From contig NC_043014.1 of the NCBI RefSeq assembly GCF_006345805.1, forward strand, positions 35,340,001 to 35,404,000: a stretch of 64,000 nt of DNA, given 5' to 3'. Made by a program: the position numbers and the translations under genes. The stretch is from Octopus sinensis. Taxonomy: Eukaryota. The first letter of the stretch is position 1; each line of letters begins with the position of its first letter. This document shows, piece after piece, positions 1-64,000 of this stretch. The notes under the pieces were generated by a model, which worked only from the letters and a program-made list of their open reading frames with translations, searched no databases and was not told where the DNA came from.

Positions 1-267
1 TATATTCTCGTATATTCCATATTCATTCTTTTATCTTTTATTTGTTATATAAATATTTTTTTCTCTCCTTTTTCTCTCTCCTTTTTTCTCTTCTTTTTTC
101 TCTTCTAAAGAAGCTGATGCAAATCAGTCTTCTCGCGTTCTTGGTTTTGTGATACTTTGGTCTGATAGCATAGATTCGAAAACGATAGGTGGTAGTAAAC
201 TGTGCTAGTCATCATCCGTCCTCTGAGCTGTTGAAGATTCTAAGTACGGATAGCGATAGTGCCCGTA

Positions 268-301
<34 letters not shown>

Positions 302-304
302 ATA

Positions 305-347
<43 letters not shown>

Positions 348-639
348 ATATATATAATATATATATATCAATAATAATAAAGGGTAAAATTAATTAATTA
401 TTTTACCAAGTTGTTCGGTATGTTAAAAGAACCATTATCGGTAAGCTTAAACAAAAATCTTTATAATTATGAGTATAATTATAATTAAGGTTCAGCAAAA
501 ATTTACCTCACCACATTCCGAAATTTAGAAAGAGCAGTTAAAACTAACTATTTCACTACCATAAGAAGATTTTCTTATGGTAGTGAACTCTAATTATAAT
601 TATACTCATAATTATAAAAATGTATATATATATATATCT

Positions 640-652
640 GTTTGTCTGTCTG

Positions 653-751
<99 letters not shown>

Positions 752-778
752 GTCTGTCTATTATCTATCTATCTATCT

Positions 779-827
<49 letters not shown>

Positions 828-852
828 ATCTCTATCTATCTATCCATCTATC

Positions 853-886
<34 letters not shown>

Positions 887-906
887 CATTTATCTATCTA
901 TCTATC

Positions 907-960
<54 letters not shown>

Positions 961-963
961 CAT

Positions 964-1041
<78 letters not shown>

Positions 1042-1060
1042 ATATATATATATATAATAT
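640..1060. repeat. (TATC)n microsatellite, representative of many (TA)n, (TATC)n, (TATG)n, (CA)n and (AAT)n tracts in the window
   Basis: Seen directly. These tracts produce most ORF-track entries. Confidence 0.98.
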
Positions 1061-1299
1061 ATATATACGAAGCTTTTTGCATTGGAAGCCCATGCTTTTA
1101 CGCTTTGATTAGTAAGAAAATGTGTTTTCATTTTCGCAAGTTTATGCAGTATATTTCTTTCGATTTTTTTATGAGGGATTATATCCAGTTGTCTCAATAT
1201 TATAATAATATAATAATGAAATTATTGTATACAGTGCTCAGGTGCACCACAACTTGTCAGAAAGTGCATATAAATTACATGCAGTAATGTAGAAATGTC

Positions 1300-1600
1300 T
1301 GGAAAGCGAACAATGTATGAGTCAGATACATGCATGTGTGTGTATGGAGAGGAGAAGATCAAGTGTAGTGTTGGCGAATCTCAGGAAGCATGGAAGTTTT
1401 GAAGGATGCAGTGCTCCGACAACTAACAACTGATGCCGGCAGTTTGTTCCATGCTTCAGCAACTCTCAGCGTGAAAAAATGTTTCCTGAAGTCATGGGAG
1501 CTGTGCTGTTTTCTTACTTTGTAAATATGTCCACGGGTGTTAGATGGGTGGAGTTTGAAGAGGTGCTCAGAGTTATTGTTTGTGCGATGGTTGATAATTT
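1300..1600 (-). mobile_element. 3' end of a CR1-like LINE
   Basis: Minus translation ...SNTRGHIYKVRKQHSSHDFRKHFFTLRVAEAWNKLPASVV...SFK matches the typical CR1 ORF2 C-terminus. Confidence 0.7.
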
Positions 1601-2299
1601 TACTTAACAGGTTTCACTATTTAGTCTTTCAAAGTTCGCTGATATATTACTGAACACGGTTCTTTTAGCACTGGCCTATCACCTAATATATTTTTTCAGT
1701 GGAGCTGCTCGCTCGAGTGTAGTTCGGGTAAATGTAATCAATTATCCCGTTCTTTTGTATTTCTCTCTCTTTTCTGTAAGGTCCTCCTTAACGTTAACTG
1801 GGTAATCTGTTGCAGTGTGTTTTATTCTGTTTGTAGGGTTGAAGGTGTGTTTTTATTGTGGCTGTATATTTGATTTTATGCCCCTTTGAGGATCTCAATG
1901 GTCTCCATCACCATTTTTGAGTTTTTCTTTTTATACTTGTTTCTTTTGTTTTTAACTTGCTGTAATACCTCTCTTCTTGTATAGTGTATTCTGCACAATT
2001 TTGCTATGTGCTAAGGCGCATTTATTATATGTACTGGTATTTTTGCTGCTGTTGTGTTGCCAGAGTATTATGAATTATGTACACGGTGGATTCTGTTGCA
2101 ATGTTTCACAGGTTAGTGGTCCTTCATGGTATACATAGATGGTTGTTTTGTTTTATTTTCTGCTTGTATTCTTTACATGATCTGCTTTCTTTCAAATCTT
2201 TAGATTTTGTTATTAATTGTTATATTAGAAGAAATACGTTTGCATTAAGTTTACTAACTTTCTATCGAACCCCAATGTAACTCATACATCTCTTTTATA

Positions 2300-2840
2300 G
2301 CAGTGTTGAATATCCTCCTTCTTCCACCTCTTCCTTCTCCTCCTCCTCCTCCTTCTTCTCCTCCTCCTCCCGCCTTTCCTCTTCCTCCTCCTTCCGCCCC
2401 TCTTCCGCCCTCCTCCTCCCGTCCCTCCTCCCGTCCCTCCTCCCGTCCCTCCTCCCGTCCCTCCTCCCGTCCCTCCTCCCGTCCCTCCTCCTGCCCTCCT
2501 CCTCCTCCATCATCTTCTTCCTTCTCCCCTCCCCTCCCGCCCCTTTTCCTCCTCCTCATCTTCTTCCTCCTCCTCATCTTCTTCCTCCTCCTCATCTTCT
2601 TCCTCCTCCTCATCTTCTTCCTCCTCCTCATCTTCTTCCTCCTCCTCATCTTCTTCCTCCTCATCATCTTCTTCCTCCTCCTCATCTTCTTCCTCCTCAT
2701 CATCTTCTTCCTCCTCCTCATCTTCTTCCTTCTCCCCTCCCCTCCCGCCTATTCTCCTCCTCCTCCTCCTTATCTTCTTCTTCTTTTTCTTCTTCTTTCT
2801 TCTTCTTCTTCTTCTTCTTCTTCCTCCTCCTCCTCCTTAT
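2300..2840. repeat. Pyrimidine-only tract with 12-bp (cgtccctcctcc)n and 18-bp (cctcctcctcatcttctt)n minisatellites
   Basis: Seen directly. Ends ~25 nt before the 2864 acceptor. Confidence 0.95.
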
Positions 2841-2863
2841 CGTGATCGTCGTTTATTTTGCAG

Positions 2864-3196
2864 ACTTTATTCCTTCAGTCAAGATAAACCGAGGTACGTG
2901 CATCAGGTTAAAACGGGGCAGCGCGCGAGTGGTGTGCACAGGGTACAGCCAAGAAATGACAACAACATTGAAGTGGTATCTCACCACTGACGAAGGAGAC
3001 TATAAAGAAACCAACGGCGTGGAAACGATAGATTCTCCTCCCAAATATGATTATACCAAATGTGTCTATGTACAAAAAAGCACGATCGTATTGGATTATA
3101 AAGGCAAACGACGAAATGCGAAATGTGTGATGGTTTCAGAAGTCGCTAACAGAAAGGTTGAATTAGTCGATGATGTTTTCAGTGTTGGAAATGAAG
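2864..3196 (+). CDS. Gene P, Ig-like domain exon (DFIPSVKI...VVCTG...LKWY...AKCVM...SVGNE)
   Basis: Acceptor tttattttgcAG at 2862-63 and donor GTgagt at 3197. 333 nt, phase 1-1, open frame. B-strand Cys, C-strand Trp and F-strand Cys have Ig spacing. Confidence 0.85.
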
Positions 3197-3515
3197 GTGA
3201 GTTAATGAGATAGTTTTCCAAAACAGCACCAAGTTTGGTAGTCTGTATTGTTATTGATGTTTGTCTTCAAGTCAGCAGTTATCGAATAATGTTTCTACGC
3301 TTAACTTATGAAATATGTCCTTAATTTTTTGAAGACGTAAGGCTAGGATTTGAGGGTGCTTAGATTCTGTTTCTAACCGCTAAAAAAACCCCCAAAAAAC
3401 AAATGTCTTGAGAGAGATTTTTATCACCCAACACTCGATATAATCAAGGTCAACAAATTCATATAAACAACAGTTTTAATTCTTATAACAATTATGTCAC
3501 TATTTTTGTTTTTGC

Positions 3516-3557
<42 letters not shown>

Positions 3558-3624
3558 TACTATTACTATTATTATTACTATTATTATTACTATTACTATT
3601 ATTATTATTATTATATTATTATTA

Positions 3625-3663
<39 letters not shown>

Positions 3664-3829
3664 CTAACTTATTTAGGCGGTGAGCTGGCAGGATTGTCAG
3701 TACGCTGGACAAAATGCTTAGCAGTAGTTCTTCCATCGCTACCTTCTGAGTTCAAATTCCACTGAGGTCGACTTTACCTTTCATTCCTTTCGGGGTCGAT
3801 AAATTAAGCACATGAACACCCAAAGTGGA

Positions 3830-4984
3830 AAGAGCGCCCTCATCATCAAGACCTAGGAAAAAAAAAACATGCTAGATAATTGATATGATAGTACCTACCG
3901 ATAGAAAATTTCACAGCAAAGGAATTTTAAAAGCTGTCGAAATATAAGGACCTTGAAATTGAAATATCTAGGACGAGGCAATTAAAAACTGTCTTCTGTC
4001 TTTGAGGAAGCTGAAAAATACAAGAAAGAAGTCATAGTACCTGACAACTATGAAGAAAAAGAAGAAACAACAAAGGCTGTAAAACAACTGAAATCCAAAC
4101 TAAAACTGGAACGACAAAGTATCATAATAAAACGATGGCAATAAAAGCCTTTGGATGGCAAATATTGCGATAAGCTAAACAGTAAAAAACAAACATAAAA
4201 AAAAAAACAAAGTAAAATCTCAACAATGGCTGAGAAGCTCAGGATTCAAAGCAGAGACTGAAGGATGTTTAATTACAGTACAAGATCAAAGCCAGCCCAC
4301 CAGAAATCACTAAAAACATAATGAAAAAGAAAAAAAAACAAAATACAAGTAACTGCAGAATATGTGGTGGTAGGGAAGAAACAAGAAACCATATTGTCTC
4401 TGGCTGCCCAGTCCTGGCTAGAAGGAATATATTCAGACATGATAGAATCGGGACCTATATACACGGGAAGCTATGTCAAAACTATGGTATAGACACACCC
4501 CAGAAAAGGTCTCAGAAAATGACAAGGCAACCATACTCTGGGATATTACACAGATAGAAAAATCAAGACTAATAGACCAGATATAGTTGTCAGAGATCAC
4601 CATGAAAACTGCCTTCTAATCGATGTATCAATACCAACAGATGGCAATGTATCTCTAAAAGAAACGAAGAAGCTCTCAAACTACAAAGATCTGGAAATAG
4701 AAGTAACTCGAATGAGGAGTCTAGAAACAGAAAAATCACTATAATAATAGGTGCATTAGGTATAATAAAAAAAAAAGATTCAGAAAAATGCATAAGCAAA
4801 ACACTTGGACTTAGAAACGTATATAATGTACAGAAAATAGCACTACTAGGCATCGCAGACATCCTATGTAAAGCAATTTCAATATAGTGAAAATAAGAGC
4901 ATCACAACAAACAACGACACATATCCAAGACATAGAGAGCTGCGGATGGTAGTGCAGTGAAAACACGTGATAAAATTAAGACTA

Positions 4985-4990
<6 letters not shown>
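3830..4990 (+). mobile_element. R4/Dong-type non-LTR retrotransposon 3' relic (CCHC knuckle + restriction-like endonuclease)
   Basis: CRICGGREETRNHIVSGC, then RPDIVV...LIDVSIP...KYKDL-like and IIIGALG motifs across frameshifts. Confidence 0.8.
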
Positions 4991-5029
<39 letters not shown>

Positions 5030-5044
5030 CATAATAATAATGAT

Positions 5045-5243
5045 CCTTTCTATCTGAAATTTTTTGGGAAGGAATTAGTCGATTGAATCGACACCAGCAC
5101 ACAACTGGCACCTAATTTATCGACTTCGGAAGGATGAAAGGCAAAGTCGACCTCGGCAGAATTGGGAACTCAGAACGTAGCTGCAGACGAAATACCGCTA
5201 AGCATTTCACCCAGCGTGCTAACGATTCTGCCATATCGCCGCC

Positions 5244-5246
<3 letters not shown>
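5045..5246 (-). mobile_element. tRNA-derived SINE family A (other copies ~3675-3815, 11035-11160, 14062-14290, 14638-14860, 26805-26975, 43985-44185)
   Basis: ggcggcga(g/t)(c/a)tggcagaa.cgttagcacgc...gagttc(a/c)aatt...gaggtcgactttgcctttcatcc consensus with B box. Confidence 0.85.
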
Positions 5247-5298
<52 letters not shown>

Positions 5299-5516
5299 TA
5301 ATAATAACAATAACAACAACAACAACAACAAAAAATGAGCAAAAAAAAGAAAAAGCATAGAGGGAAAAGAAAATGTATTGGCAATCATTTTGATTTTAAT
5401 CACCTTATTTTGAAATTGTATGGATAATACCATACTAAACTCTGGTGCCTCAACTCAAGTACCATATTCATCTGAATATCTCTCTCTCTCTCTCCCTCTC
5501 TCCCTCTCACACACGC

Positions 5517-5552
<36 letters not shown>

Positions 5553-5585
5553 GTAAGTGCGTGTCTGTATGAGGTTATCTATCTA

Positions 5586-5648
<63 letters not shown>

Positions 5649-5742
5649 TGGTCTGTCTATCTGCCTACCTGCCTGTCTATCTGTTTGTCTGTATATCTAT
5701 ATTTTAATTTGGCCCTAAAATTGTTTTTGCTTTTGAAAACAG

Positions 5743-6074
5743 TGCCACCCGGAAAGTTACAAATGGTTAAAAAATGCACCGGGGTTCGTAAAGGCGCCGT
5801 GAAAATCGTCTGCTTCGGAGATGTAGGCCATCCAGCCGGCAATCTCAGGATATTCGAAGTAAACGAGGCTAACTCAAGAATATATCAAGTAACCGGAGAC
5901 GAAATGGAGATTAAAGAACCAAAATATATTATGATTCGTGCACTTACTTCGGCAGTGTCTCCTTTTTGCACACCAAAAACAGGCGGTCAACGACGACATA
6001 TATTTGTAAAACACAAGTGTTGATCGGCGATTCGGTTAGACAAACGGAGACAAAATTCCAAGTTCGACCTACAG
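5743..6074 (+). CDS. Gene P, second Ig-like exon with an apparent 1-nt deletion (VPPGKLQ...[12 protein letters not shown]...[fs]...TYICKTQV...QVRPT)
   Basis: Acceptor AG 5741-42, donor GTaagt 6075, length 332 (333-1). Adding one T to the T5 run at 5963-5967 joins the first Cys half to [36 protein letters not shown] and restores phase 1. Confidence 0.75.
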
Positions 6075-6115
6075 GTAAGTAGATGTTTGCACGCGCTCTC
6101 TCTCTCCCTTTCTCA

Positions 6116-6146
<31 letters not shown>

Positions 6147-6235
6147 TCGCATACACACACGCACGCACGCACGTACAAACGCAAAACACACACGCAAACT
6201 TATATGTTTTGTTTACTTGTTCTAGTTGTTCATAA

Positions 6236-6296
<61 letters not shown>

Positions 6297-6298
6297 CT

Positions 6299-6700
6299 TT
6301 ACTCTTTACTCTTTTACTTGTTTCAGTCATTTGACTGCAGCCATGCTGGAGCACCGCCTTTAGTCGAGCAAATCGACCCCGGGACTTATTCTTTGTAAGC
6401 CCAGTACTTATTCTATCGGTCTTTTTGCCGAACCGCTAAGTGACGGGGACGTAAACACACCAGCATCGGAGTTCAAGCAATGCTAGGGGGACAAACACAT
6501 ACACACACATATATATATATATATATATACATACATACGACAGGCTTCTTTCAGTTTCCGTCTACCAAATCCACTCACAAGGCATTGGTCGGCCCGGGGC
6601 TATAGCAGAAGACACTTGGCCAAGATGCCACGCAGTGGGACTGAACCCGGAACCATGTGGCTGGTAAACAAGCTACTTACCACACAGCCACTCCTGCGCC
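6299..6700 (-). mobile_element. tRNA-derived SINE family B, full length
   Basis: A box TGGCTGTGTGG, B box GGTTCAGTCCC, internal (TA/TG)n, tail (gtaaaaga)n. Confidence 0.9.
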
Positions 6701-6712
6701 TATATATATTAA

Positions 6713-6872
6713 AAGTGGGGAAGGCCGGTTTATAGGATTACTGTGGGTTTCACGGCCATCAGGTGTTTGGCCATATGGCGTATCGTCAAAACCCGAAAAT
6801 CTGTTGGTCTTAGGCTAAACACTTTATGGTCGGGATACCCAGGGTAATCCCATAAACCGGCCTTCCCCACTT
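6713..6872. mobile_element. 160-bp MITE with ~29-bp TIRs flanked by TTAA (Kolobok-like signature)
   Basis: TTAA-aagtggggaaggccggtttataggattac ... gtaatcccataaaccggccttccccactt-TTAA, 1 mismatch. Confidence 0.75.
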
Positions 6873-6885
6873 TTAATGTATACTG

Positions 6886-6926
<41 letters not shown>

Positions 6927-7439
6927 CAGTTGAAGATATAGTGTACTCTTTAGGGATTATAAAATCCAGATATCAACTGGAGTATTCTCTCAATATATAG
7001 GGGATAAACAGACCTCATTATATAGGGATAAGCAGATATATACATACATACATACATACATACATACATACATACATACATACATACATACGTACGTACA
7101 TGCTTACATACATATATGTGTGCGTGTGTATGTGAGTATGGTATACCTTTGTGTTTGTGTTTGTTCCCGAACATCGTTTGACAACCAGTGTTGGTATATT
7201 TACGTCTCCGTAATTTACTAGCACTTCCGTCAAAAGAGATCGATAAACTAAGTACCAGAACAAGTACTGGGGTCGATCTGTGTAATTGGATCCTTCACGA
7301 TAGTGCTCCAGTAAGGTTGCATTTCAATGACTGAAACAAGTAAAAGGTAAACGCCAAGGTTCCCGCGTAGTGTTCCTTCACCGCGTACAACAGAAACAAA
7401 CAAACAAACAAACATACAGGTAAACAAACAAAAATAAAT

Positions 7440-8200
7440 GGTTACATGAAAAGCAGTGTTGCCTGTCGAGAAGACTTCACAGATAAAAAGAGGAAGTGGA
7501 TATCGCAGAAATGAGTAAAAGTAGGCGTTTCTCAGTCAAACGAGTAAAGGCGGCGGTAGTTTTTGGTGAAGATATGAGATGCATGTTATGTATATATGTG
7601 TATGGAGGCGTGTCCATCAAGTTCTCATTCAACGACACGGCATTAGATGACGCTGGAGCAGACGCTGAAATACCAGATCTGTCCTCATCAGAGTAGATTT
7701 TTGTAATTTCAAGTGTAGCCACATGCTCTGTTCATTGACTGGCACACTTTGTATGTCTTGACTCCAAAGCAGCCACGTATGGCCCAGGTAGTATTGCTTG
7801 AATTTGAGCCTTCCCTTGAATTTCCATAAACTCTTGTCGTCCAGGGGTATACACAATTCTGAAAAATATTCAGCCACTTCGTCAACGATACCAACCTATC
7901 AGTCGACGTACGTTTAGCTTGACCGGTGCTAGCAAAGGCAACGGCGTATATTTATGTCAACTGCTGCAAAACGCAAAAGCAAATATACAAATGCGGTGGC
8001 GTAAATTAACGCCAACCGATTTAAAGTGGTTAAATTGTATAAAAAACAATTCTCTCTTTATTGTGTCTTTGGTCAGTAAATATTATTTCTTATATGCTTC
8101 TTTCTAGGAAGCAAAGGAAATGACTACTATTCCCTTCCGACTTTGCTTTTGTGACCTGGACATCAATGTTTTAAAACTGACCTATTTTCCATTAAATTCC
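7440..8200 (-). mobile_element. piggyBac transposase relic
   Basis: Frameshifted D(D)KSLWKFKGRLKFKQY, FGVKTYKVCQS...CGYT(W) and KIYSDEDR match piggyBac/PGBD DDD-domain motifs. A TTAA-CCC terminus-like motif lies on the minus strand at 9384-9378. Confidence 0.75.
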
Positions 8201-8612
8201 GGACAGAACCAGCAGAAATATCATTATAGCAAATATTCTGCACAACACAACAGATTTGTTTATCAGTTGCTTGACCATAACCACTTGAACATGTCCGTTA
8301 GTGGCTGACAACACGCGTTACATCTCTGATCTTGAGCAGGAGTTGTGGGCTCACATCATAGCCATGTGTTGGGAGAGATTCCTCGGGGTTTGCATAAATA
8401 TAACAAAAGCAAAGTTTGAAGGAGAAATTAGCCATTTTTCGTACTTTCTAGGTGTAAGCAGATAAATAACAGTTGCTACCCAAGGAGAAAAATCGTATCA
8501 TACAGTGTTATTAATTCAAACCGGGTAGGCTGGGTGCTGTTAGAAAAAACAAAACAAAAAAATATACATGCACGTGTATGTATGTATGTAAGCATGCATG
8601 TATGTATGTATG

Positions 8613-8644
<32 letters not shown>

Positions 8645-9101
8645 AATAATTTAATAAATAAAATATATGCATACATACATATACATACATATATGTACGT
8701 ACCTACATCTATATGTATATATAACATGCATATATATATATATATATATGAGTACAGGATCGCGTTCTGTCCTTACCTTCGAAACAAGCATTGAGTCGAA
8801 CCAGGGACATCTGATGAAGGGGAATATTCCTTGTATTGTTTGTCTTGTACTGTTTTTTCCGTTGAATTAAAAAGTCCGTTTCCTAGTTTTGTTTTTATGT
8901 TTTCGTTTCCCGTTATGTTATACGTTTATGTGGTGTCCTGTACTCATATGTATATATTAGTATATATGCATGTATATTAACATATAGATGTAGGTACGTA
9001 CATATATGTAATGTATGTTTGCATATATTTTATTTATTAAATTATTATATGACTGAGCGCCCTCGCGCGTTTCGTTTCTTTTCTCTCAGTAAGTTTATAA
9101 T

Positions 9102-9143
<42 letters not shown>

Positions 9144-9551
9144 GCATATGTGGGTGTGCATGTAGGTCTCCACACCACACACGCGCGCACGCACGCTCAA
9201 AATGTTTTATTATAAGCAGCTCTCACGATGTAAACATTTCCGGTGTCACATACGTGATGTATGTTTTTTTTAATGTGGTTATCATCTGCGGGATTGCGTC
9301 AGGGGTAAAGTTATTTTAAGAAGCCGAGCGTTAAAAAATATTAAATTTCTCAAACCAGACGAGACAACTCTTCCCGTGGGTTAACGAGAATGATGGGTGT
9401 CGATGTCTCAGTGTTCTTTCACATTAAGTATGTAACATCAGTAATCTTTACATTATTAGAGCTGCTTATAATGCAAAACTTCGTTTTGTTTTACTTGTGC
9501 AGCGCTGTTACACATCAGTAGATAGACTCCTACTACCTGCGTAATATATAT

Positions 9552-9587
<36 letters not shown>

Positions 9588-9905
9588 GTTAATCCAAACA
9601 AGAAAGCACAGAAAAACACAACAACGTGAGGACGTGGAACAAATATAGTATTATTGAACGCTCAGGAAAGAAGGAAAGAAGGGGGGTTTAATGTTTCGAG
9701 CGGAGCTCTTCGTCAGAAACATAGGAGAAGGGAAGATCCATAGAAGGGAAGAGAGGGAAAAAAATCCTAGCGGTACACACACGCGGTCACATTTTGAATA
9801 TATTATATATATATATATATATATATAATATTTAGGTCTCGCGGGTTGAGTCGGGGTTACCACAGTTATAAGGTACTCAATACATAGCAGAGTAAATTAA
9901 TTTTA

Positions 9906-10022
9906 TTTATAGAAGGAGCTTCTACAGGACTAGAACTGTTTCATTCAAATGAAATCATCAGCTTCCTGATGATTTTCATTTGAATGAAACAGTTCTAGTC
10001 CTGTAGAAGCTCCTTCTATAAA
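9906..10022. repeat. Long palindrome, ~56-bp arms, 4-nt loop
   Basis: 9906-9961 is the reverse complement of 9966-10022 apart from a 1-nt indel. Confidence 0.92.
9960..10011 (+). ncRNA. Type I hammerhead-like motif inside a palindrome
   Basis: AGCTTC-CTGATGA-ttttcatttgaat-GAAA-CAG ttctagtc CTG-TA-GAAGCT. Stems I and III pair, stem II is weak and lacks the G-C closing pair. Confidence 0.5.
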
Positions 10023-10664
10023 ATATATATATATATTATATATGTATATATATATATCCCAGACCAGAAAGTCCAATTTGTTTGGATTTGACTTGGGCAT
10101 ACGATGCTGATAGACTGAAATAACAGTAAAATATCGATAGGCAACGTTCTCGCTCACCTGGTTCAGTGTTTTTTATATAACCCTCGGCGTCTTCAAGAGA
10201 CTTTCCTCCGTAGCATCCTTAGTATGTACATCAAGTATGTGTCACCGGTATTGTAGATATACATATGTATGTATGTATGTTATGTATGTATGTATGTATG
10301 TATGTATGTATGTATGTATGTATGTATTATGCATGCATGTATGTATGTATGTATGTATGTATGCATGTATGTATGTATGTATGTATGTATGCATGTATGT
10401 ATGTATGTATGTATGCATGTATGTATGTATGTGTGTGTATGTATGTATGTATCTATCTATGTGTATGTATATATATATATATATATTGAGAGAGAGAGAG
10501 AGAGAGAGAGAGAATGATACATACATGCATCACGTTTATACATACATACAACCATCTATCTATCTATCTATCTATCTATCCATCTATCCATCCATCCATC
10601 CGTCCGTCAGTCAGTCCGTCCATCCATCCATCCATCTATCTATCCATCCATCCATCCATCCATC

Positions 10665-10699
<35 letters not shown>

Positions 10700-10726
10700 T
10701 ATATATAGTTGTTGTTTATTTTCCAG

Positions 10727-10835
10727 ATTTCTTGCCGGCAAGAAAGAGCCAGATGGCAAAGCTTCGGAGCAAGTTTTGCATTCAGCTTTTATATTACTGC
10801 TAATATTTTGGTTTAATTTTTTCACATCATTCTAG
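10727..10835 (+). CDS. Gene P, probable terminal exon encoding a GPI-signal-like tail (...KKEPDGKASEQVLHSAFILLLIFWFNFFTSF*)
   Basis: Acceptor gttgtttattttccAG (10725-26) resembles the 2864 acceptor. TAG at 10833-35 and AATAAA at 10897. The hydrophobic-tail frame needs a +1 correction near the exon start or an unseen exon. Confidence 0.5.
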
Positions 10836-10949
10836 TTATCAAAAAAACTGAAACACTCATTCCTGTCTTCTTTCCTTTAAAATCATTATTATCAAAAATA
10901 AAAAATAGAATTATTATTATTATTGTTGTTATTACTATTATTATTATTA

Positions 10950-11025
<76 letters not shown>

Positions 11026-11162
11026 CTGTTATTGTGAATGCGGTGTGCCGGCAGAATCGTTAGCACGCCAGGGCAAAATGCTTATGAGCATTTTTTCCGT
11101 CACTACATTCTGAGTTCAAATCCCGCTAGGCTCAACTTTGTCCTTCATCCTTTCTGGGTCTC

Positions 11163-11350
11163 TCGTTTACTTGTTTCAGTCATTTGACTGCGGCCATGCT
11201 GGAGTACCGCCTTTAGTCGAGCAAATCGACCCCGGGACTTATTCTTTGTAAGCCTAGTACTTATTCTATCGGTGTCTTTTGCCGAATCGCTAAGTTACAG
11301 GGACGTAAACACACCAACATCGGTTATTAAGCGACGTTGGTGGTGGGGCA

Positions 11351-11408
<58 letters not shown>

Positions 11409-11530
11409 CATATATGCGACGAGCTTTCAGTTTCCGTCTACCAAATCCACTCACAAGGCTTTGGTCGGCCTGAGACTATGGTAGAAGACACTTGCCCAAG
11501 GTGCCGCGCAGTGGGACTGAACCCGGAAAG
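11163..11530 (-). mobile_element. SINE family B, 5' truncated
   Basis: Same body and tail as 6299-6700. Confidence 0.88.
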
Positions 11531-11787
11531 CTGTGGATTTAAGTCAGGTCGCTATATGTGTTAGTAGCGCCACTGGTAAACAATGTAGACTGGTACTACC
11601 TGCGGCATTCTAAAGAGAAAAATAATTGTGTGTGGAAGAAAATGATATAAGTCCGTGTGAGGGATTTAAGAAAAAGAAACAGAATATGAAAAAAATTCTA
11701 TTGAATGAAGATTTTGTTGTAATACATAGTTGAAAAAAATTCTGTATGTGGAGTAAAATAAATAGAATATGAAAAATACACACACAT

Positions 11788-12112
11788 ATACGATGGGCTT
11801 CTTTCAGTTTCCGTCTACCAAATCCACTCACAAGCTTTGGTCGGCCCGAGGCTATAGCAGAAGACACTTGCCTAAGGTGCCATGCACCAGGTTCAGATAT
11901 ATATGTGTGCGTATGTTTGTGTGTCTGTGTTTGTCCCCACCATTGCTTGATAACCGGTGTTGATGAGTTTACGTCCTTGTAACTTAGTGGTTCGGTAAAA
12001 AACACCGATGGAATAAGTACTAGGCTTACAAAGTATCACTCCTGCGATTGATTTGCTCGACTAAAGGCGGTGCTCCAGTATGGCCGTAGTCAAATGACTG
12101 AAACTGTAGGAG
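11788..12112. mobile_element. SINE family B with inverted 5' half
   Basis: 11788-11890 is the 5' half in minus orientation, 11900-12112 the 3' half in plus orientation. Confidence 0.8.
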
Positions 12113-12119
12113 AATTAAA

Positions 12120-13320
12120 AGGGGAAATGGAAGAACAACAGAACAAACGAATAGAAAGAAATGGAACTGCATGTCCAATTTATGCAACACACCAAGAATG
12201 CCAGAAGCGGAGATCGCTAGCTTGGATTGACGGACAGTAAGTTGAAACGAGAAGAAACGCTAATTATAGGCGATCAGGAACAAGCCCTTCAAACAAATCT
12301 GACAAAGGTGAAGATCGACAAAACTCAGTCAGACAGCAAATACAGAATCTGCAGGAAAGGAGATGAAAGTATCAATCACTTCTTGAGTGAATGAAGTATG
12401 CTAGCGTTGAAAGAGTGTGAACGCAGACATAAGTGTGTAGCTAAAAGATCGAGTGCATTGGGATGTTTGCTAAGTGTGTGGCTTTAAAACAACGGAAAAA
12501 GCAGTATGGGCACAAACCGACCGTACTATTGAAGCAAAGAGAACAGATAGGTGCAGGAGTGGCTGTGTGGTAAGTAGCTTGCTTATGAATTACATGGTTC
12601 CGGGTTGAGCCCCACTTTGTGGCACCTTAGGCAAGTGTCTTCTACTATAGCCTCGGGCCGACCAAAGACTTGTGAGTGGATTTGGTAGACGGAAACTGAA
12701 AGAAGCTTGTCGTATATATGTATATATGTGTGTGAATGTGTTTGTGTGTCTGTGTTTGCCTTCCACCCGCCAACAATATCGCTTGACAATCGATACTGGT
12801 GTGTTTACGTCCCCGTAACTAAGCGTTTCGGCAAAAGACACCGATAGAATAAGTACTAGGCTTACAAAGAATAAGTCCTGGGGTCGATTTGCTCGACTAA
12901 AGGCGGTGCTCCAGCATGGCCGCAGTCAAGACTGAAAAAGTAAAGAGTAAAAAGATGAGAGAGAGAGGAGAGAGAGAAGAGAGAGAGAGAGAGAGGAGAG
13001 AGAGATGTAATTATAGAGGACAAAATAAATAAACAGTGTAAGGCTATATAGATTTTTAGAATTCCCTATGGAAGAAACTGAAAAAGAAAAAAAAATGGTA
13101 ATATCAGGATCTATCCAGAGGAGACTGTGAAAGACAACAATTATTCCTGTAATAATTGGTGCATTTGGAAAACATCTAACATACTGAATGAAAAGAATTG
13201 CGATTGAAACACGCATTATTGATCTCCAGGAAAGTACCATCCTATATTCTGCAAGAATTCTTAGGAAGATTAGTGTGACTTGAGGAGACATATGTTGTCA
13301 ACAAGCCTCAAGATAATAAG
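12120..13320 (+). mobile_element. Second, more decayed R4/Dong relic interrupted by a SINE
   Basis: QEQALQTN...YRICRKGDESINHFLSE at 12270-12400 and IIPVIIGAFG...LQESTIL...ARILRK at 13140-13270. Confidence 0.65.
12548..12950 (+). mobile_element. SINE family B
   Basis: gcaggagtggctgtgtggtaag...ggccgcagtcaa, full-length copy. Confidence 0.9.
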
Positions 13321-13349
13321 CCTGCTAGTTAAATTAGCATACACTAGCG

Positions 13350-13631
13350 CAGTGGTTCCCAAACCGTGTGCTGCAAGATGTAATTATGTGCGCCTCGAAA
13401 AAGCAAGATTATATTTCATAATATGAAAAATACAAACCAAAGTTCACTAGGAAGTTCATGGGCGTAGGAGTAGCTGTGTGGTAAGTAGCTGGATTACGAA
13501 GCACATGGTTCTGGGTTCAGTCCCACTGCGTGGTACCTTGGACAAGTGTCTTCTACTATAGCCTCGAGCCGACCAAAAGCATTGTGAGTGGATTTGGTAG
13601 ATAGAAACTGAAAGAAGCCCGTCGTATATGC

Positions 13632-13663
<32 letters not shown>

Positions 13664-15620
13664 ATATGTTTGTGTGTCTGTGTTTGTTGCCCCAACATCG
13701 CTTGATAACCGATGCTGGTGTGTTTACGTCCCCGTATCTTAACGTTTCGGCAAAAGACACCGATAGAATAAGTACTAGACTTACAAAGAATAAGTCCTTG
13801 GGTCGATTTGCTCGACTAAAGGCGGTGCTCCAGCATGGCCGCAGTCATATGACTAAAGAGTAAAGAGTAAAGAGTATATAAATGTCTAAGTGGCAAAAAC
13901 CTAAATACTAAGTTCATTTAGGCTAATTATGGTATGACAGCGTTATTCAATTTTGAATCTGAAATTTCATAAGGATAACTGTATTAGCATCAATCGATCG
14001 ATCCTCGAAATTGACACCTTATGGACATATTCAGAGCACGACTATGTTTCATTTTATTATAGGGCGGCGATCTGGTAGAAACGTTAGCATGCCGAAATTC
14101 GTAGCAGTATTTCGTCTGTCGTTACGTTCCGAGTTCAAATTCCGCCGAGGTCGACTTTCCCTTTCATCCTTTCGGGGTCGATAAATTAAGTACCAGTTAC
14201 ACACTGGGGTCAATCTAATCGACTTAATCCGTTTGTCTGTCCTTGTTTGTCCCCTCTATGTTTAGCCCCTTGTGGGCAGTAAAGAAATATATGTTTCATT
14301 TTATTTCGGTCGTAGGCCTCAGCAGTTTTCATTTCGATTATAAATCTGAAAAATAAGCCATTGAACTAAAATATACGATGTTGAACTAAATCTTTTAGTG
14401 CGTCCTCACGTATTGCGGCTGTATTTCAATATTTTTTCGTTCATATAGTAACGAGAATTTTCATCTTTTTAACTAATTTTAAAAGACATCTCAAAAGAAT
14501 CCGATAATATGTGACACGCTGCCACTTTTCACAGCTCACTGGTCACTTGTCTCAGTCCCAATTTCATTCTGTTAGTAATCTGTGTTCTTTGTGCGAGACA
14601 ATTCATATTAATAGACTAAATTATCCATAAAATATATTTCTTTATTGCCCACAAGGGGCTAAACACAGAGGGGGACAAACAAAGACAGACAAAGGGATTA
14701 AGTCGATTACATCGACCCCAGTGCGTAACCGGTACTTTATTTATCGTCCCCGAAAGGCAAAGTTGACCTCGGCGAAATTTGAACGCAGAACGTAACAGCA
14801 GACGAAATACGGCTACGCATTTCGCCCGGCGTGCTAACGATTCTGCCAGCTCGCCGCCTTCTCTGCCAGCTCGGAAACAACCGTGACGTTTATGAACCTG
14901 AAAATGAACGCTCATCAAAAGCAATTAAGAGTGGTGATAATAATGCGAAAGCTCGACTTAGTTGTATATATTGCAATAGCTATTATAAGTTTGGGTTTCA
15001 TTGGACTGGTAACTAGTGTGTTGTTTGAGGTGAAAGGATGTCTAAGGAAGGCATGTTGCCCAGAAAGCTGAAAATACATTTTACAACTAAACACTCACAT
15101 CTTCAATATAAAGATCTGAATTATTTTCAAAGATGGCTAGAACAGCAATCTAAACAAAAAAACTATTTGGATTAAAGGATGAATGCTTCTGAAAACGCTC
15201 AAGTCACGTCTATTGAGGTAACAGAAATGGTTGCACTACAAACGAAATCGCATACTCGATTATCTTACCCGCTTGTTGGATGGTTAAAACCATATTAGGT
15301 GATGAAGCCGAGTAAGAAATAAGCAAGATTCCGCCCTCAAATAATACAATCCATAGGAGAATTATGGATTTATCTGCTGATATAGAAGAAAATGTACAGA
15401 ACACACTTTAGAACTCAGAATTTGCTGAGCTGACGAATCAACTGACATTAGCAACAAAGCAGAATTACTTAGATTTATTCGCTTTATTGATGGTAACCAA
15501 ATCATAAATCAGTTCTTTTGTTGCGAAGAAATGCCACTCACTACAAGAGGTCAAGATATTTTTGATATTTGATCAGCCTAACTCGAGAAATGGAATTTAT
15601 CTTGGAATTCATGAATTGGA
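13350..15620 (+). mobile_element. hAT (Buster/Charlie, ZBED5-like) transposon relic with nested SINEs
   Basis: TIR-like CAGTGGTTCCCAAAC at 13350. Decayed transposase at 14880-15620 with SYYKFGFHWTG, HRRIMDLSADIEENVQ, DESTDISNKAELLRFIRF and EMPLTTRGQDIFDI. Confidence 0.75.
13458..13875 (+). mobile_element. SINE family B
   Basis: Full-length copy nested in the hAT relic. Confidence 0.9.
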
Positions 15621-16214
15621 ATAAGATTCATAAACAAGCATATAAAGCATACCTTCCCCTCTTCAGGTGCCTAACATATATCACTATGTTTTTGACACCT
15701 GGGCAGTACCATTAAATCAGGCTGTATCAGTAGCGTTATAATCATAAATGCTGCCTGGGAACCGACATACAAGCAGAAAGAGCGAAACATTAGCGTAATA
15801 TACATTTATACGTTCAAGCATATAAACACACACACATACATATACACACATGCACACTCACACAAACACATATATTAGATATATGTATATATGTAGGTGG
15901 GTAAGTAACTAGGCACGTATGTGTGCGCGTGTATGCGTATGTGTGCATGTGTATGTGTGTGTGTGCGTGCGTGTGTGTGCATGGATGTATTTGTATGTAT
16001 GTTTCAAGTAGTTGGCCACTGTTTTGCATTTCGATATCCGAAATGGCAGGAAGAAGGAAGCAAAAATATACCATAGAAGAATATATTAGTTTAAAATTTG
16101 AATGATTGAAAGGATTAAAAAACTTTTCCCTAGTAATTTTCATAATTATTAAAAATATAGTTTTATTAGTAAGCTTTTTCAATGACTATTGTATTTCTTG
16201 AGTGCATGCTGCAT

Positions 16215-16398
16215 TCTAAGTCCTCTCTCTCTGTGTATCTTTCTGTTGAAGAGCGTAGGCTCGAAACGTTAAAGACTTGTTTTATTTATATTTCCTGAGC
16301 GCCATACTAATACAATGTCGTTTGTTTTCCACCTGCCTTCGTCTTTTGTTATTTTCATAAAGCTTCCCGTTATATATATATATATAATATATTATATA

Positions 16399-16474
<76 letters not shown>

Positions 16475-16482
16475 TGTATAAA

Positions 16483-16548
<66 letters not shown>

Positions 16549-16605
16549 TGTATGTGTGTGAGGTGTGTGAGTGTGCATGTGGGCGGGTGTGTATATTCGT
16601 GAGTT

Positions 16606-16647
<42 letters not shown>

Positions 16648-16800
16648 CCTTGTTTCTCTCCTTGTTTCTTTCTGTTTTCCTTTCTGTGGAAGAGCGTAGA
16701 CTCGAAACGTAAAAGACATTTTCAATTCCTGAGCGTTATATTAATACATCTGTTAACTACACTACCTGTCTTCGTCTTTTGTTTTTTTCGTGAATTCTCC
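16215..16800 (+). mobile_element. Two copies of a microsatellite-associated Penelope-like end repeat (others at ~62520-62690 and, related, ~9590-9800 and ~31380-31590)
   Basis: Shared gaagagcgtaggctcgaaacgt...ttcctgagcg...cctgccttcgtcttttg, always adjoining (TA)n. Confidence 0.55.
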
Positions 16801-17325
16801 CCCTATATATATAAAACACACAGACACAGACAGACACACACACACACACAAACACACACACATATATATATATCTGAAAGTCCATGAGGATTACTCAATA
16901 CAGTTTTTGAAGTGTAGAGGTGATTTTTTTAAAAGAATTATTTAAAAAAAATATATTTATGAAATCTCTTATGAGGATTTTACTAACTTTTTGGGGAAGA
17001 AATATTTTTCTAGTGTGTGAGCGCTTTTGGTTATGCGTGTATACATCCATTGCAGTCCGGGGTAATGAATAATGGAATGAATACTAGGGTTGATGAATGC
17101 TACATGGTAATTTTCTTACATCATATTAAAAGGTTTTCTTTTATAGGCGATTTTCTGTCTTTTCCTCTATTGAGCATACTCATAGAAGTCAGTTTGTACT
17201 CCGACACCTGATGCAGCAACATACAGTTGACACCGAGAGAAGCAGATATCTCCCAGTTATTAACCAACCACCATTAGCACATAGCTGTAGGATTTGTTGT
17301 TAGCCATAACAAAACATATATGGAA

Positions 17326-17712
17326 TGGAAGCACTCCGTCGGTTACGACGACGAGGGTTCCGGTTGATCCGAATCAACGGAACAGCCTGCTCGTGAAATT
17401 AACGTGTAAGTGGCTGAGCACTCCACAGACACAGACACGTGTACCCTTAACGTAGTATCTTGGGGATATTCAGCGTGACACAGAGAGTGACAAGGCCGGC
17501 CCTTTGAAATACAGGTACAGCAGAAACAGGAAGTAAGAGAATGTTGTGGTGAAAAAGTACTGCAGGGATCACCACCATCCCCTGCCGGAGCCTCGTGGAG
17601 CTTTAGGTGTTTTCGCTCAATAAACACTCACAACGCCCGGTCTGGGGATCGAAACCACGATCCTATGACCGCGAGTCCGCTGCCCTAACCACTGGGCCAT
17701 TGCGCCTCCACA
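17326..17712 (-). mobile_element. tRNA-derived SINE family C
   Basis: Head ggaggcgcaatggcccagtggttagggcagcgg...gtttcgatcccc (A/B boxes). Near-identical to 47022-47406. Confidence 0.9.
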
Positions 17713-17719
17713 ACAAAAC

Positions 17720-19170
17720 ATATACTCATTAGGGATTGCAACCTAGGAATGATAGTAGCTTTTCGGGTAAACTTATCCTCACCAGCGGAAAAGAACGTTG
17801 ATTGTGTTGCCTCAATCAAATGTGGCATTTGTTGCTTAATTACCAATCTTATGCCATTGCACAAAAGTAGAGCATCCAGCTTAACAAGTAGAATAATTTA
17901 GAATCATTTCTTCAGTGCGGTTCTGAGATGTGGCATTCCAGAACTTTCCAAGCTATTGTGAATCCCAATGGAGTCATTCATTTCGTTATGATAGACTTGT
18001 AAAGAAATTAATCGCCATGCAACTGTTCCGTAACTTGTTTATTGATAATTTTGACAGTCTAATTAGTGCAAGTATTGCTCTTTTACAGGGATCTTTGATT
18101 GTAGTAGTTGTACAGAATGTTGGGTAAGATTTAATTTCTTTTTAGTTCGTTAAATATTGATGTTAATTCACTATGTCAATCACTGATCCGTCGCCATTTG
18201 AATCAACTATTAGCAACTATTTCTCCAAGCTTCAAAATCTCGTAGCAAAATCAATTGAGTGATGATCTCACGTTAACCGCTACATGTTCTACCATTGGTT
18301 CATTGCTTTAACTTCACACAATAGTCAGTAACAGGCCGTGGCGGTTAACGTGTTAGGGTAAACTTTCATATTTGTTCCTAGTTTATGTTGGGGCGATTTC
18401 ATTTAGCTTCTGATTGTGACGATTTCATTTGGCTTCTGATTTGTCCAGCTTTTTTTCGTTTGGAATGACTGAAGACTGAAAGTCTCCTGCTAAGACTATT
18501 ATTTCACCGAAAGGAGAAGTCTGTCCTTTGATAACATTAAGAGTACGTTTTCAAACCTGAAAAATGGACTCGTGGTCAATTATCATTGAATACTTTTTTT
18601 GCCGTTCTGCTGATCCTGTTCTTTTGCCTATGCTAAAGGTTGCCTTATCATTAATGGGAGTGTTCCTGACCATTTTGAATGCACTACAAGCGATTTGGAT
18701 GCACTATTTTTTCAAATACGTTCGACAGCTGTGTTGAAAGTTCTTTGATCATGAAGTGACTTAGGCTCATTGTCAGCTATAAACTAAGCTAGTGAATTAA
18801 GATCGTAACAGAATTTATGTTGAACTTCAGTTGACGGTCGTGTTCCTTTTGATTGGTTACTCAAAGGTAAACTATAGTTATGTCTCTACCCATTCCTAAA
18901 ATTCATCTCCATTTGTAATAGGAGCTTATATTGAAGTTAACATCATTGAAATGAAAGATAATAGCCACAGAGGTTCGAGATCACTGGGAGATGACGACTC
19001 ACACATTTTCAACAGAACTGTAAAGGAGATTCGTAGTTTAAAAAGTATTTGTGAAAGGATTACTTCCATCGTTGTTGTTTCGCATTCGCCATCATTCTGT
19101 AACAGGCCTCACACGAAACATGATTCTCTGTAAAATATCACTAAAATATAGTCGTTTCTGCTACCGCAGA
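17720..19170 (-). mobile_element. Helitron Rep/PIF1-helicase relic
   Basis: Minus-strand pieces GLLQNDGE..TME.ILSQ...LR..F.VLLKMC, NSLESSGMP and LCNGIRLVIKQQMPHLIEAT match Helitron helicase motifs. Confidence 0.75.
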
Positions 19171-19777
19171 ACAGAATAGAATAGAACTTAAGAATCACAG
19201 GATGAAATCAACGACATTGTTGATGTCTGTCTGTATGTAGTTTTTTTTTTTTAAGTAATTTGATTTTTTCATGTATAGTTATATTAATGAAGAAGATTAA
19301 ACATTAATTGAAGGTTCACTTAGCACATTCAAGTACCGTATCACACTTTTACAAGTAAAAGGGTGACAGTGACTTCGAAATTTCAGCTCAGTTGCCTTCG
19401 TCAGATGTAACAAAGACACTTGAGCTGAAGTCTTGAACAGTTCACATTTTCCTTAGATGCCTGTGTTTGCGTGTGCGTATATACATACATACACAGTTTA
19501 GATATCTCTCAAGGAGTAATAATATCTAATAATGTTTGCAATAAGTCTTTGAAAGGAGCGCTTCTTCCTCTCTTGATAATTTTGTTCCTGGTGTAAAGTG
19601 AAGGGACTTGACAACAGAGCAAAGTCTGAGGAAGTGTACCGTTTTGATAAAGTAAAAATTTGGAATAAATGTAGTGTCCATAGCAGCCTGGGCTTCTGTA
19701 TTGAAGTTGTAACACTGTATTGGTATGCATGCATTAAGACATGCACAACGCACACAAAACACACACACACACGCACG

Positions 19778-19840
<63 letters not shown>

Positions 19841-19913
19841 GTATATATAACAAAAAGGACACGTATGCGTAGATATCGAAAAACAAAAACAAAAATCTAT
19901 AGAAACGTATATA

Positions 19914-20316
19914 TAGGCGCAGGAGTGGCCGTGTGGTAAGTAGCTTGCTAACCAACCACATGGTTCTGGGTTCAGTCCCACTGCGTGGCACCTTGGGCAA
20001 GTGTCTTCTGCTATAGCTTCGGGCCGACCAATGCCTTGTGAGTGGATTTGGTAGACGGAAACTGAAAGAAGCCTGTCGTATATATGTATGTGTGTGTGTG
20101 TGTGTTTGTGTGTCTGTGTTTGTCCCCCTAGCATTGCTTGACAACCGATGCTGGTGTGTTTACGTCTCCGTCACTTAGCGGTTCGACAAAACAGACCGAT
20201 AGAATAAGTACTAAGCTTACAAAGAATAAGTCCCGGGGTCGATTTGCTCGACTAAATGCGGTGCTCCAGCATGGCCGCAGTCAAATGACTGAAACAAGTA
20301 AAGGAGTAAAAGAGTA
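19914..20316 (+). mobile_element. SINE family B
   Basis: Full-length copy. Confidence 0.9.
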
Positions 20317-21004
20317 TTAAAGAAACCATTTTGTATTAAAATATCATTTTGAATGGTTTCCAGGAAGTATTGATCTTCAAACGAGACAATATTTACAAAG
20401 CAGTGGTTCAGCACGGTCACTGCTTGCTTACTGTAAAAATTATTAATTCAACTAATTAAAAAAAAAGCTTGCAAATAAGACATACAAACACAAAACATGC
20501 CTTGAAATATATTACAAAAATTTAAAGAACTGAGATTTAATGGTGTAAAGAATTTTATTTATCTCATGAGCAACATAAAGTCTTTCTTTGAGGCAGGACA
20601 CATGTTCAGATAACATCATTTCTTTGTTATGTATTTTTTTCTTCTGTTCTATGCAGCAAGTAAAAAAAAAAAAAATTGGCCTCACTCTTACATATTAAAA
20701 AAAAAAAGGAAAAAAAGAAAATCAAAAGCTCTGTGTAAATCTGCGTAGAGAAAATGTAATAGTGTGTGTTTATGGTGTTCGCGAACCTCCTGCGAATATT
20801 AATGTTAAATATGTTTTGCCATCAGTATCATATCTATATTGTTAACAGCGAATTTCATACGTAGATCAGGTGGTAATGGGGGACAGAAACTATGGCTGAC
20901 AAAACTTATGTCGCTTGCAAGCGTTTGTTTCTTCTTGCAATTATTACCCCGCATTTGAGGTTTTAGCCGCGGATAAAACGTAAAGTCAATCGCGGTATGA
21001 TCCT

Positions 21005-21045
<41 letters not shown>

Positions 21046-21510
21046 CGGAATAGAAACTAAATGGAAATGGAGCACATTCATTCCGACTTACTGTCTCTGC
21101 TTCTCTAGTGTCTTCCAGAATTTTCCCAATATATATATATATATATATATTTCTGTGTTGAGAAAATTTATGTAATATGCCCCGAAAGGCATATGACTTA
21201 CTTAAGTTAATATAAAAGATAGTTCCAGTTTATAGAGAGAGTAAGTTGGTGTAACAAGCGAAGGATCACAATCTCTTACTGTGTGGGCGTCATTCAAATT
21301 CAGCGTTCGTAGACTGATATATAAACAGTCTTAGTGAGAGATCATATGTGATTCAAGTCATGTTTAACTTGAATATGGGACCCAGTCAGGTTGAACATGT
21401 CATACCTTGGTTTTTGTATCTGCAGCGCTTACCTATTGATAGGGTTATGCTACTAAAATTGCCTAAAAACAAGCGGGTTATAATTTGCATTTCTCCTTGC
21501 ATGCTTTCTT

Positions 21511-21990
21511 TATACGAGATGGTATCAAAATATTTCCGGACTAGTTCTGTAGCCCGCCAAGAGATGGCAGAACATGGTTGTATGCTCAGTGAGAGCTAGC
21601 ACTGACATTCATGGGGCAGTGTGCCGAGTAGACATTGATGTGTTTACTTCGCAAGTTGTGAAATTTCTGCTTTTGTGATCATGTGTATGGTGTAGCCTGC
21701 GATTTCGTCCTGCATAAGAAGTTGGAGCAATGTGCCAACCTGAAATTTTAGCGTTAAATTTGGAAGTCTGCTACAGAGGCATTGAGCATGCTTCGGCAAG
21801 CTTACAGCATCGATGCAATGGATCGTACACAATGTTCCGAGTGGCACGGGCGCTTCAAAACAGAAGACCATCCCTGGAAGACGACGAGCAATCTGGAAGA
21901 CCTACCACGAGCGTCACCCCCGGAAATGCAGAAAAATGCATCAGCTTGTGCATGAGAATCACAGGATCAAATCAACGACATTGTTGATGC
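21511..21990 (+). mobile_element. mariner transposon 5' relic
   Basis: TIR-like TACGAGATGGTATCAAAATATTTCCGGACT, then EQCANLKF...KSATEALSMLRQAY...MDRTQCSEWHGRFK and LEDDEQSGRPTTS (HTH region). Confidence 0.8.
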
Positions 21991-22247
21991 CTGTCTGTCT
22001 GTCTATATGTATGTATGTAGTTTTATTTATTTTTTAAGTAATTTGCTTTTTTCATGAAGAAGATTAAACATTAATTGAAGGATCACTCAGCACATTCAAG
22101 TACCGCATTACATTTTTACAAGGAAAAGGTTGACAGTGACTTCGCAATTTCAGCTCAGTTGCCTTCTTCAAATGTGACAAAGACACTTCAGCTGAAGTCT
22201 CGAACAGTCTACATTTTCCTTAGATGCTTGTGTTTGCGTGTGCGTAC

Positions 22248-22357
<110 letters not shown>

Positions 22358-22939
22358 ACACACACACTCACATATATATATATAGATAGATAGATATAGA
22401 TATAAATTTATGTGTGTGTGAGTGTGTGTGTATGAGTGTGTGTGTGAGTGTGTGTGTGTGAGTGTGTGTGAATGTGTGTGTGTGTGTGTGAGTGTGTGTG
22501 TGTGAGTTTATGTGTATGTGTGTGTCTGTGTGCATGTGTGTGTGTTCAATCAATTTGGGAACCTAAATAGGAAAATATTGTACAGTTATTACGATAATAC
22601 AATTCTATGTAAATAATGTAAATAATATAGTAATTACGATATTCGGTAGGCAGCCAATGATTCATGTCTTCTTGTATCATGTGTGGCTTCAGTGAAATTC
22701 CTATGCAGGATGGATGGCAATTTCTTCTGGCAACGCAGGTAATTCCAAAAGAGGCAATTACTTAGTAACTAAGATTCATTAGTTTACAAAAATCAAATTA
22801 TCAAGAAAGAAATTTATGAAATTTGTTAATTCTTTTATTCAAATATAAAGAGGACGAAAAAAAAAAAAAGAGTTCAAACCTAGCAGTTCCACAGGGATAT
22901 CGCGAACAACCTTTGTTTGTGTACGTGAATGCGAGTGTT

Positions 22940-23335
22940 TGCGTGTGCGTGTGTGTGTATGTGTGTGTGTGCACGCACTATGGTGTGAGCGTGCGCTGTG
23001 ATGTGTGTGTGTATGTATGAGTGCTTACGTGTATACATATACACAAACATTCATAAAGTTATGTTTGCATGTATATGCGTGCGTGTGTGTGTATATATAT
23101 ATATATTATATATTATATTATATATATATATATATATGCAAGTATATATACATACATATTTATATTCATGAGCATGTATGTGCAAATATACATAAGTACA
23201 TATATATATTATATATTTATATATACATATACTTATGTCTATAATATCCTATATGTACAATACACGCACACACAAATATATATATATACATATATATATG
23301 TGTATATGCATACATATATACATAGATATATATGT

Positions 23336-23383
<48 letters not shown>

Positions 23384-23633
23384 GTATGTATATGTACACA
23401 CATATATAAGTTTCCTTAAATGACTATATGTATATAATTTTTATATACATAAGATTATGAATGAATTTAATATACATATACAAATGCATACATATTAATA
23501 AATATGTATATCTATGTTTATATATATATATTTATATATACATACATATATATATATGTGTGTATGCATTGTATATATATATAAATATGTATAGTATATA
23601 TACACATATGTATATATGTATGCATATATATAT

Positions 23634-23695
<62 letters not shown>

Positions 23696-23824
23696 GCATA
23701 CATATATATACATATACAAACCTACAGGTATGCATATTCACATACGTATGTATGTACATTCGTACATATTTAGGCGTGTATGGGTATGTATATGAGAATA
23801 TCTTTATACTTGTACACATATACG

Positions 23825-23872
<48 letters not shown>

Positions 23873-23948
23873 TATACTCTATATATGCACGAGTACACTC
23901 GCACATACATAATGCATATATATATTATATATATAATATATATGTATA

Positions 23949-24017
<69 letters not shown>

Positions 24018-24163
24018 TTGGGGAACAGGAAGAAACAAAAATATAAAAGAGCGTATTAGAAGGGGAGCTATTTTGCAAGCAAGCAATAGAGCTATAACGT
24101 TTGTTGCTAGCTAGCGAGAATGAAATCAACAAACGAATACAAAAACGTGCGTGTCTGTATATA

Positions 24164-24212
<49 letters not shown>

Positions 24213-24214
24213 TA

Positions 24215-24254
<40 letters not shown>

Positions 24255-24649
24255 GGTACGTTCACACACATATGCAGCGAGACGAATACACAACACGTAC
24301 ATTGGTTTCTTACTTAAAATCGTTCCGACCCAAAATACTTAGGAAATGTGTGAGACTTTTGTAAATTTATGCACACGCTACATAAAAAAAATCACTTCCC
24401 CATTATATTTCAGAAGTGCAAACATGTACATCACGTTACAAATGTCGTTGCAACTAGTCCCATGCATTTGGCACCTATTTTTTTTTATTAAAAGAGTTTT
24501 CATTAATGCTTATTATTTAGGACTGTAAGTATCATTAACTCCATTATCTCTTTATAAACATGTATAAAGGTTTTTTCTGAAATTATGTATTACACCTTCA
24601 TTTTATGTTCCATATATATATATTACATATAAGTATATACATATATATG

Positions 24650-24685
<36 letters not shown>

Positions 24686-24751
24686 TGTTTGTATATATAT
24701 ATATATATGTGTATATATATATATGTATGTATATATATACATATATATATA

Positions 24752-24803
<52 letters not shown>

Positions 24804-24928
24804 GTATATATATGTTCAGTATAAATTTTATACATAATTTTGATCTTTTGCATAGTTATTTTTGTGCTTTGAAAATTTTGAATTTCTTTAAGACAAAAAA
24901 GAAACATTTAGACATTATTATATTTATG

Positions 24929-25013
<85 letters not shown>

Positions 25014-25065
25014 TACATATATATGTGTATATATATATATATATATATAATATATATATATATAG

Positions 25066-25115
<50 letters not shown>

Positions 25116-25120
25116 ATATT
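22940..25120. repeat. ~2-kb degenerate (TA/CA/TG)n compound microsatellite field downstream of gene M
   Basis: Seen directly. Confidence 0.95.
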
Positions 25121-25490
25121 TGAAGAAAACTTTTGGATGGTACCAGAATTTTTTCGTTAAAAGGAAGGGAATTTGACATTTTTTTGGCGGGTCAAGAATG
25201 AAAAAATATTTACATTTTTTTTTTGTTTTATTTTTAAGGGGAAGTCAGACATTTTGAAAAATAAATTTAAAAAAAAAGAGTTTTGACATTTTTATTTGGG
25301 TCAGAAATAAAAAAAATAACGAAAACAAACAAATAAAATAATTAGAAAAAAACCCTAAAAATAATGTTGTTATTGTTTTTGTCGGTTGATTGAAATTTGT
25401 CCACTTCAGAAAGTGAAGGTCAAATATACCTCGACATTTTATCCCAACCATGTATGATAGGGAGACTCACTTGGGAGCGGTGTGGGGTTA

Positions 25491-25810
25491 TTACACCATA
25501 ACAAGAAGAGCGGTAGCAAATATCAATAAACAATATTCCCGCAACATGCCAGAGCTGTTTTCGGAAACAGACGTGTCTGTTTTAGGTTTCTCTTTAGCAC
25601 CTTTGTCTTCTTTAGGCTCCCCTTCGGTTTTAGGTTCCTCATCTTCGTCGCTTCCTTCCGGTTCAGGTTCCGGTACGACAGTAGATTCATCAGGCATATT
25701 GTCATCTGTATTTTTATCATCATGGTCCATTTCATTGTCCTTATCCATGTCATCGCCGTCGCCATCAGGAACGTGGTCAGGAGTAATACCTGTAGGTACA
25801 ACAAACAGTC
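25491..25810 (-). CDS. Gene M, terminal exon: acidic Asp/Glu/Pro stalk then GPI-like signal (...SENSSGMLREYCLLIFATALLVMV*)
   Basis: Acceptor ttttcttttaattaaaattttctAG, phase 1, open to TAA TAA at 25493-25488. Small residues (NSSG) precede a terminal hydrophobic run with no cytoplasmic tail. AATAAA on the minus strand at 25296-25291. Confidence 0.85.
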
Positions 25811-26106
25811 CTAGAAAATTTTAATTAAAAGAAAATGAACGAAACAAATGAAAATCAAATGAAGCACCACAATGAAATAAGGTTTAAAAATATAAACAAA
25901 ATAATTTATTGCATGCACTGTGTAGAGTGATTTTGTGATAGAAATTTCTAACTTTCGTGTTATATTTTCAGTGAATTTGACCTATGTGTCTCTCTGACTA
26001 TAATTCTATTTTATCTACCTCAGAAGGATTAAATGCAGCTATATGCATGGACTCCAAATATTGCACACATGTAAACAAGCATGCCCAAATACCTTACTGA
26101 TGTTCT

Positions 26107-26390
26107 TTAATGGCCTAGTGGTTAGAGCAGCGGACTCGCGGTCGAGGGATCGCGGGTTATGAGCGAAACACCTAAGCTCCACGCGGCTCCGGCAGAAGGT
26201 AATGGCGAACTTCTGCTGACTCTTTCGCCACAACTTACTCTCACTCTCTCCTCCTGCATCTTGCAGCTCACCTGCGACGGACCGGTGTCATTTCTAGGTG
26301 GGGAACCTATACGCCAAGGAAACCGGGAAACCGGCCCTTATGAGCCAGGGATCGTTCGAGAAAGAACAAACAATAAATGCAAATAAGCGA
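26107..26390 (+). mobile_element. SINE with family C head and a third tail type
   Basis: Shares tail cctgcatcttgcagctcacctgcga...gaacctatacgccaag with 57493-57800. Confidence 0.8.
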
Positions 26391-27229
26391 ATAGTATTTG
26401 GAATCTATCTCTCGGGTTGTATTGAAGCTCTCCCTTCTTGTACACTATATGTGCTGGTACGGACACTTAAATATAATCCATATGAAACTATTTGCATCTA
26501 TTTGGAACTATTTTTAATTTTTGATAATGACCTGCGGTGAGGGTGTTCTCCCACCCCCGCAACGATTGCAAGATGACCAAATGGAGGAAAAAAACATGGT
26601 GGTTTAGGACATAGCACTACCTACAATCTCTCTACTACCTCTCCACCAGCTTACAAATGAGTTTCTGGTCCCTTGTCAAAAGGTTTCCAACTAACATCGC
26701 AAAATTCAACTATTCACAAAGGGACTTAACTGAAGACTACAAGGCATGTTACCCACTGCTCTACCGATTCTGTTAATCTCCAGTATTGATATCTCTTTCT
26801 AAGGTAGCGAGCTATCAAAATCGTTAGCATGCCGGACAAAATACTTAGCGGCGTTTCGTCCGTCTTTAGTTTCTAAGTTCAAATTCTGTCGACGTCGACT
26901 TTGTCTTTCATAATTTCTAGGTCGATAAAATGAGTACCATTTGACCACTGGAGTCAATGTAATCGACAAGTTCCTTGCATGAAATTGCAGTCCTTACGCC
27001 AAAATTTGAAATCAGTATCAATAGTTGTTTCTGATTGAGGCACAAGGTCAGCAGTTTTGAAGGGACGGTGTTAGTACCTGACTGGTACTTCATTGTATCG
27101 ACCTTGGAGGGATGAAAGACAAAGATGACTTTAGTGAGATTTAAACTCAGAATGTAAATAGTAGGAACAAATGCTTCTATGTCTTTTGTTCGAAGCTATA
27201 GTAATTCTTCCAACTCACTGTCTTCTCAA

Positions 27230-27318
<89 letters not shown>

Positions 27319-27319
27319 T

Positions 27320-27849
27320 CCTGATGCAGTACCAGGCAGTGGCTCTCGTGGCTTCTGATCTTAACTGATTGGAAGTGTTATCGTGTACATTATTTTGCCT
27401 TGGTACAAAAGATGGCCCACAGCAAATATTCTGCTCAAAACCACAGATTTGCTTGTCAGTTGTTTGACCTTAACCGGCTGACAATATGTGCATCTCTGAT
27501 CACGAGCAGAAGTAGTGAGGGAGCATCATAGCCATGTGTTGAGAGGGTTTCTTTGGGGTTTGAATAATTTACCTCTGGAAACATGGGTGTTTCATTCAAC
27601 ATCCTTAAACAACCCTTTTTCAGGGATCTTTTGAGCGGGATGGGTCACTCGACCAGAAGAAAATTCTAACTGGGCCCCACCTGCAAGGTCATGTGCTATT
27701 TATATTGATATGAGATCACCATGTCGCACACATATGGTTGTGATGCATGTGCCTGGTGTACTCTTATCAGACGAGTAGTCATGATGGGTATACTGGACTT
27801 CGTATATTTTACCTCAGTGTCACTTTGATGGAAATGCACTGCTCTCTCA

Positions 27850-27855
<6 letters not shown>
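27320..27855 (+). mobile_element. ~530-bp interspersed repeat ending in (AAT)n, probably retroposon-derived (second copy 36170-36640, partial 8215-8400)
   Basis: Colinear similarity between copies (cagcaaatattctgctca...catagccatgtgttg...cctgcaaggtcatg...cagtgtcacttt). Confidence 0.75.
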
Positions 27856-27917
<62 letters not shown>

Positions 27918-28150
27918 TGATGATGATGATTTTGAGTATGGGGTGGAAAGCGATGCCATCGACTAGGCATTAGACAGTTACTTTTTTTTATCGACGTCGA
28001 AGGAGAAGCAGGCAAAGCTTTCTCCTATGTGATTTGGACTCAGCGTGTAAAGAGCTGAAAGAAATATCATGCGGTGTGTGTTCCAGGTATTTACATTCTG
28101 ACGCTCTGAAGTTTCCGAAGTTTCTGATGCTTCTCTCAGATCGCCACCTT

Positions 28151-28184
<34 letters not shown>

Positions 28185-28259
28185 GAAAAAAAGCAAACAA
28201 AGCAACAACAACAACAACAACAACTAACAAGAAAAATAGGAAAAAAAAATTCTTCACAA

Positions 28260-30830
28260 TTAACACGTGCACGTTCGACCACCGCTTCCACTACTACCAT
28301 CATTAACACCAACACAGTCGCTGAAAACGACAAAACCCACAAATCAAGCGTTAGCGGTGTTGCAGCTGCGATGCGTCAAGCTATCAATGAACGATTTAAA
28401 AAATGCAGGAAGCATGTTTAAAAACTGGAACTCTTAACACTCCTGAGACCTTCGTGCCGAACACATTCAGAAAAACAATAATACACAAAATGAGAGGAGT
28501 ACATCGTAAATTAGAACGTACAATACAGTAACAAATTGAAAGTATCTACGTCCTGTGTGGGACACGAAAACTTACGTCGCAAGAAAGGGGCGATATGGCA
28601 CTGTAAAGATGAGATTCTCCATATACCTGATTCTTATATACCTGAGCCGTCGAGTAACGAAAGTTTAATTGGAGACATACCACCAGAAATAGATATCTGC
28701 TGTTGGTAGCAGCTGTCCTCCTGGACATAGGGGACAAAACAAATATCCTGCAAGTGCAGAATCTGCAGGTCTAGGTATGGAACAGTGGATGCAGATAGAT
28801 CACGAAAGTGTAGAAGCAATCCCGGCCATCATAAATTTTTCAGATGGCACCGCTCTCCACATAGTCGTTGAGGGCAGAAAGTTGAGGTGTCAAGTGTTTG
28901 GGGACACAAACCGTCAGAAGCCTTTTGCTCACAGCAAAAAAGAGAAGGGTGATCTCCACTTTTCCGCCACTACCACGATCACAACAATAGCAACAGCCCC
29001 AGCAGAAGCAGGTAACCACTACAACTGCAAAAACAACAGTAACAGTAGCAGCAACAACAATTACAGCACCTACAGCAGTAATAGAAAACAATATCAAGAA
29101 CAACAACAGTGGAAGCAACAGCAGCAAACAGAACAGAGAACTCATCAACACCTATAGGTTCTACATTCCAGGCAGGAGATAAAACAACAGAATCAGAATC
29201 CACAAAAATAACAACTTTATCAGCAAAAGTCTCCCGAAGACATGCCCCGCGCGTGTTCGGACCACTCGGACATGTCCTGTGGTGAGGGTGACGACAAAGA
29301 GCTTAAATGGTAAACATTTAAGTCTAACAAGTCTAAAAAAAGAAAAAGAAACAAAATCACACTAACACCAACACAAAAAATCTGGTAAGTATGATAAAAG
29401 GATTGAGAGCACCTTTGAGAAACGGTACACAGATACCATCCCAACTGCAGCCACACCAGTACCGTAAGCAACACCATCCCTATCATTTCCATTACCACCG
29501 CTACTGGCACAGACACCATCATTTCATGTACAACCAAATTTACACATATAATTCTTAGAGCGCATATCCCAGCACAGCAAAGTTTAAACATTACACAACA
29601 ATTAAAACAGACAATAAAGAACTGATGGCCATACGGACATCACACACACCGATTTTATTACACCAAAAAATCATACCTACACACATAAACAACACATCAA
29701 ACAACACATACAACGCCATAAAAACTAAATATGCTGAAGGAGTAGGGCTTTCATGAGAAATATCAACAAAAGACTGTCTAAAGAACTGTTCTGGGAAACA
29801 TCCATATATACCCATGGGGACGGAAGATCCGTTCCCACCTCTCCAGCAAAATCCCTGTAAATACACTTTTCTGCTTCTATTCGTTAATCTAAAATGGGCT
29901 TGCTCAGAATAAGCAGTATAAATGCACGTGGTTTGGGGCCGTCTTGAGAATAAGGCCATCTGCTCAACGGCCCCAAGTCCCTAAGTGAAACAAGACTCCC
30001 CGGCTGGCGAGCTTTCATGCCCATTTTCGGTGGATACGAGATTTATTCATCCTCATGTCAACAGGAAATGGGGGTGGGGCTGCGGTGTTATTCCGGAGAG
30101 GTCTGGATCTCAAGATAAGGACTATATTCCAGGACCCAGAAGGTAAATTTGTGGTCCTGGATGTAAACAATAGTGACGAGTTGCCTTCAGACTAATCGCT
30201 GTTTATGCTTCGAAAGGCGCAGTACAACCAAATATCTTCAGATGTCTGGATGGTTTCCTGGGGACGTTTCGACCTTTTAGTGTTAGTGGGCGATTGGAAT
30301 GCTGTCTTAGAGCCATGTCTGGGCTGTGAGGGTCTAGCGGATAAAAAAGTGGGGGGATGGGAGGGTGTAAAAGCCTCGCAAACCTGCTCAGACATTTCCA
30401 ACTGACTATTGCCGGCTGGATTTCTTGGATGTGCCAATGTAGAATTGAGCGAATCGCATCGGATCATCCAGGTCGCTTGTAGCAGAGTATTCTGTAGGCC
30501 GGTAGATAAGGATTGTATAAGTTGTCCACTTTTCAAAATCGTCGGCTACACAGACCACAAATTTGTTTTCTGTATGGTCGACCTAGATAGACTTAGAAGG
30601 AACAGCCCCAGTTACTGGACGCTGACTGCGTTGCTCTCGGCGTGCCAAGCTTACGAATACCAGATTAGAGATTTAGTTGACGTGGGAAATCGTCAACAGC
30701 AAATGGTGGTTTGCCCTGAGAAAGGCAATTAGAGTAGAATCAATTAGGCTTAGTAAGCATTACTGATAAAAAGAAATAGAATAGAAAGGAACTTAGTTAG
30801 AAACTTAGAAGAGGCGCTTAGGAAAGACAG
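28260..30830 (+). mobile_element. L1/Tx1-type LINE relic: ORF1 plus AP-endonuclease, truncated before RT
   Basis: ORF1-like IPAIINFSDGTALHIVVEGRK.RC. Endonuclease motifs FQDPEGKFVVLDV, VGDWNAVL, DHKFV and SYW. Many stops and frameshifts. Confidence 0.75.
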
Positions 30831-31305
30831 AAATCAACCTTGGCAGTATTCAGATATAGAATGCAGTGTCGTAACTAAAAATTGCAACGCATTTTTAACA
30901 GTTTTGCCAAACTATCATCTATAAATAATAATATCTTCTTACATACACGTAATGTCAAAAATTTTGTACGTTACTACCTTGGCTTGTGCATCCTGTTTCT
31001 GTGCTTGGTTTAGGACTATTAGCTTAGATTTGTTTTATATTAGGTGTACAACTGAAAGAAATCCACATGATACGATCTAATTCAGTAGATTCACATACAC
31101 GAGACTGTCCGAGAGTAGAAAATAAACATCGATTATGTCGACTTAGCTTTTGACCGGTATTTATTTTTAACGACCACAGAAGGATAAAACGTAAAGTCAG
31201 CCTCTATGGGAATTGAAATCAGACGATAGACGGCTGTAATAAATACTGAAATGAATTTACAGGCCAGGCTACCAATTCTATCAGTACAATAATACCTGGA
31301 TCCTT

Positions 31306-31380
<75 letters not shown>

Positions 31381-31584
31381 TCAACGTGTGATCTCTTGAG
31401 CACCATCAGCAAAAATATTTTTTTCCTCTGTCTTCCCTTCTCGGGATCTTTCCATCTCCTTGTTTCCGACGAAGAGCTCCGTTAAACCCTCCTTCCCTTC
31501 TTTCCTGAGCGTCAAATAATACTTTAATTGTTCCACGTCCTCGCGTTGCTGTGTTTTTTTCTGTGTTTTCTTGTTTGGATTAAC

Positions 31585-31650
<66 letters not shown>

Positions 31651-32110
31651 CCGATGAAGAATGTTTCAAACCTATTTTGCAAGGACAAGGATGTTTTTAC
31701 ATCGACAGAAAGATATTTATATACATGTGATAAAAAGAAATAGAAATAAAATGAGAAAAATTTAAACTGTATATAGATGAGTATCATCTAAGCAAACTAG
31801 GACTCTAAAGCAAATAAAAAATTACCTTATCCGAAACTATCTAAAATCTGGAAATAGAGATAACCAGAATGAGGGAACTGGAATCAGTAACAAACCCTAA
31901 TATCATAAGTATTTTGCGAATGATTAAAGAAACAAAAATGCTACAAAGATTAGTAAATTATTAAACGCCCAGAATTACCATATACTCACAAAGTACGGAA
32001 TATTGTACACTTAAGTATTGCAAAAATATTGCAGAATGTAATTTAAAAAGAACAGCAAATTCAAATCCATTGCAAAACACTACATATAAAAAGCGACAGC
32101 ACAGGGAAAA

Positions 32111-32816
32111 TCTTTATATATAAAATTGAAGTTGTGTGTGTGAGACTCTGTCTCCTCCGTTTTAGATTCCTAACTCTCTCTTTACTTGTTTCAGTCATTT
32201 GACTGCGGCCATGCTGGGGCACCGCCTTTAGTCGAGCAACTCGATCCCGGACTTATTCTTTTGTAAGCCCAGTACTTATTCTATCGGTCTCTTTTGCCGA
32301 ACCGCTAAGTTACAGGGACGTAAACACACCAGCATCGGTTGTCCAGCAATGCTAGGGGGACAAACACAGACACACAAACACACACACACATATAAATATA
32401 TATACATATATACGACGGGCTTCTTTCAGTTTCCGTCTACCAAATCCACTCACAAGACTTTGGTCGGCCCGAAGCTATAGAACAAGACCCTTGCCCAAGG
32501 TGCCACGCAGTGGGACTGAACCCGGAACCATGTGGCTGGTAAACAAGCTACGTACCACACAGCCACTTCTGCGCCTACTCCCACATTTTGCGGTGCAGTT
32601 TAACCAAAAGCGGGTATCTTATAGTCGTCATTCATATCGAGCCCTTCTGGGTATTAGCGCGCGTCTATGATGAGTCTACGATTTAAAAAAATTTACCATC
32701 ATTTTTTCGCATTTTTAATGACTTTTGCTCGGGTTATATAAAGGAAGTAACTCTCTAAAAATGCTTATATAGTTATTTCCCTTATAAACCCGAGCAATGC
32801 CGGGCGATACTGCTAG
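32111..32816 (+). mobile_element. Non-autonomous Helitron with a nested SINE
   Basis: 5' TC (a|TCtttatatataaaattgaagttgt), subterminal cccgagcaatgccggg hairpin, 3' CTAG|t. Inserted between A and T. Confidence 0.8.
32175..32577 (-). mobile_element. SINE family B nested in a Helitron
   Basis: Full-length copy inside 32111-32816. Confidence 0.9.
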
Positions 32817-32862
32817 TATGTAATAAAATTGAGATAAACGAAAAAATAAATAATAAAAATAC

Positions 32863-33057
32863 CTTGGACATCGATGACTTGCATAGCATCACTTGATAAT
32901 CTATCAGCTCCTGTGATTCTACACATAAGTTCGAGTCCCTTGTCCTCCTGGGTTGGTGAGTAAGTAACCAATTTAGTTACCATAGTCGTGCAATCATCCA
33001 GTTGAACCGATTTTTCGTCTTTAACTGCTGCCATTATTTTTGTGATTTGGGTGTTCA
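32863..33057 (-). CDS. Gene M, C-terminal half of Ig domain 2 (MNTQITK...LDDCTT...EDKGLELMCRIT...IDVQ)
   Basis: Acceptor gatttcAG, donor GTattt. 195 nt, phase 1-1. 138+195=333. Contains the F-strand Cys after D-x-G (EDKGLELMC). Confidence 0.85.
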
Positions 33058-33108
33058 CTGAAATCATCGGTATATCAAGTAAACAGAAAATTAGAATACT
33101 TTTTTAAA

Positions 33109-33179
<71 letters not shown>

Positions 33180-34655
33180 ACACAAGCCACACACACACAC
33201 ACCGAAACCACATACACACAAACCACACACACACACACACACCACACACACAGACACACACACACACACGAATTAATATCTGCCCACATACACATACACA
33301 AACTGTGGTCGGCAAAGCAAAGTTACCAGGCAATTTCAAACGAAATCATGTACTCCTAAGCTGAGAGCATCACTAAATAACCATGTGACACATGAAAGTA
33401 GAAAAGTATGGTCAGGGTTGTTTTGCTCGCAAAATGCAAAAATTTATATCACAAAATTTATAGTAAAAAACAAACAGCCGGGTTTCGACCAAACCCGGAT
33501 CGTAACACCAAGAGAAAGGAATTTTAAAATATATAAACTAACTTACGAAAGCACTCAGAGTTAAATCCCTTGGTAAAGCTCGGACAGTCTCATGTATGTG
33601 AATCTACTGAATTAGATCGTATCATGTGGATTTCTTTCAGTTGTACACCTAATATAAAACAAATCTAAGCTAATAGTCCTAAACCAAGCACAGAAACAGG
33701 ATGCACAAGCCAAGGTAGTAACGCAAGACCCCTTAACGGCCATTATAACGCAGAAGTCGTCATTCATGAAACAGAGTTAGTGTCTACAGAACCCGAAGTG
33801 ATGCTGTAAGTGCAGTGATATGTCAAGGCAGCGGAAGGCCACTTCAAATCCCAACTAAGCAACTCTTTTAAGACCCAAGCAAGACGAAACAGTACACCGA
33901 TAGACAGACGTGCTTGTTGGAGGAAAAGGCTGTGCCAGCAGTGTTTTAATAGCAGCAGAAGGTGCAGTCTGTTGTGTGGAGAATCGAATGACTCTGAAGA
34001 ATTTCTTCCTCAAGTAGTTTATATTTGAACTTCAAAACGAGAGTTTTATGTTCTGCCCCCATCAGCATAAATACATTTTAACGAACTGGTCGTGTACCAC
34101 AGAGTAGTTAGGAATAGCATTGATCTCTTATGAATTTTATTCTCTTAATGCATTTCTATGCTTTTCCATTACTTTTTTTTTGCATTCTTCTAACTAGTGC
34201 AATAATAATCTGCCATTTTCTCCATCTTCTTTCATCTTCTTTCTTCTTCCTCACCTTCTCTGTCTCTTCGTTACCTTTCCCTTCTGAGACTTAATCTCAT
34301 ATATGCACGTATCATCTGAATTCGCAATATACTTTGAATTTACACGGCCCTTTTACGTGAGATTTTCTGAGATTATTAAAAGATATAACACTTGATGCTT
34401 TTGCGTTTCGTTTAATAATTTCATATATTTTCATCGGTGTTTCTTTCATTTTCAGTTGAAGCCATGTAACTTGTTTTTATCATTAATCTTTGCTGCCACT
34501 GATGTTAATTAAAAATTAAAGATCCCTAGTAGTACTTTGCCAGTCAATCATATCTGATGATTGTTTAATCATGCTTAGATATACATGACTTCACTTAAAA
34601 TTGCCCGTTGAATTTGTTTGGTCGAACAGGCTCTAGTACCCACCTCTCATTCGCG

Positions 34656-34707
<52 letters not shown>

Positions 34708-35595
34708 TTATATATATATACCTACATACATACACATAGATATACGTACCTCTATATACATACATAATATATACATACACACACACATATATATATATAA
34801 TATATATATATATACATATATATATGTATATATATATATATATATATACATACATATATATACACATATATTTACATAGAGAACAAAAATACAGAGTAAT
34901 ATGCAGCGAGTACATAATTTCCTAATTCGACAACTATTTGAGGAACCTCAAACTTCAATAGTTATGATTTGCAGATGGAATATACAAAAGGTCTTAGGTA
35001 TGCAACCAGTAAATAGTCACACAGAAATATCACATTATGTGCGGCTTCTCTCTTAAAGAGAAGGTTGGCATATATATAAATATATATGTATGTATTCATA
35101 CATATACATACGTATTCATAAATACGTACATATATATATATATATATACATATATATATGTATATATATATATACACACTAATGTTTGTTATGACAAAAA
35201 CAATTTAACATAAAATCGAAGGATTACTCAAAGCACATTAAAGTACAAAATTGTATATTCGTTAAGAAAAATAATTATTAACCGTAACTTTTGCCCAGCT
35301 GAGCCATCATCGGACGGTATATGTATGTATATATATATATATATATAGGTAAAAACGGTAAGATAACAACAAAAAAAAAAGAGACCTCAATATTATGTAA
35401 ATAGAAGAATTTATCTGTTCGATGGCCGGATAACTGAAGAGATGGTGGTGTGGATTTCCACCTCGGCATCCGAAACTCCAATTCGGCCAGCCCCAAGAAA
35501 AAAAACAACAACCCAAGAGCACTAGATTCCTTGGAAGAAATCAGCGAATGTACACGAAAACAAGGACATGAATAAATCGCCATGTTTATACTTAC

Positions 35596-35733
35596 TTTCA
35601 GTTCTTTTATAAAAGATAATTGTGTAGTTATGAATCTCTGTAATTTTGCCAGTGCAGTTTAATTCCAACTCTCCTCCGACCTCAGGCTTTCCTTTGTACA
35701 TAAGTGTTACGTCTTGGGGCCTTTGGCCAGGCA
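35596..35733 (-). CDS. Gene M, N-terminal half of Ig domain 2 (VPGQRPQDVTL...ELELNCTG...FYKRTE)
   Basis: Acceptor ctctaatatAG, donor GTaagt at 35595. 138 nt, phase 1-1. Confidence 0.82.
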
Positions 35734-36704
35734 CTATATTAGAGTAAGAAACATCAGAAGAAGCGTAAAGTAATTTAAGTTTTAATAAGAGCACAATGCT
35801 GCATTATTATTATTATCATTCACAAAATTACAATAGTATCATAATAAATCCTAAGCAGTATTTCCTCACCCGCCACCCGGCTTTTGGTGTTCTATTTACA
35901 AATCCTGTCGACTTTAACTTTACCATCTCTCCTTTCTGGAAAAACGATTATCATAGCAAACAAAAGTATTAATAATTTTGCATAAAAATTGGCGGTATTT
36001 CTTCCGGCTTTAGGTTCTGAGTTCAAATCCTGCTGGCGTCTACTTTGCATTTCATCTTCCCGGGGACGATTAAATAAGTACCAGATGAGTACTGTGGTTG
36101 ATGTAATAGATCAGTCTGCTCTTACAGAATTTCAGGCCTTATGCCTTATAGCACAGAAGATCGTTATTTTATTGTCTTGGTATAAAAGACAGGCCACAGT
36201 AAATATTCTGCTCAGTACCACAAATTTGCTTGTCAGTTGTATGACCATGACGAGTTGAGCATGTCCCTTAGTTGCTGACGATATATGCATCTCTGATCAC
36301 GAGCTGTAGTGGGGGATGGGCATTATAGCCATGTGTTGTGAGGAATTCTTTGGGGTTTGAATAATTCACCTCTGGAAACATGGGTGTTTCGTTCAACATC
36401 CTTAAACAGCTCTTATTCAGGGAGCTTTTGAGAGGGATGGGCTACTCAACCTGAAGAAAATTCTAATTGTGCCTCACCTGCAAGGTCATGCGCTGTCTAT
36501 CTTGATATGAGATCGCCGTGTCGCGGACATATGGCTGCGATGTATGTGCCTAGTGTACCCTTATCGGACGGGTAGTCATGATGGGTATACTGAGCTTCGT
36601 ATATTTTATCTCAGTGTCACTTTAATGATACGCACTGCTCTTTAATTCACGCAGTAATTATAATGATGATGATGATGATGATGATGATGATATTATTATT
36701 ATTA

Positions 36705-36796
<92 letters not shown>

Positions 36797-36819
36797 TAAT
36801 AATAATAAATTCCTATCAT

Positions 36820-37040
36820 ATAAGCGCATTAGGTATGATAAAAAAAATATTCAGACAAATACATAACGAAAACACTGGGACTTACAAGTTTATATAACAT
36901 ACAAAAAAAATAGCACTACTAGGCACCGCACGCATCCTACGTAAAACACTTTTAATACAGTAAAAGTGAAAACATAAACCACAGCACACATCCAAGGCAC
37001 ACAGAGCAGCGCTCGGTAGTGCAGTGAAAGCACATAAAAG
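36820..37040 (+). mobile_element. Short 3' fragment of the same R4/Dong family
   Basis: Similar to 4760-4990 (aaacacttggact...aaaatagcactactaggca...gtagtgcagtgaaa). Confidence 0.7.
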
Positions 37041-37079
37041 AAATAAGGTTACTGAACAACAACACTAATAATAATAATA

Positions 37080-37127
<48 letters not shown>

Positions 37128-37833
37128 TAATAATAATAATAATAATAGACATTAAGAAGAGCGCGATGCGATTATAATCGATTGTTTATTTAACGGTTTG
37201 AACGAGGTTTCGACAGCTCGTCTGTCTCAAGTTCAAAGTGTAAATTGAAAACAGTTTCAGAAATAGAGAAATTCAAAAATACAAACGAGGAAATCTTGCG
37301 TTCTTATTTTAACAACATCGGTTTTTAATTTTGCAACTGTTAAAAGGAAAAACAAAGACAAAGAGAAATTTTCTTTCTTTTTCTTTTTCCTTTTACCGGT
37401 TACAAAATTGAAAACTGATAACATCACTCTATCAAAATGGGAACGCAGTGTTTCCACGTTTATATTTTTGGATTTCTGTTTTTCTGCAGTTATTTTTCAT
37501 TTTACATTTCGAACTTGAAAAAGACAGATGAGCTGTCGAAATATCACTTAAACCATTAAATAAACAATCTATTACAATCGCACCGCGCTCTTCTTATAGT
37601 CTGTTTAGTTTCGTGAAGAGTTACGTCGATTTTTATAATAATAATAATGATAATAATAATAATAATAAAGGTGTCAAATTTTCCCGCAAGGGCAGCCATT
37701 TTGGGGGACAAGAAGACCCCAGTACTTTACTGGTACTTAGTTTATCGACCCCGAAGAGAAAAGGTAAAGTCGACTTTGGAGGAATCTAACAACAACAACG
37801 ACAATAATAATAATAGCAATAGTAGTAGTAGTA

Positions 37834-37886
<53 letters not shown>

Positions 37887-38691
37887 TATAATCTTCTCTC
37901 CTGAATTTTTTTGTCGTCGAAATACTTTATTATTGTAAAAAAAAAGCGAAGAAAATCCAAAGATAGGTTTCTATACGTTTAGAGTTTACGAACAAATTAT
38001 GTGAACAAAAATGATAGTATAAAATACATACACACATACATACACACATACATACATAATACATACATACATACATACATACATACATACATACATACAT
38101 ACATACATACATACATACACACATACTTGCATACATACATACATACATACTTACATACATACAAACACATACGCACACATGTATATGTATATATGATGAA
38201 AATTTAGGAGGAGGATAATCACCTAGGTCCAGTCAAGAAACTCGAGAAATTCAGAATGACCTAACTACCAAAAGTTAATGCACTATCTCACTAGCATTGT
38301 CTATTTTTTCAGAAGGATTTTCTTAGCTGGTCTTATTGGAGTTAGGAAGGAATTTCAACCGTGTTTCGTGGTCTGCTACCACAACAGCTCCTTTATAGGA
38401 TCCAGTTAGCTCAAGATATCATCAGGAGGAACCACGTCCGGTTTCGGCCCCTACTCCTCTACCGTTTTGACGTGCCCTCCCCTCTTTCGAAGGTATCTTC
38501 AGCTTCTGGTGTTGGCACTATCTCACTAGCATTGCTTATTTTTTCAGAAGGATTTCCTCAGCTGGTCTTATTGGAGTTATGCTTCGTTGCCTGTTGTTTT
38601 TAGATTTTAAACGCCCTTAGCGGGAGTTTTTGCAATGAGTTATGCGGATCATTAAGTTCATCCACATTTTCTTTTAGCATACTACGCTATA

Positions 38692-39000
38692 TGTGGAGGC
38701 GCAATGGCCCAGTGGTTAGGGCAGCGGACTCGCGATCGTAGGATCGCAGTTTCGATTCCCTGACCAGGCATTGTAAGTGTTTATTAAGCGAAAATACCTA
38801 AAGTTCCACGAGGCTTCGGCAGGGGGTGGTGGCGATCCCTGCTGTACTCTTTCGCCACAACTTTCTCTCACTCTTTCTTCTGTTGGACTGCTCGCTTAGC
38901 CAGCTGGGTGGCATCATTTGAAGGCTAAAACAATGCGAAGTGCATTGTGACCAGGCTATCAGATGTGTAGCAACATGTGATAGCCTGGTCGGTCACGGTG
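38692..39000 (+). mobile_element. SINE with family C head and a different tail
   Basis: Same tRNA-like head, diverges after ctctcactctt. Confidence 0.8.
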
Positions 39001-39507
39001 ATCACAACACTATATATATATATGAAACCTAAAAAGCAAAACACTTCATGTCACGTTGCTCCAGTTCACTCAACCGTAAATGGCTAACCCTGAAAAGGAA
39101 TGGGCTTCCGATCAAGATGAATTCTGGCCTGCCCGCTTAGCTCGCGGAGACGCATCGTTCGAGAGCTAAAACGATGAAGAGCATATTGCACCCAGTGTTC
39201 TATAACAACACCTGATAGTCTGGTTGATCACGTGATGACGTCACTTTTCAACTTAAACTGGCGTATACAAATGTAAGCTAAAAAGTAAAGCAAATAAAAA
39301 ATGCGTTACTGCCAACCCTCGTATATATGAGGCTGCATGCTATATAACCTAGGTAGAAAACATCTAAAATTTTATTTCTCTGAATCTTTTTGCCTGAATA
39401 GATAGATACCCATCATTATAGTTAGCTGGCTATGAACTCTAAATAGTGGTATTTACGTACATACGTACATACATACATACATACACACACACGAACACAC
39501 ACACATA

Positions 39508-40660
39508 CAGGGTGCGATGGGTAAATTGTCGCCATTTTATATTTTTAATTTCGCGCATGCACATTGTTTGTTTTTGATTTTGTCAACTACACAGTATAGT
39601 AGGGTCAGTTGGGCACGGTTTGTGAGAAAAACAGCACCATGATGCAATTCACTCTGCCAGAAAGTTGGAAATGACATGCTGTACTGCTTGGCATTCGCGT
39701 CGGAAGCTCCAATACGAACATTTCAGAGTGTTTGGGTGTCAATCTGAGGAGAGTGCAGAGGATTCCGAAAGAGTTGGATAAGTCTAATGGTGATTACGAA
39801 GGTATGGCAGCTCGGAAAACTCACTCTGATCGTTCTGATAAGAAAAGAACTCCTAAATTTGTTGGTGCGATTCAGGCTATGATTGACAACGATCCCTCCA
39901 AGTCAATCAGGTCCATCACTAGGGATATGGGAATGTCTGAGTTTCTTATCAGGCAGGTAGTGCATGAAAACACTCGTTATTCCTCATACAAGATGAGAAA
40001 GGGCCAATTTTTATCCCAAGAAAAAAAACCAAGCTACGAAGCTTTCGAACAAACCCAAGCATCCATTCCAACCGAACATGCTTTGGTTTTCCTCAGACAA
40101 GAAAAATTTCTCCTAGGATCAGATGATGAGCCCACAGAACAACCGTTGGCTTGCCGTGTCCCCAAAACATGTAACGAGAGTGATAAAAATCAAACATCCA
40201 GTCAACATCACGGTGTTTGGAGTGATCATTAGTGATGGCGACGATATGCTTCCATTCAACAGGACTCTACACCATGCCACACAAGCAGGAGAACCTAGTC
40301 ATGGCTGTCAAACAATTTCTGTGACCATATCACCCCTAACATCTGGCCACCTAACTCCCCAGACTACAAACCCCTTGATTATTATGTATGGGTGCAGTAG
40401 AGCAAGAGACCAACAAAACTCCTTATAACACCAAAGAAGAACTGAAGGCAAGGATTAAGACCATCCAGAAGAGTTGCAGGAGATTCCGAAGTTGTCAGGA
40501 GGCCGTGGTTAAAGTCAATGGCGATTTTATTGAATAAATTTACTCGTTAATATTTCAAAATATTTTAATGTAATTTTGGTAAATATATCTGTTAAAATGA
40601 GATGTCAGTGTTGTTTTCATTTTTGCGAAATTTAGACGACAATTTATTCACCGTACCCTG
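39508..40660 (+). mobile_element. Tc1/mariner element of maT (DD37D)-like type, both ends present, internally deleted and frameshifted
   Basis: TA-CAGGGTGCGATGGGTAAATTGTCG ... CGACAATTTATTCACCGTACCCTG-TA. Translation includes IDNDPSKSIRSI.RDM, KHPVNITVFGVI.SDG and WPPNSPDYKPLDYYVW. Confidence 0.85.
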
Positions 40661-40788
40661 TAGATGTATGTATACATTCGTTATTAGCGACATACTATTC
40701 TGAACTACTGTTATTAGTTCTGAACAGTATATCCACTTTAAGTAAGATATAAGAACGCTACACACACACACACACACACACACGCACG

Positions 40789-40863
<75 letters not shown>

Positions 40864-41362
40864 GCACGCACACATACGAAGCAAACAGTAAAAGAAAAGC
40901 GAAGAAAACATTTTCCAAAAGTAACACACAGTAAAAGCCGGTTGCTTCCGGTGATGGTACTTACGTAAACTGAAAAAGCAAAAGAGAAATAAGTAACATT
41001 TAAAAATGCAATTACAACATAAATCAAAACGTCCTTGTATGTGTACGCGTGTCTGTGTATGAGTATACACACACACACGCGCGCGCACACACACACACAT
41101 AAACTTGTACCACATTAAAATCCATGCCATGTTTTCACAGAATATTTTAGCAGATATCTATGATCTGTCGGTTACTGAATATCTAGAATCATCAAAACTC
41201 GCCAAAATGGCTTAGCTGTGTGCTATATAATAACCGAAATCGATGTACCATCGTAGAAATTCGTGAGAGCGCGTGGCATGAATTTAAGGTTATATGCATA
41301 TATATATATACCGGAGGAAACACATAAATGTGTACTCAAATACCAGGGGTAGAGTAATATGG

Positions 41363-41423
41363 TTTATTTAAAAGCAGCAGAAATTCAACAGGTCTTGTTG
41401 AATTTCTTCTGCTTTTAAATAAA
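41363..41423. repeat. Hairpin with 28-bp arms and 5-nt loop next to (TA)n
   Basis: tttatttaaaagcagcagaaattcaaca-ggtct-tgttgaatttcttctgcttttaaataaa, 1 mismatch. Confidence 0.9.
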
Positions 41424-41477
<54 letters not shown>

Positions 41478-42573
41478 ATATATATATCTTGATAATAGAA
41501 TTTATTTTGAAGTGTAATGTTAAAGAGAAAATAAAAATAAAATACAGAAAAATAAAACAGGAAAATGAGAAATAAAACAGAAAAATAGGAAAGTATATAT
41601 AGAAAAATATTTCATCACACTAAGAAAACGAAGAGAACAGAGTCAAGGCAAAATAGCAACGTCAGATATCAGCAGGGTAAGAAACAGGAATGAAAGTAAA
41701 AACGAAAATATAACAGAAATGTAAATGATAATTATAATAATAAACGTAGTTCTAATGCTATTTAATAAGCGCTTTTACGAGGTAAGCAGACGGAATAAGA
41801 TTTTATAGAACTACAATAGGAAAGGAAAAGAAAATCTAAAAATAAAGGCAAGGTAGAAATGTAGGGAAAAAAAAAAAAACAAGTAAAGGGTATTCATGCA
41901 CAAAATAAAGAGTCGGTAACTACTTATCAGATTGACAGACCGTGAATATAATGGTAATAGGGATGTTAGAACGGAGATGGCCGCTGCTCTTGTTTGTAGT
42001 AGTAGTTCACCAGTACCTACAGTGCAACAACAGCAGTGACGATGGAGGCTGTGTTACAGTTGGAAGTAGTGGCATGTATGGCTGGTTGCATTGATAGTGA
42101 AAGTAATGGTAGTTTGCGGTGGTAGTTTCAGAAGTGGTAGTAATAATAGTGGTGGTGATAATGCATGTTGTTGTTCAATCCCGCCTCCCTCAGGTCAATG
42201 CTGATCGAGCAAATCAGACAATCCGATCCCAACATGACAATCCGTTTTGATTTCCATGCACATTGTCCCATTGATTACATCTTTAAAACGGTAGGACGTA
42301 GTCTGAGGAAGATTTGGTTGCTATTTCTTGCAGATCGAGCAGTCATTCACAAGTACGTCGTCGGTGATGCTACAGTATGACGGCATTAGTGATGCTGATA
42401 GTGGTAAGGGTGGAAATTGTGAGAATGATGGAAGTAGTATTGGTGTTAATAATGGTGTATTTACGAAGGGAATTATTATGGTGTTGACAGTGGTGGCGGT
42501 AGGTTTGGTGTTTTTGGTGGTGTTAATGGTAGTTGTAATTGTAGTCACAGTAGTGGAGGTAGTGGTAGTAGTG

Positions 42574-42618
<45 letters not shown>

Positions 42619-43339
42619 TGGTGGTGGTGGTGGTGTTGAGGATGACAAACCTATGACTACATGAGGTTATCAGGTCACAACAACTGGTGTTATAACAAGA
42701 CGGGAGGAGTCACCGAGGATTTGGTACTTAAAACTGGAGCAAGAAGGTGCCGTATCTGAAAACAAGGTTGCACCGTACAAGTGCAATACAATCCATTTAC
42801 GACAGAAAGGTGAACAAAAAAATGTGTAATTAAGTTGCTACCTTCCACTTTCATTACCGGTGTTTATTTCCAATATGTCCCCGGTAAAATAAAGGATAAG
42901 AAAAACTGAAAAATAGGCATTCATGTAAAACTTTAAAAATCACACTCGTGAATAGTCAAAATTGGTATGTCAGCTGCAAGGAAGCCGGTGCGGATTTATG
43001 GCTATGAAGTCCGCCTCGCAACCACGTGCTTCTGAATTCGTAACCGTAGCGCGGTACCTTGGACAAGTATCTTATACAAGAGTTGGGTTGACCAGTGCTA
43101 GCTTGTGAGTAGAATATTATTGATGGAAGTGGGGCGAAAACATGTTGAATATACACATACGTACGTTCATACATGCATACATAAATATACATACAAACGC
43201 ACATACATCCACATCCGTTACATACACATATCTATCATATGCATGTACATATCTTTCGCCGACGTCTATCGGTAAGGTCGAAAACGTTGTTGAGTAAACC
43301 AAAAAACCGGTGCATTTCAAACGATGTCACGACACTGAC

Positions 43340-43632
43340 CATGGGCTTGCACCTAGAAAGTTACCCTCCTAGTCACAAGTCTGGGCAAGGTGGTTTATGG
43401 AAGACCAGCAGTTGCCCATGCATACCGACCTCCCCTCTCCACGCCACCGGTGTTATCCGAGGGAAAAGCAACAGCTGATACAGCTTGGCACCCGTGACGT
43501 CGCAACTCATTTCTACAGCTGAGTTAACTGGAGCAACGCGAAATAAAGTGTCTTGCTCATGAACACAACACGCAGCCCGGTCCGGGATTCGAGATCACAA
43601 CCTCATGATCGTAAGCTCGATGCTCTAACCAC
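43340..43632 (-). mobile_element. tRNA-derived SINE, fourth family
   Basis: Minus head gaaggcgcattgcttagtggttagagc...tctcgaatcccggaccgg. The aaataaagtgtcttgctca motif recurs at ~63930. Confidence 0.7.
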
Positions 43633-44204
43633 TAAGCAATGCGCCTTCACTTATTAATGCACTATTTGCAATATTAAAGCAATATTTGCATTGCTCCGAG
43701 TTACAGAGAATCCCTTGCCATTATCGAGGACATAAATGCAGTTGAGTATCAAATCCACCATTGGAAATATGTAACAAAGTACGCTTATATTTACTAACTA
43801 TGATATATAAAATACGAATTCGTTTATGTACAGAATAAATGATCTGACAATGATTGAAGACCAAACTTCTAGTATCACAGTATAGACGTAAATATTCAGT
43901 TCTAAGCAAACACAACTTGAGCGGGTCTGGATACAATTCATCATATTGACTCTAATACTTCGTATAACAATCATAATAATCCTTTCTACTGTAGGCACAA
44001 GGCCTGAAATTTTTGGGGAGGGGACCAGTCGATTTGATCGACTCCAGTACGCAACTGGTACTTATATTATCGACTCCGACAGGATAAAAGGCTAAGTCGA
44101 CCTCGGTGGAATTTGAATTCAGAACGTAAAGACGGATGAAATGCTACTAAGCATTTCGTCCGACAAGCTAACGATTCTGACTGCTCGCTTACTTACTTAC
44201 TTAC

Positions 44205-44276
<72 letters not shown>

Positions 44277-44293
44277 TAATAATAATAATAATG

Positions 44294-44353
<60 letters not shown>

Positions 44354-44596
44354 GTAATAATGGTTTCAAATTTTGCCACAAGAGCAAGCGTTTTCTTTTT
44401 TTTTGGTGTATGTATGTGTGTGTGTGGGGTGTCTTTTTTTGAAGGGAATGTGACGATTACATCAACTCCAGTTTTCAGCAGGTACTTAATGTATCGACCC
44501 CTAAAGGATAAAAGGCAAATAATGCGCCTGTGTATTAATAGACGGTATATTTTCATTTTATCATACTTAAAATAAAAAAAGTTATTATTATTATTA

Positions 44597-44634
<38 letters not shown>

Positions 44635-44897
44635 CTATATATGTATATATATATATATGATAGATAGATAGATACATACATACATACCTCTATCACTATG
44701 AACAAAAACTGACAAAATTGAAATGTAGTAACTCCAGAGTTTAGAACTTTAAATTTATGATTAATTTACATCTGTCTGTCTGACTGTCTCTCTTTCTCTC
44801 TCTCTCTCTATCTATCTATCTATTTATATACACTGAATTTTTGCATTTTGAAAATAATCGACTCCTCAAAATAACCTCAATGACACAACAGTGTTGG

Positions 44898-44943
<46 letters not shown>

Positions 44944-45109
44944 AGAAAAAAATCTATCAGAAAGGAACTCTATCTCTCTTAAAAAGATATCTTTTGATAA
45001 GCATAACAAATGCGCACCGGTAAAAAGAACTTTCACCTAATTAATACACTCTCCCTTACTTAAATTATTTTGTCAGCATCTTCTTCATTTCCTATATATA
45101 TATATATTA

Positions 45110-45162
<53 letters not shown>

Positions 45163-45492
45163 TATAATATATATATATATTTTTAAGCATATAATAACGC
45201 GCGCATTGATACTTAACCGTAAGAATAACTTTAGCTGAACAGCATTCTCATACCAATGATACCAGAGACCTATCTACTCGGTTTTTGCACCTGTTCAGCC
45301 GCATATCCATAACATTACGCTGTCCTATATAAGCGCATAAATAAAATTTGATCTGTATGATCTCAATGTAATTCTTTACATCATTGGTGGGAAACGATAA
45401 CTACTTCAATCTAGCCTTAATCACCTGACTTCATAAATGTTCTCTTCGCTCATATATGTATATATGATATATGAATACAACAGAAATGTATA

Positions 45493-45540
<48 letters not shown>

Positions 45541-46326
45541 CAACTGTATTTCAGGGTTTAATACTTTATCAACATTAGAAACCACAATACTAACTCCTCA
45601 TTGTCACTTCTTTTGTCATGTCTCCGAATCCACATTTGATTATCAAATCTCGTTCATCTTCCGTCGGTTTATAGACCAATCGTTCCTTACGAGTGTTACT
45701 GCAGTCCCTGTATGACGACAACAAACGCATGTGGGTAAGTAGCTGGCGTAGAGAAAATTGCTTTGACAGAATGAGGGGATACGTTAAAAAAAAAAAAAAT
45801 ATCTTAATAATGATAATGTGTTTAAAAAAAAAAAAGCAATATGGTGGTCAAGAAAAGCTGCGCAATTTGTCGTGTAGACATTTATGTATGTTAATTGTTT
45901 TGTTTGTTTGTTTTTCTATTGCTTCTATCTCAATTGTGTATTTGTAGACCATCAGTGAAATATTAATCGCATTGTTTTGTTGCAGGCTACACCAGCAGCA
46001 GCAGCAACAATAGTATTTCTAGTAGTAGTAGTAGTAGTAGTAGTAATAGTAGTAGTAGTAAATTGTAGTGATGATGATGATGGTGATGATGATGATGATG
46101 GTGGTGTTGTTGATGACGGCGATGATGATAATGATGATGATGATGGTGGTGGTGGTGATGATGATGATGATGATGAGGATGATGTTGACGATGATGATTA
46201 TGATGTTTCTCTTTTAATGATTACTTTGCCTGCAACCATGATTTGCTGGAGTCATGATTTTTGCGGCCATCATTAGAATGGTGAGATAGAGCCAGGTAAT
46301 GTTCAGTTTAAACAATGGTAGGTTAA

Positions 46327-46375
<49 letters not shown>

Positions 46376-47021
46376 AAAAGGATGTGATGAGGATGGATTC
46401 TTGTTGATGAGCGTTTCTCAACCATTTTGTCCAACGTCCCACTTCGATTTAAAAAAGAATAGCATTAGAGAAAAAAAACAAACATTCGTCCTATCATGAA
46501 CGGACAAAGATCTTATATAGTATATTATAAATTCAAAAGAAGTTTTGATTAAAACTTTATTGAAATTAGAAAACGCATATTAGTCATTCAAAAAACATGC
46601 AAAATCTTTGAAAATGAGTGCAGGTACATCTACGTGGTTAAGAAACCCTATTAACATTTAAATCATTTTTTGTAGTTGCTACTTTTTTTCTTCGTGTTCG
46701 TTCACACTGTGACACGTTATGCCTTCAACCCTAGCCTTGAGTCGACTTATGTGTTGTGAAGATTTTAGATGGAAGCTGCTCAAAGACCATATCATCAGAG
46801 AACTTTGGTACATTAATGTACTACTGTGTTTAAACTACAATAAATTCCTTATTTGCTTTTAACAGACATCAGCCAGTTGCAAACAGTATGTTTGAGGTTA
46901 GCTTCCTCCGTTTTTGACATCAAACGCAGAGCGCCTGAAAACGGTTATGGACAACGTTCCATCTTGCTAAGTTATTAAAAAAAAAACGAAGATGCAATTC
47001 AAGACTATTTCCTTGATAGGG

Positions 47022-47406
47022 GAAGCACTCCGTCGGTTACGACGATGAGGGTTCCGGTTGATCCGAATCAACGGAACAGCCTGCTCGTGAAATTAACGTG
47101 TAAGTGGCTGAGCACTCCACAGACACGTGCACCCTTAACGTAGTTCTCGGGGATATTCAGCGTGACACAGAGAGTGATAAGGCCGGCCCCTTGAAATACA
47201 GGTAACAACAGAACAGGAAGTAAGAGTGAGAGAAAGTTGTGGTGAAAGAGTACAGCAGGGATCACCACCATCCCCTGCCGGAGCCTCGTGGAGCTTTAAG
47301 GTGTTTTCGCTCAATAAACACTCACAACGCCCGGTCTGGGAATCGAAACCGCGATCTCATGACCGCGAGTCCGCTGCCTTAACCACTGGGCCATTGCGCC
47401 TCCACA
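47022..47406 (-). mobile_element. SINE family C
   Basis: Colinear with 17326-17712. Confidence 0.9.
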
Positions 47407-47952
47407 TTTCCTTGATATATGTGTAGTGGCCATGACTTAGTATTGTTGACGGAGATCACTTTATCGTATAACTGTGGTGGGATAGCTCGAGATCTGTTTT
47501 CATGGAAATAATACATACTCGCCATACAGTGTTCAAAGTTGCGTGTGGTTGGTATCTCGGGTCTGAGCCTAGTACCTCGGTTGGGTGAGGGGACTAATAT
47601 CTCGGTGAAGGGTTTTAAGAAGAAATGGCGTAAAGGAATGGCACGATATAAGTAGGAAATATTGGTTATGCAGTATATAGTGATTATGCAGATGGCAATT
47701 TTGATGACAATGGTGGCGATGATGGAAATGACGGTGATAATAATATGATGATAATGAGGATGATGACTATGATGGTGACGATCCCGCTGACCTGCCTTTG
47801 TTGTGATTGATGTCAATTATTATTGTGATTATGTGAGTGAGCACGCGTGCGTGTATATAGACATATTACATATATATATATATATGCATGTATATGTATA
47901 TATATATATTACATGTATATACATATACATATATATATTGATATATATATAT

Positions 47953-48013
<61 letters not shown>

Positions 48014-48553
48014 ATTATATATATAGACATATATTATATCATATATATATATATGTATGTGTTTGCATGTATATTATATTATACATGGAACGAAAAACTT
48101 ATAAAATGTTAGACACATTGTTGATGTTACTATTTCTATACGCTACTGGTACTGCTGCTGCTGCTGCTGGTGTTGCTGTGATCATTGTGGTTGCTGTATC
48201 TGTTGTTTTGGTGATGGTGGTGGAAGTACTGGTTTTGTTGGTGCAGGTAGTCGTGGTGTTGCAAAATGATTCTGCTCGTTATTTCAAAGACAGAATTGAT
48301 GACATAATTCTCGAGTTCACTTGAATACATCTTTTCTCTCTTCTCCAACCACCCAACCTTTCACTCTCTCACCATCTCCAACTACACTATTACAATGTCG
48401 ACATGTTTCTTTCTGTCTCCAGCCAATGTCTGGTTACCAACTTCCCTCCTTCTTCTCCCCAATCCATGACTCACGTTTCCTCTCTTACCTCTTTCACACC
48501 CTCTCTTTTTTCTCCAATTCTATAACTGTGGAATTCATTACCCTCCTATTCCA

Positions 48554-48641
<88 letters not shown>

Positions 48642-48678
48642 CATCCATCCATCCATCCATCCATCCATCCATCCATCC

Positions 48679-48741
<63 letters not shown>

Positions 48742-48760
48742 ATCTATGTATGTATGTATG

Positions 48761-48794
<34 letters not shown>

Positions 48795-49023
48795 TGTATG
48801 TATGTATGTATGTATGTATGTATGTATCTATCTATCTATCTATCTATCTTTTTCGGGGGAACTTTATATATTTCTTTTTTTTTATACACCACATAACCCA
48901 AAGATCCCTATTGATCGAACTTTTTCTCTGTGTGTCCCACCCATCCCACTTCGAAAAGAAAAACTCTACACTGTATTTCGTCTATTTTCTGTGTTTAGCC
49001 CTGTGTGGCCATAATAAAAAAGA

Positions 49024-49070
<47 letters not shown>

Positions 49071-49265
49071 ATTCTATCCATCCCCATCCATCCATCATCC
49101 ATCCATCCATCCATCCATCATCTATCTATCTATCTATCTATAATCTATCTATCTATCTATCTATCTATCTATATCTATCTTTCTCGCCTCTTTCTTTCTT
49201 TCTTTTCTTCCTTTTCTTTTCTTTCTTTCGTTTTCTCTTCTCTCTCTCTCTCTCTCTCTCTCTCG

Positions 49266-49315
<50 letters not shown>

Positions 49316-50253
49316 CACGCCTAATCTCGCTCATCGCCAATCTTTCTTTCTTTCTTTATTCTTTTCTTTCTTCTCTTTCTCTCTCTCCCTCTCTCCTCTT
49401 CTCTTCATCTATTCTCCCTCTATCTATCTATCATCTATCTATCTACCTATCTATCTATCTAGCTAACTGTCCGTCCGTCCGTCCGTCTATCTGTCACATA
49501 CATACACATACACAAATATATAACTACACATACACACATATAAATACGTATTTATATTCAAATATAAACACAGATAACAACATAAGTGTATTATTTCTAT
49601 AAATGTGTGTGTATGTAGCCATTCTATGATGCATCTACACATGAATTCATCCGTATCATTAAAAGAAGCCATTTATCCCACCCATCCCATCCTATCCACA
49701 TGATATTTCCTCATTCTGTTCCTCTCCATTCATACGTTTCCTTATGCCCCCTCCTCCGTTCACATTACGCAAATAAAGCAATGCTAATAAAAGAAGGTGT
49801 CTGTTTGTATCTATGCGTGCGTCACAGTGCACACGTGTGACTGCACTCATGTGTCAATGTGCCTTCCTATGTACGTCTGTGTCTGTGTGAATGCATATAT
49901 ATGAGTGCATGTGTGTGTGAGTGTGCGCCTGTATATATGTGTGAGCATGTGTGAGCGTGTGTGTGTGTGTGTGATTTTTGTGGGTTTTTGTTCGTTGTGT
50001 GCGTGTGTGCTACTCACTCAGTAGAGAAATCCATGTTAGCTGTGATATAAGAGGCATCTATACTCGCGAACTCATTGTGATCTGGAGTTTTCTTAAACCA
50101 TCCCATAGTCTCAGGGGGGTTGCCAGCATGTCCAATACACGTGATGTCTACATTGAAACAATTTGTCGCCTTGTTTTGTGTCAATTCTACACCGTTTTTC
50201 GGGACTGAAGAAAACAAATTTCCGTTTAGAAAACTTATATATATATATATGTA

Positions 50254-50333
<80 letters not shown>

Positions 50334-50340
50334 AATATAG

Positions 50341-50417
<77 letters not shown>

Positions 50418-50779
50418 CACACACGCATACACACGCACAGACACACACCACATACACACACACATATATATATATATATATGCATATATATATATATATA
50501 TGAGCATTCATGGGAATATGGGAATAAAATAATTGTATTTGCGTTCGGAGGGACCATATGTGCGCATGTATGTATATATGTGTGAATGTGTGTGTGCCTG
50601 TGTGTGTATGTGTGTGTGTGTGTCTTTGTGTACACATGTGCAATGCAATTGTAGAAACATACCTACAACCTTACACTTTTCAATCTATGAGTTTTTTCCA
50701 GTTTTTAACAAGTTTAGTAGTTTTCTTATACCTTGTCTATGCTTTAGAACTCTGACACTGAACCTTACCGTCATATGAG

Positions 50780-50828
<49 letters not shown>

Positions 50829-51185
50829 TGGACTCTCCCGTCGAAGACGATGTATGAGCGTTCATCTTTTCCCGAACGATCTGCACAAATGAGTTGTTTA
50901 TAGTGATCAAATGTATGTACTGCACATTAGATCATTCCCTACATCTAATCAGCGTTGCTGAACCGGTGCACAAGTGTATCACAAGTCAGGTGTCCAAGTG
51001 ATAGCATAGCAACTTGACATGAAGTGTTTTGCTCAACAATACAATGAGCCACCCGGTCTAGCGGCTGAAACCATGTCCTCGCGGTCGTGAGTCCAACAAC
51101 CTAACCATTAAGCCATAGATCCTATTTATGTAAATACACATAGGAACAATCATTTTAAAATGGCAGATATAGGTAAATCTGCAAT

Positions 51186-51531
51186 TTTGATTAATTTCAT
51201 CAACTATGCAGTGGTAAAAGAGACTGGTTATTAGTTGTCATGACAGCTCCTGGCATGTTTAGGTCTTACTAGATCTAGTTGGTGCATAGATTAAGAGTTA
51301 GTGTGCAACTTAGAGTGAAAGTATGTAGGATTTTTGTGAATAGAAATCTCAGACTACCTGAGTAAAATAGCCAGAGATACCAGCTGCATAAAAACTTAAT
51401 AGTAGAATGAATATAATGATATTTGATGTACTAAGCTAAACTCAATAAGTAGGAAACCACTTTTAGTAGAAATAAATATTCGAGTTAGAATATTTTATGA
51501 GTGTGTACATACATATATTTATCTGTGTGTG

Positions 51532-51587
<56 letters not shown>

Positions 51588-51698
51588 GCTGTGAGGCATA
51601 GAGAAGGGGGGAAAGAAATATGAGATTGTGGGGTCCAAGCCTCTCTTCAAGATAATATTGAGCAGGTGAAGTGGAAGATGAGCTGTCAATGTGCTCAA

Positions 51699-51746
<48 letters not shown>

Positions 51747-52142
51747 TATATATATATATATATATATTATATATATTATTTTGTGTGTGTGTGTGGTGTT
51801 TGATTAATTTCATCAACTATGCAGTGGTAAAAGAGACTGGTTATTAGTTGTCATGACAGCTCCTGGCATGTTTAGGTCTTACTAGATCTAGTTGGTGCAT
51901 AGATTAAGAGTTTTGTGCAACTTAGAGTGAAATATGTAGGATTTTTGTGAATAGAAATCTCAGACTACCTGAGTAAAATAGCCAGAGATACCAGCTGCAT
52001 AAAAACTTAATAGTAGAATGAATATAATGATATTTGATGTACTAAGCTAAACTCAATAAGTAGGAAACCACTTTTAGTAGAAATAAATATTCGAGTTAGA
52101 ATATTTTATGAGTGTGTACATACATATATTTATCTGTGTGTG

Positions 52143-52176
<34 letters not shown>

Positions 52177-52306
52177 GTGTGTGTGTGTGTGTGAAGCTGT
52201 GAGGCATAGAGAAGGGGGGAAAGAAATATGAGATTGTGGGGTCCAAGCCTCTCTTCAAGATAATATTGGAGCAGGTGAAGTGGAAGATGAGCTGTCAATG
52301 TGCTCA

Positions 52307-52381
<75 letters not shown>

Positions 52382-52915
52382 TATATATATATTTGTGTGT
52401 GTGTGGTGTGTTGATTAATTTCATCAACTATGCAGTGGTAAAAGAGACTGGTTATTAGTTGTCATGACAGCTCCTGGCATGTTTAGGTCTTACTAGATCT
52501 AGTTGGTGCATAGATTAAGATTTGTGTGCAACTTAGAGTGAAAGTATGTAGGATTTTTGTGATATAAATCTCAGACTACCTGAGTAAAATAGCCAGAGAT
52601 ACCAGCTTAATAAAACTTAATAGTAAAAGAATATAATGATATTTGATGTACTAAGCTAAACTCAATAAGTAGGAAACCACTTTTAGTAGAAATAAATATT
52701 CGAGTTAGAATATTTTATGAGTGTGTACATACATATATTTATCTGTGTGTGAGCGTGTGTGGTGTGTGTGTTGTGTGTGTGTGTGTTGTGGTGTGTGTGG
52801 TGAAGCTGTGAGGCATAGAGAAGGGGGGAAAGAAATATGAGATTTGGGGTCCAAGCCTCTCTTCAAGATAATATTGGAGGCAGGTGAAGTGGAAGATGAG
52901 CTGTCAATGTGCTCA

Positions 52916-52946
<31 letters not shown>

Positions 52947-52980
52947 ATATATATATAATCTTGTTTGTGTGTGTGTGTGT
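51186..52980. repeat. Tandem triplication of a ~611-bp unit containing (TG)n and (TA)n
   Basis: ttgattaatttcatcaactatgcagtgg recurs at ~51187, ~51800 and ~52411. Copies differ by small indels and substitutions. Confidence 0.95.
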
Positions 52981-53688
52981 GCATATCAAAAGAATGAATG
53001 AAATGATATGAAATGATAGAATGCTTACTAACAGAGTGCAAGCAAAAAACATAACAAAGTAAAGAAAAACAGTACAGTAATTGAAGAGTGGGGGGAGAAA
53101 AACAAGCGTACTACATAGCAGACATACATAAGTTTGCATAGACTGAATGTGTACATACAGGAAAAAAAAAGGGATGCTAGATGTCAAATAGGTAGCGAGA
53201 TAATAAATATATTTATGCATATGGGTGTGTATGGTGTATGGTGTATATATATATATATATTATATAGTATATATATATTATATATATATATATATTGTTA
53301 TATTTCGAATGGTCATTTTGCCAGTTTAGCCTTTAAAAACACACGCACTATATATTTGGTGTTATTTTGCTTCAGCGTTATTTATTTTTTACATTAATCT
53401 TAATCTTATTTCGGCCAGAGTTCTTTCTTCACACTCCTGTGACCGCATCAGTGGTCCTTTGTTTTCTTCTTTCTTATTTGTGTCTCTCCTTACTAACCGT
53501 CAGCCATTTTGTATATATATGTATATAACCCATATGGTAGATTTGTGAACAGGCTTAATTTTACCTTTTTATCCAGTAAGTGAAAATTTGCATATCGTAA
53601 AATTTAACACTTAATCAAATATCAGGGGCCTGTCAACGGGGATCTCAGTCCACTCAGTATCAAGGTATGATATGTGTTTATGTGTATG

Positions 53689-53745
<57 letters not shown>

Positions 53746-54139
53746 TGCGTGTGTGTGTGTGTGTGTGATAAAGCTTCATCTTCAAACTTCTAAGTTGATT
53801 TGAAGAATGACACCTTCAGAAAGCATATTCAGATAAGGAAAACAGAAAGAAAATATTTGATTGGATGTACGTGTAAAAATAAATCAAATGAATAAATGAA
53901 GAGTTTTAATTGGATACTTATGCAAGTCAGTATACAAAGAATTTTCAAAAATTAAATAGATAAGTAACGACCCAATTCAAAGATATTAATTGCAAGCATT
54001 TTAAACCATTCATTAGTTTTCAATTACGCTCAAATGCTTCGAAATATTACAATATTAAGAATGTGATATGTCCCGCTTTATGACGACGTACCTTCGTCGT
54101 CTGCGTGACTCGCCCGTACGGCGTACTTCGCCGACTGAC

Positions 54140-55455
54140 ACTGCTTGCTGTGTCTTTCCACTGTTTATCAGTAGTGGAACAACCCACTTCTCTCTTGAGG
54201 GCGTGTCCCACAACACCTCCTCCTTTGAGATTTTTTCTTTTATTCTCAGAATGCCGCTGGTAGTACGTCTACATTGTTTAGCGGTAGCGTTACTAACACA
54301 TAGCAACCTGACTAAAATCCTTCAAACGGACTTATCATTTGTTTTTACTTCCACACAGAATTATTTTTCTCTTCGGAATGCCGCAGTAGTGGAACAGCCC
54401 ACTTTTCACTTGGGGGTGTCCGCCACAACAGAATGAAAGAAAATAAAGGGGTGAGAAAATATGTAATCAAATATATAGTATGAAAATAACCGTTAACTTT
54501 CAAAACACGTCTCAAACTCTTTCTTCATTCTCTTAGTTATATATAACTGATAGTCTGCAATGCGGCAAAGAAAGATAACATGTGTATGAAAAGGGATATA
54601 AGCAGAGACTTGAAACACGACAAACAAAAATGGAAACAAGGAATGTGTTTGGAAAATGTGCTGAAAAGTTTTCTACAGCGGTTATGTCTCTTGAAATTTA
54701 CTAAGCAGAAATTTTGTTTAATGTAAACGATTGCACAGACGCTATTTTGTGTGTGACAATATGGCTTCAAATTTTGGCGCTAGGACAGCAATTTCGGTCA
54801 GTTACATCGTCCTTAGTTGTCAAAAGGACTTATCTTGAACCCGAAAGGATGAAAGGTTCTGTGATAATATTAAAATCTTTTCGGTTAAGCAAAGATGACG
54901 GCTTAACTAATATTTTCGCTCTCATCATGCTTGTAATTAGGAGCAATAGTCTAGATTTATTAAAGCTGCTGTCGTAACATGCCTTCAATCTCCAAGTATA
55001 TTTGGAGTGAACAATCATGTTTGGTCTGAATAACAAATGTCTGAGCCCGTACTGTCCTGTAGATGTTGGATTTTAGTTTTACAATGTCACGTTATCATAA
55101 AACTGGCAAAACAGTTTCCATTGAGCAAGCACTTTCAAGAGTTCATGAAATTGCAAGTACATTGAATAATGGGATTATCATTTAATGAGAGTTGTTTTGC
55201 ATCAACTGAACTGAAAAGAGTATAGATTGTAAATACATTTTCATTTAAAAAGTTCATAATAGTTATGTTCTCAGTTAAAACGAAACTGCTTGCTGTGTCT
55301 TTCCACTGTTTATCAGTAGAGGAACAACCCACTTCTCTCTTGAGGGGGTGTGCCACAACACCTCCTCCTTTGAAATTTTTTCTTTTATTCTCAGAATGCC
55401 ACAGGTAGTACCAGTCTACATTGTTTAGCGGTAGCGCTACTAACACATAGCAACG
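54140..55455 (+). repeat. Dispersed direct repeat of ~165 bp (54140-54306, 55286-55454) plus a partial third copy at ~54365-54435
   Basis: ctgcttgctgtgtctttccactgtttatcagtag...actaacacatagcaac occurs twice with few differences. Confidence 0.85.
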
Positions 55456-56434
55456 AACGTTCAAGCAAAATATTGGAGAATAATACAAAGTTTCCTATTT
55501 CTGTCTCTTTGTTTGTCAGATAGAGGCATTTATTATTCTATAGAAAAATCCACTACGGTAAATGTTTCGTTATAGAATTCTGATGCTTTTGAAAAAACAG
55601 CTACAGCCGAAGAAAAAGATGTTATACGTTTCCTGGCTTTGGAAACTAAATCGCAGAGAATACTAGGCGAATGATTAAAACTATCATTTATATAAAATAA
55701 CCTTTCAGTACGTTTATAGCGAAGACAATATTTTCATACAATATTTTCTTTGTATATTTGATTTTATCTTTACACATACATCCAATGAAGTTCTTTTGTT
55801 TACAATATCTGAACATGCTTATAAATAGTTTCCTGTTTCATTTTCAAATTTCTTTCGAAGATCGGAGACGTGAAACCTAGAATCAGAGAGTGTGAAGTTT
55901 AGGCGTTGTAAAATATATTTTGACACTCTACTTTCAGTATAGAGCTCTTTGTTTTGATCTTGTTTACACTGAAGACTTTTATTAACATGTTTACATATGT
56001 ATATACGTATATCCGCGTGTTTCTTTATATGTATGTGTATGGATGTGAGTGTATGGAGGGTAAGGCAGAGGAAGAGAGAGAAAGTGAAAGGAAAAGGATA
56101 CTCCAACATACAGGAAGAAAAGGTTTTTAAAATTTTAATAAAAGAAAGAAGTAGAATGTATGCTAAAACACGATAAACTTAGATAACTCGAAGATTAAAT
56201 ATGTTAAAACAAAATTAAAAAAAATACAAACCACAAAGCACTAATTTGAGAAGACAGAAATGATGGAAGCCTTTCTGTCTTTTCGGTCTCCAATTAGTGG
56301 TTTTGATATCTAATCATTTGCATAAACATCCTAGCAGTTAATTCAAATAAAATGAAAATAAAGAAAAAAGAAACGCAGAAAAATATTAAACAAAACCGCA
56401 AAAATAAGGAAGAACCCAAATAAGACAGACAAAC

Positions 56435-56767
56435 CGTAAAAGTCGACTCTCTCTTGAGCTTCTTTGGGGTCTTTGTTTTTCGCAGAAAGTAGGCATTTGT
56501 AAATGTTTCCGTCTGTGCATACTGGGTTCTTCACTTGCAAACTGAGAGTTGTCTGCTTTTTTAGATCTTTGAAGAATGTAAAGTGATCTTTCAAGGATTC
56601 ATCTGACCATTGGACTCGGGGTCTGCTTGTAGGGTCGAAAGTCAATATTTCCTCTTTGCCGCGATATATGGAGAAACTCTGTATTTTCTTAGACATGACA
56701 TCGGTCGTGCAGTTGATAAAGATTGATTGCGACAATGAAGGTTTGGGTGGGTCCACGACTATAGACA
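56435..56767 (-). CDS. Gene M, V-like Ig domain exon (SIVVDPPKP...INCTT...W...LSLQVKNPVCTDGNIYKC...VDFY)
   Basis: Acceptor tcttgcAG, donor GTttgt. 333 nt, phase 1-1, open frame. D-x-x-x-Y-x-C F-strand motif (DGNIYKC). Confidence 0.88.
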
Positions 56768-57492
56768 CTGCAAGATTAATAAATTATTCAATCAATTAAA
56801 TGTCTAATCAATATATAAATAATTTTAAAAAGGGTTTGGCTACGTTTGATGTAGAAACCAGTAACTGCCAACCATTTATAGTATTCACATGAATATTTCA
56901 CATAATATATCTTTGACTAAATTAGAAAATATAGCCATAGATCTGAATAACAGTCAGGATACTCAAGGATAGAACACTATTGGTCAGAAAAATGTTCAAT
57001 GAGTGTCGACCTGGAGTCAAACAATTACAGCATCATAAGCCAGACATTACATGTCCCCCAAAAGGCATAAACATATCATGTGGAAAATTTGGCTGCCATT
57101 TTAAAGTTGACATCTTCAGTGACAGGATAGTAGAAATTTTAGGTGAAGTAGCCCACAATGGAATTGACTTAAAGTCCATGATGTGCTATCGAGTGCTATC
57201 AAAAGTAAGGGCACAATTGATTTCTTATTAGACTATCATTTTGAAACTGAAAGGAAATGTCCCACTCACTTCAACAATTTTCCACTATTGATAGTAAAAG
57301 CAAAATGAGTGAAATACGTTTATTTTCGATTCATAACCCTTGTTCAACCAAGCTTCATATTTGCAGCTTCCATTATAACAAATACTCCCTGCTATAGTTC
57401 AACCTAGTTCATGGAACTCTCTAATCTATATCTCGATAAAATGAACCTGAAACAACAAATAATTTCTTTTACTTGCGGTAACTACATTTCTT

Positions 57493-57800
57493 TTGTGGAG
57501 GCACATGGCCTTGTGGTTAGAGCGGTGAACTCGCGGTCGAGGGATCGCGGGTTCGAATCTCAGACCGGACGATGTGTGTGTTTATGACCGAAACACCTGA
57601 GCTCCACGCGGCTCCGACAGAAGGTAATGGCGAAACTTCTGCTGACTCTTTCGCCACAACTTTCTCTCACTCTTTCCGCCTGCATCTTGCAGCTCACCTG
57701 CGATGGACCGGCGTCCCGTCCAGGTGAGGAACCTATACGCCAAGAAACCAGGAAACCGGCCCTCATGAGCCAGGCATAGCTCGAGAAGGAACAAACAACA
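57493..57800 (+). mobile_element. SINE with family C head and a third tail type
   Basis: Colinear with 26107-26390. Confidence 0.82.
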
Positions 57801-58553
57801 AACATCATTTCTTTTAACTACTGCACTACTTTTTATATAAGATATAAAATTACAAGTTTACTAGTCACTCGTTATATATCATTTTCTCTTGTCTTAGTAG
57901 TTATCCCTTATCCCGCTTTGGATTAGATCTGCTCTCCTATTAGTCCATAAGAACACAAACAATCGGAACAAGTAGCTCAAATCCATTGCTCTGCCATTTC
58001 AATCTTTTTCAAACATAATAGATTTATGATTATATGATGTTTTTCTTAAGAGATGTTAGGTTGTTATTTCTTAATACTTTTCTTAGGTATTACTACTTTT
58101 GATTGATCTACAATGTTAATGCTATTCTTGTTTTTCCCGGGTTAGCTCTACGGAACCAGCCCCGGGATGATATTTGGTATATCGTGATATACATTATCAA
58201 ATGTTTTACTTTCATAAAGAGGACAGGGTGTTATATGTAACAGGTCAAGCGATCCTGCAAACGTTCCACTAGCGCTCGCTGTGGTGCATATACATACATA
58301 TATGTATATATAATGTATATGCACACACATACACACATAAACACACATACACGCACATACACATTTCTTGGGGTAAAAGCAGAACAACGAGAATCTGTTT
58401 AGATTCTCGGTCAGGTATTCACATTCGAATGAACCAGAACATATGAAAATGAATAAATCAAGGATTCAATCTTCCCCAACATTCTTTCTCTAATATTAAC
58501 GACCTACTTATAGTCAACCCCAGCAAAACTAATTTCAATGTTGAGGACACTAT

Positions 58554-59443
58554 TTCCTATTTCTCCTTAAGCTTCAGCACCTAGAATCATCCATATGAAC
58601 TACTGACTCCAGCGCCAAGAACATAGATCTCTTAAGGCGGCGAACTGGCAGAAACGTTAGCACGCCGGGCGAAAACTCCAAATTATGCTACCGAACTCTG
58701 AAGGATGAAAAGCAGATCTGACCGTCACGGAAACTGGAATCTAAATGTAAGAGGATGCAACTAAATACTGCAAAGCATTTAGTCAGTGATTTACAGCAGC
58801 GCCTTTCAATCTTTATCGAGAGGTACCATAAGTGATATAGTATACCACAAGCTTTCTTTGTCTGCCTTTCTCACTCGCTCTTTCCATAGGAAAAGTTATA
58901 GGAGGGTTCTCCTGTTAGCCTACAGAAGTTTAATGATAATTTACTCTTCAACTCTCACGCCCTTCTGTGCTAAATTTTGCGTCATATGGAAACTTTTTTT
59001 CCTATTTCTCCTTAAGCTTCAGCACCTAGAATCATCCATATGAACTACTGACTCCAGCGCCAAGAACATAGATCTCTTAAGGCGGCGAACTGGCAGAAAC
59101 GTTAGCACGCCGGGCGAAAACTCCAAATTATGCTACCGAACTCTGAAGGATGAAAAGCAGATCTGACCGTCACGGAAACTGGAATCTAAATGTAAGAGGA
59201 TGCAACTAAATACTGCAAAGCATTTAGTCAGTGATTTACAGCAGCGCCTTTCAATCTTTATCGAGAGGTACCATAAGTGATATAGTATACCACAAGCTTT
59301 CTTTGTCTGCCTTTCTCACTCGCTCTTTCCATAGGAAAAGTTATAGGAGGGTTCTCCTGTTAGCCTACAGAAGTTTAATGATAATTTACTCTTCAACTCT
59401 CACGCCCTTCTGTGCTAAATTTTGCGTCATATGGAAACTTTTT
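58554..59443. repeat. Apparently identical tandem duplication of a 445-bp unit
   Basis: The same ORF text starts at 58786 and 59231 (offset 445). No differences seen by eye. Confidence 0.93.
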
Positions 59444-59448
59444 AATAA

Positions 59449-59836
59449 TCTATATTATAAAGCTGAAGTTGTCTGTGTGTGGCAGGTTGGTAGCCTTCAA
59501 CTAACACTATCTCCTTCGAGACCTTGCAGCGCAAGTTGACCAAAATTGAGAGTATGATAGAAGAAGGGTTGCTCTTCCTTCCGTAGAAGCAAAAATTTAA
59601 ATCGGACCATGTTAACAACAAAAATTATCTACATCAAGAAGCTGCTTTTTTTCTATGAAAATCCCTATTTTTTACGATTTTTTGACTGCTGTGTCGCCAT
59701 TTTTCGGTGTATTTCAACCAGAAAAATGTTCACTTAAAGAGAATAAGAAGCTACATAATGCAAAATTTTTACTTTTCAAAGGTTCCAATTCTAAACGGTC
59801 GAAACAAACCGGAGCAACGCCGGGCGATACTGCTAG
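59449..59836 (+). mobile_element. Non-autonomous Helitron sharing termini with the 32111 element
   Basis: 5' TCtatattataaagctgaagttgt and 3' ccggagcaacgccgggcgatactgCTAG. The interior differs from the 32111 copy. Confidence 0.78.
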
Positions 59837-60250
59837 CTTTATTAAATAAATAAATGTATGTTAAAATTGTTTTAAAATAAAGATGGCTTCATGTAAGCTA
59901 CTTTGGTGTTATGTGCTGTGTTTTAGAATACACAAGTTTCCTGAACATCCCGTCACTTTCTGATTAACCATAAAAGTTCACAATACAGCAGTAGGCAAAA
60001 TGCAGTGCACAACTGTGCCACGAAATCGAGGTTGAAAACGTTCGCTACAGCAATTTCCTTTATCTGTTAAACTTATCCAAATATTTCCTAAATTTTCATC
60101 TCTGACAAAGTTTTTCGGTTTTCTTTCAATGGTTGCCATACACGTTTTACATAAACATTACCAGCTGAAATTAAGTAGATATTGCAATATCTTTGAAGAA
60201 ACAATACAGCAAAAGATGCAAATAAAAGAAAATTAAAATGTGCAACTTAC

Positions 60251-60274
60251 GGTCTTGACTGGATACTCCAGAAA
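60251..60274 (-). CDS. Gene M, 24-nt microexon (xSGVSSQD), probably the end of the signal peptide
   Basis: Minus strand reads tttttctttactacAG|TTTCTGGAGTATCCAGTCAAGACC|GTaagt. Phase 1-1, splices in frame to the 56767 exon giving SGVSSQDLSIVVDP. Confidence 0.7.
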
Positions 60275-60369
60275 CTGTAGTAAAGAAAAATAGGAGTAAT
60301 TTAATAGTCAATAGCGGTGATAACAGTTCATACACACGAACGCACACACACTACCCAAACACACACAAA

Positions 60370-60419
<50 letters not shown>

Positions 60420-60420
<1 letters not shown>

Positions 60421-60651
60421 GCGAGAAAGAAGCAACAAGAATGGATAGGTTTTTAGTACGATCGTTTCATACAAGGACAGGTTTTATTAAAAGTTGCAAA
60501 GATTACAGCATATAAACGAGTCCCGTACTCATCAGCTAAAATACATGTAAGTTCTCTAGACATCCTAGTGTTTGAGGCTATACTCATGAAGTAATGTAGA
60601 TAATTAAACAGATTTCTAAAGTTCATTAAAGTTCTTTAAAGATGATGTACA

Positions 60652-60655
<4 letters not shown>
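60420..60655 (-). mobile_element. Penelope-like terminal-repeat fragment carrying the hammerhead, embedded in (TA)n
   Basis: Unique ~235-bp block between two TA microsatellites. It contains a type I hammerhead with palindromic stem III, which is known for Penelope-like elements. Confidence 0.5.
60451..60541 (-). ncRNA. Type I hammerhead ribozyme motif (Penelope-type, palindromic stem III)
   Basis: TTTTAG-CTGATGA-GTAC/GGGAC...GTCCT/GTAT-GAAA-C GATC G-TA-CTAAAA. Intact core, 6-bp stem I, GUA cleavage triplet, G.U at the base of stem II. Confidence 0.7.
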
Positions 60656-60690
<35 letters not shown>

Positions 60691-60721
60691 CGTGTGTGTG
60701 TGTGTATGTATATATATATAT

Positions 60722-60946
60722 AAAATTAGAAAGAACCTCCTTTTATCAATTCAAAATGAACGATTAAATTACACCATCTAGAAAATTACATATGATATTC
60801 GTTTTTATTATTTTTTTGCAATTTAATTAATCATTGCTATTTTATTGTTATTTAAATTTTAATATTTCTATTATATGTAATTTTCTAGATGGTGTAATTT
60901 AATTGTTCCTTTTGAATTGATAAAAGGTGGTTCTTTCTAATTTTTT
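60722..60946. mobile_element. AT-rich MITE with ~72-bp TIRs inserted in (TA)n
   Basis: aaaattagaaagaacc...tctagaaaattacatat (60722-60793) is inverted at 60873-60944 with ~3 mismatches. Confidence 0.8.
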
Positions 60947-62312
60947 ATATATATATATTATATTGTGTGAAATTTGATTTAGTATTTCTAAAGTGAATTT
61001 TTTTCCCTGTAAGTTAGGATTAATATTCCCTCAAATAATTATATATATATATATGTTGTACTCTGTGTGTCTGTGTGTGTCTGTACGTATGTATATGTAC
61101 ACGCACATACACAGATGCAGACACACACACACACACACACATATCAACTCATACACACCCATAAATACAACTGTATTTCTAGAGATTTATCTCTAAATGT
61201 AACTATTAAAAAGTTTCTCGTGTTTTCGATCGATGTCATATTGAACAAAAAAAAAATTAAATGATGGAATAAATTAAGTAATTAGAAGTTAAAAATAAAT
61301 ATGTATACAGAAAAAATAAAGTAGTTCACAACTCTTAAAGTTTCACACACATACACGCGCATACACCCATTTACGAAAATACACACACGTACATTAATAT
61401 GTACACACGAAAGAAAATAGCACTCAACATCCTGCTGCGATATTTAAATATTTGTATGAAAAGCTTGATTTTCAAACGCATAGATTCAAATGTAGATTCA
61501 AAAAAATTAAAGGAAAAAATATCTTAGCATGGGATGCTTATTTCTTAATGATGAGCTAGGCACAGTTTCTAAAGGAGGTTGATTATCATCTGGTGGGTGA
61601 ATAAGATTTGTTTTCATTGGTCAGTTTGGATCACGTGATGGCATCGGTATCTTGATAATTGCTAACTAATGCTAAAAGAAGGCAACACTACAAATTCATA
61701 AACTGCATCTTTGTTGAAAAGATAAAGAAAAAAAACTAACTAAACTGACGCTTTACTGCCTCCAGGGAACCCTCTGTTGGTAACATTCAGCCATTAACTG
61801 TTGATACTACTTCATAAACTTTAGTGAAATTTTAAATTTCACTCAGATTGCCAACTAAAGCGAGGTAAACTAATCTACTGTATTGCTGTTGCCCTTCTTA
61901 TTCAGTAGCAGTTGCCAACCGCTGAGACATTCATTTCAACAACATTACCTATTTACAATGAACTTTATCCACCATTCAATGAAAATTTTATTCGAAAGCG
62001 GTAAATGCCCAATCACTTAAAATTAAGGGTTCAGACAATCACTTATACCTTTCCACGTGCGTGTAACCTCAAGATTTTCATTTTTTTATTGGTATATTCA
62101 CGCACGCGCGCGTACACAGAGCACTGCACGTGTTCGCGCGCATACACACACACTTACCTCGCTTATCTATACATGTATATTTGCAGAATGTGTGTATATA
62201 TGTCTAAATATATATACATACATACACACACGCACATACACACATGTATAAATATATATATATATATATATACACATATATATATATGTATGTATGTATG
62301 TACATATATATA

Positions 62313-62376
<64 letters not shown>

Positions 62377-62427
62377 TGTATATGTATGTATATATGTATA
62401 TATACTGTAAATATATGTATATATATA

Positions 62428-62477
<50 letters not shown>

Positions 62478-62683
62478 GAGAGAGAGAGAGAAAGAGAGAG
62501 AGATCGTCAGCTCCTACACGCATTTTTTTCTCTCCTTGTTTTTTTCTGTGTATCTTTATGTCGAAGAGCGTAGGCTCGAAACGTAAAAAGACTTTTCTAT
62601 CCTATTCCTGAGCGCTATACTAATTCATTTATTGTTTGTACTCCACCTGCCTTCGTCTTTTGTTTATTTTCGTAAACTTTCCC

Positions 62684-62766
<83 letters not shown>

Positions 62767-62877
62767 TAGAGATAATTGTTAAAGAACACACAAACACACC
62801 CATATATATATATATATACATATATGTATGTGTGTGGACGTGTATGTATATTTTACATATTTAAATATATACTCTTT

Positions 62878-63095
62878 TATCTCTTTTACTCTTTTATTTG
62901 TTTCAGTCATTTGACTGCGGCCATGCTGAAGCACCGTCTTTATTCAAACAAATCAAACCCAGGGCTCATTATTTCTAAGCCTAGTACTTATTTTTTGGGG
63001 GACTCTTTTGCCGAACTGCTAAGTTACGGGGAAGTAAACACAGGAGATTTTGGCGGGGTGGGAAACACAGACACACCAGTGCGCACGCACGCACA

Positions 63096-63150
<55 letters not shown>

Positions 63151-63298
63151 GGCAAGCTTTCCGTCTACCAAATCCACTCAAAAGGCTTTGGACGGCCCGA
63201 GGCTATAGTAGAAGACACTCGCCCAATGTGCCACGCAGTGAGACTGAACCCGGAACCATTTAGTTGGTGAGCAAGCTACTTACCACACAGCCACTCCC
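62878..63298 (-). mobile_element. SINE family B, diverged
   Basis: Same head, body and tail. Confidence 0.85.
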
Positions 63299-64000
63299 AT
63301 ATAATATATGTGTGTATCAATGGATCTAACTATTATCATGTGAAGCGAATTAGTAGCTTAGCTGTATAGGCTGTAGAGGCGACTCATCAGACTCAACTAG
63401 TGGGAGGAAAACGTCATGGTCAGCAAACAAAAAATACCAGAGCAAAACTCGTATGGTAAAGTCTTTGGTGAGACGGAGTTGTTCCCCCTTACCTCACTTC
63501 CGGCCTAGTCCACAACGACTTCGGAAGTTTGTAGCGCTACCCTAGTCGGTAATATTAATTGATGCCATTCATAATCAGGTTAATGTATTCGCGCTAATTC
63601 AATATACACTATATGGGCCGAATAATTGTCGTTGAAGTGTTCTAATACGATCGAAACGTTTCCATTGCCTTCACTGGTCGGTTCTAAAGTCAAGATCCAC
63701 TCTATTGGAATTATATCATTTGTTGGTGTTCTTAGATTTTTAAGCGGATCTCGGACTAGGTTTTGTCTCCTAATTGCAAAGATGGGTCGTGGTTTAATCT
63801 ACATTACTCCGTAAGGAGCGTACGGTGATTTTCTTGCTTTATCTGATGTATATATATTTCTTCCTGGACGGGAAGCCGGTCCGTCGCAGGATTACTCATT
63901 TTTATCTGCTGTGTGGACTGGAGCAACTTGAAATAAAGTGTCTTGCTCAAGAACTCAATGTGTCACCTGGTCCCGGAATCGAAACTGCAATCCTACAGTC

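What the first reader, a model, noticed from the sequence alone, without database searches (positions are those of the whole stretch)
60451..60541. Sense-strand hammerhead ribozyme ~180 nt upstream of gene M's microexon
Seen: a complete type I core (CUGAUGA/GAAA/GUA), 6-bp stem I, extended stem II and an 8-nt palindrome ACGATCGT as stem III, on the strand of the pre-mRNA and 177 nt from the 24-nt exon. Established: Penelope-type hammerheads with palindromic stem III cleave mainly as dimers. Inference: cleavage between 60457 and 60456 could cut this intron and affect microexon inclusion or transcript output.
Basis: partly seen in the sequence, partly recalled or inferred. Interest (0 to 1): 0.72.

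Follow-up and report, generated by a model that had tools for sequence, protein, structure and literature searches.

The report
Lone hammerhead ribozyme motif, octopus
The sequence does contain a complete hammerhead self-cleaving RNA motif of the kind carried by Penelope-like jumping genes. It is a single, atypical copy sitting in a TA microsatellite of an octopus genome, most likely a transposon relic, and nothing shows that it regulates a gene.

Summary
On the minus strand, 60541..60451 carries every invariant hammerhead nucleotide: CUGAUGA, GAAA and U16.1-A17. It also has a 6-bp helix I and a helix III of 2 bp plus a palindromic GAUC loop (ACGAUCGU). Cleavage is predicted between 60457 and 60456.

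A motif this good is expected about 0.0006 times per 64-kb window in a 200-Mb Markov null, and no null hit with comparable helices I and II had a palindromic helix III.

The window is octopod DNA, and octopus genomes hold many Penelope-like elements (PLEs). The motif lies in a 235-bp unique segment (60420-60654) bounded on both sides by (TA)n. A bona fide PLE 3' end in a comparison locus has a hammerhead followed by (TA)n on its 3' side.

The motif is atypical:
- Helix II spans 60 nt.
- The 10.1-11.1 pair is G·U, not G-C.
- The predicted lowest-energy fold is not a hammerhead.
- No second copy, PLE reading frame or relative was found.
- Rfam does not score it, but it also misses my two control hammerheads.

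"Gene M", its microexon and transcription through the motif cannot be verified.

Best reading: a solitary PLE- or retrozyme-derived hammerhead relic. A regulatory role is unsupported.

The parts
60451..60541 (-). Complete type I hammerhead motif: helix I, core, helix II, GAAA, helix III, A17, helix I
   Evidence: Sequence; descriptor scan; null model
60536..60541 (-). Helix I 5' strand UUUUAG. It pairs with CUAAAA at 60456-60451. The helix is 6 bp and a seventh position would be A/A.
60529..60535 (-). Core C3 U4 G5 A6 U7 G8 A9 (CUGAUGA)
60469..60528 (-). Helix II segment of 60 nt: GUAC/GUAU (G10.1.U11.1 wobble at the base), 1-nt bulge, GGGAC/GUCCU, then a loop of about 41 nt
60458..60468 (-). 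G12 A13 A14 followed by ACGAUCGU. In a monomer helix III is 2 bp plus a GAUC loop; two copies could form an 8-bp intermolecular helix III.
60451..60457 (-). A17 (60457), predicted scissile bond 60457|60456, and helix I 3' strand CUAAAA
60420..60654 (-). 235-bp unique segment carrying the motif: 113-nt leader, 91-nt motif, 31-nt tail. Candidate solo transposon fragment.
   Evidence: No other copy in the window; bounded by microsatellites
60373..60419 (.). (AT)23.5 microsatellite, immediately 3' of the segment on the minus strand
   Evidence: (TA)n is a preferred PLE target (PMC8557442); control loci L007 and L004 have (TA)n 3' of their hammerheads
60655..60687 (.). (TA)16.5 microsatellite, immediately 5' of the segment on the minus strand
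60251..60274 (-). Unverified.
56435..56767 (-). Nearest credible minus-strand exon. Ig V-set-like, phase 1-1, reading frame kept open in a related species.
   Evidence: Pfam V-set E=0.0019; P0001 75% identical; orthologous contig L001 81% (MAFFT) to 83.5% (blastn) nt identity through exon and intron

Best explanation
The motif is a solitary genomic copy of a transposon-borne type I hammerhead ribozyme from the Penelope-like element (PLE) / non-LTR retrozyme lineage.

It sits in a 235-bp fragment (60420-60654, minus-strand orientation) that landed in, or is embedded in, a (TA)n microsatellite of an octopod genome. In such elements the ribozyme serves the element's own RNA: it self-cleaves after H17 by in-line attack of the 2'-OH. 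This processes multimeric or read-through transcripts, often through a two-copy 'double hammerhead' in which the palindromic helix III strands of two motifs pair.

This copy has no partner. Its helix II is abnormally long, its 10.1-11.1 pair is a wobble, and it has competing alternative pairings. I therefore infer that it is a weak or inactive relic with no host function.

Shown: the motif, its improbability by chance in this window, the microsatellite context, the octopod origin, and PLE hammerheads with (TA)n on their 3' side in a comparison assembly.

Inferred: the transposon origin of this particular copy, and its low activity.
For: - All invariant core positions and the 6 bp / 4 bp-proximal / 2 bp + 4-nt palindromic loop pattern are present. 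This pattern matches the canonical metazoan type I description in PMC4209133.
- Chance expectation is about 0.0006 per window, and no null hit with helix I >=5 bp and helix II >=4 bp had a palindromic helix III.
- The window is octopod. The transposon ORF at 39732-40232 hits an Octopus vulgaris protein, and 89 repeat matches of 80-91% identity link the window to an O. vulgaris chromosome locus. PLEs are an abundant and partly active order in O. vulgaris (PMC13282606).
- The segment is bounded by (TA)n on both sides, and (TA)n is a preferred PLE target (PMC8557442).
- Control locus L007 has a GIY-YIG PLE ORF (Pfam E=2e-6), a hammerhead about 300 nt downstream, then (TA)n about 80 nt further. 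L004 has a minimal hammerhead followed by (TA)n.
- A mismatch at the base of helix II occurs in a natural active family (axolotl HHR_Amex2, PMC7229834).
- No partner copy was found.
- The hammerhead fold scores -9.8 against an MFE of -16.1 kcal/mol, and helix III has zero ensemble probability. The control hammerheads do fold into hammerhead shape as their MFE.
Against: - No relative of the 235-bp segment was found anywhere I could search: the window, 95 kb of cephalopod loci, two metagenome pattern scans, and protein-space searches with the 57-aa ORF that spans the motif. Family membership is therefore not demonstrated.
- There is no PLE RT or GIY-YIG remnant in the window (ORF lists).
- The motif lacks the unpaired nucleotide after A9 and the G10.1-C11.1 pair. 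PMC4209133 lists both among the recurring marks of genuine PLE hammerheads.
- A 60-nt helix II is unusual.
- No Rfam hammerhead model scores it even at E<=10 on 401 nt. The same search also misses both control hammerheads, so this is weak evidence.
- (TA)n is very common in this genome, so the flanks may be coincidence.
Confidence: 0.55

Rival explanations
1. Chance look-alike. AT-rich sequence happens to satisfy the hammerhead descriptor. The motif was never part of a ribozyme-bearing element and does not cleave.
For: - The null gives about 27 comparable motifs (helix I >=6 bp, helix II >=4 bp, helix III segment 10 nt or less) per 2.7-Gb genome. Such look-alikes exist somewhere, and a scan of many windows will meet them.
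- Helix I is 5 A-U pairs plus 1 G-C, and helix II includes three G.U pairs or a bulge.
- The fold z-score is -0.87, and the MFE is not a hammerhead.
- No relatives were found.
- No Rfam hit.
- The marks of real PLE hammerheads are missing: an unpaired nucleotide after A9 and G10.1-C11.1 (PMC4209133).
Against: - The per-window expectation is only 0.0006-0.01.
- In the null the palindromic helix III appeared once, and only at the loosest helix thresholds (helix I >=4 bp, helix II >=3 bp).
- Genuine PLE hammerheads occurred about twice in 74 kb of the ERZ21867824 cephalopod loci L004-L007, orders of magnitude above the chance rate.
- The (TA)n context resembles that of real PLE 3' ends.
Confidence: 0.27
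2. One reading: a co-opted intronic ribozyme. The motif is transcribed within an intron of a minus-strand gene. It self-cleaves co-transcriptionally, as a monomer or through intermolecular dimers, and so severs the pre-mRNA upstream of a 24-nt microexon and tunes exon inclusion or transcript output.
For: - A credible minus-strand Ig V-set exon lies 3.7 kb downstream (56435-56767).
- The 24-nt candidate has a good acceptor and a perfect GTAAGT donor, and only 3 such candidates exist in the window.
- Precedents exist: conserved intronic type I hammerheads in amniote genes such as RECK, CTCL and DTNB (PMC6155905), and the intronic CPEB3 ribozyme, whose cleavage rate competes with splicing (PMC10919898).
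- Helix III of 2 bp plus a tetraloop can support monomeric cleavage in invertebrate motifs (PMC7229834).
Against: - There is no evidence of transcription, of a first exon upstream of 60541, or of microexon use.
- Conservation could not be tested.
- No partner copy exists for dimer formation.
- The double-hammerhead dimer scores -34.4 against a dimer MFE of -39.3 kcal/mol.
- Helix II is far longer than the 4 bp that allows loop 1 / loop 2 docking (PMC4209133), so fast cleavage at cellular Mg2+ is unlikely.
- In vertebrates, retrozyme hammerheads are depleted from introns, which suggests selection against active genic copies (bioRxiv 10.64898/2026.07.22.740005).
Confidence: 0.05
3. An active solo retrozyme or PLE 3' fragment. 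The copy is transposon-derived and still cleaves itself when read through, but only as a property of the element, with no role for the host gene.
For: - The core is intact.
- Monomer genomic copies of retrozymes exist, and unit sizes of 220-240 bp are known (PMC7229834; bioRxiv 10.64898/2026.07.22.740005).
- The segment is 235 bp and 34% G+C.
- A natural family with a mismatch at the base of helix II still cleaves (PMC7229834).
Against: The structural objections are the same as for the best explanation: long helix II, competing folds, and no family members found.
Confidence: 0.13

Closest known systems
Canonical metazoan type I hammerheads of non-LTR retrozymes and satellite-like repeats (Schistosoma Sm-alpha, newt/axolotl satellite 2, coral and mussel retrozymes; Rfam Hammerhead_1 RF00163)
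   Same: Open helix I of 6 bp, an identical invariant core, a helix III of 2 bp capped by a palindromic tetraloop, an AT-rich carrier of about 230 bp, and the first 4 bp of helix II.
   Different: - Those occur as tandem repeats in hundreds to more than 100,000 copies; here there is one copy and no tandem partner.
- Their helix II is 4 bp with a small loop that docks on loop 1; here 60 nt separate A9 and G12.
- The 10.1-11.1 pair is G.U here.
- This motif does not reach any Rfam score.
Minimal hammerheads in the pseudo-LTRs / 3' ends of Penelope-like elements (Cervera & de la Pena 2014; Lunse et al. 2017)
   Same: A palindromic helix III that allows a double-hammerhead dimer, a longer than usual helix II, a position close to a 3' end that abuts (TA)n, and a host genome rich in PLEs.
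   Different: - The unpaired nucleotide between A9 and 10.1 is missing, as is G10.1-C11.1.
- Helix I is 6 bp rather than 4-5 bp.
- No RT or GIY-YIG ORF and no second pseudo-LTR copy lie nearby.
- The control PLE hammerheads (L007, L004) have a compact helix II of 14-21 nt.
Conserved intronic hammerheads of amniotes (RECK, CTCL, DTNB; Rfam HH9/HH10) and the intronic CPEB3 HDV-like ribozyme
   Same: A transposon-like type I hammerhead, possibly on the sense strand of an intron. The proposed mechanism is the same: co-transcriptional cleavage competing with splicing.
   Different: Those are defined by deep orthologous conservation and demonstrated cleavage. Here neither conservation, nor transcription, nor cleavage is known, and the intron itself is unverified.

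Membership tests
Hammerhead ribozyme (type I) | Invariant core: C3 U4 G5 A6 N7 G8 A9, G12 A13 A14, A15.1-U16.1, H17 (not G) | tested here: met
   CUGAUGA 60535-60529; GAA 60468-60466; A15.1 60465 pairs with U16.1 60458; A17 60457
Hammerhead ribozyme (type I) | Three helices around the core, with helix I open (5' and 3' ends in helix I) | tested here: met
   Helix I 6 bp. Helix II 7 contiguous pairs, or 4 bp + 5 bp with a bulge. Helix III 2 bp plus a GAUC loop.
Hammerhead ribozyme (type I) | Highly conserved G10.1-C11.1 pair at the base of helix II | tested here: not met
   G10.1 (60528) faces U11.1 (60469), a wobble pair. A natural axolotl family with a U.U mismatch there still cleaves (PMC7229834).
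Hammerhead ribozyme (type I) | Score at or above the gathering threshold of an Rfam hammerhead model | tested here: not met
   No hammerhead family at gathering or at E<=10 on 401 nt. The same search misses the genuine PLE hammerhead of L007 and the minimal one of L004, so the test has low power for this class.
Hammerhead ribozyme (type I) | Loop 1 / loop 2 tertiary contacts that give fast cleavage at low Mg2+ | tested here: inconclusive
   Helix II continues well beyond 4 bp and carries a loop of about 41 nt, so the canonical docking geometry is unlikely.
Hammerhead ribozyme (type I) | The hammerhead secondary structure is thermodynamically accessible | tested here: inconclusive
   Constrained hammerhead fold -9.8 against MFE -16.1 kcal/mol. 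Helix I and proximal helix II have about 0.26 ensemble probability, helix III 0. Double-hammerhead dimer -34.4, two monomers -32.2, dimer MFE -39.3. Controls L007 and L004 fold into hammerhead shape as their MFE.
Hammerhead ribozyme (type I) | Site-specific self-cleavage after H17 | not testable with these tools
   Needs in vitro transcription or RNA-end mapping.
PLE-associated hammerhead | Lies in the pseudo-LTR / 3' region of an element encoding RT and GIY-YIG endonuclease | tested here: not met
   tblastn of the L007 GIY-YIG ORF against the window gave nothing better than E=2.3. No RT-like ORF appears in the ORF lists. A 5'-truncated fragment would lack the ORF, so this does not exclude PLE origin.
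PLE-associated hammerhead | Unpaired nucleotide between A9 and 10.1 | tested here: not met
   A9 is followed directly by the paired G10.1. Both control motifs have the extra nucleotide.
PLE-associated hammerhead | Palindromic positions 15.2-16.2 / loop 3 that allow a dimeric active form | tested here: met
   ACGAUCGU is a perfect 8-nt palindrome. The double-hammerhead pairing is nested and evaluates to -34.4 kcal/mol.
PLE-associated hammerhead | Insertion in or next to (TA)n microsatellite | tested here: met
   (AT)23.5 at 60373-60419 and (TA)16.5 at 60655-60687 flank the segment. Target bias is described in PMC8557442, and controls L007 and L004 have (TA)n 3' of their hammerheads. (TA)n is common in this genome, so the weight is modest.
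PLE-associated hammerhead / retrozyme | Member of a multi-copy family showing covariation; second copy in tandem or within about 3 kb | tested here: not met
   No second copy in the window. CTGATGA 2.85 kb upstream is not a hammerhead. No relatives in the loci, metagenomes or protein space searched. Whole octopus genomes could not be searched.
Domesticated intronic hammerhead (HH9/HH10-like) | Lies on the sense strand of a verified intron | not testable with these tools
   There are no transcript data. No first exon was found upstream, and the locus has no annotated protein.
Domesticated intronic hammerhead (HH9/HH10-like) | Orthologous conservation above the neutral level | not testable with these tools
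   Only a 1.1-kb orthologous contig around the V-set exon could be retrieved (L001, 81-83.5% identity). The orthologous site of the motif could not be fetched.

The most novel reading that the evidence does not exclude
The motif is a host-co-opted intronic hammerhead in a cephalopod Ig-domain gene. Its co-transcriptional cleavage, possibly concentration-dependent through intermolecular dimers at the ACGAUCGU palindrome, would gate inclusion of a 24-nt microexon. This would be the first invertebrate counterpart of the amniote intronic hammerheads.
Probability: 0.04. Interest if true: 0.75.

Novelty: new member of a known kind. Interest (0 to 1): 0.25.

Why it matters
If this is only a relic, it is one more of the very many transposon-borne hammerhead copies in animal genomes. 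Its value is then mostly annotation: no paper in the searched library describes a hammerhead in an octopus genome, although PLEs are abundant there.

It would matter if the motif proved conserved and active in a real intron. That would extend ribozyme control of pre-mRNA processing, so far argued for a few amniote genes, to cephalopods.

Tried and rejected
- **Rfam.** No hammerhead at gathering on the whole window, or at E<=10 on 401 nt. I first read this as evidence against. Then I found that the same search misses a genuine PLE hammerhead (L007) and a minimal one (L004), so I down-weighted it.
- **Second copy in the window.** blastn of the 235-bp segment, both motif halves with up to 3 mismatches and the GAAACGATCGTH pattern found none. 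CTGATGA at 63384-63390, 2.85 kb upstream on the same strand, was checked as a possible second pseudo-LTR hammerhead and rejected.
- **Relatives elsewhere.** Two metagenome pattern scans returned zero.
- **Protein-space proxy.** The 57-aa ORF spanning the motif is not on record and has no word-sharing homologue. The exhaustive phmmer search gave only multi-stretch, 25-44% identity matches to repeat proteins, for example P0048, which I judged to be noise.
- **Comparison loci.** blastn against 95 kb of cephalopod loci found nothing.
- **PLE coding remnants in the window.** None.
- **CpG decay as the cause of U11.1, or as an age marker.** CpG observed/expected is 0.92 in the segment and 0.83 in the window, which is uninformative.
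- **Gene M.** A naive search for a signal-peptide first exon upstream gave one microsatellite-encoded artefact. The V-set exon search found only one Logan ORF.
- **SRA accession.** A literature search for SRR11869390 found nothing.

Full report
**1. What is in the sequence**

Reading the minus strand from 60541 to 60451 gives:

5'-UUUUAG CUGAUGA [60 nt] GAA ACGAUCGU A CUAAAA-3'

Every invariant hammerhead position is present:
- C3-A9 is CUGAUGA (60535-60529).
- G12 A13 A14 is at 60468-60466.
- A15.1 (60465) pairs with U16.1 (60458).
- H17 is A (60457).

The helices are as follows:
- Helix I is exactly 6 bp (UUUUAG/CUAAAA). A seventh pair would be A/A.
- Helix III is A-U and C-G closing a GAUC loop. 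Equivalently it is the 8-nt palindrome ACGAUCGU, which two copies could pair into an 8-bp helix.
- Helix II is GUAC/GUAU, then a bulged U, then GGGAC/GUCCU, capped by about 41 nt. Read contiguously it is 7 pairs with three G.U.

My descriptor scan finds this as the only good hammerhead candidate in the 64 kb. The other hit is a GAT-repeat artefact at 28100-28185.

**2. Is it more than chance?**

I simulated 200 Mb (both strands) with a third-order Markov model of the window and applied the same descriptor, allowing helix II segments up to 90 nt.

| Requirement | Hits in 200 Mb | Per window | Per 2.7-Gb genome |
|---|---|---|---|
| Helix I >=6 bp and helix II >=4 bp | 31 | 0.01 | about 418 |
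| Also helix III segment 10 nt or less | 2 | 0.0006 | about 27 |
| Palindromic helix III, with helix I >=5 bp and helix II >=4 bp | 0 | <0.0003 | – |

The motif is thus unlikely to be chance in this one window. A genome of this size should still hold a few to a few dozen look-alikes.

**3. Where the window comes from**

- A transposon ORF at 39732-40232 has 46 relatives, one of them named as an Octopus vulgaris protein.
- The 20-kb O. vulgaris chromosome locus L003 shares 89 repeat matches of 80-91% identity with the window.
- A Logan contig (L001) is orthologous to 56281-57075, at 83.5% identity by blastn and 81% by MAFFT, through both exon and intron.

The window is octopod DNA. PLEs are one of the main transposon orders in O. 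vulgaris, with 31 recently active families (PMC13282606). No paper in the searched library describes hammerheads in octopus.

**4. Context of the motif**

The motif lies in a 235-bp segment (60420-60654) that is unique within the window. The segment is bounded by (AT)23.5 at 60373-60419 and (TA)16.5 at 60655-60687. On the minus strand this gives a 113-nt leader, the 91-nt motif and a 31-nt tail running into (TA)n.

PLEs show an insertion bias for microsatellites, (TA)n in particular, and carry their hammerheads near the 3' end (PMC8557442).

I obtained positive controls from loci fetched for other reasons:
- **L007.** A GIY-YIG endonuclease ORF (7373-7840, minus strand; Pfam PF01541, E=2e-6) is followed about 300 nt downstream by a hammerhead: GGUC CUGAUGA U GGUUC..GAACC GAA ACGCUAUAGUGU U GACC. 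A (TA)n tract follows about 80 nt later.
- **L004.** A textbook minimal hammerhead is followed by (TA)n about 110 nt further: UCAC CUGAAGA A GGCCAGA..UUUGGCC GAA ACGU A GUGA.

Genuine PLE hammerheads in cephalopod-type DNA therefore sit just upstream of (TA)n, as the window's motif does.

**5. What does not fit**

- Both controls have the unpaired nucleotide after A9, a G10.1-C11.1 pair and a compact helix II. PMC4209133 lists the first two among the recurring marks that argue against a random origin. The window's motif has neither. Its 10.1-11.1 pair is G.U, and 60 nt separate A9 from G12.
- Both controls fold into hammerhead shape as their minimum-energy structure. The window's motif does not.
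  - Its MFE is -16.1 kcal/mol with z = -0.87, and it uses competing GUAUUU/GAGUAC and GUAUGA/UCGUAC pairings.
  - The hammerhead-constrained fold is -9.8 kcal/mol.
  - Helix III has zero ensemble probability.
- A two-molecule double hammerhead scores -34.4 kcal/mol. That is slightly better than two separate monomers (-32.2) but worse than the unconstrained dimer (-39.3).
- There is no second copy in the window to supply a tandem partner. A CTGATGA 2.85 kb upstream is not a hammerhead.
- No PLE coding remnant is present.
- No Rfam hammerhead model scores the motif. Rfam also misses both controls, so this carries little weight.

**6. Search for relatives**

- Two exact-pattern scans of the metagenome collection returned nothing.
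- A 57-aa ORF (60453-60626, minus strand) happens to span the whole motif, so I used it as a protein-space proxy.
  - It is not on record.
  - It shares no words with any of 5.8 billion proteins.
  - An exhaustive phmmer search returned only low-identity, multi-stretch matches to repeat proteins.
- The tools cannot search whole octopus genomes with DNA. Copy number and orthologous conservation, which are the decisive data, remain unknown.

**7. The gene context**

- The nearest credible minus-strand exon is an Ig V-set-like exon at 56435-56767. It is in phase 1-1, with Pfam E=0.0019. Its reading frame is kept open at 75% amino-acid identity in a species that is about 81-84% identical at neutral sites.
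Only 3 such candidates occur in the window. It is open in all frames and nothing else supports it.
- I found no first exon upstream of the motif.
- No annotated protein covers the locus.

Whether the motif is transcribed at all, and in which orientation, is not known.

**8. Mechanism and verdict**

I judge the motif a solitary transposon-derived hammerhead (PLE or non-LTR retrozyme lineage), most likely weak or inactive, at confidence 0.55.

In its parent element the motif would cleave the element's own multimeric or read-through RNA after H17. This often happens through a double hammerhead built on the palindromic helix III (PMC4209133, PMC7229834).

Invertebrate motifs with a 2-bp helix III plus tetraloop can cleave well as monomers (PMC7229834), so dimer dependence is not certain here. 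The obstacle here is instead the aberrant helix II and the competing folds.

Alternatives:
- A chance look-alike remains a serious alternative (0.27).
- A still-active but functionless solo copy is possible (0.13).
- A co-opted intronic ribozyme that regulates the microexon is mechanistically conceivable. Precedents are the amniote intronic hammerheads (PMC6155905) and CPEB3 (PMC10919898). Nothing I could compute supports it (0.05). The reported depletion of retrozyme hammerheads from vertebrate introns argues that active genic copies are selected against (bioRxiv 10.64898/2026.07.22.740005).

**9. Novelty**

At most this is a new member of a known kind: one more transposon-type hammerhead copy, in a lineage where such motifs are not yet described in the papers I could search.

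Noticed in passing
window 58553-58998 and 58998-59443: Exact (100%) 446-bp head-to-tail duplication. Either a very recent tandem duplication or an assembly artefact.
   Followed up: no
window 60705-61054: Repeat of about 350 bp directly upstream (minus strand) of the hammerhead segment. It is partly self-inverted (60709-60957, 81%) and has two copies at about 90% identity in O. vulgaris locus L003 (1170-1439, 11526-11786). MITE- or foldback-like.
   Followed up: partly
window 62873-63297, 19922-20323, 12556-12963, 11162-11528, 32176-32567, 13467-13882, 6555-6694: SINE-like repeat family of about 430 bp with at least 7 copies in the window (76-89% identity). It is also present several times in O. 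vulgaris L003 and is often joined to CA/TA microsatellites.
   Followed up: partly
window 57540-57800 (-): tRNA-like sequence embedded in a repeat, probably a tRNA-derived SINE. ARAGORN calls no intact tRNA in the window.
   Followed up: no
window 39503-40652 (+): DNA-transposon-like ORFs (39732-40232, 40123-40428). They are 86% identical in nucleotides to O. vulgaris L003 9624-10395 and have 46 protein relatives. This match identified the window as octopod.
   Followed up: partly
window 56435-56767(-), 50014-50250(-), 35522-35794(-), 2842-3213(+), 5700-6023(+): Several Ig-like exon-sized ORFs on both strands, suggesting a cluster of fast-evolving Ig-domain genes. Only the first was checked (V-set, E=0.0019; 75% amino-acid identity to a related species).
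   Followed up: partly
L007 7032-7840 (-) and L004 6208-6252 (-): Genuine PLE 3' end in ENA assembly ERZ21867824: GIY-YIG ORF, about 300 nt, hammerhead, about 80 nt, (TA)n. A separate minimal hammerhead in L004 is followed by an A-rich tail and (TA)n. Rfam detects neither at E<=10.
   Followed up: yes
window 60453-60626 (-): A 57-aa ATG-to-stop ORF spans the whole hammerhead motif (ILADEYG = UUUUAGCUGAUGAGUACGG). It has no homologues and is taken as spurious. P0048, a protein of tandem units of about 52 aa, shows 12/30 ungapped identities per repeat, judged to be noise.
   Followed up: yes
window 60320-60372 and 60687-60709: The (TA)n tracts flanking the segment are themselves flanked by a CA-rich tract on the left and a TG-rich tract on the right. 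The whole is a compound, self-complementary (CA)n(TA)n...(TA)n(TG)n microsatellite split by the 235-bp segment.
   Followed up: no
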